Positions 1-64,000 of a stretch of DNA of 64,000 nucleotides are shown here, in pieces; position 1 is the stretch's first letter; each line of letters starts with the position of its first letter. The notes below the pieces were generated by a model. That model was given only the letters and a program-made list of their open reading frames with translations. It was not told the DNA's origin and did no database searches. The stretch lies in assembly GCA_044892525.1 (NCBI GenBank), contig CM097887.1, forward strand, positions 7,812,001 through 7,876,000. Reading direction: 5' to 3'. The DNA comes from Schmidtea polychroa. Lineage: Eukaryota. The position numbers were made by a program, and so were the translations under genes.

Positions 1-1650
1 AAATTTTTATCATTGATAGTCAACAGAAATATTGCCGCATCATCAAATGATAAATAAATATTCCACCTAATTGCCCACTCAACTTATTCCTCATATTTTT
101 ATCTGCATTTCTCAATGCTGGCATATCTTTATTTAATAATTCGATTTCTTCGGTCGACATACAATATAAATCTGATTTATTATTATAATAATTCTAAAAT
201 TAATAAAGTCACAAAATGTTTTCTTTAATTATGTAAATTTTCGTAACTACAAAATTGGTATATTTTTTTTTCTAATTTTTTATTCTAGAAACCAGTGTAT
301 GCCAAGGTAATGTATAAATATATTGGGTTTGAAAGGTTTTCGTACCAAAGGCAGATTGTGGCATGGGATAATTTTCATCCTCATTCCAGTATAATCAATA
401 TTTGAATTGTCTTGGTCATATTTTTATATTTTTTATAACTCCGGAACATTCTCTTATTATCTGAATCTTCAATTCCTAGCCATTTATCCATTTTAATTAT
501 ATTAATAAAGCAATTCGTAAACTAATGCAGAAAGTAGAAAATAAAAATAAATTATCCAATTTGAAATAAATGATTTATTTTTGGTAAAAATTAACTAAAA
601 CAACGTTATACAAAATACATAGGTTCTCAACTGTGATAAGCGAAGAATTTTATGATCGAATTGGAATTTATTGACAAAATTAATTTCCTACTCACTTCTA
701 TTTATCCATATTTTTCTAATAATGTTTTCAGCTCTAAACAAGTTATATCCGCATTTAATTAGTCATTTTTAGTGAATCGCACGTCATGTTTTCATTGCAT
801 CACATAACCTAAAGTTGCAATGCAGTTGGTGATAAATCACAAAATTTGAGAGCTAGAAAAGGCTTTGTTTATTTCTCTGATTCTCATTATTTATTATTGC
901 ACCTCATTCTCTCCATCTCATTATTAAAATTGCCAACGAAATTCGTCAATATTTCATATTACAAATGATCGGTAAATATACATGTAACCCTCCTACAATG
1001 CGGTACATTCCTAAAAAATGCCGCGTTGTTGGAAATCGCGTTATAGGAGACATTAACTCGATACAAAAATCAAAAATTGGTTTTAAATATCAAAATTGGT
1101 TTTTATATGGTATATATATATATATATATATATTTGTATTTATTTAATGAGTCATGACATAATTTGATAACAAATTATTTAATAAAACAAAAATAAAACC
1201 AAATTAAAAATAGAAATTCAAATTTACTTAATATTTAATAAATATAAACAAAAATAAAGTCACAACTTCTAACTCCCCTTCATCATTTAATATGATTTGA
1301 GTTTGTATCGAACATTCTGGTTGTGATCATCCTAGCTTGATCCACTATCAGATTCGAGTACCCTTTCGACGATTACTGGTTTAAAAAAATCTTATTGAAG
1401 TCTGTATGCTCTTTTTTCGTAAATCTTTATTAATTTCTTGATAGGCAGATAAGTTATTTTGAAAATTTCTTTTAAATATTTCTGCTCTATCCCTTAGACT
1501 CTAAGGCTTAGAGGATCGTTCTCTAAAATTTATTCTTCCAACTGCTTCGCCATATTTATAACTTACTCGATATTTTTTAGTGAAAAGTTTTTATTTTTTA
1601 CATCAGAAAGATTGTCAGCACTATCTCCAATCGATAATATTTCTAAATTC

Positions 1651-1839
1651 ACCTAGTAAACACCTAGGACACCATTGGCTTCAAATCCTAACATGAGTGA
1701 TTGAACTATTCCTACAATTAAGAAATCTATTTAGATTCGTGATTGCTACATAATGATAATTATTCTTTTCAATTAATAATAAATTTATAGGTGTTGCTCC
1801 TACTATCTTACTTCTGTAAATGATATCAAAAACGGGAAG
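1651..1839 (-). pseudogene. Fragment of a third protein-primed PolB N-terminal region
   Basis: DIIYRSKIVGATPINLLLIEKNNYHYVAITNLNRFLNC..THVRI*SQWCPRCL aligns with DIIHRSKVLNGTVINLLLLNKGNNFHYVAISNLNKLMNC..TRIRSLWCHRCL of the 33104-36916 ORF; in-frame TGA at 1681-1683. Confidence 0.85.
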
Positions 1840-2549
1840 CTTAATAAAGTAATTAAAAACTAAATAGTTAAAGGCAACAAAAATCAATAATTAATTAAGT
1901 CATAAGCAATTAATATAGTTGGAAAATTTAATTCAATAAAATATAATATTATATAGTATAATAAAAATTTCAATACAAATACTTTTGTAGTAAGAACCCT
2001 ATGGGGAGCTACTGAAATAAATAAAAAATGAATAAATAAATACAAGTATATTGTTGGGTTGATGGTCAAATAAATAATAAATAACCAGATTAATAACTTA
2101 AAATGTTTTTTCATGTTTTTAAAAATTTTTAATTCTCATTACAAAAATTTACAATAATATAATTACTGCCAAAATTTACAATATCATATTCTCTAATAAA
2201 ACCAAATCAAAATAAAATGAAAATTTACCAATCTGTCAATCCAAAAATCTTCCGAAAGGTAAAAATCTAAGTCCCGAAATTCGGTTGAAAAAATAGGTTA
2301 ATTGATTCGTGGGCTGATCGATTCTATCCTGTGTTTCTAATGAAATATTCTGAGAATGTCCTGGTTGTGAATGGCTCTAAAAATTTAAATAATCGTTGGG
2401 TTAACACTGTGTGTAAATAAAGACATCATGCTCTTACCTAAATAATCGTTGGGTTAACACTGAAATTTCTGCACACAGACGCGAGAACAATCAACCAACA
2501 AACTGCCAGTCAGAGGCAATCCCCCTCTGACTGGTCGATACATAACCAT

Positions 2550-3572
2550 CATTAAGAAAATAATAATAATAACAAAAATAAAATAAGGCCATTAAAATTC
2601 ATCATATAACAATAAAAACCATAAAAATAATAAATAATAAAAACACACTCTAACTGCGTCCTGATTGGACGGAAAATACTATATAAGGAATACATAAAAT
2701 CAGTTGATCACCACTTTAACAAAAAATATTACGGACTACCGAACAGGATCCATACAACGGAATACGACAATAACGATAGAACAGCCACTTCGATATTAAA
2801 GCTTTACTTAAAGGGACCAATTCATTTTCAACTATTTTTGAACATTCGATTCAGTTTCGGCATCCCAATATTGAATGAGAATACCCGGAACCCAAATGAC
2901 ATGGTCGCCAGGTGAATTTTCATTTATTTAGTTATTTTTGTGCTGATTTCCATTGGATTGAAGCGAATTGGGTCGATTTGTCCCTCATGACGGTGCAAGA
3001 GTAGTGGACAGCAATGCGTACTATCCTTGGGTGGGTCATGAGGTGTGAAGAAACTCTGATGAATGATAGAAATAGAGCATGATAATGACTTCGTCGAGTG
3101 CGATCGGTAGAATCTTCTCTATTAAGAAAATTAAGAAAAATCTCTACATTAAGAAAATAATAAAATAATAACAAAAATAAAATAAGGCCATTAAAATTCA
3201 TCATATAACAATAAAAACCATAAAAATAACAATAAATAATAAAAACATACCCTAGCTGCGTCCTGATTGGACGGAAAATACTATATAAGGAATACATAAA
3301 ATCAGTTGATCACCACTTTAACAAAAAATATTAGAGACTACCGAACAGGATCCATACAATAACGACAATAACGACAATAATACGACAATAACGATAGGAC
3401 AGCCACTTCGATATTAAAGCTTCATTTTCAACTATTTTTGAACATTCGATTCAGTTTCGGCATCCCAATATTGAATGAGAATACCCGGAACCCAAATGAC
3501 ATGGTCGCCAGGTGAATTTTCATTTATTTAGTTATTTTTGTGCTGATTTTCATTGGATTGAAGCGAATTGGG
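2550..3572 (+). repeat. Direct repeat pair of ~425 bp (2550-2972 and 3147-3572), each carrying a CCAAT+TATA module
   Basis: Near-identical sequence from cattaagaaaataat to gaagcgaattggg in both copies; each contains ctgattggacggaaaatactatataag. Confidence 0.9.
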
Positions 3573-3681
3573 AAGCTAATATACAAATAAAAAATGAATC
3601 AAACACCGACGACTTCTAATATTTAGGTCACATACAAAATAAAAATGAATTGACTAAGTTAAGTAAATTGTCGTCCCACAA

Positions 3682-4047
3682 TCACGCTGGTTGCTTGCGG
3701 GGCCTCCATCTCTTTCGTGGAGTTGTCTCGGCTTCTTCGAGTTCCTCCAGGGATACTCCCTCCCTCTTGGCCCGAATTTGCAATTCGATTTTTCTAAGCC
3801 GGACCTGAGCGGCTTCCACATCACTGGCCGCTTGATCGCGAGCCTCTTGCAACGTGTTGTTTTCCGGCTCCGTTTTTACCCACGCCGGGGCATCTGGTTC
3901 TGGGCCCTTCCGGATCACTCGATTTGTGCAATCCAGGTCCCGTCCCTGGCTCCACCGATGGATGTGGTACCAAATGTACCGGGTACGGAGTCGAGTGATC
4001 ATTTGCTGGTTGGTTTCCTCGTCGCTGCTATAGTTTGATTGGGACAT
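3682..4047 (-). CDS. Unknown family A protein (121 aa from the ATG at 4047); helical, C-terminal basic NLS-like motif
   Basis: GC-rich open frame; RLRTRYIWYHIHRW matches RLRSRWIWYKIHDW at 63234-63692; ends PRKRWRPRK; acceptor ctgcAG lies 2 nt before the ATG. Confidence 0.65.
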   Translation of the reverse strand: MSQSNYSSDEETNQQMITRLRTRYIWYHIHRWSQGRDLDCTNRVIRKGPEPDAPAWVKTEPENNTLQEARDQAASDVEAAQVRLRKIELQIRAKREGVSLEELEEAETTPRKRWRPRKQPA

Positions 4048-5636
4048 ACCTGCAGTATAACTATTAAGATCGAGCATAACCCATGTGACTTATACATTGA
4101 TGTCACAATAGAACATGTGGACACAATACTTTAGCTACTGGATTTATGATAATTAATCCTAATGCTGCTAACCTACAATTTGGATTTGATTTATCAATAT
4201 ATTCTTAATTAACTACTAGACTCATTATAATTAGCACTAATACTGCTAACCTAAAATTTGGGTTTCATACTTTATGATTTTATATTTATAATTTTGTACT
4301 CTACCTTTTTTGAGCTTCTAGTCAGCTTTACATGACTTTTTATGAGTTACTTCTATGGGATCATCTTAGTTATCCAAAATGCTTTCGGTTTTGTTGGTAA
4401 CTACTCATAAATTATATTTCCTGAAGTTCTACATTTATATTTAATTAGTTATAAAAAATTTTATACACAAAATTTATAATTTCTAATCGGGATTTACTAT
4501 TCATAAACTATATTTCCTGAAGTTCACATTAGTTATAAAAATTTCTATAAACCAAATCTAGAATTTTAATCGGGATTTATCCATTAATGATTTACATCAA
4601 TATAATTATATCTAAGATCATATAGTTATTTATATAAATTATGACTAAGTCTTTATACATTCATGAATATTTTAAAGTGGGAATTCGAAATTTAACCTTT
4701 CGGATTTAGAACATCTATATTTACATTGAATTAACCTATCTAGATTGAGTTATACTTATAAGTATGCCGAATATCTCTCTTATTTCTATTACTTTATCAT
4801 AAACTCCTATTACAAAATCTAATTCGGCATATGTCTAGGTATAACTGAGATTGCTATTACTGATCAACCAACTACATGAGTGTGAGTGCAGAATTGTGTA
4901 AGTTTAGGTATGAGTTCTACTCGGATTAAGACCTTAGTGTAGAGATGTTGTTCATGATTTTAAATGTTGATTTTAATTGTGTATTAAGCAAAAGGCCGGG
5001 AAGAATATTGCTTCCATGGCCTCACTGTGACCACTTCGACAAACCTTAATGTTATATGCTAAGTCAACCATTTACGGCTGACCTTTAATAAATACGAAAG
5101 TCAGACGGAGGGTTTCCTCGACCTAACTCCATGGCCGGACCATGAAGTAGTTCGACCTCCGAAGGACCCGAACAAAAAGATTCATATAATATGCGATCAT
5201 TATAATATTAATAATGCATGTCTGCATGTCCTATAAATTTTAATAAATTGGATGTAGGACTGAACAACGACGCAGGAATACCAGTACGCCGTTGAACATT
5301 CGTACATCACTTAAAAAAAAATAAAATTAAGAAACATCAAAATATGAAATTACTTTAATCTCAACATAGATAAATCGTAACTACAAAATAAAAAATTTAA
5401 TCATAGGTACTCACTGTTTATGTTAGAAAGGTTTCGTTCAAAATTTGGCATAAAAGATTGATTTGTGACCGAAACGTGTCGGTATATATACCTATTTTGT
5501 ACACGTGTGGAGCCAGGGACGTTTGTTTATAAGAATAGAAAAATCAGTTATTAATAAAATCATTAAAAATAATAAAGAAAACATAAGAAAAGAATAAAAA
5601 AGAGAAAAAATGATTAAAAATACAATAATACAACCG

Positions 5637-5672
5637 TACTGGATTCTGATTGGACAGAATCCAGTATATAAG
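5637..5672 (+). promoter_or_regulatory. CCAAT-box + TATA module inside a perfect 12-bp inverted repeat
   Basis: TACTGGATTCTG-attgga-CAGAATCCAGTA followed by tataag; same CTGATTGGAC..TATATAAG layout as at ~2660, ~3263 and ~11849-11876 (minus). Confidence 0.55.
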
Positions 5673-5789
5673 AAAATAGAGCGGCTAATTCCCTCAGTAA
5701 TACAATTTTTAACCACAGTACAACGAATTTTCCAATCTAGCAATTATCAAACAGGACAGCGAAATAATTAACCGATAACAAATTTATTG

Positions 5790-7600
5790 CGGACCAATAG
5801 TTTTCAGCACCAGTATATCATGTAAAGTTTTATTTCTTTTATTATCGTAGTTATGCATTTTTTTATTATCATGATACTTGTAATAATATTGAATTAATCA
5901 TTAAAATCTTGTTCTCTATTCTTTTGGATATATTATTTATGAAATGATATATTTAATATGACATATGATGAAATAATTTATTTAATGATGATAATGAAAT
6001 GGTTTCTTTAACGACTAAAGGATCTATTTAGTGATATGATAAAACGAATAATGCAGATGAAGAGAACAGTGTTTGGGAATTTATTTAATGCCAGTAGGAC
6101 GTTTGTATAGATATGATGAGTGGTAGAATTACAGAGAGAGGCATCCGGAAAAATTCTATGAGATTAAATCGCTCGACCTGGCTCAAATCCGAAGCGAGAA
6201 AATATGAAGACCATTCAGGGAATTGATAGATCGAACTATTCGGATAAATTAGAAATAGATAAGGAGTATTAATGATAAGAGTGTAGGAATGATTTGATGT
6301 CGATGAGGTATTGAACTTGAATTATGATTATTGGGTAGAGTAGGGATTTGGAGAATAGTGACACAGCGAGATTTTTGGGAATCTGGATGTGTGGAACTGG
6401 AGGATCAAATAATGTAGGGTATGGTCAGTAGGAGAGTTGAACTTCACGGCCAGAGATTATGATTGAGGTACCAACAATTTCAGTAGAAGTAGCCAGATAG
6501 CTGTCATGATGTAGCGTTATAATATCATAGGGTTGTAGTGACGTAAATGAGTAAAAAACTACTATCCGAACGATCTAGATTTCAGAATTATAAATTTGAA
6601 TTTTATTATTTTACTTACTTTAAATTGTTTTTTTTATAATGAGTGGTGACATGATTAGCTAGGAGGACGTCTGGAACTGTTGATACTTGTATCGATATGG
6701 CACCGATCGTCTTGCTGGATGATTGGTCATGGGAATTGAGAAAAACTTTGGAGGGATGTAAGTGAAATTGAAGGATCGAATGGACGATCAGGGATCACGA
6801 GAACTTCTTTTTTGAACCATTTATCTTGTAAGAAGAAAAACTTCTGTAGGCCAACAAACTCATTCCCTAGTTCTCTAATTTGTACTTTTAGAGGTTTGAT
6901 CGCCAACTCGTCGATGGCCGTCATAGCATAATCGCATATCCATCTTCTTGTAAACACTCTGGAAGGTTCCGATCTTGCTCGTGATAAGAATCATTTGTAA
7001 TCGGCTTGTAAATATCCAGTAGGCATTCGTGTAAACAAATGATGACAGATGATAATGAGAAATCTCAAAACCTGCGATAGGCTTTTACCCGAGTCAACGA
7101 CGAAAAGTGTAATTATAAATTTTGAATCAACATCAGATAGCACTAGAGATAAGCGATGTCTGAAGGAAAATGGATGACAGAAATTCATATAAATATTTAG
7201 ACACCATTACCCGAAATAGCAGGAATTCTCCAACAGTGAATAAAATCCGTGAGAATCACATAAACATGTACGCGTCGATGAGAACATCCCTCACATATAG
7301 AGATGACAGGTGTTTATTCCCACACTTCTCCTAGCGAGCATTCACATTTAGAGGATTTTGACGATTTCTCGATTGTATACACTCCATTGAGTGAATAGTA
7401 GCGACAGTAGAAGACCAAAACGATATAGATTCTGACGACGTAATGAAATCTGGTAACCTACACAGATATTTAGAATTCTATCACACACCTACTTATGTCA
7501 CGTCGAAGTATTACGTTACAATTCGACTCGATGACACCGAATGCAATAATCCAAATTCTAATCACACTGTCGCTCTAATATCTGTCGATCTAGGATAAAC
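5790..7600 (-). pseudogene. Degenerate Cys-rich, possibly glycoprotein/env-like gene (family C)
   Basis: Stop- and frameshift-broken coding-like sequence with Cys clusters (KCECSLG, ICEGCSH), N-glycosylation sequons (NTS, NHS) and patchy similarity to 9975-11150 (RIPAIS/HLPAIS, SGKSL/SGKAM). Confidence 0.3.
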
Positions 7601-8536
7601 TAGCTTCTGAAAACTTTATTAGACGCCCTCGCGGAAAGTCCAAAAGGTTATTGCGATAGATGTATAGAACATTAGGATAAATAATCTTTGTTATCCTCCG
7701 TGCAGGTTTAACTGTGGCAAAACTTAAATCATACTAGACTAAATAAATTAATGGTTGAGGATCCAAATTCTGAAAATTGCCACTAGGATAAATAAATTAA
7801 CTTTTATAATTTAAATTTGGACAAATAAATTAATTTTAGAGTTTTAGAAATCATTTGTTAAGGACTAAATTTTAAGAAATAAAAATTAGGGAAACGAGCA
7901 GAAATTCAAGTAATAATTTTAAGAAATACATTCTAGCTACCAATTTAGGAAATGAATCTAGCCAGCAAATTTTACGAAATAAACTTAAGTGATGTTGGCA
8001 TATGAGGGAGAAGAAAACTCATACATACATAACCATTAACATACCAGACCTCATTGGTTAGCTCAGGCACTTCCCATGCATACGCCAAATGATCATTCAC
8101 ATATTCCCACGCATGAGCCCGTGGTGATGTTCCACGTTGGTAGTGCCCATACGGGTCGGAGCTGACTAACAGGTGAGCCCCTATCTTAGGACTATTGATA
8201 GCCCGCTCGCGGTTCAGGTTCACTGGTGCCTTAGAAGGACTTACCCCTATTCATGCTTCAGTCTTGGTCCGATCCTGGTCCAAGGGAACGACCGTTAGCC
8301 TAACTGCTTTCCTTCCACAACACTAAATCATTTATCCTCAAAACCAAACATATGAAAATCTTTATAAAACAGAACCAAACCCAAACAAATATATTAACAC
8401 CGAAACGAAAAATGAAAAAATACATCATCACACTTATTAGTACGACATCATACAAACAATTTGGATGCACAATATTAGCGAAGGTTATCAGTCAATTCAT
8501 GACTCGAAATACATTTAGGATCACTCGCAAGCCGTT

Positions 8537-9298
8537 TTAGTTAAAGTTTTCTCCGTCGGCAATTATCTCATCGATATCTACAGGTAATCTACAATCTGAG
8601 ATAAACTTGATGCCATTAGCCGGAATGATACGGAAAACTTCTTTCGAGGGAATCGAATGAGTGGTGGATATCTCTGCTATTTTCGTCTGCGCTGCAAACA
8701 AAGAAGCTTCGAGCGCCTTCATTGCATTTCTTCGTTTCTTAGTCTTCTCGGCCCTGGTTGGGTGTTTACGTTTGCGGGGTGGCGGATTCCCTCCAACAGC
8801 GGTAGAGACTGTGGGTGCCACTAGAATCGGGGCCAGAATTGGGTCAGATGGACCGCCTTTCATAGGTGAGTATCCTGACAGCACTGGGGCTGGGATGGGC
8901 GGTAGATGTGAACCGTGCCCTTGACATGTTATAGTAGGAGTTGTAGATAACTGATGATGGAGAGGAAAGACATTCGATCCATCCAATACGGGATGTTCGC
9001 GTACCCGCTTTGCTATTTCTGCCTCCGTGTAGACCTTATGGAGGGCTTCTGATTGTGCTTTTATTGTGAGCCTTTGGCATCGGCTTTCTTCCAGTAGGCT
9101 GTCCCTACAGTGCTCTAACCTGAGGATCTTAGCCTTTTCCTCCTTCATCTGTGGCGGGGAGAACCACGTTCCTTCATACAGATCTATCCTCTTCTTGAGG
9201 GCCCCTATATATAAATGAAGTTGAGCGATGTCCGAATTCTTGTCAGCGCAAGAGAAACACGGACGAAGTTCTTTGACTTTATTGGATGGTGCTGTCAT
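8537..9298 (-). CDS. Unknown family B protein (253 aa): CxxC, coiled coil, EGTWF motif, Pro-rich linker, NLS-like motif
   Basis: Intact GC-rich ORF; LRPCFSCADKN, YEGTWFSPPQMKE, HCRDSLLEESR and PPPRKRKHP; homologues at 13159, 48915 and 62345; acceptor ttttctAG directly before the ATG. Confidence 0.75.
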   Translation of the reverse strand: MTAPSNKVKELRPCFSCADKNSDIAQLHLYIGALKKRIDLYEGTWFSPPQMKEEKAKILRLEHCRDSLLEESRCQRLTIKAQSEALHKVYTEAEIAKRVREHPVLDGSNVFPLHHQLSTTPTITCQGHGSHLPPIPAPVLSGYSPMKGGPSDPILAPILVAPTVSTAVGGNPPPRKRKHPTRAEKTKKRRNAMKALEASLFAAQTKIAEISTTHSIPSKEVFRIIPANGIKFISDCRLPVDIDEIIADGENFN

Positions 9299-9974
9299 CT
9301 AGAAAATAAATCATGGTTCATACTAAATTGCGATACTTATTAAGGCATCCAGTGCAAGAATTTATTGGTTATAAGTCTGTAATCTTCACGAAGTGTTTTG
9401 ATTAATAAATTTTTACGCTATTAATGTCTCAGCTTAGTTTTCCCTAGTAATCCGTTTTAATGGTTTAAATGTATCTAGTTCCGAGTTCTATCGAGAAACT
9501 AAACTCAAAGATTTCACCCATCATACCACGCCACAGCATACAATAAAACAACTTGTCTTCACATAATTCAACACTCCTCATTCACTCATTTATGAAACAA
9601 CATTCCGATCGATTTATTAATTCAAGAGAATGGAGAGAAGAAAACGGGGAATCCTCGATTTCAACTTGTTTGATATTAAATTCACATTTTACCCTCGGGT
9701 CGAATAACTCCTACTTATGGCATTTTTGTTGGCTACTATAGTTAAATATTCTCGTTCGTAACAATAGAAAGGAATAGCATCCAAATCTTTGGGGATTGCA
9801 GTTTATTAATTTGTACCTACTTATTATTGCTAAATCGCATGAAAATTCATCTCTGCTCATGGTGCATTGTTATTACTAATTTACATAAAAGAACTTTAAA
9901 ATACATATTATTAGATAATTATATTATAAATTAAATTCAAAAAATTCCTTTTAACAACGCGCTATTTCTATCGT

Positions 9975-11150
9975 CATGGTGACGCCTACTTGGGGATGTG
10001 TGTATTATTCTTACATTTATTAACTGAGTCGGTATGCATTGTTGGAGTAACTCCACCTTGTGCTTCCATGTGTGGCTGTTTCCATATGATAGTGGAGACA
10101 ATTCGACGTCGTATCAAATCACAGTGGAGACGATCTGCTCTTTGTTCATACACACCAGCCTACCAACTCAGGGAATTACGAGTAAGTCACGATCTAATTA
10201 TGACGTCACAGCCAAATTCCAATGCCAAGAGTACTCTGCTATCTTACTGGAAGACAATTCACGATGGAGTGTGTAGGTGTATGCAGTTACGAAACGCAAA
10301 TGATTGGAATTATCACTAAATGTTCTACGAGCATCAACCTGGAATAGTACGTAGTAATCCGGTGAGCAATAACTGGGCTAGAATTTTTAATCTGCTTCGA
10401 TCATTACACGGCCAGTACAAGACAATGTCTACCCACGCGTCAACTAGATTATTCATCGTGGAAATTTATTATCAGTGTTATCTGGTTTCGTTGGTCATTC
10501 AATTCGATCAGTTATCATCTGCCTGCAATTTCTCAAGTCACTGATAACTCCTACAGTGGTCCCTCAATTCAGTCAGTGATCGATCGATAAATCTGTCAGC
10601 GATTTCTGTCATTTCACCGTGAGAAATCTGATAACTTCTCCTACTTATTTACTTTATTTTCAGGAAAAGCGATGTTTACCAGCAATTCGAATCTAATCAT
10701 CTAACTTAAAAGGGCATTCGTCGACGGGTTTCATCGCTAACGTGCCGACGGTTCAGATTCTACTGTTATACCGAGGAAAGCAGTACTCTACGAAATTTAC
10801 TGGATTTATACTCAGAGCTTTGTCGTCAACATTCTCGTTCACTATCCCGACTGACGGGTTGACCGTTATGAAGAAATTTCGCTGAACTATATGGATTCTT
10901 AATACGTTGATGAAATTGTCAATCTCAATTCTGAACTGTCTTTGGTTCGCAACTTAAATCTCCTCAACTATTATTGGAAGTATCGATATGACTTGTTGAA
11001 GCTATGGAATCTACTAAGAACGATGCGAGCTCGGTGAAGGAATTCCATCTTTCAGCATGTTATTCTAACCTACTGAGCCTCTACACCCCTCACAACACAC
11101 CCAAGAAGGCAATCATCTCTGCCGCCGTTCTTGGACGGTCATGAGGGACC
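9975..11150 (+). pseudogene. Degenerate family C Cys-rich gene with signal-peptide-like start
   Basis: MCVLFLHLLTESVCIVG followed by a Cys-rich segment; downstream frames broken by stops; weak similarity to 5790-7600. Confidence 0.35.
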
Positions 11151-11848
11151 AGTCGACTCTTTCGCATTCAGCAATTTAATAACAAATTTCAGATATAAAT
11201 AATAATAATAGAACAAATAATAATCAAGTAAATGAATCAAATTACTGGCGACCATATCGTCTGAGTTCCAAGTATGATGCTTTCTCATTTTCCAACCAAA
11301 TATTCCCTTACAGTATTAGCATCGCATTTATTATTATCACTTGCTCCCGTCCCAATATCTTCGCAACATCTCTTGGCTACATATCATAAGGCTCCTCGTG
11401 GCTACTTCCTCCATTTGGCATCATACTTGAAATCATCAGAAGGTACAGTCGTCGGCACCATGAAGAAAGGCAGGTTCTGTTTTTAAATAAATTTATTGAA
11501 TAAATTGTTCTTGTTATTTACCAAATTTAATATCAATTATAAATATCTACTAAATTTCATCATATCCATCATAAAATCAAACCAAAAATATCCTAACATA
11601 CCTCGAAATTAAATAACTGGATTAAATCGGTTAAAGTTTTTCCCGAATAATGTTGTTAATAGTTCGCTATCCGTTTCTTCCTCGAATCAAATTAGTTGTC
11701 TTTGAATTAGTCCTCTGTAGTGATTTGTGAATAAAGTCTCGAAACCTGTAAAGTCTGTAGAGTTTTTGATTAAAGTGGTCGAAAAACTTAACAAATTTTA
11801 CCTGTAGAGTTTTTGATTAAAGTGGTACTCTACTAATTTTTAGCGTTT

Positions 11849-11876
11849 CTTATATACTATTTTCCGTCCAATCAGG
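11849..11876 (-). promoter_or_regulatory. CCAAT + TATA module (fourth copy)
   Basis: Reverse complement cctgattggacggaaaatagtatataag is nearly identical to the module in the 2550/3147 repeats. Confidence 0.55.
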
Positions 11877-13158
11877 ACTCAGTTAGGTTGTAATTTTTTA
11901 TATTTATTATTATTTAATGTTTTTATTATAATATATTAACCTTTAATAACTTAACTTATTTCTTATTATTATTTTATTTATTTTTCTTATTCTTATTATT
12001 TTTCTCTTGTTTTTCCTGCTGATTTATGGTTACTTTATTGCTATATGATTTTTTTGTTTTAATTAAGCTTAAAGATATTTTTATTTTTATTTATTGCTTT
12101 AATTTCTCGTTTATTTTCTCTCACTTTTTTGCTTATTCTGTTTTTACTTTATCCACTGTGTTTTAACTCCTTTCTCTTATGTCCTATTTCTAATTCTTAA
12201 GGGTTTTATTTATTTATTACCTATCCTATTTCTTTTTATGGGTATTTTATTGTTTCCCTATTTACTATTGAGGTATGATGGTAATTTTATTTTTACTATA
12301 TTTCGTTTATTTTTCGCGGTTCGTTTCCCGATTTAACCCAGTTTCTCCCTACTTCAAAACTTAGCCCAACAGTGACAAGTTAACGAATAAATACAAGTGA
12401 CACATTTAAGAAATGAGTTTACATCTTCAAATTTTAACAAACTAGCTTGAGAATTAAAGTTGAGAGATAGGAGTACGGTGATTTTTGGATCGAAACTCTA
12501 CTTCCGTCAACCCAATTTTGAATAAAATTACCTAAATTAATGACAATGAAAATTCTTATTACGAATAAAACCCAGGCGAAACTATTGTATGATGTTGAAT
12601 TTCGACTTAACCCTTAACCCTCACGAATTTTTCAGCTTCAATCAAAATGTCAGATGAATTTTTTTTTGTTTAAACGAACGATTGACGAAATTCTATTTGC
12701 CTACTTTTAATAACAAATGAATGACACAAACTATTATTTTTATAAATGGGTGATATAATTTATTCGAATATTCTCGAGAATGACTGAATAATATAATCTA
12801 TTGGGAAATTTTGAAGGACGATTTAGCGATATAATTTCTTCGTTTTATTAGGATGATTGCATTTTATAATTTATTTTAAATATTGTAATAATGGTAAATT
12901 ATTTAAATATTTCATGCCTGGTCACATAATATAACTTATTTAAATCTTCCTAAACTAGTAAGTTGAAATATCAACATAAAATAAAATAATGATAATGGGA
13001 TAATGAGCCTATGGCTGGTATCGTCAACAATACGAGATCTCTCGGGTGCGAATGTATGGGGAATTCATTTTCTGTTATCGACGATCATAGAGAACAATCA
13101 GATACTATAGCATTTTACTGTTGCATGAATTTATTATTACTACTTATTTACTTTAGAA

Positions 13159-13689
13159 ATGTCGAAAAATAAAACAACTACGACTCATGTTTTTCGTGCG
13201 CCGACAAGAATGCGATTATTAAAACGCTGCAGACCAAGGTACGTCTACTGAAGAAGAAGACCGACTATCTTGAAGAGATATATTTCACGTTCGCCCAAAT
13301 GAAAGAAATGTGGATGAATTTGTCGCGAGCTGAGCACTGTCGCGATAGCCTGATCGAAGAGAGCCGTTCGTTTTCTACTGCTACTCAAGTGGCAGTCTGA
13401 GGTCCTGCACAATGTCTACGTGCAGGCAACGATCACGAAAAAGATCGCCTCTTTTCCTATCTTGGAAGAACACAATGTTTTTCCGGGCCATCATCGACCC
13501 CAATTCAGTTTGAAGATCGAGCCTGCAGCAGTTGCGTGGACGACCTCTTATCTCCCACGATATTTGACGTTCACATCGCCGCTTCCGTTCCGTGTGATTC
13601 CGCCATCCAGTACCGACTGGGAAGAGAATGCAAGAGATTTATTCGATCTCAACACAATTTTCGCCGAAGCTTCCCCATCGACTCTGTAA
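13159..13689 (+). pseudogene. Family B pseudogene
   Basis: CFSCADKN..AQMKE..HCRDSLIEESR..PILEEHNVFPGHH matches the 8537-9298 ORF, with frameshifts and stops; acceptor ctttAG 2 nt before the ATG. Confidence 0.85.
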
Positions 13690-14979
13690 CCATACGCATG
13701 GAATCTATATTATGGAAATTGAATGAATGAATCTAATAAATCTATTATATTGTAATGACTTATGAGGGCGTATTTCTGGGTTGTGTAGTTATCAATGTTC
13801 TTAAATATATTTATTTGAATAAATGTTGAGTAACGTAGAGATGGTAGTCCAGTTTTCTTAATGTTCTCTGTGGTGTGGTTAAATCGGGTAAGAGTGTGAT
13901 GACGTATGGGTTGTTAGAAGATGGAAGGATGTTAAAAACTTTGAAGCTCAAATACTACATAATAGGAACAAATAGGTACAGAGTAAATGTACATGTGGAC
14001 AATGGTCAATGATGATGGTATCTATGCGATGAAAAGAATAAACATTATTGTGATAACTTATTATTAACAATTTGATTTATACTAATTTATTCTTGATGAC
14101 ATTATAATAAATTTGTATTGTTGTTATTGTGATCGTTATTATTATTATTGTTTGGTNNNNNNNNNNNNNNNNNNNNNNNNNNNNNNNNNNNNNNNNNNNN
14201 NNNNNNNNNNNNNNNNNNNNNNNNNNNNNNNNNNNNNNNNNNNNNNNNNNNNNNNNNNNNNNNNNNNNNNNNNNNNNNNNNNNNNNNNNTTGTTATTATT
14301 ATAATTATTAATATAATTATTTCAATTATTTGGTTTATTCTTGTGCACTAAGTGCATTCAATCAAAAACGTTTATTTTGTGCAATAAGTGCACTAGAAAA
14401 ATTTAATTTTTTTGAAAAAAATAAAAATCAAAAAAAATAATTTATTCTTTGTAATTCAACATATTTAACAAACTTATAGCTCAAAATTTCCGTGTTGTCT
14501 CTCGTTTGTTTTTTGCTATTTATTATTTTAAATGACCTTTTGACCAGTCATGGACATTATCGATTTTTTGATATTCTATAGAAACTTCAAATTTGTAATA
14601 ATTGAATGTATTTTTAACATTATATATTGTGATTTTTGGAATTGAGTAAAAAAATTAATTATATTAAATTATCGATTGTGCACAGTGCAAAGTGTGTAAT
14701 TTGCAGTAAATACCGTTTTCGGTAATAAAACTATACAAATGATTATATTGATTTTAGCTGTTATTTTCGAGTAATTTATTACGTTATAACCACTTAGAAA
14801 ATTTTTAGAAGTGGAATGTCAACAGGGATTTCATATATAAGTCGACTGATTTCTCAGTCAAACCACCCAAAAAATAAGAGTTTCTAAGAAGAATTTTTCA
14901 AATTCAGAAATTGATATTGCAATATAATTTAGAGCATACCTATTTTACACATCCGAACTCATAAGAAAAATAACAAAAA

Positions 14980-15390
14980 TTAATATTTATTTAAATATTT
15001 AAATAACATATACAATAAAACAACTCCTGGTGTTAGTTTAATATAAGTTTTCATTTTTCTTTTGATTTCATAAGTTTCTTTAGCATTGCGGGCGAGTTGA
15101 TTGAGTGTATCCCATCTGCCATTAGCTTCTATCCATGGACTAAACTTGGATTTGATTATCTAAAAGAAAATAATAATAATAATAATGAATAAAAATAAAT
15201 TTACTTCTAAAGACCACTGATAATAATGTTCTGAGTCATGTTGGCTTTTCACAATGATTATCTTCATGTAGGTGAACCCTATAATAATTCTTGTCCATTT
15301 CATGTCTTCATCGCAGAGACATTGAAATATATTGTTAAAATAAATCTTCTTTGATTCAAGACAATCCATATCAAGCATGTTCTGGTAGTC
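14980..15390 (-). pseudogene. BCL-2 family homologue, copy 1 (5' part degenerate or lost in the N gap)
   Basis: BH1-like FNNIFQCLCDEDMKWTRIIIGFTY, short phase-0 GT-AG intron (~15160-15204), BH2-like PWIEANGRWDTL and hydrophobic tail GVVLLYMLFKYLNKY*. Confidence 0.7.
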
Positions 15391-15669
15391 AATATAAAGT
15401 CAATATTTAAATGGCCATTGTTAATTTTAAATTATTTTATTGTTTATAAATGTATTAATTTAANNNNNNNNNNNNNNNNNNNNNNNNNNNNNNNNNNNNN
15501 NNNNNNNNNNNNNNNNNNNNNNNNNNNNNNNNNNNNNNNNNNNNNNNNNNNNNNNNNNNNNNNNNNNNNNNNNNNNNNNNNNNNNNNNNNNNNNNNNNNC
15601 ATGCACGTGTAATTTAACAAAGATGTTTTTATGTGAGTAGAAGTTACTCACTTAGTAACAATTACTCAT

Positions 15670-16445
15670 CGATGAGTCATATTCAGATAACAAAGAATCG
15701 AGTATATTTCTTATCAATCGGTATTCTGATTGGTTATATATAATCGATGCTTTATATATCTTTTTCAAATGATCGAGGTAATTATTATTTTTTGTAAATT
15801 TTTAATGATTTAAATTTTTTATAATTTAATTTTTTTTTATGATTAATTTTTGATTTTTTATGCAACAAATATTTTATGAAACCAATAAATGAAACCAGTT
15901 TTTATGAAAACAAATTTTATTAAACCAATTTATATGAAGAAATGGGTATGTTTATATTATTATTATAATTATAATTATTATTATTATTATTCTGTATCGA
16001 TATATCCAATAATTTTTGGTTTACCAAAAAAACAAGTTTTTGTTCTAAAAAGTAGATGATGAATCGTGTGATGAGTCTTTGTTTTAAAAATAAATGATTT
16101 GTCTTTGTTTTAAAAAGGATGAGTCATTTAAATTTAAATGTCTTAGTTTAAATATTTGTTAAATGTCTTTGTATTAAAAATGATGAGTCATATGTACTTT
16201 AATTACCTTAATGAATCATCGATGAGTCACCTGGCCTTGTTACTAAATATAGAATAACCCTGACCGAGTTACTAAAAATATAATGAGCTTGATGACTCAT
16301 AGGTGACGTCATCAATGAGTCACATGACATTGGCATAGTTACTATGGTTACCACGGTTGCTACGGATGAGTCATATGTCATGATTTAGTGATGAGTCATC
16401 ACGGGGGGTAGTGCAAAAAATGACGAAAAAACGATGAGTCATGGA
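15670..16445. promoter_or_regulatory. Dense array of AP-1 (TGA[G/C]TCA) sites plus a CRE (TGACGTCA)
   Basis: About nine TGAGTCA/TGACTCA sites, mostly as gatgagtcat, in ~770 bp; one TGACGTCA near 16305. Confidence 0.6.
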
Positions 16446-17022
16446 GCACACTTCCTTCTACTGTAACCCATAATGGTCCAACGAACAAAGATAATGCCCC
16501 GCCTGGTCTTCTGCGCGCATTATCTTCTCCTTGTTCTTTTCAAATTAATCATTGTGTCACGCTAATAGGCCCGAATCTCCTTTCTATTTACTTTTCTCTT
16601 TATTTACTCAGCTTGGGTTTCCTTCCTCTCTCGGGTTCTCTATTGGCTCGGGTTTCCCATAAGCTGGGGTTTCCTATTAGCCAATTAATTAACGTTTTCT
16701 CTTTTCAGACATTTGAATGCTTTTCGACCTTTTCTAACCATTTTCTAATAAATCCCTAATCATCATCTTGTTTACCATTAGCTAATCTATACCTGTCCCG
16801 TTTTCCAAATTCTATTTCTATGATTTTACAATTTATTGATTGATTTGAATAAACACAAAAAAGAGAATTTGTAAAGAGAATCTTTAGAACAGGAACTTCA
16901 GAAATTTTATTGAAAATAGAGCAAAATAAACATCTATGTCCTGATGATATATTAAGAACAGGAACTTCAGGATTTTCTTTGGAAACAGACCAATTAAATG
17001 ACATTTTAGAGAAAATTTGAAT

Positions 17023-17256
17023 TTCCGACCCCCAAATCTGGATAGACGACCCAGTTGCAGCACATAGCCAATATATGTTTGGCAAGAGGATAAATTTGGG
17101 TAGATCCCACAACACTTAAGTTCCGACTCAGGACTCAGACAATACATATTGACCATCATTTGATATAGCAGCCTCATCTTCAAGGTTATCCCAAATAATC
17201 ATGGATTTATCCCTTGAAGCAGAAATATGACTGTTTGAATAGATATTGGTTGCAAT
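17023..17256 (-). pseudogene. RACK1: RACK1 fragment with internal deletion
   Basis: IAT..ISASRDKSMIIW, ISNDGQYVLS..LWDL and PNIYWLCAATGSSIQIW match RACK1 WD1, WD2 and WD6; stops present. Confidence 0.85.
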
Positions 17257-17550
17257 CATTGATTTTGAATAGGCCATGATCACACGACTATTGATTTTCA
17301 TTGTTTCTGGTTTTCATGAAATAAACGCCAACGTACTCTGATAGTCATATAATGTATGGCAACCTTCTTTAGCATATATTTCGATCATGTGTAATCTGAA
17401 CTTTTCATAAGGAGTACCTAATTCCCCAGTTTCTAATTGAATAATTCTTTCCTTCTGTTTGTTGAGTCCAAAGATTGCATATTGAAATCTTTGTTAAATG
17501 TAATTAAGATACTCTTCCACTAAAGAATCACATTTAACACCTGAAGCCAT
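17257..17550 (-). pseudogene. ADF/cofilin pseudogene fused to the RACK1 fragment
   Basis: MASGVKC..FQYAIFGL..TPYEKF..GCHTLYDY..LAFIS*KPETMKINSRVIMAYSK is a typical ADF-H sequence; no introns visible; one frameshift and two stops. Confidence 0.8.
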
Positions 17551-17682
17551 TTTAGCAAAACTTTATATATTTTCTAGAAAAAACCCTCTTTTAAACAACA
17601 TCTACCTCGAACATTCTAAAAAACAATTTTCTACAAAACAAATCAATTAACATTTGCAACGAAATTAAAAACTAGCAATTCT

Positions 17683-17745
17683 TCGCGTCTGAGTACGCAC
17701 ACTACTACGAATATCAGTCTGATAATAACGCATACACAGACGCGA
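17683..17745. repeat. Imperfect hairpin module TCGCGTCTG...CAGACGCGA
   Basis: 9-bp perfect outer stem; related copies at 46265-46319, 45772-45787 and 2471-2484. Confidence 0.7.
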
Positions 17746-18007
17746 TAAAAAACGCGGAAATCGGCTGAAACATTCATTTTTTTTGGATTTCCGGATTCTT
17801 GTCTTTCGCAATTGCTTTTGCCATTTTCTAATACTGCTTTCATCATACTTGCCTTTACTATCAATTCTGTGCATGATCACGCTTTTATTTGTCTTATTTC
17901 TTTACTTACTTTTTATTTAAATTTTCAACCTAAATTTCATTTAAATTTATTTTAATTTACATACCTCAAGAAAAGTATAATATTTAGAAATAACAACATT
18001 AACTTTT

Positions 18008-18576
18008 ATTTGTTACAAATTACATATATTACAACAACTCCCATTTTTCTCTGGCTTGCTCAAATTCTTGAGCGTTTTAAGCAAGTTCAACTAGTATGTG
18101 CCATCCGCTATTGGTATCGATCCATGCGAAAACTNNNNNNNNNNNNNNNNNNNNNNNNNNNNNNNNNNNNNNNNNNNNNNNNNNNNNNNNNNNNNNNNNN
18201 NNNNNNNNNNNNNNNNNNNNNNNNNNNNNNNNNNNNNNNNNNNNNNNNNNNNNNNNNNNNNNNNNNNNNNNNNNNNNNNNNNNNNNNNNNAATAGTGGTC
18301 AGCATCGTATAAACTTTTGTCCATAATAATCTTCATATAGGTAAAACCTATGATTATTATGGCCCACTTCATCTAGTCGTCGAAAAGAATGTCGAAGATA
18401 CTATTGAAATAAAATTTCTTCGTCTCCAGGCATTCCGTATCAAGTATGGTCTGGTAGTCGACATGGCTTCCCTCGATGATTTTCTCAGTTCGTTTAACTA
18501 GGAAACTGAGGCTTTGAGCAATATTCTCATTAACCAAACCTTTTAAGATGCTCTCAGCAAAATTTGATTGTGACAT
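18008..18576 (-). pseudogene. BCL-2 family homologue, copy 2 (spans an N gap)
   Basis: DYQTILDTECLETKKFYFNSIFDILFDD*MKWAIIIIGFTYMKII (BH1-like) and AWIDTNSGWHILVELA* (BH2-like); clearly homologous to copy 1; nonsense codons. Confidence 0.75.
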
Positions 18577-18992
18577 TGTACAATAGTTTTAAATATAATG
18601 TTTTATTTATATTAATACTGGTTTTGATTCTGATTGGTTAATAAAAATGTAAAACATAAGAGATTTGATTCGATACAAAATGAATGCGTTATTGCTACTC
18701 AGTGCAATATGTGTACAAATAATAATTTTAATAATATTAATAATATGAGTAAATCATTGTTAAATTATTGTTTAATAAATATATAGGAGTTAGGAGGGTC
18801 AGTATAACTATTAATTTAGTACTGTGACAAAAACACATAGGGATATATTAGAATAACAAAGAGATTAATGCCATATACGTTACAATTCTCCAAGGAATAA
18901 TTATTTTATTTTGGGGTTTTAAAATGAAAACGACAACTAACAAAATAACTAAATTTCAAAATAATAATTTATTTCGAGGACGAAATTTTTTT

Positions 18993-19998
18993 AAAGGGGG
19001 AGATATGTTGAGGATACCTAAATAAAAAATAACATAATAAATGAATAAATTACCTGGGGGAAGATCGTCATGACAAGTGGGACAATCTATGGGAATTCAG
19101 AAAAGAAAACGAAAGTAAAAAGAAATTAAAAATGAGAAAGATAAATCAAATAAAATGAAACAAACAAGAAATTAGAACAAAGGTCACTGTTAATTAAGAA
19201 GTACACATGAAGGTGGAATTCCAAATTCCAGAAAAACAAAATAAGGAAAAATGCCGTATCTTGACAGCTTGTCAAAGATAGCGAAATTGTCTGGAGAAGG
19301 CGGCTTAACAAAATAGGAAAATGTAAAAATATGTTGATATCTGTCAGAGATAAGGCTGACGTAGAGGGAAAGGAAAATGGAAAACAAAATCTGTCACGAG
19401 TGTCACAAATAAAATAACTATATAAAGGAAAACTGGTGGACACGAAATCAGAACAAAATTTGGAAAAGTGGGAACAAAATTTGAGATAATTTGAGAGACT
19501 ATTTGAGATACAATTTAAGAAAAAAGTATAGAGACGAATTTGGGAGATAAAATTATTGTGAAAAGAATTGTAAAGAAAGTAATTGTGAAGAATAATTGTT
19601 GGAGAAGATTTGAATAAAAGAATTAGTTGAAAATTGAACGAAAAGAAGTTACTTGAGTATTTGAATAAATTGCGAAGAAGGTCAAAGAAAACAACCAGCT
19701 CAAAGTTCCAGTTGATAAATCAATCAGTAATTTGTGATCTTTAAATCCGGTGTTATACACAAGTGCTAATCCTTACCGAGTGTTGTAATAAGCATTGTAT
19801 AGTCGCCAAGCAAAGTGTTGAATTGATTGTCAGTGTAAAGAGAAAATTCATTTGTGATTATCAATAAAGATTTCTGTTGTCAAGTGTTATTTGTGGATCG
19901 GTCAAAGACACGCTTGGAGTCAGAGTAATCACTAATTCAATAACCCAACATATATAAGAACCAGTAAGTTGAGAATCTCAAATAGTGAGACCTTAACA
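18993..19998 (+). mobile_element. 3' LTR (19006-19998) of an LTR retrotransposon with preceding polypurine tract
   Basis: aaagggggag PPT just before TGTTGAGG; ends CCTTAACA (near-perfect 8-bp terminal inverted repeat); internal tatataaagg (~19420) and aataaa (~19863). Confidence 0.75.
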
Positions 19999-21980
19999 TA
20001 GTTAAAAATAAATTTTTAAATAACAAAAAATTTCATCAAGGTCAAAGTTTTTTAAATCATATTATTTAAACAAAAGATTATATTTATAATAATAATATAG
20101 CTTACAGTGCTGTCGATATTAATTGGACCTACAGAGTGTAAAATTTAAATTATATATATTTATATGTTGGCTTTAATCACGTTGCATTTATCTCCTAACA
20201 CCTTAGTTTAAACCTTTTGGCTCGCTGAGAGTCTGCTTACTTCGCAACGCGTCTGAGGTCTATGCCGAAATCATCTAGGACTCTTTCCTCTGAAATTATT
20301 TAATGGTTTAGAAAATAAGTGAAGGATAATCTCATCCAAGATCATTACAATTAGAAAAACCTCTATATATACTATTTCACCTGTTGGGCAACCAAGAATG
20401 GTAGTTCTTTAAAAACTAATAATTGTAAAATAATTAAATTTATTGATATTGAATAATGAAACCTCTGTTGAGACAAAGCCAAACAACATATATAAAGAAT
20501 AAAGTTACTTAAAATAAATAATAACACCAAGTAAAACAAAAGTAATAAAATAATAACCACAAGCAACTACACACGTAACTTATTTCAACGCACAAAAACA
20601 CTATAGAAATCGCCGCAAAGAAACACAAATTAACAAAAATTTCATATTACCCAAGGGATAAAAGGATATGAAAAGGCGAAGAAGGCAGCAGCCTTGAGTA
20701 AGCTGCATGCCCTGGAGATCCCACAAGTGATCCCATCGGAGATGGATCTCAACATTGACTGCATGGGTTTTACTCTGAATATGTCCAACAATTCATTTGA
20801 TTTAGATAAGCTTTCTTTTGGGCGTTAAGGGGTTAATGAAATATATTATCGACGTGAATTAACTTTTGATATTTGAAATACTTCATCACACAAATTATTG
20901 CCTAAAGTTCCCTATGAATAGTGATACATGATTTATTTTCAGCAAATGCACGAAAGATTTTCAAACTATCTCGTAAAAGGAAAAATTTAATTGAATTTTA
21001 AAAAATTTAAAAAACAAACTTTTTTGAATAAATTTTTTAAAATTTATTTACAATTTGATTAAATAATTTTATATCTCAATCATATCAAGGCCAACAGTAA
21101 GAAAAAAGATTAAAAAAGAAATAAAAGGAGAGTAAGAAATACCGCGAACGATAAATTAATTTATTGTTAGTGATTAAATATGCCTGTACTACGTGATATT
21201 CGGTCGCTTCGGTAAACATTATACATATTGGGGTCCGGTGGTTAATAATTCTCACTGGGAACTAACAGATGTTTTATTTCTATGTAACAAATATTTGCAA
21301 TTCCTAGTTTCGTATTTGTATAATAACACTTGGAAAACATTTTATTTGTTTATTGAATTAGAAATATCGTTTCAATTGTTGAAAAAGAAACTGATAACAA
21401 GAACTTCACTACTGTTTGATTCCTAATTATTAATGCAATGGTATCGTACCTAGGTTATAACGGTAAGGAGGGGGAGGGTGACTGTGTTTCGTTTTGTTTA
21501 TGAAAACGATGGTTTAATTAATTATAACAAAAAGGAATATTTGATAATCTGAATTCTATAAAACATTGGGTTAGAATCTGTGCTTCACGGACCTCGAAGA
21601 CTCCTCGGCAAGTTTTCTTAAAATTTTAAAATTTCTGAAATCTTTGATGTAACAACTCACAAAAATATGTGCATGTGAATATCTGCTATTTTAAACTCAT
21701 TTTTAATATTGAGGCTCCGCCTTTGTGAAGGATATAAAATGGTGCTCCGCTGATAAAAAGGGATGAAAATCGCTACTATAAAACAATTCAATAGTAATTC
21801 CAATTATGGCACAATTACACTGATGACTGCTTATGATGTAATGACAGGCATCATTGTATTTAATTTGTCCTCCCATATAAAATATTGCACTGCGGTAAAT
21901 TATACAATATTTTGTGGTTGTTAGTGCAGGGCAAATTTATTCCCACATAGAAGCGGATGGAAATCCATAATCACTCCCAA

Positions 21981-22143
21981 TTTCAAAGGTTTATGTATGT
22001 TTCACGTTAGTCACTATTTTTGGTTAAAGTTAATAATGTAATATACATATGTTTAAAGGCAGAGCTTGATTTAATTATATTTATTTGACATTTATATTAT
22101 AAAGTAGTTGCGGATTGGTGAATAGTCGCGTTTATTATTCAGA
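21981..22143 (+). repeat. Dispersed repeat of ~160 bp, second copy at 47490-47652
   Basis: ttcaaaggtttatgtatgtttcacg...tttattattcaga is shared with only about three substitutions. Confidence 0.9.
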
Positions 22144-22696
22144 CTAATTACTATAGGAAATTGATGACAAATTACAAATTTAAATTGAATTGGCTGCAGT
22201 GCAAACCAAATTTAGTCCCACATAGAAGAAAATTTTAAAAGGCCAGAGTAATATAATTATAATTAAATAGTCTTGCAAATATTTTTTGAAAAATTAAGTT
22301 TTAACAAGTGAGGGATACCAGAATTTGTTTTAGAAATTATATTTTATTTTGGTTTTATTCCACCATAATGTTAATAAATATATTAAAGGAAGTTAATTTA
22401 AATTTTATCTTTCTACACGAATTANNNNNNNNNNNNNNNNNNNNNNNNNNNNNNNNNNNNNNNNNNNNNNNNNNNNNNNNNNNNNNNNNNNNNNNNNNNN
22501 NNNNNNNNNNNNNNNNNNNNNNNNNNNNNNNNNNNNNNNNNNNNNNNNNNNNNNNNNNNNNNNNNNNNNNNNNNNNNNNNNNNNNNNNNNNNNNNNNNNN
22601 NNNNNNNNNNNNNNNNNNNNNNNNNNNNNNNNNNNNNNNNNNNNNNNNNNNNNNNNNNNNNNNNNNNNNNNNNNNNNNNNNNNNNNNNNNNNNNNN

Positions 22697-23044
22697 TTAT
22701 TTATTATTATTACAATTTATTATTATTATTATTATTTATTATTATTATTATTATTAATATTATTTTTATTATTAATTATTTATTATTATTNNNNNNNNNN
22801 NNNNNNNNNNNNNNNNNNNNNNNNNNNNNNNNNNNNNNNNNNNNNNNNNNNNNNNNNNNNNNNNNNNNNNNNNNNNNNNNNNNNNNNNNNNNNNNNNNNN
22901 NNNNNNNNNNNNNNNNNNNNNNNNNNNNNNTTATTTATTATTATTACAATTTATTATTATTATTATTATTTATTATTATTATTATTATTAATATTATTTT
23001 TATTATTAATTATTTATTATTATTACAATTTATCATTATTACTA

Positions 23045-23103
<59 letters not shown>

Positions 23104-23110
23104 CATTATA
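22697..23110. repeat. (TTA)n microsatellite tract interrupted by an N gap
   Basis: Long ttattatta runs flanking the gaps. Confidence 0.95.
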
Positions 23111-23215
23111 TTAAATAATATAATAAATTGAATAACTGGCATTCATTTAAACAACCAATGAGAGTCTTCAAACTGAGAAATAAAACAATTGTTATTTGAG
23201 AGAATATTCACAATA

Positions 23216-23995
23216 ATGTTGTTCATTTTGTCCTTTATCATATTTCACATTGACTGCTACGGATATCCGCTTGGTGAAGGTGAAGGGATAATTAAATGTG
23301 GAATAAGTGCCTTGGAAAATCGCAAATATTTCATTATATTCAATGAGATTTGCACATTTCCGCTAGCTAATTCTTCGATTTCTAAAGAAGCTTTGCAAAA
23401 TAAAGTTTATAAAAAATTAGAAAACACTATCCTTGTACTTAGAATCGTGTCGGGAGTAAAGGAGGATCCATACAATGCAATGAATTTCATAGAAAATGAC
23501 AATAAAATTGTACAAAATGAAGACAACCTCAAAATTGTAAACTTTAGAAGCATTTTGCTGGATGAATGGAACCATCTGAAGCCGAAATATATGGACCTGA
23601 AAATGGTAGATTATTCTAACAAAGTCATAGGTAAGTTAAGGTTTATTGTAAATGAAACCGATGATTTGATGTCATGGTTCGATAAGTCAAATTGGGTGTA
23701 CTCCTATCCCTGGAATTTAACCTACCTCAAATCTCAAAATTTTGACTATTTCAAACCGTTCTTTATTACTTTGAATTATGGACAATGCCTCACGAGCAAA
23801 AGGGTGATGGGATATATTAAAAAGAATGATAAATGTGTTGGGTCCTGGTCAAATCAAACATCATTTGGCTTACATCAATTGTTGTATGTCATTACTAAAG
23901 GTTCTGAGCCAGGAAATTGGAATGAAGACTCACATCCTTACTGGTATTTGGAGGTGAGCGGCATTTACAATCCAACAATTGCTATCTATTATTAA
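23216..23995 (+). CDS. Intronless putative secreted protein (259 aa), probably a host gene
   Basis: Intact ORF from the ATG at 23216; signal-peptide-like MLFILSFIIFHIDCYG; aromatic/Cys pattern SWF..W..FFI.NYGQC..C..W recalls an unnamed extracellular domain family of invertebrates (from memory, not verified). Confidence 0.7.
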   Translation: MLFILSFIIFHIDCYGYPLGEGEGIIKCGISALENRKYFIIFNEICTFPLANSSISKEALQNKVYKKLENTILVLRIVSGVKEDPYNAMNFIENDNKIVQNEDNLKIVNFRSILLDEWNHLKPKYMDLKMVDYSNKVIGKLRFIVNETDDLMSWFDKSNWVYSYPWNLTYLKSQNFDYFKPFFITLNYGQCLTSKRVMGYIKKNDKCVGSWSNQTSFGLHQLLYVITKGSEPGNWNEDSHPYWYLEVSGIYNPTIAIYY

Positions 23996-24199
23996 CAAAT
24001 TTTATGAGAGTTTATAAATATATTGGATTAAATGCATTTTTGAAAGTAATACCAGACGAAAATGTAAGCAAACCTTTCCCATCATATGTGCTCCATAACT
24101 AGCTAACTCACAAAATTGCTTAACAGTTCTCTATTAACAGTTCTCGTAACTTGGTAAAAACTTACATATTACCTTTAGAATTCTCCAACGTAACGTTTC

Positions 24200-26800
24200 C
24201 GGTTTTGTATCATCTCGATTTATTTTTTATATCAAGGACATTGAGAAGTACCACAGATCTTCTATGCCCGTTAAGATTTTTCTCTGAATTTACTTGGTGT
24301 AAGCTTATAGCTATTTCCTAAATAGTCAATCATAAGAATAGGGACATGTGAGGCATCTGGTACAGTCACTTCTGATTTGCTGAATAAAAGCATAACTCAT
24401 CCGAGAGATAACTTATTCAATGCGTCATGAGTCGATGGAGATTTTGATAGGAATCATAGGTTTATGATGAGTTATTGTTGAGATATAGTGAAACATCTTT
24501 TCCATGGTCAAAAATTTTTTTCTTATGATCTCAATCATTTATAATTTTTCGGAATCTTTTTCTTTTATATAAACGATATTTTTCGAAAATTTTCCCAAGT
24601 ATTTTGGAAATTAATATTATAATTTTTATTTTCAATGACCGCCCCCATTCCCTCATTACAATTCTTTTAATTTTCCATATATCCAATAAAAACCCATCCC
24701 TATTTTTTTAAATTTTTCCAAGTATTTTTGAACATAGACACAATTTGGAAAAAGCTGTAGGATTTTTAAACAAGAGCCCCCCATTAAATATTTTCTAAGA
24801 CCCTTACCAATTTTATGTTTTACATGTTAATACAACATANNNNNNNNNNNNNNNNNNNNNNNNNNNNNNNNNNNNNNNNNNNNNNNNNNNNNNNNNNNNN
24901 NNNNNNNNNNNNNNNNNNNNNNNNNNNNNNNNNNNNNNNNNNNNNNNNNNNNNNNNNNNNNNNNNNNNNNNNNNNNNNNNNNNNNNNNNNNNNNNNNNNN
25001 NNNNNNNNNNNNNNNNNNNNNNNNNNNNNNNNNNNNNNNNNNNNNNNNNNNNNTGCATTTATACTGCACAATATTTTGTCAATCATGTTTTTACTAAGTA
25101 ATATACATGGAGTAATATGAATTATTTGATGTGTAATAAAGTTTAATTTTTTCAGTTAGTTAATATTTGATAATATATCAAATTATGATAATAATTTAAG
25201 AAAAATGAGGATACTCTGAATAATAGAAAATTCTAAATAAATCTCAAAATATTTGTATAAACAGAAATATATGAACAAAAAATATTTAAAACTCATTAAT
25301 TTAAAATACTGCAACGTAAAATATTCCTAAATTACCACGACGTCATATATTGTATAATGGATATTGTATTTATCTCTTTTATATTTCATTATTTACACGA
25401 TGAATATTAACAACACTAACAATGATGCTGCTAAGAGAAATAAGTAGATTACAAAATATGAAAGTAAGTTTCATCAGTATCCTCATTTTTTAAAAAATTG
25501 TCATAATTTTATATGTTAGATGATAGGGGCAGGTTCATTAACACATTTGTCCTAACAATTGACTATAGGACTGGGCCAAACAAATTCAGGGTGAATGTAT
25601 ATAGCGAAAGAGCTAGTCAGAAGAACCCTAGCTAATCAATTGAACAATTCAGATGAATTGTACAACGTAAAGCAGTCAGACACTTCTACAGAATTAACAA
25701 TCTAAAATACTTCGTGTGATCTTGTAACTATTTTAGAACATTAATTTGATTATTTATTGATTTTATATTGGATGATTTTACATTGGTTATGTTATCACAT
25801 TGCTTTCATGACTTTGAGTATGTTATTATGTTAATAAAATATATATATATAAAATATCACATGTGGAGATTTTAATAATTATAAAATACTTCAATAGATC
25901 ATTAAATGTTAAATTATTAATTAAATAAAATGTTTAACAAATATTTGGCCATATTTAATGAATAATTAAATAAAATCAAAGAAAAAATTCTTTTAAATAA
26001 ACAATTGGAAAAATTCCATTAAATAAAATTGAATAATAAATAGGCACAATTTCCTGATAAGAATAAATGAAATAAAAAGCTTTTCTAGAATCTTAAATAA
26101 ATAATTTTAAATAACAAATAAATTGAAATATAAAATAAATGAATATTTTTTAACGAATTTTGTAAAAAATATAAAGTAAATTTAGTCAACACAATGATAA
26201 CCCAAAATATTTTATATAAATAGCGCTCACCCTATTTCAAACAATAAATTTTAGAAGGAAATCCTTTGAAAATATAAAAAATACAACAGTACAAAATTTG
26301 AAAAAATTTTAGGTGAAAACATTATCATTCTTACATAAATAATGAAACAAGCACCATGGTCAAGGAACATAAACATATACCTGCATTATTTGGTTTAAAT
26401 CATTTTTGTCATACTTTTATTATCTGATAAGTGATATATTTATTTATAAGAACCAGTAAGTATTTTCGAAAAATACCAGTTTTGTAAAGAAAGAAGCCAA
26501 AATAAAAATTAAATGATTGCGATCATTAAAATAAAATTCTTGACGGGAAAAAATATTCTCCATGACTCAGTCTTTGTTATATCTCGACAATGACTAATCA
26601 CATACATCCATGAGTCATACTAAAATATCCACGACTCATGACACATCGAATGAGTCATGCTTTTATTCAGCCAATCTGAAGCAACTGTACCAGATAGCTC
26701 ACATGTTCATACTTCAAACGATTTATTGTTCATTAAATAACTTAAATATCTATATTCATTATTGCAATCGCTCACAAAGGTACTTTTCAAGTTCTAGAAT
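24200..26800. repeat. Diverged inverted repeat pair (~24200-24590 vs ~26460-26800) rich in TGAGTCA-like sites
   Basis: Reverse complement gatgagttatgcttttattcagcaaatcagaagtgactgtaccagatgcctcacatgt vs aatgagtcatgcttttattcagccaatctgaagcaactgtaccagatagctcacatgt; similarity extends in both directions. Confidence 0.75.
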
Positions 26801-28099
26801 AAATTACGTCTATTTTACTAAGTAGAGGTATTTTTTGAGGTGGTTCACCTGCCCTTTTATAGATTTTAACAAGAAATAATTTTATTGAAGAAATTTACAA
26901 GATTTTATGAAAATAAAAATCAAAATCGGCTAAATACATTTATTAAACTTTTATCGCCACAATTTTTGTTGTAGTGTATCATTCATTAAGCCTTAATGAT
27001 TAAGGAACAATATCTCTAAAGTGAATAATTAAAAAGACTTAGTTTTATTGTCTTTATTAGTCATGTCTTTGTTAATCATACACTTAATAATCAAAATGTT
27101 TTTTATTAAAATATTTAAAAAATCTGCTTAATATCTTTATTTAATAATACACAGATTATACACGTTAAAATCCAAGAGCAAGTCTTGCACGTTCTATTCA
27201 CCATATTGGAGAAAATATATTATTTTGATCTACTTTAATTCCTTGTAAAGTTAAAGTGTTAAACCAGTTTTGATTCTCTGGGAGAATGATTTCCAGAAAA
27301 GTATAAAATCATAACGGACATTCGAAAATGCAGTTGTAATCGCTTAAATATAGCTATTTATTTTACTAAAAACATTTTTAAGGCATCAATATCCTCATTT
27401 GAGGTAGCCATTAGATGCGGATGTTTGCTTAGTTTCACTGGATTTGTCAACTTGATTTCTATTGGCAAATTTGAAAAAAAAAAGATTTTGTAATTGTGGT
27501 ATAATTGAATTGGATGCAATTAAACTCCAAAATTTATTGGATTTTCTTTTCTTGTTTTTCAGCCATCATTTTCTTGGCCATTTGCAAAGATTCATTTGTG
27601 TGTGTTGCGTCTGCCTTGTTTAAGTTACACTTGTGTTGGATTCACTTTGTTTGCTCTCAAATTTTAATGTTATTTTACTGTTTACATAAAATATTTTAAA
27701 ATAATACTGATTACAGCAGTCATTTTTTCTATTTACTAACAAAAACATTTATATAAACATTTATTGATTATCAACAACACACGAAAAATAATATTTTCGC
27801 AACTACTCTCGCAATAGTTGATTGACATGGATACCAAGCCTATCGATACATGTTTCGCACTCATAAGCACAAATTGATGGATGGTCAATTTGTTGCAAAT
27901 CTTCTTAATTAAAATTTAGATGTTGTTGGAGAATCTATTCCAAATCAATCCCGTTGCGAACATAATTCTGAACCGCAGCACATAAGTTCCGACAAGATTT
28001 TCGGACACAACTCCTTAATTTTACCGAATTATTAACGAATGAGATGTAATCTAAATTTTGAAGCTCTAACACAACAATTTTTCCACTTGAAAAAATATT

Positions 28100-28516
28100 G
28101 ACCCGTATTGGTTATATTTTAAGTATCAAGGCTGGAAATACTTGGTGTTCAAACATGCATTCAGTTTTTTGAGACAATCTATATGGATTAATACATTTTG
28201 TCAAATCAAAGTTCGACAAGCTATAAAATCAATGTTCCAGATGGTAACCTTAATAATTTACAAAGAATTTGATAAAGAATTTTACAAAAGTAAAGTGACA
28301 CAAGTTCTTAATAAAAGAAATCATTATTCTGTACATTCTCAATATAGAACCACTCATGTTGAACGATTTAATAGAACATTGAGAGATAGACTCAAACGAT
28401 TTTTTGTACATCAAGAAATAAAACATGGATTAATGTTTTACAGAAAATCAAACAGTTATAATCATTCACCACATAGAGGTTTAAATAGATTATCAATTCA
28501 TCAAAAATTATGTTGA
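28100..28516 (+). pseudogene. Polinton/Maverick-type retroviral-like integrase core remnant
   Basis: FDKEFYKSKV..YSVHS..HVERFNRTLRDRL..YNHSPHRGL is a c-integrase DDE core pattern; first catalytic region degenerate. Confidence 0.8.
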
Positions 28517-30029
28517 TTTTGTAGATTTTTAAGATGTGCTATCGACTGAAAATTAAGTTTCTATTACAAAAAAGTAAATTAATGTAACATATTTTGAAGA
28601 AAAAATGTCACCTGTGTAATTAAAGTAAAGCTTAAATAAGTAATAACTTTTAAATCTATGATACGATATTTTAAAGAATCGATGCCTTATAAGAAATTAA
28701 GTTAAATCTAAGTAATAATTTAAAGTAATAATTTTACAAATGAATTTATTTAATGTAATATTTTTAAATAAAACTCTAACTTCTGAGAAATAATGTAATA
28801 TAATGAAATTTTTAATGAAATAATTTTCTAATTTAATTTTTAATGCAAATTTTTGTGAAAATATTTAAAATGAATAATAATAATAATAGTCAAGGAAAAA
28901 TATTAGAAAAAAGTTTAAAAAATCAACGATTGGAAAACATCATAAAAAGGAATTTCAAGAAAGATCAAAGAAAATACAATAAATAAAAGAAATTTTTAAG
29001 AAAAGTCCAGAAAATAAGAAAAGATACTCGAGGATTTTACACCAAAATTCTATTTCGGCAGTTTTCCGCGAAAGATAAATTATAATAGAAAGCAAAGAGA
29101 ATATTTACAAAATATTTAAAATTTTTGATATAAAACAAGGTCTCATAAAGTAAACAATCTATCTGAAATAAAATAAAAATTAAATTATAATATAATAAAT
29201 ATAATAAATTATAATAAAATTTAAAAAATAAATTAGATGAAAATAAATAATATTTTTGTCTGGGAATCTGAATATAATTTTTCAAAATGAAATAATAAAT
29301 ATTAATTTATTATTAATAATAATAATAATAACTATATTAATAAAAATAGTAATAATAAATTCTAAATTTCATCAAGTTAAAAAGATCAGTGATATATACA
29401 ATTTATTTTGTTGTCATAGTTAAAACAATCCAACATCAAAAATTGGTACTTAAATCAGTAAATCTGTAGAATAGATTAATAACCAAGTAAGATAATAAAA
29501 GCAGTTGAACATTTTTAATTGGCTATTTAATGGATCAGTATTTTTATTCTGATATATCAGTATTTTAAATAAATGGTCAGTATATTATTTATTTGTTCAG
29601 TAGAAAAAAATGAATTGTTAGTATTTTTAGATTAAGTATTCTTTTATCAGTACATTTAATGAATTTTCAGTTTTAATATAATTTTGTCAGTGTAATTAAT
29701 CAATTATCAGTATTTAAATTAATTTATAAGTCGAAAAATTAAATCATCAGTTATTTAAATTGAATATATAAAGTTTATATTATAAACCATTAATTGATAA
29801 GTTTTAAGAATTAAATTAAATTATTTTTTTTAATTGAGTTGTTTAAAATAAGTAAAAATATAATTTTATCAAAATAAAATTGAATTGTTAGTCATCCCAA
29901 ATATATTTGAATTTAAATTAAAATTTTAAATTTAATATTAAAAAACCTTTCAAATATGGCAAAAAACACATTAGCACCCTATATCTCCAATTAAGAAACT
30001 GAATCGATTATATCAAACGTTCCCCACCA

Positions 30030-31265
30030 ACCAAGAAGAACGAAAAGACAAGGAAATTGGAAAGAGGAAAAGATTTGTGCCAGCAAAGTCGAAGCTTTGA
30101 TTTAAATTAATAAAGATACATGGAGCTTTCATTATCAAAACAAAACAAACGATGATAAAAAAATCTATTATAGATGGCATACTGTATTCATTTTGGCGAC
30201 GAAGGTGATGAAAACGAAGATGGAGAAGATGAAGATGCATCTAAATTCAGAATATTTATTTCAACTAAGCACCTACTGAAATTAGCAAGTAAATCAAACA
30301 ATATTCATGCTGATGGAACATACAAGTTAATTTGGGAAGGAAAGCAAGTTTTAATCATTGGAATTTAGTGATATGGGCCGTCATTTTCACCCGTTTGGAA
30401 TATGTATTTGCTATAATGAAAAAACAAAAGATTTCAAATTTATGTTTCAATCATTATTAGATGGCTTAACAAAATTAGGCGAAAGTTGTCAATTTTGGAT
30501 GCTGCAGCTGCTATACGAAACGCTTTTACTCAAGTTTTAGGAAACAACAAAGTTTTAATAATATGTTGGGCTCACATGAGACACAATATTGATCATAACT
30601 TACATTTACTTGACCCAGAATATAAAGACAAAGTTTTAAATGATATCGACACAATTCAAATTACTAGCAACTTCGAAATATTTGAAAAAGCAAAACACCT
30701 ATTTATAAAAAAATAGAAGCAAAAATGTTTTGTTGATTACATGAAGCAAATGTGGTTTAGTACTCATCAAAATTGGTATGAAGGAGCAGCTGAGTTTACA
30801 CCATCAACAAAAAATGCATTAGAATCATTTAATCTAGTAATCATGAAAGAAGATACATTAAGAGAACGTCTACCTGTAGCGAAGTCTTTGAATTTATGTT
30901 TGGAATCAACAAAAAAATGGTCGACTGAATATTTTCATGGTGATAAAGTTTATGATTGAAACTTCAATTAATTTAAAAGCTTGGACAGAAATTTCATCAA
31001 ACGATTGTGAAGATACAGTAGAGTATTACTGTCCAGCTGGTGATGAAATCATAATATCAAATGAAGAAATACTTAATATCAAGCAAACGCGTTGGAATAC
31101 TTATGAACAAATTCAAAAAAAGAACTTTCAGTGCTTGGATCGTGCAAATGCTAAAGAATAACGACGAATGGAAAAAAGGAAAATGCAAACATCTTATTGG
31201 CATCCTATTCGATTAAAATTAACAAAGCCACCCAGTGAAGCAAAAAATATTCCAATATGTGAAAA
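30030..31265 (+). pseudogene. Mutator-like (MULE) transposase, frameshifted
   Basis: HADGTYKLIWEG..SDMGRHFHPFG, DAAAAIRNAF..ICWAHM (CxxH), N.LESFN..K and SWIM-like CKHLIG; atggtcagtat subterminal repeats near 29530-29590 and 31400-31550. Confidence 0.9.
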
Positions 31266-32074
31266 AGGACAAAAGCAAGTAAAGCCCTATTAATTGATTA
31301 ATCTTTTGCTTTATAAGACACGAAATCGAAGCACCCTAACAGATTTTTGGGAAATTTCAACATTCAATTAAAAAAACGCAATAAACATAGGCTACTATTT
31401 AATGGGTCAGTATTTTAAATTAAATTTCAATTATTTACTAAAAAAATTTATTATTATGCTGATAGTTTATTTTAAATACTGAGCATTTTTTTAATTCTTA
31501 CTGTTATAATTAAGTATAAAATACTGACCATTTAAAAATATATATACTGACCAATTATTATTAAATACTTACACTTTAATTAATCCCCTTTTTAATTGTT
31601 ATCAGTATTAGGGAAAGGCTTTGTTGATTAAGAAAAGTTGTGTTGCTAAGAAGTGTTAAAATTCGGAACAAGTAATTTGATTCAGGTTATGTAATTTAAT
31701 TTAGATTAAATATATCAAAATTAATTAGTAGGGAGTTAGTGGCCCGCGGCAGCAATAGGGGGGGGGGGGGTAAAAAATGTTGCAAACTTTTGATTGCATA
31801 ACTTTTTCCGTAGACATTTTTTGATTACATAATTGTTGCCGTAATGCCCAATGTTTTCTGGGATTTTAAATACAATTTTTTTTTTTTTTTTTTTTTTTTT
31901 TTCAATAAACAAGCCAAGGATAAATATTATTTGGGTGGGTCTCCTTGGTCCTGAGAATTTCAATAGAAAAAGGTAGTCTTCAATAAAAAAGCATGGATTT
32001 TTCACACTATAGTGAGGGGATCTTCTTGGTCATGAGAATTTCAATAGAAAAGGTGGTTTACATTAAAAAACGCA

Positions 32075-32670
32075 TAGTAAATTTTTAAAATAAAGTAAAT
32101 TATGGGTCTAAAATTTAAAAATAAAGTAAATGATGGGTCTAAAAATTTAAGTAAATCAAGGTTCAGATTTATTTTTGAAATAAAGTAAATTATGGGCTAA
32201 GATTTTTCAATTAAAGTAAATAATGGTTCTAAAAAATTAAATTACAGTAAATTATGGTCCAAATTTTTAAATTAAAGTAAATTATGGTTCTTAAAAATTA
32301 AATTAAAGTAAATTATGGTCAAAATTTTTGAATTACAGTCCAAAAATTTAAATTAAAGTAAATTATGATCCAAATTTTTAAATTAAAGTAAATAATGGTT
32401 CTAAAAAATTAAATTAAAGTAAATAATGGTCCAAATATTTTATATTACAGTAAATAATGGTTCTAAAAATTAAATTACAGTAAATAATGGTCAAAAATTT
32501 TAAAATTAAAGTAAATTATGGTTCTAAAAATTAAATTAAAGTTAATTAAGGTCCAAATTTTAAAATTAAATAATCAATGGTAAAAAAAAATTTAAATTAA
32601 AGTTAAATAAGTAAATTAAAGTAATAATTTTTAAATAAGTAAATTAAAGTAATGTAATAAGTAAATTAAA
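32075..32670. repeat. Tandem array of a ~32-bp unit (aaattaaagtaaattatggt[cc/tc]aaaa..)
   Basis: Roughly 15 degenerate copies downstream of the left polymerase. Confidence 0.9.
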
Positions 32671-32860
32671 GTAAGATTTTTAAATTTATTAACAAAAATA
32701 GAAGGTGTTTGAGAATTGAAATTTTTTAATGGAAATTTTAATGAATTATTTTTTAAGTAATTTTTAATAGAAATTTTTATGAATAATTTTCAATGGTAAT
32801 TTTTAATGGAAATTTTAATAGAATAATTTTTAAGATAATTTTTAATGAAAATTTTTATGA

Positions 32861-32916
<56 letters not shown>

Positions 32917-33103
32917 TAATATTAATAATATATCAACCAAATACTATACAACACATAAAAAATTAACTAAACACATAAAAATAACTAGACACATAACAAA
33001 ACATATAAACATTAACTAAACACATAAAAATGAACTAGACACATAACAAACATAAAAATTTACCAAATAACAAATGTAAAGATATAAAATTTATTCAATA
33101 AAA

Positions 33104-36100
33104 TTAGTCCTCATCGGACAAAATAACGTCATCGATATCGATGTCATCTTCTCCAAAATCTTCATTTAATTCTTCCTCATCTTCTCCATCATTTTCTCCA
33201 ACATTTTCTGAAACATTTTCTGCAACAATTTCTCCAACATTTTCTCCAATATTTAATTCACTTAATCTTACATGCCCATATGCAAGACTAGTATTTTGCC
33301 CCACCCAAACCCTTTTGTCATCTTTGTTAGTTAGTGCTATTTTTGTGTTTTTAATTGTAAAAATTTGATGATTTTTGCTTGTTATTTTAGTCTGAGGAAC
33401 CGAAAAAATCTGGTTAGTGTTATAACAATCCAGGTATGACTGATGTTTTATGTCACTACCTTTCAATGTTACACCTTTAGCCTTTTTTGTTTCCTCATCA
33501 CCCAACAAGCTATAACATTTAGGTCTAAGAAAAACCCACTCCTTATATTTAAGACCTTTATTCTCGTCTTTGAACTTTCCAATGACTGAATCAAGGTTCT
33601 TACTATATAAGGAATGACAACTATTGTAATTGGAAGTATCCAATAAATTATCTCGAACCATTGCAGGTAAAAGAACCTCAAGTTTGCAGTTAATGACTTC
33701 GAGGAAAAAAGAATCTGTATCACCTGCAACGATATTAATTTTACAATTAAACTCATTGCGAAATGATTCCAGATCCTTATATTGCAATTCATACATTCTA
33801 AGTTTAGATAGATCAAGTACAGATTGACCAATGTAACTCGGTCTATCTAAACATATAGAATCGGAATTCAATAGTGCTGCAATTAAATTATCTGCTATTT
33901 TAATAGATTTTTTAAAAGTCGGTTTTGACGAATATTTAACTAATTTACCGGCAGTTGTACAAAGACGAAGATTCATTCTTCTCTTTAAATTTTCAACTGT
34001 TTTGCCGTATAAACTATTATTTAGCAATTTATAATAATTTTTATCTAAGCTATTTACGCTTTTTGATCTTAATTCGGTATTTGTATCTATATATTTTTTA
34101 AAAATTGGTGATTGCTTAAATCTTACACCCCTATTTACACGTGTTACTTTAACACCAAGTTCCAAATATAATTTTAATAATCTCCAATGAATAACATAAT
34201 TAGATTTTGGAAGATGAGTTAATAATAATTTTTCAACCTTAGACCCAGCAGGTTTCATTTTTTCAGCAGCTACAGGGAAATGATCCAACTTATCATGAAG
34301 CTCAGAAGGAATTACAAGATCAACTTCAAGTGTGTATCCATAAGACAAAGATTCAAGATTTAAATTCCTACATTCATCCATTATTTTATCAAATCCATCA
34401 AGAACCCAACAAAATTCGCCACAAGGTAATGATTGACTTAAAGCCCAGCCATAAAGATTATTAATATCTATATATAGTAACTCAGTGTTCTCGTCGGTTT
34501 TTACGTAATGCTTATTCACAAAAGTAAGACCGCCTCTTATTCCACCCTCATAAAAGCTAAACATTTCGTTTTCAGTTATGAGTTCAATTGGTTCATTTAA
34601 AGACATTAATGCAGAAGACCAAGACATGCCTGGAATTCCGAAATAATTCAATGGTTCCAATCTATTGTGAGCAATGGATTTCAACCGAAACTGATGAAAG
34701 AAATCAGCCAAAAGAAAACAATCAAGTTTTAGGTAGATCATCATATAATCTAATAAAGTTACGCAATTAGTTTCTACCCAAATCTCCTGAGCTTTTTCAT
34801 ACTCAAGCTCAGTGACACCCTCCCAGATTGGTGGTAATTCATAAGTAGTTTGGAGAATATCTAAAGAAGTGGCGAAATTATAAGGGAAGATTCCTTTTTC
34901 ACTTACTATGGTGCCAGAAAAAGCAGAATTAGTAAAAGGCAAAGAATTCAAAGTTTTGACTGCTTTAGCCAAAGAATCATTGACAAATTGATACGAATCA
35001 ATGAATCTTAGGCTAATTTTACCTAAATGAGCAATCAAAGATATAAATTTTTCCGTAGTTATTGGGATGCACCCTAAATTCCAATTTTTAAATTTATTTA
35101 ATCCATATTTAAGTATATGGTGCATATCGTATCCCTTCAAGTTGTGAAATACGATAGGCAAAATTTTATTTATTTTCCTATTTACGTTACATGTGCTACA
35201 AGCTGCACCCAAGTATTTCCCCGTAAAATGATCGTGATCTCTAACAGGATCGACGATAGATTTCATACAAAGATAACAAACAGATGCACTAACAAATTGA
35301 CGTTGTTCAATTTTTGTTAATTTCATCATAGGTTTCCTACCCATTTTATAATAAAAAGGAAGAACCTTATTTAATGCTATATCCTCTATAGCACTTAAAA
35401 AACTCTCGACGCAATCTAAACCTATGAACTGCTGATAAGATTTAGATCCGTCAAAGTTATTTACAAGTAAAAGACCAGCAGATATTGGCATGTGTCGTTG
35501 GAAATGATCATTATCAGAAGGTAAAATAGCCTCAAAATCTGCATAAACTACAAAAGGAGGAGTTACTGTTTTCGACCAGTCAGTAAACTGTAATAATTTA
35601 TTTTGAGGGAAGGTGTAAAGAGTTGTTCCTAATTGATTACGTTTACATAATATTTCATGTTTTTCTAGTGCGTGTTTATTATTAAACCCATTCAAACACC
35701 GATGGCACCATAATGAACGTATGCGTGTAGGACAACTAGTGTTGATATGACAATTCATTAACTTATTTAAATTACTTATAGCAACGTAATGGAAATTGTT
35801 TCCTTTATTTAATAATAGTAAATTAATTACAGTTCCATTTAAAACTTTGGAACGATGTATAATATCTAAATGTGGGTGTTTTAATACGTAATTATCTATT
35901 AATTGTTTGTTATTGTCATAAGAAAAAACGTTAATTATTAAGCCTGGATTTTTGGCCTCGAATTTTCTAATATCTTTTAATTTCATGGGTAAGTCCAATG
36001 GATTATATATTAATTCAGATAAATTATAACTGGATGTCCTATTTCTAGCATAACTACTAACCTCATCATATTTTAAAATAGCTAAAATGCTATATAAAAA

Positions 36101-37446
36101 ACATGAATCATCGGTGTTTTTTATATTAATTAAACAATATTTATTTTTTAGATAAGTAGGTGTTTCAATGAAACTCCTACCACTTAATCTACTTAGCCTA
36201 CTTATTTTTGTTATGGTGAAATGTATTTCAGTGATATTTTTTATATTCCAACTGCTTCCTAACTCAGTAATATTAGTAATTTTCTCATTTAATTCCTTAA
36301 TGCCTTCATCAAAAAATGATGCAGTTAAAGGCTTTGCATAATTTGAGATATTATTAACCTTTATTTCCCCGTCTTTTTCAAATTCGATTGTTATTCCGAA
36401 TTGAATTTTGACGGAGCCTAATTCGTTAATAATATCTCGTAATTTTTTTATTAGTTGTTCAGGAAATATTATTTCTTTTATATTTAAGTCGCTTGTATTT
36501 AAGCTTAATATTTGATGGGTACCTCTTAGATCTTTTTGTATTATTGGAACATTTCCACCTATTTGTATTATATTTAATCCATCCCAAGAGTCAAGGGAAA
36601 TATTATCTAATCCAACCTGGGATTCAACAACCAATCCATCATGGGATTCGACAACCAATCCATCATTGGATTCCACAAAAGGCAATCCGACCTGGGATTC
36701 AAAAGAAGAAGTATCTAATTTAATTTTTTTATTTTTATTATTTTTTTCTATAGTTGAGGGTCTTTTAAAAACACTATCTTTTTTAAAATTAAACCTATCT
36801 AAATGATTTTTATGTTTATTATAAAAAACGCTATATGTTACGGGGTCACTAGTCTTACATACGGGACATATAAAATAAGTTTTATTATAATATTTTTTCG
36901 TATAATAATTCTCCATTATAGAATGGCAATTATTATCATGTTCTTTCGATGAACAATAATTTGGGTAAAGTATACCTATAAAATAAAAATTTAATAAAAA
37001 AAAATATAATTTAAATGAAATATTTTAGTAAATGTTTACGCAAAAATTTGCAAATTATTATTATTTTACAAATTTTATTTACTAAAAAATAAAAATTTAC
37101 TAAATTAAAAATATTAACATTTACTTAAATAAAAAATTATATTAAATTTCCTTTAAATTATAAAAAGTAATCAATACTTACATTGTAAATTTTCATTTCG
37201 ATTTATTGACACATTGACATAATTTTTTTCTTTATTCGTATTACCTAAATTATTAATTAATTAAATCAATAAATTAAAAATTATGTTTACTTTTTCTTTT
37301 CAAATTTCCTTTAATCTTAGATTTTAAATTGTCTTCATTAATATTATCTAAATTAATTAATAAATTAATTAATAAATAAATTAAAATTTACCAAATTTCT
37401 GAATTTTTTCTCGGACATTCATAACGTTTTCTATTAAAGAATTCAT
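33104..37446 (-). CDS. Protein-primed DNA polymerase B, left copy; join(37446-37392, 37347-37291, 37244-37182, 36975-33104), ~1348 aa
   Basis: ExoI YADFE, ExoII HNLKGYD, ExoIII Y..LD, motif A YIDINNLYG, motif B KLLNNSLYGK, motif C AGDTDS, PKCY; endoVII-like CYLC..RDHDH..CSTC; three GT-AG introns (44, 46, 206 bp) give a 4047-nt stop-free frame. The 5' exons are a manual prediction. Confidence 0.9.
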
Positions 37447-37540
37447 TTTTAAAGGTTAACTATTTGTTAAATGTGACTAATGATTGATTATTGTTTATAG
37501 ATTATTATTGTTTATAGATTATTATTGTTCATAGGAACAA

Positions 37541-38556
37541 ATTCTAACCAATCAAAATCAAGGAAGGGTAGGAAAAATTAATTTATTTTAAAACACATTT
37601 TGACGCTAAAGTTGACTTATTTAACATTTTCATAATAATTTAATAAAAATAATGTGATGAACACACAAAGTAATATCATTTTTCATCAAATTGCAAAACA
37701 GTAATAACGTTTTCATAAAATTGTAACAAAGTAATAACATATTTCAGATAAATTTTCAACAGTTGTAAAATATTTATCAAATTGTAACTAAAATAATAAA
37801 AATATTGCAACAAAGTAATAAAATAATAATGGTAATTAAGACAAATCAATACATTATTTCGAAGACGGACAACAAATTAAAAAGAATATTGTAACTAAAA
37901 TAATAAAAATATTGCAACAAAGTAATAAAATAATACAACATTTTAAACTCTAGATCAATCCATTTTATAGAAAATTAAATTTTATCTATATAATATATGA
38001 ATAAATATCCAAGGAAATTACGTTAACGTATAATAAATACAAATTTATCGTAAAAACATGTGTGTATTACACACAAAACAAGATACATAATTTCTAATCA
38101 ATCCATTTTATAGAAAATTAAATTTTATCTATATATTATATGAATAAAATCCTAAGAAAATTACGTTAACTGTATGAAAAATACAAATTTATCATAAAAA
38201 CATGTGTGTATTACACACAACATACGAGACATAATTTTTAATCAAGCTATTTTATAGAAAATTAAATTTTATCTATATAATATATGAATAAAAATCCAAG
38301 AAAATTACGTTAACCGCGCGAAAAACTACAAATTTATTGTAAAAACATGTGTGCATTACACACAAAGCATCAAACTGAAATTGTAATTGCGCCATGTTGT
38401 AGAGAATTAAATTCTGCCTATACATGGTTACACTTAAATCTCGATCAGACATGTGAAAAGAGACATAAAAGATAAAAAACAGTAGAGTAGTATGATGTGT
38501 CCCCTCCCGGCCATGTCCCCTCCAGATCACATATACCCCCTCCCCCCCCCCCCCCC
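37541..38556 (-). repeat. Left inverted arm (TIR-like), ending in ATATACCCCCT(C)15
   Basis: Reverse complement of 39304-40464 at about 90-95% identity by eye; includes ~133-bp x3 internal repeats and a CCAAT element at the gene-proximal end. Confidence 0.95.
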
Positions 38557-38574
38557 GGGAAAAAAATTTTTTTT

Positions 38575-39150
38575 TTTTTAGAACGATGCCTAATATTTTT
38601 AGAATGATTACGTCATAATTTTAGAACGATGCCTAATATTTTTAGAACTATTACGTAATTTTTTTTTAAATTAAGTGATCCAGCGGGGACCTACTTTTTT
38701 TTCATCCTAAAAATTATTGTTCCCGCCAACAGATTATATTGATCGATAGCTTATTTTAAGGCCCTGTGCGAGATCTATCTAATGAGATATAGATTTTTAT
38801 CATACGATGACTCATCACATTTTTAGAACAAAGACAATGACTCATCACATTTTTAGAATGATGTCTAATATTTTAGAATGATGCCAAATATTTTTAGAAC
38901 GATGCCTAATATTTTTAGAACGATGCCTAATATTTTTAGAACTATTACGTAATCGATGTCTAATATTTTTAGAACGATGCCAAATATTTTTAGAATGGTG
39001 CCTAATATTTTTAGAACGATTACGTCATACTTTTAGAACGATGCCTATTATTTTTAGAATGATGCCTAATATTTTTAGAACTATTACGTAATCAATGCCT
39101 AATATTTTTAGAACGATGCCTAATATTTTTAGAACTATTACGTAATTTTT
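38575..39150 (+). repeat. Minisatellite of a ~21-bp unit (ttttagaacgatgcctaatat) in the inter-arm spacer
   Basis: About 20 copies in two blocks, with ttacgtca/ttacgtaa and gatgactcatc variants; a ~110-bp unique segment is also duplicated (~38665-38780 and ~39148-39260). Confidence 0.9.
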
Positions 39151-39303
39151 TTAAATTAATTGGTCCAGCGGTGACCTACTTTTTTTCTTCCCAAAAGTAA
39201 TGTTTCCATCATCCGAATTTATTAATCAAACACTTATTTTAAAGCCCAGTGCAAAATCTATATACTGATATATAAATATTATTATTAACATTATTTTACA
39301 CAC

Positions 39304-40464
39304 GGGGGGGGGGGAGGGGGTATATGTGGCCGAGCGGGCTCCTGGCCGGGCGGGCCCACATCATACTACTCTACTGTTTTTTATCTTTTATGTCTCTTTT
39401 CACAGGTCTGATCGAGATTTAAGTGTAACCATGTATAGGCAGAATTTAATTCTCTACAACACGGCGCAATTACAATTTCAGTTTGGTGCTTTGTGTGTAA
39501 TGCACACATGTTTTTACAATAAATTTGTATTTTTTCGCGCGGTTAACGTAATTTTCTTGGATTTTTATTCATTTAATATATAGATAAAATTTAATTTTCT
39601 ATAAAATAGCTTGATTAAAAATTATGTCTCGTATGTTGTGTGTAATACACACATGTTTTTACGATAAATTTGTATTTTTCGCGCGGTTAACGTAATTTTC
39701 TTAGGATTTTATTCATATAATATATAGATAAAATTTAATTTTCTATAAAATGGATTGATTAGAAATTATGTATCTTGTTTTGTGTGTAATACACACATGT
39801 TTTATTATACGTTAACGTAATTTCCTTGTATATTTATTCATATATTATAGAGATAAAATTTAATTTTCTATAAAATGGATTGATCTAGAGTTTAAAATGT
39901 TGTATTATTTTATTACTTTGTTGCAATATTTTTATAATCTTATAACAATTTGCTTAAATATTTTACATCTGTTGAAATATTTCCGAAATATGTTATTACT
40001 TTGTTGTAATTTACTGAAAGACTTCACAATTTATTACAATATTCTTTTTTAATTTGTTGTCCGTCTTCGAAATAATGTATTGATTTGTCCCAATTAACAT
40101 CATTATTTTATTACTTTGTTGCAATATTTTTATTATTTTAGTTACAATTTGATAAATATTTTACAACTGTTGAAAATTTATCTGAAATATGTTATTACTT
40201 TGTTACAATTTTATGAAAACGTTATTACTGTTTTGCAATTTGATGAAAAAAAATGATATTACTTTGTGAGTTCAACACATTATTTTTATTAAATTATTAT
40301 GAAAATGTTAAATAAGTCAACTTTAGCGTCAAAATGTGTTTTAAAATTTAAGTTTTAAAATACTGCAATGTAATGCATTTATTTTTCCTACCCCTTCCTT
40401 GATTTTGATTGGTCAGAATATATTTATTTTTCCTACCCCTTCCTTGATTTTGATTGGTCAGAAT
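39304..40464 (+). repeat. Right inverted arm (TIR-like), starting (G)11AGGGGGTATATGTG
   Basis: Mirror of 37541-38556; the CCAAT element ttttcctaccccttccttgattttgattggtcagaat is tandemly duplicated here. Confidence 0.95.
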
Positions 40465-40490
40465 TTAATCATGTGTAATATATAAGCAGT
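40400..40490 (+). promoter_or_regulatory. Double CCAAT box + TATA box upstream of the right polymerase
   Basis: tgattgg x2, then tatataag at 40479-40486, about 50 bp upstream of the predicted start codon. Confidence 0.65.
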
Positions 40491-40536
40491 AACTTTTCAA
40501 ATGTTTGTCATTTAAACTTTTAATTTAACTTATATA

Positions 40537-41608
40537 AGTGAATAAATTTTTATTCTCTATCTAATATTAATGATTATTTTTTAGTGAACGGATGCAGTTT
40601 ATATAAATTTTGTATTGCCGAAAGTCATGAAGATGTGGAGAACTGTAAATCAGTTACATCATCATATTTCAAGATAAATGACTCTACCTTATCGGGTTAC
40701 ATATGTCCGGAATGTCTCATTATAACACCAGGTAGGTGGTTAATGTTTGTACGACAACACGGACACCATCTTAGAAGATTCGAAGAAACGAAGAGCAGGA
40801 TGATCACTAAAAGTAATACTCTTTCTACTATTAACAATTATTAATTTTTTATAGTACAATCGAAAATGAATACATCATACGATCCTAAGGAGATTAAAGA
40901 ATATGTTACAAGTTATGTTATTTAAGTTGTTTAATATTAATTATAAATATAGTTAGACAAAACTCTGGCACCACAAAACGAAAGTCAATATTTTACGGAA
41001 ATGGAGACTCTAACATACAATTGTGTCCACGTCGGGAGTCTGACTTAAACGGTTCTCGTGTTGAATTGACAAGCGATGTATCTGCAATTAATTCTCCTGA
41101 CATTGTTGTTCCAGATTGTCTCATCAAAGAAATAGAAGATCATATTCAACGAATGGGGACAGTAAAAATCCAATTTGGACTTTGTGCAGAGTTTATCAAA
41201 GAGGATGGTGAAATTAAAAAATGGTGTTTGTCGAATAAAGCAATTACAATGTCATCTTCATTTATTAATGATGGAATTGAAAAATTAAAAGAAAAGTTGG
41301 AGAAATACACTCAACAAAGTAGTGGGTGGAGAATTCATAAAATATTAGAAGTTACTATGATTTTAACTAAATTATCAGACATAATACATGTATCTGGTAA
41401 GATTATTTACATTATTATATATATATAAATCAAGAGATTACTTAGGTTCAAGTTACATTAAAACGCCAAATTACCTGAAAAACTGTCAGGCTTTAGTTAA
41501 TGTTCAAAACAATGATCAATTCTGTTTTTTATATAGCATACTAGCTGTGTTACGTTATGATGATATACGTCGGAATAGAGAAAGAACAACAAAATATAAC
41601 TTAAGTGG

Positions 41609-41671
<63 letters not shown>

Positions 41672-44564
41672 AATGTCATATATCATTGAATTTTGTTTTT
41701 AAGACTTAAAATGGAAATTTGAATGGTTTCCGATGAAGTTGGTTAACATTTGCCAATTTGAAGCAATTAATCCAAATCTAGCGATCAATGTTCTCAAATA
41801 TAATAAAGATCCAATTAAACAAAAAACTAATGATATTTTCAAGAATCCGTTCATTGACTTGGTATATAGAAGTACTTCGACGGGATCTCAGATATATCTC
41901 CTATTGATTGAAGAAGGTAATATTTCCTTTAATCATTAAAAATATTAACTAAATTTAGAATTAAATTATCATTTTTTGGCTGTAACTAATCTCGATCGAC
42001 TGCTGAATTACAGAGATAGAGTAGAAGGAGTCAGAATCCAATCACATTGGTGTCATACGTGTCTTCATGGGTTTCAAAAACGTCCTGCTTTTGAAAGACA
42101 TATAGGTCTTTGTAGGAAGAATGTGGAGCGTACGACTCTATACTCAATGCCAGAGAATAAATATATCGAATTTAAAGATTGGAGTAAAACTATAAAACAG
42201 CAGTTTGTTGTCTACGCGGACTTTGAATCGATATTACCTCTAGATGACAAACACTTCCAAAAACATGAGCCGATTGCATCTGAATTTGTGCTTCTCCATC
42301 AAGGTTGTCCGATCCGAAATGAAACATTTGTTGGGAAAAACTGTATCATTCAGTTCATACAAGCATTGGATGATATAGCTACAGACATAGTTTATCCGTG
42401 GTATAAAATTAATGGATCAAAGGAAATGATGGAACTCACTTGGGAAGAGCAGGAAGAATTCACGACTCAAACTCATTGCTACCTTTGTAAAAAGATTATC
42501 AATATACCCGTTCGAGATCATGATCATTTTACTGGTCAATATCTCGGAGCAGCGTGTCAAGATTGTAATTTGGCTAGAAGAATCAATCCGTCTTTACCTG
42601 TTGTATTTCATAATCTTCGTGGATATGACATTCATCATATATTAAAATATGCAATTGGAAAATTCCCAGATTGGAATTTAATTGTTATTCCTCAATCAAC
42701 AGAAAAGTTTCTCACACTTACAGCGACATCGAAAGGCAGAAGAATTAGATTCATTGATTCTTTACAATTTTTAAATAGCAGCTTGGCAAATTTATCAAAA
42801 AACTTGCCACGTCTTCCACTTACTTCAAAGATTTTCAATTCGCATCTAATAACTGGTAAAGGCATATTTCCTTATGATATTGCTACGTCAATGGATGTTT
42901 TACAGTCAATAACAGAATTACCATCGATTTGGGAGGGAGTTAGTCAAGAAGATTATATACATGCAAATCAAATCTGGCGACAATATAACTGTGAGACACT
43001 GCTAGATTACATGCTAGTATATCTCAAGTTGGATGTTTTTGTGTTGGCCGATGTTTTTGAAGCTTTCAGAGAAAAAACATTTGACGAAGATGGACTTGAG
43101 GCTTTATCGTTTGTTTCCATACCCGGATTAAGTTGGGCATCAGCTATTAAACAGTTACCTGAACCGGTAGAACTTATTCAAGATCCAGAGCTTTACCGTT
43201 TATTTGAAGCTGGTATTCGTGGTGGAATGACATTTATCAACAAACATCATGTTGAAGCTGATGAATCAACACAAATGTCATACCTAGATGTTAATAATTT
43301 ATATGGATGGGCGCTGTCGCAAAAACTTCCTATTGGTGAATTTAGATGGATAAATGATCATACTGAAATGAATGGTATTGTTGAAAGATGTGCAAATGGG
43401 GATGAGTTTGATGGAGATCGTGGATATGTTCTAGAGGTTGACATCGTCATTCCTGATAGTATACAAGATAAGCTAGATGATTTACCTATAGCTCCTGAGC
43501 TTTGTTATCCACCTGGTAGTAAAGTTGAAAAGCTGTTGTTAACTCATGAGCCTAAGAAAAACTATGTAGTTAATGGTAGAGTTTTGACAGAGTGGTTGAG
43601 TTACGGCGCAAAAGTCACAAAAGTTAATCGTGCTGTAGAATTCAAGCAAGTAGCTATTTTCAAACGCTATATTGATTACAATACTCAAATGAGAGCAGCT
43701 AGTACAGATTCATTTCAGCGAGATTATTATAAGTTAAAGAACAACAGTTTATATGGTAAAACCGTGGAAAACCTTAAGAAACGTATAAATTTGAGATTAT
43801 GCAGCAAAAGCAAAAGATTGATAACTTATTGTAGTAATCCTATGTTTCGTCGTAGCATCAAGATTGCGGATGATCTCATTGCTGTTATACTTGATAAGGA
43901 AATGGTGTGTTTAGATAGACCAATGTATATTGGACAAACCGTACTTGATTTATCTAAACTTCGCATGTACCAGTTTCAATATAAAGAACTACAGAGTTAT
44001 AGAGAAGAATTCAATTGTCAAATTAATATCGTAGCCGGTGACACAGATTCCTTCTTTTTAGAGTGTAAAAATGTTGATTTACGCTTACAACTGTATCCAA
44101 AAATGATTGCCGATGGGCTCCTAGATACTTCAAATTATCCGGTGACTGATCCATTGTTCTCAGATAAAATTTGTTCGGTAATCGGGAAATTCAAGGATGA
44201 GAATAAAGGAAATCAATATAAAGAATGGGTGTTTCTTCGACCCAAGTGCTACTCACTCCAAGGAGATAAAAACACTCTAAAAGCCAAAGGAATAAGTCTT
44301 ACAAATTCTAATATCACCCATGAAGCCTATAAAAAAGTGTATACTGATGGTGGAACAGTGAGCATCCAACAAAAGAGAATAGGAAGTGTTAATCATCAGT
44401 TGTATACTTTCATTACTGAAAAACGAGCTCTCCAATGTTTGGATGAAAAAAGGTATTGGTTCAATTCTAATGAAAGCTATGCCTACGGTCACTATAAGAT
44501 TCGTCAAATGCATATCGCAACTGCTCCGTCTACAAATGAATGCAAATCGAAACAAGAACTTTAA
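40537..44564 (+). CDS. Protein-primed DNA polymerase B, right copy; join(40537, 40585-40812, 40855-40911, 40953-41396, 41446-41607, 41704-41916, 41959-44564), ~1236 aa
   Basis: YADFE, HNLRGYD, YLDVNNLYG, KLKNNSLYGK, AGDTDS and PKCY all intact; six GT-AG introns (47, 42, 41, 49, 96, 42 bp) give a 3711-nt frame colinear with the left copy (e.g. restores LLLIEEELNYHFLAVTNL). Confidence 0.9.
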
Positions 44565-46020
44565 CAATTAAATTTATGTGAATAATAAAATATATATTGT
44601 GAATTATTTGACTTCGTTAATTAAAATATGTTTTATCATTTAATAATTCATTTGTCCAATTAATTTAGATAATTAGTTTTAAGTAAGAATTATTATTTAT
44701 CATGAAAAACTTTGCTTTGTTTTGAAAAATTAATGCCCATTTTATTTAAATTAACACAGCTTTATTTTATGATAATTACCAATTAAAATTTTATTCAAAT
44801 TGAATAATTACTAATTAAAATTTTATTCAAATTGAAATATTATTGTTATAATTTACGCTCTTGTTAGAATATAATGTAAAATTAAAAAATAAATAAATAA
44901 TAATTAAATAACGTTGGCAATTAAAATAAAATATTAATAAACAAATTAATTAATTAAATGTAATAAATTAAAAATTAACTAAAATAAGTAATTAAAGTAT
45001 AACATCATAAAATAATTAACTAATAAAATTAAAGAGAAAAAAAAAATAGAAGTAATTAAATAAAATTAAAAATAATAATAATAATAATAATAATTAAAAA
45101 GCGTAAGTAATTAAAATAAAATATTAATAAACTAATAAATTAATTAAATGTAATAAATTAAAAATTAACTAAAGTAAGTAATTAAAATATAACATCATAA
45201 AATAATTAATTAATAAAATTAAAAAGAAGTAATTAAATAAAATGTTAATTTAAAAAATAAATGATTCGATTGGTCTATATTTGATCTTGATATTCCATGA
45301 CCTTGAAAGTGAGTTGGAGTCCTTACTATTCACTACTTTAATTGTTTAATAAATAATTTTAAATCGGTAATTCAAAACCTAATTATGTCAACAAAAGAGA
45401 TAATATTTTTAGTTAAAGGAATTATTTATTAAATAAACATGACTTTTATATAATTACTTACAATGTAGTTGAACCTATTGACTTAGAGGTGGGTATGATA
45501 ATTTAAACTTAAAACTTATTTTACTTTGAATGTATTAGTTACCAAATAAACATACTGAAAATGTTATTATTCACTTAGATAATGTAAAATTTAATAGGAA
45601 ATCTAAAACCATCATAGAATATATTGTAATATAGGATACTCTAGATTTTCATTTATATTTCAATGTTGGAGTCAAATGGGATTTACTGAGTGTGTTCTGA
45701 TTAGCGTCTGTACCCTTTTTTTCTGGATGTTTGATTGATTTGATGCGTGTGTTTATTGTTGACTGGATTATTCGCGCCTGTGTGCGCGCATGTATTTTAT
45801 TTTGGACAATAACATTTGTAGCATTTTTTAACTAATCAATTTTCTGGATTCTAGTGTTGGAATTATATTTATTGGTTATTCAATTCAATTAATCGAAATC
45901 TTTCTGGAATTTTTTGGAATTTTGTTCATATTTGTGATTTTTCGAATTTTGGCTCGATGACCACAGTATATAAATTGTTAGCGTTTCCAGAGTCGGAAAA
46001 ATTTTAAATAAACGCAGTTT

Positions 46021-46128
46021 AGGTTCCATTGCAACTTGATTCTTAGCCGCATCGCCGATTAAGCGTTCTGTGTCTGTAAACGCAACATAACTTGTTCCTA
46101 AGTCAATTCTAGTTGCATTAACTGACAT
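46021..46128 (-). pseudogene. HSP70: HSP70 N-terminal fragment with internal deletion
   Basis: IDLGT joined to [22 protein letters not shown]. Confidence 0.9.
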
Positions 46129-46341
46129 TTTAACTCAAGGTAATGAAATCAAAATTTATTGAAAAACACATTTAAAATACACGTTTTAAAACAACTCTAA
46201 AAAATCTAAAATTCCAAAAACAATCAATTCCATTCAATTAAAAAAATCCTAAAAAATACATTGTTCGCGTCAGTGAGCGCACACACACACTTTCAAAACC
46301 TAAGCGCACACAGACGCGATAATTAACATCAGGATTAACCA

Positions 46342-46377
<36 letters not shown>

Positions 46378-48914
46378 GTTAATGGTTGATTTTATTTGTT
46401 TAATATTTACAAATTTATTTTAACAATTTTATTAAATAAGAGTTATTTTAGTTTGTTGTTTTAAATTGTTAATTAAATGAGAATCATGTGAGCTATTGAT
46501 ATAAAATAATATTTTCTCTTAACATTTTTAACCAGGAAATTAAATGATTTCAATTGTTTAATAGAATAGTTGTGCTGCAATTCAATGATTTATGGAATTC
46601 ATAATTATCTTATTACAAAATTATATTATAAAAATGTTTATAGTAAAATGATTAAAACATTTAAAAGTATATAAAAATATGCATAATTATTAAAATCATA
46701 AAATTACAAAAACAAATTTATATAGAGTACGAAAACGATAAATAATATTTTATTCTTGATGTATAATTATTTCAATGACAAATTTTCCTTCAATTATTTA
46801 GAAAACAATTATTAATGAAAGGATAGAAAATTAAAAAACTAAAATAACTTAAGATGTGGTATTTTAAAATTAATTTCTGAAAAATGAAATAAACTTGTGT
46901 TTAAATTAACTTTAAACATAATAATTCCATATATTTTTAAATTAAAATAAAAACATGAATCAATTAACCACTTAAAGTACATGCCCGTGACATATACGGG
47001 TGCATCATACTGGAAATTTTGTACGTGCTGGTGACATAGACAAGCGAACATTATATTTACTTACGTGATTTTACATGATAGTTCAAGACGTGGGTGAGTT
47101 CTAATATTTGTATTGACACCTGTACTAAATACTTTTTCTATTACAAAAATTCGATCATTTTTTGACCAAAAATTCAAATTAAATGTGTACATTAAGTGGT
47201 TAATTAATTTTGATTTAAAATATTAATTATATTTTAGACTATATATATTTGACTGTATACATATAATATCAAATTATTAACTGGTATGCAATATAACGTA
47301 TGCAATATATTGAAATACATCTTTGTGGTAATTGATTTTGATTTAAGGCAAAATCTTGAGACAAAACAAATGTAGAGAATGAACATATCAAGTCGAATCC
47401 TAGTGTAATTCGACAGTTAAAGTTTTTTTAATCAAAATATCCGAGATTTCTCTCAATACTTTGCATATATGTTACAGCATAATTATTTTTTTCAAAGGTT
47501 TATGTATGTTTCACGTTAGTCACTATTTTTGGTTAAAGTTAATAATGTAATATACATATGTTTAAAGGCAGAGGTTGATTTAATTATATTTATTTGACAT
47601 TTATATTATAAAGTAGTTGCGAATTGGTGAATAGTCGTGTTTATTATTCAGATTATAGTTTAAATTCTCTATAATAAATAATTACTATAGAGAATTGAAC
47701 ACAAATTACAAATTTAAATAGAAAATCAAACGAATTATAGAAACAGAGACAAAAAGGCGGAATCAAATAACACAATCAAAGAAGATACATATTAAATAAT
47801 ACCTATTAATAAAGAATTGTCGAAATTTATACTGAATATCCAAATACAAAATAGAAATAACAATTCTTTTTGAGTCAAGGATTCCCTTGAATTTTATAAA
47901 GGTCTTTGATTTATTGTTAAATAAACGTTTTGAAAAGTTTAATATTTTAATTATTTTAGTTGTTATATTCTAAAATAACCTACATACAAACATCCAAACT
48001 GTCCCGAGACATTTCTTTTTAAAGAAGACTCGGATGGGCTCTAACAACTCTCTCAAACAATATCACAAATACAATATAACAATAACAACAATAATTTGAT
48101 TAATATTACAATATTACAATACTATCAACATAAATAATTATATTTCGTTATTTTATATGGGATTTAATAAACAAGCTTTAACAATATAATTTAAATATAT
48201 TGTTAATCATTGAATAATCAAAGACTTTTATTATACGGAAAATCACCCTACGCCTCATCTTAATTTATATAAAGGCTTGGTTTCATTGAAATTTTAAGTG
48301 TGGGGTTGTTTTATTTAACACTTTCCTTGGTTTTTCGCTTCGATTTTTATTTTTACCAAGAATTTTATAATTTCATGTTACGTAATTTGTAGCATTTTAA
48401 ATTCTATGTCAGCCGTCCATGTCAAAAATTCTCTCTTACAGTAGATAAATGGACTGGTGTCAACAACAAACGATATGCAAACACCAATGATCACATGTCG
48501 GACAGAACAGTCCATCATCTAGGGCTCACTCGTATCAAAGGATTGATGACTGCTGAATTATGCAAAGAAATGGTTGTTCAAAGACCATCTGACTTTGGTC
48601 CCAGTCTGGGATGTAGAGGCCAATTACGTCTTTGCGGTGTGTTAATTTTCGTTTTGTCTGATTAGATTTGATTTGAGAAAGCATGAGATAAGGTCTAATA
48701 GTAGTTGGAGATGTTGATAGGAGGTAATGTCTAATAATCATATTGAAAGCATCCCTACCTTTCTATACTTTATCCGTACACCTCCAAATTAATAAATTCA
48801 AAGTAATTGTTAAATATAGCAACTTTAGTTAAAGATCATAACATTCAAAGTAAATCATAAATATATGAGTTAAAATGAGTTTTCTATTAATTCCATAATT
48901 CCATATTTATAGAA

Positions 48915-49255
48915 ATGACTACTCAATCTACTTCTACGACACAACTCCGTCCCTGCTTCTCGTGTTCGGATAAAAATGCCGTTATCCGAACACACCAGGA
49001 AAAAATCAGGCTGCTCAGAAAAAAATTGACCATCTGGAGTGGACATGGTTCACCCCAGTCCAGATGAAGGAAGCCACCAAGAAAATTCTAAGGCACTTCA
49101 AGGATAACCTGCTTGAGGAAAGCCGTGCCCAGCGGACCCTGAGAGCAGGCTAGAGCGCTCTATCAGGTCTACACGAAACAAGAATTAACAAAGCGAATTC
49201 TAGGACTCCCGGTGGTTGAAAAAAAAAAAAAAAAATTTGTTTCCTACCCATCATC
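48915..49255 (+). pseudogene. Family B pseudogene
   Basis: QLRPCFSCSDKN..WTWFTPVQMKE..DNLLEESRAQ..LFPTHH; frameshifts; acceptor tttatAG 2 nt before the ATG. Confidence 0.85.
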
Positions 49256-50234
49256 TGGGGGAGGGCCCCACTACGCCTACCAGCTAGGCCTCTGCAGAAT
49301 GCATGGCGCCTTCAAGCCGCCCTGTCACATCGGACGTAATTGATTTGGTCTTGCATAAATAATTAGAACATGATAATTCTAACTATTTATGTACTTATTA
49401 CATGTGCATATACCATATATGTATAGATTTGTAATTGTACTGTATTGTTAAATTAATGTGATTGAGACCTTTTTTTTGGTGTCCCGGTTTGGTTTTTACG
49501 AAATATGGTCACCCTAAATATACATGCTAATAACAGCAGACTTATTAATCTCTTTTCAAATATAAACATAATTTACAAATACCTAACTTTGGTAAGTAAT
49601 TTAATTTTTTCTAGAAAATATGAAACCCGTCATTCAAAATTTCAGAAAAGAAATCAATGGAGAAATCAACAGAAAAATCAAACAAAAAATTGAATGTATG
49701 TTTTATAAATTTTAAATATTTTAATTAATTATTTTTTATATACCTTACCAAATTTAATTTAGTGAAATCAAAACCTAATAATAATAGATTTAATTCGACT
49801 TATAATAATAAATATTTGGTGGAATTTGGTATAGATTAAAGGCAAACGTAGCACGAAATTAATTTAAAAATTTCTAAGTATAATCATTAAACATCATTAA
49901 AATTTTAGAAAGCTTCCTAAATATTAATAACAGATTGGACGCAATTGAAAACCGATTGGTAGAAGTTGAAAATCGACAAACAGAATTTCAAAATCGATGC
50001 GAAATACTGTTAATAATCTGTTAATTAACAATAAAAAGGTAATCATAAATGATCCTCATAGATACAATAGATTTTATAATTAAAAAAATATTAAGTGTCA
50101 AACTTTACCTAATATAAGATGCATTATGTATATTAGTGGTTCAGTGTTATGGAATTTGTCACATGTCCAAAGAGATGGATAATTTATAATATTGAAATCC
50201 TCATATTATACCATAATCGAATATATCCAATTAC

Positions 50235-51230
50235 ATATTGCATTATCATTGCATAGTATGTGCGAAAGAGAATCCTAATACAGACAAAAAGAGTGTAGAA
50301 TTCAGAATTTAAGAATAAAAATAAAATAGAAGCAGATATCTGATCTTCAGTCATCTCAGCAGACTGTTGAAAGACGAATTGTAAAGATTGTAAACTGCAT
50401 TCGAGCAAATCATTTAAACTGTCAGCAATTCAAGTTTCTGTGAGGAGTACGATTGCGTACAGTATTTATTGGCTTAGTAAGACAAAAATTTTGACATGAT
50501 TCCGGAATCTAATACACGACATACAGAATGAGATGCAAAGTGGAAATCATTTTGAAAATTCTGTTTTCATTGCAAGACTAACATTTCTAACTGATATTAC
50601 GGATCAGGCACAATTTAAAATCTCAAAATCATAATCAAATATTGCCAACAAATACGAAGAAGATAAATGTGTTAGAATCAAAGCTGGACATATTCATCAT
50701 TCAACTGAAAATTCGAATTCTACACACTTTTCGATACTTTTAAAAGATGCACAAGTAAATTCATTTTTGGTAAAAAAATATGTGCCTTTTAAGCATGAAT
50801 TGGAATTTGTGTCTTTCTATGGTGTGAATTGTGGAATTGATTATTTTTCTTCTTCAAATTTTGGATTTATTTCGAATTTGGTTAAAAGTTTGTTTATAAG
50901 AATATTGCGATGGAACGAACGATTTTGGTTGACTTATGAACAAATGATTATTGATAAAAAAAACTGGCTTGTTATAATTCCTTTTGACTTGATATAGATA
51001 TCACTAAAAATCTTTTAAATGTTGTGATCATTAAGCTAACCTAATTTAGAACACACTTTTATTTTAATTCAAAAATTATAGTTGAAAGATCTTTGAAAGA
51101 ACTTTGAATAAAAAGCTACAAGTTGTAAACAATCCATCAGTATGCCAATTTAACAGCAAAAGGATGTTGTGCCAGAGAGAAAAGCTATAACATTTGGATA
51201 TTGTGAAATGAATTGAGAAAAACTCATTTC
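50235..51230 (+). pseudogene. hAT (Charlie/SPIN/GTF2IRD2-like) transposase remnant
   Basis: HCII.CIVCAK, VKIVNCIRANHLN.QQF, WLSK..IL and LTFLTDIT match the conserved hAT core; highly degenerate. Confidence 0.65.
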
Positions 51231-51471
51231 TCATCAATTGTTGATAAACAATAGATATTTATTTTGTAAAATGGGTATTTTATGTGTTAAAAAATTATTT
51301 TTTGTAACCAGTGTTACTTGTGATAGTACACAATTTTAGTTTTATTTAATGTTAGTTGTGATATTACACTAGTTAATTTAGTACACATTTTTATTTTTAT
51401 TCTATAATTATAGTTGAAATATCTTTAAAAAATCATTTTTAATAACATGCAAGACTTTTACAAAGACTTGA

Positions 51472-52003
51472 TTTTCAAAATGTAAAAGAGAGGAAATTAC
51501 ATATGCCATAATTTTTTAAATGCAATACAATAATTTTTTGGTGAGAAATCTTTCGCTAATGTGTCTAAGCGAAACCGGTTCAAGTCAAAAAAGATATAGA
51601 TGAAATTTTAAATGAAAATTTTTATGGAATAATTTTTAATGAAAATTTTAATGAAATATTTTTCAATGTTGATTTTAGATGCAAATCTTTGTGAATTAAT
51701 CAATGACCACATATAATTATTGGTTAAATATGAAAATAAGGGTAATATTTGGTTGTTAAGTAAATTAGGGTGTAAAATGTTAAATTAAGTAATAAATAGG
51801 TAAATTAAGGATAATTAAGTAAATTAAGATTCAAATTTTTTTATTAAGTATACAAAGAACATATACTTTTCAAAATGTAAAAGAAACGATATTACATAAG
51901 TCATAATTTTTTAAATGCAATACAATATTTTTTTGATGAGAAATCTTTCGCTAATGTGTCTAAGCAAAACCGGTTCAAGTGAAAAAAGATGTAGATGAAA
52001 TTT
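51472..52003 (+). repeat. Direct repeat of ~137 bp (51472-51608 and 51867-52003) with an internal hairpin tttcgct..agcgaaa
   Basis: Shared gagaaatctttcgctaatgtgtctaagc[g/a]aaaccggttcaagt. Confidence 0.85.
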
Positions 52004-52405
52004 CATATTCTCAAGTGTAGTCAAATTGATCAAGTCACAATATTTAAGCTTCATTACTCATAACAAAAGATGTTGCAGTAAATGAAGTTCTCAGTGAAAA
52101 TAAATAGAAATTTAATTTAAATGAAAATATATTCATCAACAATCGAAATTCCCGTATTCATGATGGTTTTGAAGAAATTGAATATAAAGTTGGTTTGCAA
52201 ATATTAAAATACAGGAATATAAAATGGACGAGAAATCTATCATAGCACTCGAACTTCATTGGGATTGTAATGTATTGTAATTCCTTTTTTTTGTTAGTTG
52301 TATGGTCCGAATGTAAATAACAATTCTGCACGTTGCACGTGGAGAAAGTTTTTTACCCTTTTTTTTAAAAAAATAAACTATATATCGAAAATTTACCATG
52401 GTAAA

Positions 52406-52757
52406 TTATCGCTATAGAAAATAGATTACAAAATATAAAGATCAATAAAAGAAACTATCAACAAGATTTTTATAAACAATTACTCAACTATTAAAGATCC
52501 AAAAGAATTTCCTAGCAAAACCATTCAATTATCAGATTTGGAATTTAAATTATAACAACTTTTCTATCTTCTATTCGGTTCTTATCGCTATAGAAAATAG
52601 ATTACAAAATATAAATATCAATAAAAGAAACTATCAACAAGATTTTTATAAACAATTACTCAACTATTAAAGATCCAAAAGAATTTCCTAGCAAAACCAT
52701 TCAATTATCAGATTTGGAATTTAAATTATAACAACTTTTCTATCTTCTATTCGGTTC
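52406..52757 (+). repeat. Near-perfect 176-bp tandem duplication
   Basis: ttatcgctatagaaaatagatt...ctattcggttc occurs twice in tandem. Confidence 0.95.
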
Positions 52758-52847
52758 AAATCCTTACGGATACTCAATACTCGTGAACGTCAAATTTGGA
52801 CCTTACTATCCCCAAAATATTAGAGACTAGTCGTGAACTATTTATAG

Positions 52848-53579
52848 CGGGAGTGGCCAACCGGCGGCCCGCATGCTTTAATATTTTGAAAATATAATAA
52901 AAACTTTTTAAAATACGATATAATACAAAAAATGTAATAAATGCAACACAAAGAATATATAGTTAATAATTACAATACAAACTAAAAAATTTTATCAAAA
53001 AAACGAAACCTAACCAATAAATTAAAAAGTTAAATTGCATAATTTAATAACTGTGTTACTCACTGAAAGACATTTGCCCTGAATAGTTAAAATGTAATGT
53101 TTTTGTGCAAGAATGTTTTTTGAATGTAAAGTTTTAAATATCTCTTTCTTTTCTTTTTTTCAGTTGGTAGCTTTACGAACTGTAGTAAAAAATTCAATAA
53201 TGGGCCGCCGGTAAATATTGAACAAAATTTATTGTTTATTTCATATTTTTATCTATTTTAACCAATTAGTTTTGTATGCTACATTTTGAAAATTTGCCCG
53301 ATTCATTATGCTTTATAATCAGGGCTATCAAATATAAATAGTGCCAGTTTATCCTGTACCTAAGAAGCATAATTTATTTAACATGCACGCAAATGCTTTA
53401 TTGTTTTTTTAGCGGTTGTCTCAGACCCCACTACGGGCTATTACTGCGCTTCTCCTGTTCCTTAGTTGGAATTAGCACAGAAGCATTAGTTAAAAATTTA
53501 CGCCTTTCAAACCTGCGGCCCGCCGCATTATTCAAAAATATTGTAATGACCCTTTTACCAAAAAGGTTGGCCACCCCTG
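52848..53579. mobile_element. Non-autonomous hAT element (732 bp) with 8-bp target-site duplication
   Basis: TIRs cgggagtggccaacc / ggttggccacccctg; ATTTATAG at 52840-52847 and 53580-53587. Confidence 0.92.
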
Positions 53580-55233
53580 ATTTATAGCCATAATCGAGGG
53601 TTGGACAATTGATAGATAAAGTACCTTTTTTATTTGTGTTAATATTTCTTATTGTCAGCTAATTTACATGCACGCACGCCAACTGTCCCAAACAGTTTTC
53701 TTTGCGGAGACTCTGTTGGGCTCTACAATCTTCGTTTACTCAGCATCACCTCTACTCAATATCTCCACATCGTTTTTCTTTTAAGGAATAAATAACTTAA
53801 CAGGGATTTTTATGTATTTTTAATATTACAATGGGTTTTCTTAAGTATACGTGAATAATTTCTATATTTTAAATGTAGGTATGTAAAATTTGTTCAAACA
53901 GGTGTTATTTAACTTATATAGACAGTGAATTTGAAATAATGAGGTCCTAAAAAATTACTCAAATTCGATCAAAAAAATGTGAGAGTAATGGATTCCTGTT
54001 GAACTGGAGTACACACATCTAACTACTGTCGGATTGACCATGACGCGTATGGCTATATAATCATTACATAACCCAGACTTCACTTAGCACATTATATTGC
54101 CAAACACATTATACAATATCAATATTTTTGTTGAATTAGGTGGTACCGTGGTCATTATTAGATTGATTGTAGTCAATCAAAATTTATTAATTATAAAATT
54201 TATTTATCTTAAAGAAATTTAAAAAAATGCATACATGTGTATAAAGTACATGTCATTGGCAATTGTTATGTATTTTCTTTCTAACTAGTACATGAGAATA
54301 TAACATTCTAAATGTAATCAAATAATAAGTGTTAATGATAATAACGCAATTCTATTGTTAGAAAAGTGTTGAATAAATTTGTTAAATTAAAATGTCGGTG
54401 ACTGAATTATGGTATTTGGTTGCAATGGCTAATTAATCAAAGTAACATATAATCGTTCTATGGAATTGTTACACATGAATAAAAATTATTGAAATGTGAA
54501 GCAACTTTCAGGAAACTTTCTCAAGTAACTAGTAAATTGTACTATAAAAAACTATTCTACTATCAAATATATTGTTAAGTGAAATAATTGACTGTTAATT
54601 GTACAACGACTTCAAATTCGGAAATATATAATCAAATCAATATTTACATATTACTCAATTCAAAAAGAGTGCATTATCAACTCGGTCTCAAATTAATACA
54701 AAATAGTATCCAAAAACTCAATTTCAAATCAATAATTAATTACAAATCAAAATCAAACCCATATTTGGACCAGAAATAGGATCAATCATGTGTCAATGTA
54801 TTTTCTAATGGGAAAGAAGTAACACTTAAACTAAAATTGCAATATTTATTGATAGAAATTTAATAGGTCTAATTGTAAACTGTGTATCAAATTTATCAAG
54901 TGTTTATGCTATTATCGAATTACTTCACCTTATTTCTGACTAATTAGGTAACTTAATATAACTGTAATTTTTCAAAAAACCTTTATTTCGGGCCCAGTAG
55001 AAATCCAGGACTTCCTTAATAATTAGTTTCAACTCTTTCAATGTGTTTATGAATTATATAACCAATTGTTTATCGAATATTTGAGTATGAAAAACAATAT
55101 GAATTTTTATACAATTTAAATAATTGATCCGCAGCTTAAAAGGTTGACTGCTCTTGTGGGGTTTAGATAAAAATTATTTCCAATAATATAATATCAACAC
55201 GACAAGACACTAATGATATCAACAATATTAGTA

Positions 55234-55285
<52 letters not shown>

Positions 55286-56769
55286 TATAATTATAATAAA
55301 TAATAATTATAATAATCATTTAAAAATCGGGCTACAGATAAATTATTTCCGGCCTAGTAAGGGATGAACTGCTTACACTAGCATGGACAGAGTAAATTGT
55401 AATCGATAATCCATTATCTGAATGCTTGACGATTATTCGCGAGGTTGTCAATGTGTGTATTGGTGGTTGTTCATGCATGTGTTGTATGCCTTTTCCTCGA
55501 TTGAGAGATTGGGTGTTCTCTAGTTTTTTGATTGGTTAACAGTTACAGCCAAGTTAAAATGACTGATTTACCTGTTCATTTTAGTAATGAATCAACATCG
55601 AAAACTCCATTAAACTGACGGAATTATTTATATTTTTTGTTATTACTTAATATCTACTGCTAAATTGACCGAGTTATCCGTTTTGTGTTTATATTTGTGT
55701 GCATGTGTTGAGGATGTATGGGTGTAATAGTTTAGTTATTCTGGGTGCAGTTGACAAATAAAAAATCAATTACCTTAACTCTATCGATATTTTTTCTTTC
55801 TATGAATTAACAAACAATTCGACCCTTCATTGAGTGTATAATTACACTTGTAATGTATGTAAAATGGAATATGTAATTCCACACGTTTATTTAGAATTAG
55901 CAACATGCGAGAGTATGTATGAGAAACAAACGAGGTAAATTTCTACGTAAATTAGCTACGGAAAGTTCATGGTTCTGGGTGTGAAAAGCCTCGTGGTCCT
56001 GAACGTGGGAGATATCCAAGATATAACTAATTGTAATGTCATTCAAAAAAAATGTTGATGTTATTATTTGATTATATAGCACAAATGATTGACATAGAAA
56101 AAATACAGATCTTTTTTACTGATTATTGCGAAAAAAATTACCGGTGAAGTGGTTTATGCTGTTTTTTATTAAAAATTGTATCTTTTCTTGTATTATTATA
56201 ATAATTTAATAGTCATTTTATTTATTCCACTGATCACATTATTAACTTTATTGATCAGTGTAATAATTTTACTTGACAGAATTAATTAATTTACAAATCA
56301 AATATTACTGGTATTTCAAATAAACCAGGTCATTTAATAAAAGATAATGTTCATTTAATACTATCTGTTTAACTGATTTTTAACATTTTGTATTTATGCA
56401 ATTTATTGCATATACCATTAATTTTATACCATATAATCTTTTCGTGCCCAGTGGGAATACGTAATCCAACTTTTGTTTTGCCCTAAGAAGACCATCTAAT
56501 ATCGATCAATAAAACCAGAAACACTTATTTGACAGTTAGTTATCAAATATTGTTTTTTTACGAAATTAGTCATTATATATCTCAAAAACAACTTTAACGG
56601 TTGATTTTAGTTTAAAAGACATTGTTTTACACATTTTACACGTGTGGATAGCGTTCAATTTTGAAAGTAAGTCATAAATGAATCTATAAATTTTTATATT
56701 TGTTTTTTTAATATTTTTTAAATATTTAATATTTATAAAATTTTTATTTAAATTTATGTTTATTTCTTT

Positions 56770-59700
56770 GAAGATGTCTTTCCTTACATTTGGAATTGGA
56801 ATGTATTTTCACTTCCTGAAGAGAATGAACTGTCTGACGTTGAAACTGATGATGGTGCCCGAGTAGAACCAGATAAACTGGCTACTACAACGACTTCATG
56901 GTTTCTAGAATCAGTGAATTAGGAAATAGTTGAAAAAGAAAATGAAATGAATATACCAGCTCCAATTCAGCCAGAAATGAAGGAGGATGTTCAAGATTGG
57001 AACTATGACTACAGTTTTTTTCAGTGTGACGCAGAAACCAATTTCAGACAAAATGCTAGTTTTGAGGAAATTTGTAGATTATAAAGCTATTGATGTTTTC
57101 ACTCAATTGTTTGATCAATTAATGATCAATTACCACACTTAAAAGATTATTGGAGTTCAGACTCATTTCTACGTGTACCAGCAGTTATGACAAAAAACTG
57201 ATTCAAAAAGTTGAGCGAAAATATTCATTTAAACAACTATGATAAAAATGTGGATCGTAGTGATCCTAATCACGATAAGCTACACAAAATGAGAACTGTT
57301 ATAGACAAACTAAATGAAAACTGTAGTAAAATTATAACACCATTATCATTTTTGTCTAGATAAATTGATGATACCTTTCAAAGTTCGTTCATCTCTGAAG
57401 ATATGCCGATGAAGTCAACCAAAAGAGGCTATAAAGTATGACGTATGGCATAATCGATATTAGGATATATTGTAAAGTTTGATACATACACTGGAAAGAA
57501 AGATTTTCAAATATCTCAATTTCAAATATAACATTCATAGCACCGAGCAGAATGGACAACCTGAATATAAAATTTTTTCCAATAACTTTCGATGAAGATT
57601 ACGAAGATGATTCGCTCTTACAATTCTTTGACCACTCGGATAGCGGAACGTGGATCTACCACAATATCAGTAATTATGTCCCTCAAATCAAAAAACGCTT
57701 CTCCACGTCTACAGCTGAACGCATCCAAGGAAGAATTATGGCGATCATCAAATTTCTGATATCAAACCAAGACCATCTGTACTCTGAAATCCTTCCTCGC
57801 CTGATAAAGGACTTCCAACTCATCCTATCCCAAGGACATATCTACTGGGAATGTGATCCTATTCGCTTTGTGGAGAATCCAAATACCAGCGATGCACTCT
57901 ACTTTGAAGAAATACTACTCCTTACAGGTCAGATCTATACGTATGGTACCATTGAGGATCTCCACTATAGTTGGGAACACGAATCTGGTAATCAATCTAT
58001 GCCACAGTCCAGAACACCTCTTCAAATGAAACCCATGCTAATCGCCAACCTGAGGCATACCCACCTACCAAAAAACGAAGCCCAAACAAATACCAACTAT
58101 GATACCAATATGATGCTGAACCACCTATTTCCCACCCCAATGAACAAAGAAAAGATTTACGATCCAGGAGGATAGCTCAGCTATGTATCATGTTTAAATA
58201 ATTTCAATATCCTTATATATTATGTATATTATGTACCCTTATTTATATTTAACTTTCATACTCATCTATATACCTTAATTTCTTATTATAAATTATACTC
58301 ATTAAACATACTACATTTAACTATCCTATATATACTAATAAATTTTCTATTTATAATTTTAATTATAATTAACTTGTTAATATTAATTTATATTATCTAC
58401 ACTATCTCTATTTACCCTTACTTATATTTATGTACTTTAATTTCTTAATAAATTTTCTATTTATAAATTTTTATTAACTTTTAATTTTAATTTAACTATA
58501 TATCTATATTTATCTATATTATCCATACTATTAAAGTTAACTTCTTATATAAAATTTATATTAAATTACATTTTAAATTAAGTAATTTTAAATTGAATTA
58601 ATTGATATACTTATATTTGTTTAAATTCCTAATTACTTTGGAAATTCAGATTTTCAAATATCTCAATTTCAAATATAACATTCATAGCACCGAGCAGAAT
58701 GGACAACCTGAATATAAAATTTTTTCGTCCCCCTACGGGGGACTAAAGGCCTTCACGCAGAATTTGATCCAATATTTTTTGATGAAGATTATATACGACG
58801 ATGACTCTATCCTACAATCCCGCCAATCCGACCGAATCAAATGAAACCCATGCTAATCCCCAACCTGAGGCATTCCCACCTACCAAAAAACGAAGCCCAA
58901 ACAAATACCAACTACCCATGTCAACTCCTATATTATGAAGCCTTTCCTTATATGATGCTGAATCACCTATTTCCCACCCCAATGAACAAAGAAAACGAAG
59001 CCCAAACAAATACCAACTACCCATGTCAACTCCTATATTATGAAGCCTTTTCTTATATGATGCTGAACCACCTATTTCCCACCCCAATGAACAAAGAAAA
59101 CGAAGCCCAAACACATACCAAATACCCATTTAAATTCGGCCGACTCACAGCAAATAACTTGAATGAATTTAATCCAATATTTTTTGATGAAGATTATATA
59201 CGACGACTATACCCCAGAAGCCACAACCCAACCAAGCCAACCAGTTTTTGTTTTTCTTGCCTCATTCTCATATGTGTGTTTATCTATATTCATTCCTATA
59301 ATTGCTTACTTCTATTTAATATTTGTAACCCTACCAATACCACCATCGACTAACCAATACCTATACCAACTACCAAAAACTCACCAACTATATCCTATAT
59401 ATAATACTGTATGTCCATGCATAACCTTATTTATACCCAAAATATCTTTATTATATTGTAGTGGAGCTTGTCTCAAGAAGCTTCAACATCAACCATTCAG
59501 ACCTCTCGTTTAACGCCTGAGCACCTGCTCAGCGTTCGCCAGATAACAGAAAAAAAAGCTTTAGATTTCAAAGGGTCGAGAATATCTCCCCTTATGCCCT
59601 TATGGGCCTGATGGTTTAATAAAATAAACTTTGATTTTTTTTGTCACACATTTAAGTAAAGAAACAGCATTAGGTGAATGAAATGTTTTAAAATTTGACT

Positions 59701-60340
59701 ATTGAGATATTTAATCGTAGTCTGACAATTTTTTCACAAGTTCAAAAATGTTCAAATTAATGTCAAAGAATTACTAGGAAAGATTTGCATCCATCCAATA
59801 TTTAAAATAAAGAAATACTACGAGGGGATTGTTAATATCAAAAAGAGGACAACTTGCGGCCCTCCGTTAGATGGATAATAAACTAGTCCATTTTTATCGA
59901 TAATATATAATCCTCGTGATACCACCACTGCACAAATAAAAATGATCAAACGCTTCTTTAACGTATCACAAAATTATGTGCGTATTGGATTTATTTGATC
60001 AATACCATGAACGGTATTCTATTGATGGACGATCTGTAAAGTGGTGGCATCACATTATGTACTACTTGATAGATATTTCCATTGTAAATGGATCTTTTAA
60101 TATAAAAGAAAAAAAGAAAAATAAAGAATATCAATTGTCATTTCTTTGGCACGAAAAATTGATACTAGCTAATAAAGGTCGTGTACCAGATGATGTAAGT
60201 AAACACATGCATTTGAAGAGTGACATATAGAAGATGAAAACTCTGCATTAAAAAAGGTCAAGAGAAACGAACAAGGTTTATGAGTAAGAGCTGATATGTG
60301 CCATTATGCATTTCACCACATGTTGATATATTTCATAATA
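56770..60340 (+). mobile_element. Degenerate piggyBac (PGBD-like) transposase split by a ~2.1-kb insertion
   Basis: DYWSS..VMTKN.F..IHLNN..DKLHKMR..K.TKRGYKV..GYIVKF.TYTGK (57140-57500); DLFDQY..YSI..RSVKWW..LIDISIVN (59976-60100); Cys-rich tail remnant ending FHNK*. Confidence 0.85.
57552..58175 (+). CDS. Unknown 207-aa ORF inside the piggyBac-interrupting insertion
   Basis: Intact C-rich ORF; its 5' leader and 3' end are re-duplicated at 58650-58725 and 58840-59120. Confidence 0.45.
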   Translation: MDNLNIKFFPITFDEDYEDDSLLQFFDHSDSGTWIYHNISNYVPQIKKRFSTSTAERIQGRIMAIIKFLISNQDHLYSEILPRLIKDFQLILSQGHIYWECDPIRFVENPNTSDALYFEEILLLTGQIYTYGTIEDLHYSWEHESGNQSMPQSRTPLQMKPMLIANLRHTHLPKNEAQTNTNYDTNMMLNHLFPTPMNKEKIYDPGG

Positions 60341-60884
60341 AATAATTTTTATTGTATTTTTATATTCATTTCAATTGTAATTAAATGTAATTGTAGTGCC
60401 TTCGCCTTACGTCTACATATTTAAATGTTTAATTTATTTAAATATAGATAAAATATAAAAACTTTTGTTTAAATAACGGAAAATAAAGAAACATTCAATA
60501 TTCAAAATGCAGTGCAAGAAGCAGAAGCTGAAGAAAAGAAAAAAATTAAATCTTGTTATGAATAAAATAATAATATTATTAAAATATTAAATCCCAAAAA
60601 AAATAAATTGGTCACGAAATGCTTATAGGTAAATTATTTTTTTTATAATTTCAATTTTTAAAATATCATTAGTGTATATAGTGAATTACTTTTAAAATTA
60701 TACAACCCGACATTTTTTGCAATTTATATATAATGTTGCTGAATTTTACAACACCATAAAGGGCGTACTGATCCGCGAAAATGAAACTTTTTCTGGCGTA
60801 TTCTTGAGTGCATTTATGCCACATAAGAATTTGTATTTATCCGTTTTAGAATCTGTATAATTTAGTGTATCACAGGGTTATTAA

Positions 60885-61000
60885 TAATTATAAAGAATTT
60901 ATTAATCAATATAAATAATTTATTAATCATTATAAAGAATTTATTAATCATTATAAAGAATTTATTAATCATTTTAAAGAATTTATTAATAATTATAAAG
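60885..61000. repeat. ~20-bp minisatellite (attaatcattataaagaattt)
   Basis: Five to six tandem copies. Confidence 0.85.
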
Positions 61001-61080
61001 GAAAATCATAAAGAACCCATGTGCCCTGAACACAAAAATGCATTTACGAATATCCTCGGCTTAGAGAACAATCAAATAAT

Positions 61081-61334
61081 CCCAGGAAAAGAAGAACAGT
61101 CATCACGCAAAAAACTTTTGAACTTTTGAAGGACATGAAGTCTGAAGGTGATGAAGTTTCAAAAATGGCGAGAGTGTTGAAGATTTCGAATAAGTCTGTA
61201 TATAAATGGCTAAAATTTAACAGGCTGGCGATTTAGATTTTATAAAAATATTCAGTTCAAGAAACCTGGAAGAGCAGCCCTTGGTATTACAGAAAAAGTT
61301 CTTAAGGTTGGGGAATGCATTCAACACTATAATT
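61081..61334 (+). pseudogene. Tc1/IS630-like transposase N-terminal HTH remnant
   Basis: PRKRRTVIT..VSKMARVLKISNKSVYKWLK..KKPGR; truncated at a hAT-like end. Confidence 0.4.
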
Positions 61335-61440
61335 CAGTGTTTCGAACCCGAACCCGAACCCAAAACCCGCTCCGGTTCAAACAAATTTGTGAACCCGAAC
61401 CGAACCCGAACCCATTCAAAAACCGGGTTCAGGTTCAATA
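61335..61440 (+). mobile_element. hAT-like terminus with (GAACCC)n subterminal repeats
   Basis: CAGTGTTTCGAACCCGAACCCGAACCC..; partner end not found. Confidence 0.5.
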
Positions 61441-62344
61441 AAAAAAACATTTTTTAAATTTTTTTTGAGAAATTTTTTATTCCTGAATAACACAAAAAAT
61501 GAAAAAATGTATTTTTTATCTAAGAAACATTTTTCTTATTTTTTGTTAGTTTCTCAGAACATGAATATTCCGTAAATCGTGCGTGAATGAACATGAACAA
61601 ATTTACATTTGGTTTTGTATTGATTACATCGTCGCGATTTATGTATATTATTTTTATCATTTTCATCTAGTGTTCATCAAATCTAGATTGTTGTTATAGT
61701 GATTGTATTATTTTCTCCATTTTCAAATTAAATTTAAAAATCAGAAAGAAAAATTATTCCAATTTCAACAGTCAAAGAAATTTGTAGCCTGATTATTATA
61801 CTATTATTTAAAAAGTGTGTAATATTTAAAAAAGTGTGATGCTAAATAAATTAATTAATTGAAAATAAATATTAAAAAATTAAAAATACTGTATCACAGA
61901 AAAAACTTGGATAAAACATTAAGGTAACTATAACTAACTACAACTTATGTATGCATTTGTTTTATTCCAGCGCGGTTTTTATAATTAATTTTTTTTTAAC
62001 TTGCGAATATATTTCTTCGAATATATTGGTGGGTTACAGGTACTGAAAAATCTTTACCCCCTCATGCTGTTTCCAGCGTAACCCAGAATACAATTTATAG
62101 CTGACCACTTGATACCCGTTGAGCAATCAACGTTGGTACTGTATCAAGGGCTTGGGCACTAGCAAAAAGTGAGCATGCTTAGCATACTATAATTGTCTAG
62201 TACCCACTGGGGTTCACGGACTGCCGATAGAAGGCCTATGTCCGTTTTTCTTTGTCCCTATTCCGAAAATCAACATTATGGCAAATTCGAAATACCCAGA
62301 TATGAATACACCCATAATATTTATTCACAACACAAAATCAAAAC

Positions 62345-62806
62345 TCATAGGGTTATAGTCGGTTCTTTCGGTGCAGACTCTGACGAAGTAGCCTTGAGCG
62401 TCGCTTGGGCCTGACAGGCTTGGCGGATTTTCGCCCGCGCCGCTTTACCCGGCCGGATCTTCTTCTTCGGGATCTTCGACGCTGCGCATTCCTTTCGTTG
62501 GTGGAGCAGCTCATCCATAGGCCGGATCCTGGAGATGACCTCTCGATCAAGGTTTTGTTGGTGCGACTGGACTTCTAGCTCTCTCACCCTCAGGCGGAGG
62601 GCCCGCAACTCAACTTGATCTTGGGCGCTCTGGAGTTGCAACTGGGTGATGAGTTTCATTCGCTTCTTCATCTCTGTGGGCGGGAACCAGGTGCCCTCGA
62701 AGTTTCGGCAATGGGCCCTAAGTCGCATTAACTTGGCCCGATACTCTTCTACCTGTTGTTGCGCCCTCTCTCTGTCGGCTCTCATTTCTTCCAGGAGTTT
62801 TATCAC
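62345..62806 (-). CDS. Family B protein, diverged copy (last exon; upstream exon unknown)
   Basis: Open 153-aa frame, coiled coil, NFEGTWFPPTEMKK, basic tail; acceptor atttcAG at 62807-62806. Confidence 0.65.
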   Translation of the reverse strand: MIKLLEEMRADRERAQQQVEEYRAKLMRLRAHCRNFEGTWFPPTEMKKRMKLITQLQLQSAQDQVELRALRLRVRELEVQSHQQNLDREVISRIRPMDELLHQRKECAASKIPKKKIRPGKAARAKIRQACQAQATLKATSSESAPKEPTITL

Positions 62807-63233
62807 TGAAATAAATAAAAATTAGTATCTTTTCACACTTTCGTCAAGTATCCACGTTATATCGCTAACACCATTGTGGCAAAAGTTATAATCTCCCCGT
62901 CGCAGCCCGCATCCGTGCGCACCTAAACCCCAACTCCGGTCTTAGGAGTTTCACTAAGATGTTATGAGGTTGGTGATAATAGTCAACATCTAAAGGAATA
63001 CCAGTATATACGTATACAATAAGGAAATTCGAACAATTAACTTAATATTAATAAACAAAACATAAAATAACAACATTTTCACATAAGTTAAGAGAAAATC
63101 AAATGCAGAATTGCAAGACAATCACACTTTACACTGCGATGATAACGAAGTCGAGACATGCTAATCATTATAGTGAGTAAGAGTCCACTCGAAGTCGTAT
63201 CACAAGGCGCGGATATTTGGCCCGGCGATTATC

Positions 63234-63692
63234 TTAGTTGAATTGGGCGGTTTTCAGCGGACGCCCACGTTTTCTCGCCGGTTCCGCTCCCCGTCGAGAA
63301 GTTCCTAAGTACTCCAGCTCCCGGCGAAGAGCTGCGGTCCGCTTTGGGTGGCACTGGGCTCGGGCGTAGCCGTCGATGTCTTCCAACTCGCCGGCCAGGA
63401 CTGATGTTTCGAGCCGGTCCAGCCGGTCCACCGCCTCCTTCACATTGTCGAAGGCGTCACTCAGAGCCAGTGACGTATAATTAATATACGGTTCGATCTT
63501 CGGGGTCACTGGAACCACATTTTGATAGGTCCAATCGTGGATTTTGTACCATATCCACCGGGACCTTAGGCGGGCAACCTCTGCATCTTCCCGTAGTCGT
63601 ACGGCTTCGTCTGTTTCCTCGCTTGGTGGTCCGCGGCTTGAATCGGAGGATGAGGGTCCGGCCTGTGCGTTCCATATCATGGTGTTGGGCAT
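63234..63692 (-). CDS. Family A protein (152 aa) with AT-hook-like RKRGRP tail
   Basis: Intact GC-rich ORF homologous to 3682-4047; acceptor ttacAG 2 nt before the ATG. Confidence 0.7.
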   Translation of the reverse strand: MPNTMIWNAQAGPSSSDSSRGPPSEETDEAVRLREDAEVARLRSRWIWYKIHDWTYQNVVPVTPKIEPYINYTSLALSDAFDNVKEAVDRLDRLETSVLAGELEDIDGYARAQCHPKRTAALRRELEYLGTSRRGAEPARKRGRPLKTAQFN

Positions 63693-64000
63693 ATCTGTAA
63701 TGATAAAGGGACATTAACACGACTCCCTGTCCATCCAACTACGGGGTTAGTCAAAAACGTCTGAATACACTTTCACCACTCACATTTTAGCATAATATAC
63801 ATTTCACCCAACAGTTCACCCACTCGACAATAGTCTTACGGATTTGATAATTAATACGATAAAAATGGGTAATTTACATTTTATAAATTATATTTAAAGT
63901 TCAATTTTAATGAAATAAATTTAAAGTCACCCTTACTGCTTTAGTAAGTAATACCCTAAAATTGGGTAATTTACATTTTATAAATTAAATTTAAAGTCCG

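Follow-up and report, generated by a model that had tools for sequence, protein, structure and literature searches.

Decayed fragments of a Polinton-borne Bcl-2-like gene, probably captured from the host, in the genome of the planarian Schmidtea polychroa

Comparison with known Bcl-2 cargo

Adintoviruses have been observed to carry homologues of Bcl2 and IAP (Starrett et al., 2021, PMC8502044), and the Beta panel of Fig. S2 in that paper bears 'Bcl2' labels. The planarian genes described here are similar in that they belong to the same element class and represent the same kind of cargo. However, the accessible part of that paper does not analyse a host donor, introns or selection, whereas the planarian gene is predicted to be spliced and has a close paralogue in the host. 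The text and readable supplement of PMC8502044 contain no match for Schmidtea, Dugesia, Girardia or planaria. A literature search by title and start of the abstract, with Repbase and bioRxiv supplements outside its range, returned no description of a planarian Polinton Bcl-2 gene, and 'Bcl' had no matches in PMC11071296, PMC8532177 or the Dugesia genome preprint. Bcl-2 cargo in Polintons is already known from other animals, and our results add flatworm hosts.

The planarian elements are also similar to vertebrate Mavericks (Barreat and Katzourakis, 2021, PMC8097293) in their size, terminal repeats, 6-bp duplications, core genes, and accessory regions flanking the core. They differ in their ends, which read AGTAG(A/G) here but (AGT)2 or (AG)3 in vertebrate Mavericks. 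Furthermore, intact vertebrate Mavericks are described as lacking introns, and Bcl is not mentioned in the consulted part of PMC8097293. In contrast, the Bcl-2-like gene of the planarian elements has an intron, and their protease probably has one too.

Burro, a group of giant LTR retroelements with a BCL2-like domain (Arkhipova and Yushenova, PMC6431247), is likewise a planarian mobile element carrying Bcl-2. Burro-type Bcl-2 domains are present in the S. polychroa genome as well, in open frames that reach about 3,050 aa. Yet, the Burro domain is part of a polyprotein, is distant in sequence and constitutes a separate cargo, whereas the Polinton gene stands alone within inverted repeats and has its own putative promoter. 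Counts of planarian Bcl-2 genes are inflated by these two kinds of mobile cargo.

Adenovirus E1B-19K (PMC7022251) offers another parallel, as a small Bcl-2 protein of a linear DNA replicon with protein-primed replication. The planarian gene, however, appears to have a local source in a planarian host gene and not an origin in common with adenoviruses. The top Atlas look-alike of an intron-less relative of the planarian gene was a cluster with 20% E1B-19K and 16% Bcl-2 members, at a score of 0.93, which is weak recognition.

Two decayed gene copies in the window

An earlier note, made from the letters of this DNA, had described two damaged Bcl-2-like genes in the window (the whole 64-kb stretch of DNA analysed here). 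Our results agree that two such reading frames lie on the minus strand, with BH1-like, BH2-like and hydrophobic-tail stretches (Table 1), and that both are damaged, copy 1 by a 5' deletion and copy 2 by stops and a frameshift. The gene is laid out in two exons, predicted to be spliced, with a GT-AG intron that was absent from the earlier note. We consider it probable that both copies are dead fragments of a Polinton Bcl-2 gene that was captured from the host and whose intact protein would be pro-survival.

Table 1. Positions of Bcl-2-like gene copies and neighbouring features in the window.
Feature	Position	Strand	Description
Copy 1 exon 2	14980..15159	-	helix 6 end, BH2, hydrophobic tail, stop; frame open, 59 aa
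Copy 1 intron	15204-15160	-	45 nt, GT...AG, phase 0, (ATT)n-rich; position matched in sibling copies
Copy 1 exon 1 remnant	15205..15396	-	codons 36-99 of family-A gene, BH1 region, frame open
3' end of neighbouring Polinton gene	15397..15463	+	166-aa ORF, hydrophobic N-terminus; tblastn E=1e-5
Left terminal inverted repeat, family-A-type Polinton	15623..16462	-	72-79% identity to repeats of complete elements
AP-1 (TGASTCA) array	16120..16441	.	8 sites; part of terminal repeat
Unrelated filler	16452..17972	.	~1-kb repeat (16452-16841 + 17772-17972) split by cofilin-WD40 repeat unit (16843-17784)
Family-B Polinton scrap, 815 bp	17972..18787	-	whole Bcl-2-like gene region; 87-93% identity to dispersed copies
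Copy 2 exon 2, visible part	17999..18134	-	1-nt gap near 18127; stop after BH2
Copy 2 exon 1, visible part	18291..18576	-	ATG at 18576; premature stop, codon 68 (18373-18375)
Copy 2 promoter (putative)	18604..18640	-	CCAAT box 18630-18640; TATAAATA 18604-18611

Copy 1, of family A, has lost its promoter, start codon and first 35 codons in a deletion that fused it to the 3' end of the neighbouring Polinton gene. The deletion junction occurs only once, at the window locus, and a deletion family shared with other loci was therefore rejected. On the other side, an AATAAA overlaps the final codons of exon 2, and similarity to family A stops at about 14960. The exon 1 remnant alone (15205-15396) scored 15.8 bits (E=0.021) against Pfam Bcl-2, under the cut-off of 31.4.

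Copy 2 lies within a family-B scrap whose similarity to dispersed copies ends at both borders. This 815-bp border had suggested a Helitron or another short non-autonomous unit as carrier, which was rejected because siblings share kilobases past the border. Judging from its siblings, exon 1 ends within a stretch of N, which also takes in the intron. Exon 2 has further gaps of 25 nt and 5 nt near 18044 and 18012, and the first 67 aa of copy 2 gave no match to Pfam Bcl-2.

The two copies are scraps of two Polinton families and not a pair from one element. They are identical at 36 of 58 residues (~62%) over their common stretch of exon 1, and two unrelated repeats stand between them; the halves of the ~1-kb filler repeat are contiguous at other places in the genome. 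The earlier note had named tandem host paralogues at a conserved locus as a case that would overturn a mobile origin. Two copies on one strand, 3 kb apart, might indeed look like a tandem pair. However, each copy shares 90-96% identity with element copies dispersed over the genome, while their proteins are only about 62% identical to each other, and similarity ends at borders internal to the elements. We therefore give tandem paralogues at a fixed locus practically no credence.

The single Polinton end in the window is the AGTAG terminus at 16462. The AP-1 array that the earlier note placed next to copy 1 is real: the interval 16100-16462 has 8 sites, whereas 2000 base shuffles gave 0.05 on average and never more than 2. 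It is part of family A's terminal repeat, and complete element I has 13 AP-1 sites per terminal repeat. A stress-responsive role of this array is conceivable. The sequence CTGATTGGTTA, reported as an upstream element of each copy, is found at two places in the 64 kb, 15726 and 18630, and nowhere else, but of these only the one at 18630 belongs to a Bcl-2-like gene. The other CCAAT box, at 15726-15736, is part of the terminal inverted repeat 15623..16462 and not of copy 1. In complete elements, a CCAAT box and TATAAATA precede the gene in the same arrangement as at copy 2.

Polinton elements as carriers

A mobile-element-borne Bcl-2 family, as the earlier note proposed, is borne out by complete Polintons: the gene lies in elements with target duplications, its copies are spread over all four large contigs, and it scores above the cut-off of the Bcl-2 profile. 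The carriers, present in hundreds of copies, are 16.7-17.4 kb long, with the Bcl-2-like gene near one end, and are bounded by long terminal inverted repeats with AG...CT ends. Each of the five complete gene-bearing elements checked ends in AGTAG and is flanked by a perfect 6-bp target duplication; a sixth element, which lacks the gene, has AGTAG ends and a 6-bp duplication likewise (6/6 elements checked).

The ORFs of families A and B are homologous to each other. Those of family B match DNA_pol_B_2, the protein-primed polymerase (5.6e-27), Pox_A32, the packaging ATPase (1e-5), and rve, the retrovirus-like integrase (2.2e-7; 31.5 bits, slightly below the cut-off of 32.6), and the adenovirus-like protease of family A matches Peptidase_C5 (1.1e-7). 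A 408-aa ORF without Pfam match is the candidate major capsid protein. Its Atlas look-alikes score 0.98, and one cluster has PF21738 (DJR-like) in 30% of its members; this double-jelly-roll assignment ranks as a lead, and the position of the gene supports it. A 348-aa ORF without informative Pfam match lies between the integrase and the major capsid gene; from gene order, it is a candidate for the single jelly-roll minor capsid protein.

Exact matches to the intron acceptor with the start of exon 2 numbered 155 genome-wide, and those to the element terminus 542, with no matches for either reversed control. Hence, at least 155 gene copies and at least 542 element ends are spread over the genome. 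Both exons were open in 12 of the 18 copies scored, a sample biased to good matches.

The earlier note had pointed to planarian giant retroelements, and the copies might derive from the Bcl2-like domain of Burro: Burro-type domains in the genome pass Pfam Bcl-2, and a clade of Polinton and Burro sequences is not rejected by the AU test (p-AU 0.38). Yet, the pieces in the window are flanked by Polinton sequence, Burro was the best match in none of 11 queries, and its domain sits within a polyprotein and lacks the intron of the Polinton gene. The Burro domains of this genome are distant in sequence from the genes studied here. Burro as carrier is largely refuted, and derivation from its domain is very improbable.

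Bcl-2 family membership and possible function

Assignment to the Bcl-2 family is based on several lines of evidence. A sibling 95% identical to copy 1, with the intron read through as X, passed the Pfam cut-off of 31.4 (34.4 bits, E=3.4e-8), and the intron-less relative scored 32.7 bits against PF00452. The motifs F..IF..LFD..MKWTRII and PWI..NGGW align in order to BH1 and BH2 of Bcl-xL. In agreement with the earlier note, BH1 lacks the canonical NWGR; the alignment shows KWTR, with T at the position of the glycine of Bcl-xL. A T for G in BH1 may narrow the groove, and the host paralogue L044 has S at this position. The BH2 spellings quoted earlier represent decayed forms, as siblings with open frames read PWIEDNGGW or PWIDANGGW. 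The C-terminus has a hydrophobic 17-mer (KD 1.4-1.7) ending in basic residues, less hydrophobic than that of the host orthologue (1.8).

Of 20 loci scanned, 16 have a GT-AG intron of 28-115 nt at one phase-0 position, and its length is not a multiple of three in 10 of these 16. With the intron removed, both exons are collinear with the host gene.

All 60 matches listed in a PDB sequence search were Bcl-2-family chains. The predicted models are all-helical, with pLDDT 82 for the intron-less relative and 63 for the intron-read-through model, which has low confidence and a stretched helix 6. Every match listed by Foldseek belonged to the Bcl-2 family, at best E-values of 0.012 and 0.07 (none reached 0.001) and TM of about 0.35-0.49. 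VIA gave Z of 5.5-6.7, under 8 and tied with unrelated helical proteins: these lead for the intron-read-through model, with the Bcl-2 family in 7 of 50 rows, while the intron-less relative had the family in 14 of 50 rows, all tied at Z 5.5-6.5. A homologue search with the family-B exon-1 frame yielded 5 candidates, none at E 0.01.

The intact gene would encode a tail-anchored, pro-survival Bcl-2 protein of ~160 aa, which would hold off apoptosis of the host cell while the Polinton replicates. The pro-survival reading is suggested by the absence of a BH3-type LxxxGD from helix 2, the hydrophobic tail and the conserved W and R of BH1, together with statements in the consulted part of PMC7022251 that the BH3 motif marks pro-apoptotic members and that most viral homologues sequester those members. 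Membrane anchoring, binding of host BH3 and the pro-survival direction are predictions from sequence. Bak/Bax-type genes, whose BH3 motifs such a protein would bind, are present in the host; one lies at L091:9522-9698.

Alternatively, the same carrier and gene family might encode a protein that is no groove-binding inhibitor, with a role as decoy or dominant-negative towards the host paralogue, or in autophagy or innate signalling like some Bcl-2 folds of poxviruses and herpesviruses. Such non-groove roles of viral Bcl-2 folds are listed in PMC7022251, as far as consulted. The replacement of the BH1 glycine by T in 18 of 18 copies scored would fit this alternative, as would the divergence of the clade, whose profile matched only 2 proteins among 1.84 billion representatives. 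However, W and R of BH1, WxxxNGGW of BH2 and the C-terminal tail are all retained, as in canonical members, and we regard the alternative as unlikely.

A more far-reaching version of the pro-survival reading seems decidedly speculative. Here, a host Bcl-2 captured via mRNA would have acquired a new spliceosomal intron and multiplied until hundreds of intact copies stood 2 kb from AP-1-rich terminal repeats. Wounding or stress would then turn on the element Bcl-2 and move the threshold for apoptosis in regenerating tissue; Burro and Polinton, two unrelated giant elements, would have converged on the same host pathway. Planarians take RNAi and need apoptosis in regeneration. Therefore, the effect of the element Bcl-2 on host cell death is directly testable in these animals.

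Origin of the gene

The host gene L044 was the best match for all 11 Polinton queries among 9 host and Burro sequences. It is single-copy, with no Polinton gene within 30 kb. L044 is thus the nearest host gene by similarity, but the tree, with support of only 56/47 for Polinton plus L044, does not prove it the donor. An exon of L044 ends at GGW|GT (the BH2 intron), with the tail exon 3 kb on. The element gene is continuous across this point and lacks the intron there, while some Polinton families have an intron at another place. A single host Bcl-2 gene is the likely source, captured as a copy without introns that would have gained its new intron later, although direction and route of the capture are our interpretation. 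The genes orf135 and TBP-like adjoin the Bcl-2-like gene in intron-less and intron-bearing families alike, which favours one capture.

Conversely, L044 might be a domesticated Polinton gene, intron-less and intron-bearing Polinton families might have captured it separately, or the new intron might be ancestral and later lost in some families. Deep nodes are unresolved, monophyly of the Polinton genes was neither shown nor rejected (p-AU 0.35), and L044 grouped with the intron-less families in one tree only, and weakly (81/79). These options are nonetheless rather unlikely, given the common orf135 and TBP-like neighbours across family types, the L044 orthologue elsewhere (P0003), and the exon break after GGW, which is suggested for other host Bcl-2 genes too (frames ending GGWV...). 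Capture from the host would make this a rare case of a candidate host donor plus traceable intron loss and gain.

Expression and selection

The sequence of the intact gene suggests that it may be spliced and expressed. The assembled contigs of 6 sequencing runs (presumed RNA) included no exon-joining contig. One contig ended in a poly(A)-like tail that lay about 13 nt past the AATAAA, but this was not counted because a like tail occurs at an unrelated place in the same run.

Our results show strong purifying selection on the gene between families. For exon 1, pS between four families was 0.71-0.94 versus pN of 0.13-0.19 (6 pairs), and the two unsaturated pairs had dN/dS of 0.04 and 0.07, compared to 0.06 for the ATPase and 0.09 for the capsid. 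Comparisons with exon 2 of locus L018 were excluded from this analysis as out of frame. Purifying selection on the cargo like that on capsid and ATPase supports a virus-like way of living of these elements.

Carriage by Polintons

DNA searches with each copy as query gave matches for all 40 candidates scored, scattered over all four large contigs of the 781-Mb genome and 88–93% identical to copy 2 or 94–96% identical to copy 1; the first-look candidates of these searches (1004 and 1718, respectively) are not copy numbers. Exact matching found 155 occurrences of a 21-mer spanning the splice acceptor and the start of exon 2, and 542 of a 19-mer for the element end (reversed controls, 0 each). 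Siblings viewed over longer stretches sit in Polinton/Maverick elements with target duplications, as expected from the earlier note, which took the Bcl-2-like genes to be borne by a mobile element.

The four elements of family A, to which copy 1 belongs, were 16.74–16.87 kb long and mutually 98.5–99.6% identical, with inverted repeats of ~1.3–1.45 kb; the single element of family B, the family of copy 2, was 17.4 kb. An AGTAG start and a perfect 6-bp target duplication were present in 6/6 elements (five gene-bearing, the sixth gene-less with the same ends). Family A carries, in order, a repeat, a 166-aa ORF (reverse), the Bcl-2-like gene, three short ORFs on the reverse strand (one of them TBP-like, 145 aa), ATPase, a 163-aa ORF, integrase, a presumed minor capsid, a 129-aa ORF, major capsid, protease, PolB and the second repeat. 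PolB, integrase, ATPase and protease are supported by Pfam, and the capsid assignment comes from Atlas look-alikes. The features listed for Mavericks in PMC8097293 are also found in these elements.

In several family-B and family-C elements the Bcl-2-like end is present twice, inverted. By eye, two of the three partly palindromic elements in the table have 6-bp duplications. Close to the start of one Polinton protease gene there is apparently a short intron of GT-AG type, whereas intact vertebrate Mavericks are reported as intron-free (PMC8097293).

Bcl-2 identity

With the intron read through, siblings of copy 1 reached 34.5 bits in the genome family search, above the Pfam Bcl-2 cut-off of 31.4 bits, and pass the profile check proposed earlier; a second Pfam comparison of such a sibling gave 34.4 bits (E=3.4e-8). 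All 60 PDB matches listed for the read-through sibling protein were Bcl-2-family chains (best E 0.008). Most open copies have KWTR(II) as BH1, keeping W and R of NWGR with N and G changed, in line with the remark that the canonical motif is missing. BH2 reads PWI..NGGW in open copies, and LxxxGD is absent from helix 2. The predicted structure was poor for the read-through protein (pLDDT 63) and good for an intron-less relative (pLDDT 82, eight helices). The Foldseek matches listed were all Bcl-2 family, none down to E 0.001, and VIA scores were tied with unrelated helical proteins. Structure prediction is consistent with the Bcl-2 family, not decisive.

Damage and selection

Six-frame reading of 14900–15800 and 17900–18700 recovered the BH1-like and BH2-like motifs described before in two minus-strand frames; an N stretch inside each region makes portions unreadable. 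In the exon-1 stretch kept in both copies, 36 of 58 residues are identical. Copy 1 lacks the promoter, the start and the first 35 codons, because the tail of the 166-aa ORF is fused straight onto codon 36, a junction that occurs once genome-wide. What is left of its frames is open, and similarity to siblings stops at ~14960. In copy 2 the frame is stopped at codon 68; exon 2 opens with a 1-nt gap and contains another stop and gaps of 25 and 5 nt. The protein cannot be made from either copy, in agreement with the earlier impression that both are damaged or incomplete. Two unrelated repeats separate them.

A short shared element had been placed upstream of each copy. CTGATTGGTTA is indeed present twice in the window (15726 and 18630), but comparison with complete elements showed that the CCAAT box at 15726 corresponds to one inside the terminal repeat and is not the promoter of copy 1; complete elements have a second CCAAT with a TATA directly upstream of the Bcl-2-like ATG. 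A Polinton end lies at 16462, and 16462 to 15623 resembles the terminal repeat (72–79% identity). The AP-1 array noticed beside copy 1 comprises 8 sites in 16100–16462 (2000 base shuffles: mean 0.05, maximum 2). Complete element I has 13 per repeat, and element F of family B one only, near its left end. Given the end, the repeat match and the sites in element I, the array is therefore Polinton terminal repeat.

Simple pairwise counts for exon 1 between four families (6 pairs) gave pS 0.71–0.94 and pN 0.13–0.19; four pairs were saturated, and the remaining two had dN/dS of 0.04 and 0.07. Other element genes gave 0.06 (ATPase), 0.09 (capsid) and 0.18 (TBP-like). The ratios for copy 1 against a sibling, 1.3 and 0.7, come from few changes and are what post-insertion decay would produce. 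Of the 18 copies scored (22 regions), 12 had both exons open; the sample is biased to good matches.

Intron and probable host donor

A GT-AG segment of 28–115 nt occupies a single phase-0 position in helix 6 at 16 of 20 loci scanned. In 10 of the 16 its length is not divisible by three, both flanking frames are conserved, and the protein is collinear with the host gene once it is removed. The same position is the end of an unnamed protein of 104 aa, 83% identical, that comes from another source. Since no contig from presumed RNA runs bridges the intron, we infer the splicing.

A distant Polinton family (PolB ~65% DNA identity) has an intron-less Bcl-2-like version adjoining the same orf135 and TBP-like genes. 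The single-copy host Bcl-2 gene L044 is 48% identical to this version and was the best match for 11/11 Polinton queries among nine host and Burro sequences; no Polinton gene lies within 30 kb of it. L044 has an exon break after GGW, and the next exon, 3 kb off, codes for a hydrophobic tail, as the full-length relative P0003 shows. At this point the Polinton gene continues unbroken. Capture of a processed copy, with a new intron gained later in one lineage, would explain this most simply.

In trees with host Bcl-2 genes, as proposed earlier, a clade with both window copies had 98/95 support, but Polinton plus L044 only 56/47, and tree tests did not reject Polinton monophyly, nor a grouping of Polinton with Burro. 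Because the trees support the copies' clade and not the donor, it is from similarity that we infer L044 as the probable donor. The genome also holds Bcl-2 domains in open frames that begin gag-like and reach ~3,050 aa, resembling the arrangement described for planarian Burro retroelements (PMC6431247), which makes a planarian host probable.

Proposed function

According to PMC7022251, mitochondrial apoptosis is controlled by Bcl-2 proteins, the pathway is present in planarians, and Bcl-2 mimics of many DNA viruses bind pro-apoptotic BH3 motifs. In an active element, the CCAAT/TATA promoter would yield a spliced mRNA and a tail-anchored Bcl-2 protein, which could dampen cell death in response to linear DNA under replication. 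Activation may be coupled to stress by the AP-1-rich repeat. Planarian Polintons are described as piRNA targets whose silencing is lost during differentiation (PMC8532177). We consider groove-based pro-survival action of the intact protein fairly probable. A decoy or non-apoptotic role, for which the changed BH1 glycine speaks, seems unlikely.

Adintoviruses carry Bcl2 and IAP homologues, with Bcl2 marked in the Fig. S2 maps (Starrett et al., 2021, PMC8502044); the portions of its text and Fig. S2 consulted gave no flatworm Bcl2 example. The Bcl-2-like gene is real and well explained and the kind of cargo already known; of some interest are the apparently traceable donor and the intron change.

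Other elements and genes

In Polintons the TBP-like gene lies two genes away from the Bcl-2-like gene; the Starrett figure legends mention TBP for other MELD viruses (PMC8502044).

The ~940-bp repeat unit matched in 40/40 scored candidates (76–91%; 1096 first-look candidates), and its flanks vary among copies. It is apparently a mobile chimera in its own right, derived from two host mRNAs, with WD40 fragments that we take to be RACK1-like.

The two related ORF pairs are probably another mobile element; at another locus (region B), a homologue of 8537–9298 lies as an insertion within the terminal repeat of a Polinton.

Coordinates of features in the window and at loci (L) or contigs (G000) of the same genome
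Feature	Location	Strand	Remarks
Tail of 166-aa ORF	window 15397–15463
Copy 2 scrap	window 18787–17972	−	815 bp; promoter and ATG retained
Partly palindromic elements	G000:C1:67802505–67820277; C1:142131671–142146570; C1:203692000–203701500		inverted duplicate Bcl-2-like end
Protease with apparent intron	L056:1200–1682
NWGR-type Bcl-2 genes	L033–L039 (G000:C4:89.9–90.8 Mb)		seven near-identical canonical copies, tandem cluster; may reflect host expansion or duplication in the assembly
Host Bak/Bax-type exons	L091:9299–9975		clear BH3 motif LASIADTL; paralogue 19 kb off
~940-bp repeat unit	window 16843–17784; L089:5125–5715; L076:1871–2404	− (window)	cofilin/ADF frame (sibling: Pfam 6e-11), then in-frame WD40 fragments
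Stand-alone TBP-like gene	L055:5815–6249; L014:9409–9870; window 28028–28207 (decayed)		145–154 aa; Pfam TBP 1.8e-16, 3.9e-15
Decayed orf135, integrase, capsid pieces	window 27168–28492 and 47323–47578
Two related ORF pairs	window 8537–9298, 3682–4077, 62345–62785, 63234–63692		no Pfam match
Dual-specificity phosphatase frame	L030:3583–4344		Pfam DSPc 8e-21; rearranged family-B Polinton, between PolB and capsid block
259-aa ORF	window 23216–23995	+	hydrophobic N-terminus; no Pfam match
PolB, other Polinton family	window 33104–36916	−	61% identical to family A
PolB, other Polinton family	window 41039–44564	+	51% identical to family A

The two window PolB genes point away from an inverted-repeat block at 37541–40419, and the frame of the first is open over 1270 aa.

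Follow-up and report, generated by a model that had tools for sequence, protein, structure and literature searches.

Probable host-type introns, all in phase 1 and likely mostly inherited, in the paired protein-primed polymerase genes of a hybrid Maverick element from Schmidtea polychroa

Maverick/Polinton genes are commonly annotated as single open reading frames (ORFs), so that the N-termini of their polymerases, which hold the terminal protein and the protease, are readily truncated or called pseudogenes. The Polinton polymerase pPolB has been described as a TP-vOTU-EXO-PALM fusion (bioRxiv 10.1101/2024.03.18.585575), and the two polymerases analyzed here keep the same order: a little-finger-like terminal protein (TP), an OTU domain with its Cys and His, an exonuclease and a polymerase. 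In the accessible portion of that text (Krupovic et al.), the strings "intron" and "splic" occur nowhere. As compared to pPolB as presented there, the gene discussed here is interrupted by spliceosomal introns that are conserved and include one at the TP/OTU boundary, and it carries an extra N-terminal Cys/His module. Full-text searches of the open literature listed no account of introns in animal Maverick polymerases or of palindromic two-polymerase elements.

The window, a 64,000-nucleotide stretch of contig CM097887.1, contains a 13.6 kb Maverick/Polinton derivative at 31727..45337 (unstranded), a hybrid in which one arm belongs to the L family and the other to the R family. Its ends read AGTAG...CTACT, and TTAATT flanks both sides as a 6-bp target duplication; the terminal AGTAG/CTACT is all that the two ends have in common. 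Exact 6-bp target duplications accompany 3/4 R elements and 4/6 L elements, with one more L element showing a mismatch. Since no integrase, packaging ATPase, capsid or protease gene was found within 31727-45337, the element is classed as a non-autonomous derivative. The autonomous Mavericks H2, H3 and G2 of the same genome, to whose polymerase pol-L is 95% identical, have the AGTAG termini, the 6-bp target duplication and the leader acceptor seen in the window. Unlike the window element, they carry the integrase, ATPase, capsid and protease genes (the capsid assigned by size and gene order, without a Pfam match), whereas the window element bears one outward-oriented polymerase gene on each long inverted arm. 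The centre common to both families (37541..40460, unstranded; inverted arms of ~1 kb, 92-98%) comprises 144-bp and 21-bp repeats, CCAAT boxes at 37548, 40407 and 40452, and, belonging to a separate mini-element, inner termini that read AGTAGT. Elsewhere, the L and R lineages each make many palindromic two-polymerase elements, and the window element is probably a recombinant of two such non-autonomous families, with the integrase likely supplied in trans. The 21 R copies listed, which have either the same promoter or an end that is rearranged, include no autonomous R-type Maverick.

The pol-R gene, on the plus strand, is interrupted by six phase-1 introns. R1 (40538..40584, 47 nt) is predicted to split the start codon, and exon 2 (40585..40812, 228 nt) constitutes the Cys/His module. 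R2 (40813..40854, 42 nt) and R3 (40912..40952, 41 nt) enclose a 57-nt linker exon (40855..40911), and exon 4 (40953..41396, 444 nt) holds a short linker and the complete little-finger-like TP domain. R4 (41397..41445, 49 nt) lies at the TP/OTU junction. The OTU domain is distributed over exon 5 (41446..41607, 162 nt; first part, with the predicted catalytic Cys), exon 6 (41704..41916, 213 nt; middle) and the beginning of the last exon (41959..44564), separated by R5 (41608..41703, 96 nt, containing a TA microsatellite) and R6 (41917..41958, 42 nt), the latter in a beta-turn directly before the predicted catalytic His. The last exon continues with a zinc finger, the exonuclease and the polymerase, which matches PF03175 (E=4e-32), a protein-primed family B polymerase.

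The pol-L gene runs on the minus strand. Its predicted first coding exon (37392..37446; 18 codons plus one base from the ATG) is followed by the predicted phase-1 intron L1 (37348..37391, 44 nt), exon 2 (37291..37347, 57 nt, predicted, with a Lys/Arg-rich end), the phase-1 intron L2 (37245..37290, 46 nt), predicted from its signals and the same layout in other families, and exon 3 (37182..37244, 63 nt, predicted). The conserved leader intron L3 (36976..37181, 206 nt, phase 1) is predicted to interrupt the first Cys codon of the Cys/His module, and the main exon (33104..36975) encodes this module, a linker, the TP, OTU, zinc finger, exonuclease and polymerase. The two proteins are 54% identical over 859 aa. 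The frame from 37024 to 33107 is unbroken, confirming that pol-L is intronless across the region interrupted in pol-R.

The nine GT-AG segments of the original prediction, with their phase, lengths and 3n exons, were all reproduced; both catalytic polymerase halves are single open frames, and the introns are indeed restricted to the N-terminal half, which consists of the terminal protein and the OTU protease. The introns have a GC content of 5-17%, and all seven internal exons (228, 57, 444, 162 and 213 nt in pol-R; 57 and 63 nt in pol-L) are stop-free only on phase 1 entry. A spliced aligner with an equal penalty for every phase, run with six homologues as queries, placed R4, R5 and R6 at their exact coordinates and in phase 1 with all six, and with five of them also the donor of R2 and the acceptor of R3, the sixth alignment having begun downstream; protein homology did not recover R1, L1, L2 or the 57-nt R exon. 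Where the aligner opened "introns" in the linker of L-clade genes, which is rich in repeats, the frame is open, and these were dismissed as artefacts of the alignment.

Copies of the R gene behave likewise. Across 26 distinct copies, 153/154 intron ends are GT-AG and internal exon length is kept in 125/130 cases, intron length shifts are not multiples of 3, and 267 synonymous and 242 non-synonymous substitutions relative to the window copy fall on 251 and 997 sites, respectively. The 57-nt exon showed no clear purifying selection (shared synonymous/non-synonymous 1/4). When 20 copies were chosen by their last-exon DNA, 64 of the 68 readable introns were GT-AG, and R3, R5 and R6 cannot be read through because they are mostly not 3n. 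An apparent excess of 3n introns proved to be largely an ascertainment effect, those copies having been picked by intron-free protein queries. R5 ranges from 15 to 140 nt among copies; its precise loss in four copies was considered and rejected, as a 15-nt in-frame remnant persists. Microsatellite growth was observed in R4 and R5 among the copies. The introns resemble those of the host (41-60 nt, donors GTAA/GTAT/GTTA, acceptor TAG) and show the features of U2 spliceosomal introns, namely GT-AG ends, host-like length and composition, fixed position and a free interior. The nine segments are thus likely ordinary host-type spliceosomal introns.

In the structure model, the N-terminus is predicted to comprise terminal-protein (residues 141-258) and OTU (272-404) folds with predicted catalytic Cys and His residues. 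R4 falls between the two domains, R2/R3 lie within a disordered linker, and R5 and R6 within loops. The N-terminal model has a pLDDT of 80.9, and its matches to little-finger (Z 7.6-8.0, rmsd 2.5-6.4) and OTU folds (Z up to 7.3) have middling Z values. Foldseek returned no match at E<=0.001, the single-sequence model of pol-R exon 4 was of low confidence (pLDDT 55), and comparison of the Cys/His module with the Atlas gave nothing above 0.8 and no named match.

The proposal that the introns were gained or lost independently after duplication is not supported, as pol-L and pol-R fall into different clades, and each clade includes metagenome relatives of its own; the two genes come from two Maverick/Polinton lineages and were probably joined in one element by recombination. 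The related claim that no position is shared is true of the two window genes apart from R1 and L3, which lie at the same N-terminal boundary, only 2-3 codons from each other. R4 and R6 recur at the same positions and in the same phase in two contigs from metagenomes, L101 and L102, which are 55-56% identical and have different intron sequences, while R5 is absent from both. L102 contains an R3-like phase-1 intron ahead of the terminal-protein exon, and its Cys/His module is missing. The closest tree relatives of pol-R and of L101/L102 are called as open proteins, so the sharing of R4 and R6 requires repeated loss, parallel gain, or that those records are transcripts. Searches of viral contigs and genome contigs gave no relatives. 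The L3 leader acceptor falls at exactly the same site, and in the same phase, in 21 distinct L-clade contexts, 19 of them scored by rule and the other two by eye. Of 9 loci at which a leader donor could be detected, 4, from three families, have a three-exon leader entirely in phase 1, an arrangement also seen in autonomous Mavericks; one family has a leader intron predicted in phase 0, and three loci lack an upstream short intron. L1-L3, R4 and R6 also occur in distant relatives, as R3 probably does, and only R2 and R5 are private so far.

The introns were also compared with one another. The L1-plus-exon and L2-plus-exon units are alike (z=4.0), whereas L1 and L2 alone are only weakly similar (z=2.8, the same as unrelated AT-rich introns), as are the exons alone (z=1.1). 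Intron-to-intron copying among the R introns was unsupported, the best R-R pair lying outside the top 14 pairs, and 14 Maverick introns showed no clear mutual similarity above the AT-rich background. Most of the introns are likely inherited and shared with distant relatives, not newly gained.

We consider it most probable, at roughly two chances in three, that these are mostly inherited host-type introns, likely removed constitutively to give one full-length protein-primed polymerase per gene. That all nine have one phase is likely a trace of an old, modular arrangement of exons at the protein start. An old phase-1 leader intron before the N-terminal Cys/His module may have set the frame, and leader or linker exons added, duplicated or lost beside it would then have had to be 1-1 symmetric, which would account for L1-L3 and R1-R3. 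R4, R5, R6 and the integrase intron would have separate origins, in loops or at domain boundaries, at sites ending in G. Among such sites in the AT-rich coding DNA here, those in phase 1 are presumably the commonest; with G before the donor, phase 1 occurs at 322/643 sites. For a 3n insert, phase 1 alone would keep both a GTAA donor and a TAG acceptor free of in-frame stops. A read-through filter with host-type signals yields only ~50% phase 1, and support for read-through largely fell away because R5 and R6 are seldom 3n in de-biased copies (1/14 and 3/16); R4 alone is still 3n and stop-free (8/14).

The strongest competitor, which we nevertheless regard as unlikely, is that the introns are real and their common phase is a small-number coincidence, helped by frame-driven annotation and with no mechanism behind it. 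Only 7 of 25 myosin intron positions of the host are in phase 1, and 9/9 against this share gives a Fisher p=0.0002, although the nine are not independent. Once the frame-tied positions are removed, only three to four remain: R4, R5, R6 and the single, phase-1 intron of the integrase gene give p=0.006 at the host share and p=0.06 if sites require a G before the donor (p=0.06-0.125 for three to four positions under this null). Taken as a rule of Maverick introns, phase 1 is refuted by a conserved phase-2 intron in the protease gene (14 rows), and the leader intron predicted in phase 0 points the same way. Against mere chance, however, 5/6 independent Maverick positions exceed the host's 7/25 (Fisher p=0.02), and phase-1 ends run throughout the unrelated leader exons of several families.

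Selection for phase 1 through alternative exon skipping, by which the module, the terminal protein or the OTU protease would be present in some polymerases and missing from others, seems rather improbable; in its extreme form, the leader would be joined to downstream exons to yield a terminal-protein-free polymerase, as in adenoviruses. The exon layout suits it, exon 2 being the Cys/His module, exon 4 containing the terminal-protein domain and R4 marking the TP/OTU boundary. L102 lacks the module exon, some homologues seemingly repeat it (by eye), and adenovirus E2B pTP and polymerase arise by alternative splicing, according to the accessible part of PMC9499273. However, no exon-to-exon skip joint occurred in the assembled contigs of four runs, whose RNA status is guessed and whose uncovered parts are uninformative. 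In these same runs, and counting against the preferred reading, the host-organism contigs contained no spliced junctions and contigs of X1, X2 and X4 retain intron sequence at R2, R3, R4 or R6; a single X4 contig from another organism, at a depth of 39.5, lacks R6 from the exact donor and in frame. Also against exon skipping, R5 and R6 interrupt the OTU fold, parts of which would be removed by skipping exon 5 or 6; L-clade Mavericks without R2-R6 still reach high copy number; and the integrase intron is also in phase 1, in a single-intron gene for which skipping is meaningless. Equally doubtful is the broader view of the polymerase front half as a phase-1 exon cassette, its parts swappable in evolution and skippable in RNA. 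If it were true, cassette splicing, not gene fission, would yield a polymerase without the terminal protein, and the cassette would be a living intermediate from the polinton fusion proteins toward the adenovirus split.

Random insertion of AT-rich DNA into dead, unspliced copies is a highly improbable account of the segments: the unspliced contigs and the microsatellite growth in R4 and R5 would fit, but positions are identical in relatives at 55% identity, GT-AG ends and exon lengths are kept among copies, about 835 first-look candidates exist for pol-R exon 4 (40/40 of those scored at 100% identity), and a full open frame runs through most of the 91 last exons that were scored.

Under the preferred reading of inherited introns, positions that persist across families and metagenome relatives suggest that the lineage has long resided in host nuclei and relies on the spliceosome of the host. 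Intron birth and decay are directly countable here, since dated copies number in the hundreds and their introns span a range from a 15-nt in-frame remnant to 140 nt, and the intron at the predicted TP/OTU cleavage boundary makes it simple to ask at the RNA level if terminal protein and polymerase can be parted by splicing. In adenoviruses, pTP and polymerase have a tiny coding first exon in common. As far as the accessible part of PMC9499273 describes it, adenovirus E2B likewise produces a protein-primed polymerase from spliced transcripts whose leader exons lie upstream; its terminal protein has an ORF distinct from that of the polymerase, whereas here one predicted polypeptide comprises both and has short host-type introns inside its coding region. 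The introner-bearing maverick-polinton-like viruses of dinoflagellates (PMC11957031, accessible part) show that Polinton-like elements have spliceosomal introns elsewhere too. Those introners are multi-copy transposons; in contrast, the introns described here, without clear mutual similarity, are old and conserved in position.

The nine intron segments of the two protein-primed polymerase genes are present with the predicted coordinates and lengths. Six interrupt pol-R on the forward strand (R1, 40538–40584; R2, 40813–40854; R3, 40912–40952; R4, 41397–41445; R5, 41608–41703; R6, 41917–41958) and three interrupt pol-L on the reverse strand (L1, 37391–37348; L2, 37290–37245; L3, 37181–36976). 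Their ends are GT..AG, their GC content is 5–17%, and phase 1 holds throughout: all seven internal exons are free of stops in phase 1 only. To avoid circular frame reasoning, we wrote a protein-to-DNA spliced aligner that charges equal cost for the three phases, and used six uninterrupted homologous proteins as queries. R4, R5 and R6 were placed exactly and in phase 1 with all six; five of the six also recovered the donor of R2 and the acceptor of R3. The 57-nt R exon, R1, L1 and L2 were not required by this alignment. R1 is predicted to split the pol-R start codon; five homologues start 3–5 residues ahead of the same cysteine.

Among the seven metagenome loci examined, two (L101 and L102; 55–56% identity) extend into the intron region. 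Both carry 43–45-nt phase-1 introns exactly at R4 and R6, with sequences different from those of the window, and these external relatives are the strongest evidence that the segments are introns. The comparison of positions across relatives that had been proposed shows R4 and R6 to be shared and conserved, while neither locus has an intron at R5. L102 has a CCAAT/TATA promoter like that of pol-R, a first exon of 31 codons and, some six codons away from R3, a phase-1 intron of 44 nt; the Cys/His module is missing from this locus. The segments are very likely real introns of Maverick polymerases, mostly inherited. The full-text literature searches listed no paper on introns in animal Maverick polymerases.

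Thirty-one R sites were collected, and 26 copies remained when four incomplete sites and one duplicate were dropped. In these, GT-AG occurs at 153 of 154 intron ends and internal exon length is kept in 125 of 130 cases, with introns differing by non-multiples of three. Relative to the window copy they show 267 synonymous and 242 non-synonymous substitutions on 251 and 997 sites, counts that are descriptive only because the copies share ancestry. By shared variants, exons 4–6 are constrained, exon 2 weakly so and exon 3 not measurably, and exon 3 is free of indels in 44 copies. Twenty further copies were picked solely by last-exon DNA, and four gave no reading; here 64 of 68 introns are GT-AG, with modal lengths of 42 (R2), 41 (R3), 48 (R4), 50 (R5) and 43 nt (R6). 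Four copies (L108, L109 and L110) keep only 15 nt of R5, in frame and without a stop; at locus L110, one copy has a 39-nt R5 and another the 15-nt remnant.

The pol-L introns are also very likely inherited. Of 21 distinct L-clade contexts (module identity 42–100%), 19 have the L3 acceptor at the same base and in phase 1, and by eye the remaining two have AG there. As T is the last base at the upstream donors, the interrupted codon is predicted to encode cysteine; the leaders are mutually unrelated and often Lys/Arg-rich. The matching leader intron spans 0.4–1.4 kb in autonomous copies. When 18 loci were tested for a three-exon leader, a donor was detectable in nine: four (three families) have two additional short phase-1 introns, one has one extra intron, one a predicted phase-0 intron, and three none. 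R1 lies 2–3 codons from the L3 position and may represent a displaced form of that leader junction.

Independent gain or loss of introns after duplication, as originally proposed, is not supported, given separate clades, a recombinant window copy and inherited L introns. In a protein tree built by a quick search with SH-aLRT support only, pol-R and pol-L, which are 54% identical, fall into separate clades, each with metagenome relatives. A pol-L 95% identical to that of the window is encoded by autonomous Mavericks that also carry ATPase, integrase and protease genes and a gene of capsid size. In the 781-Mb genome (1012 contigs), where a first-look DNA search gave 851 candidates for the L leader and 835 for R exon 4, outward-facing pairs 8–12 kb apart account for the majority of the 91 pol-R matches scored and for many of the 91 pol-L matches. 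The four R and six L pairs examined are 13–15-kb palindromes with 6–7-kb arms, 97–99.8% alike, and an exact 6-bp duplication flanks three of the four R and four of the six L elements. Since each family forms its own palindromic pairs, the window element (31727–45337; AGTAG...CTACT ends, 6-bp duplication TTAATT), which holds both genes, is a recombinant of the L and R families joined through their common centre and not the product of a duplication.

These two high-copy palindromic families (window 31727–45337; loci L001–L039 of the searched genome) are 13–15 kb long; each element lacks an integrase and holds two polymerase genes that are nearly identical and face outward. Open-frame length is often identical in both arms of one element, which suggests that both were copied from one template. 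The palindrome centre (38486–39370) opens and closes with AGTAGTATGATGTG termini, and a free-standing 5.3-kb element (L030, 1282–6564) has the same ends, its own 6-bp duplication and no long ORF. A distinct 20-kb palindrome (L041–L043) has 6.7-kb arms with retrotransposon-type integrase frames, so fold-back duplication extends beyond Maverick genes.

Other Maverick genes are also interrupted. For the integrase (L070, ~2950–3000; L044; L001), two of three families show a phase-1 intron and the third shows none; the intron measures 42 nt in one family and 75–80 nt of ATT repeats in the other. An 11-bp direct repeat spans its ends in one family, and one copy of the other family's intron is a stop-free 75-nt ATT run. 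By eye, each of 14 rows (L070, ~7290–7340, and 13 others) shows a conserved 37–40-nt phase-2 intron in the adenain-like protease gene, directly behind the start codon. Autonomous Mavericks also encode a TATA-binding-protein-like gene (PF00352, E=5e-16; L070, 713–1225, reverse strand, and homologues) and a small gene matching adenovirus protein X, and one is embedded in tandem copies of a 1.3-kb repeat whose open frame runs to 280–300 codons (L069–L072 flanks). Decayed Maverick pieces elsewhere in the window comprise polymerase (1651–2079, reverse strand), TBP-like plus integrase (28040–28492) and capsid-like (47323–47578) fragments.

The phase-1 bias of the polymerase introns is moderate. For a host control restricted to one gene family, nine myosin genes were aligned and the five well-aligned ones gave 25 distinct positions, with 14 in phase 0, 7 in phase 1 and 4 in phase 2. 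One host myosin exon has its nearest match among flatworm myosins. Nine of nine in phase 1 far exceeds the myosin share (p=0.0002), six of the nine being tied to a single leader frame; among independent Maverick positions (leader, R4, R5, R6, integrase and protease), five of six are phase 1 versus 7 of 25 in the host (p=0.02). G precedes all four unlinked phase-1 sites, and phase 1 accounts for half of all G positions in the same coding DNA (p=0.06). A frame-fixing leader intron together with such site bias probably accounts for the moderate excess. A second filter could in principle act through read-through, as an insert of 3n length is stopped by a TAG acceptor in phase 0 and by a GTAA donor in phase 2. 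Of 14 copies picked without ascertainment bias, 8 have an R4 of 3n length free of stops, and four copies keep the 15-nt in-frame R5 remnant, as against 0 of 23 stop-free host 3n short introns. However, R5 and R6 are mostly non-3n once ascertainment is removed, so this filter stays a lead only.

In contigs from runs guessed to be RNA (X1, X2 and X4), intron sequence is retained at R2, R3, R4 or R6. A contig of run X4, which is from a different organism, diverges from the reference where R6 has its donor, then returns to it in frame with five other letters. Its depth is 39.5, compared with 5.6 for the form that has the intron; the contig may represent spliced RNA or a relative that lacks the intron. 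Exon-skipping isoforms may exist; no exon-skipping joint was seen among the contigs of the four runs examined.

For the natural N-terminal frame of pol-L, an AlphaFold model (pLDDT 80.9) predicts a small Cys/His module (residues 6–61), a disordered linker, a little-finger-like domain (141–258) and an OTU fold (272–404). On this model, R exon 2 corresponds to residues 6–71, exon 4 to 143–264, exon 5 to 267–319, exon 6 to 328–375 and the last exon to positions from 394, which would place R2 and R3 within the linker, R4 at the boundary of the terminal protein (TP) and the OTU protease, and R5 and R6 in OTU loops. Krupovic et al. (bioRxiv 10.1101/2024.03.18.585575) predict cleavage between TP and vOTU, and the modelled pol-L layout agrees with the TP-vOTU layout described there.
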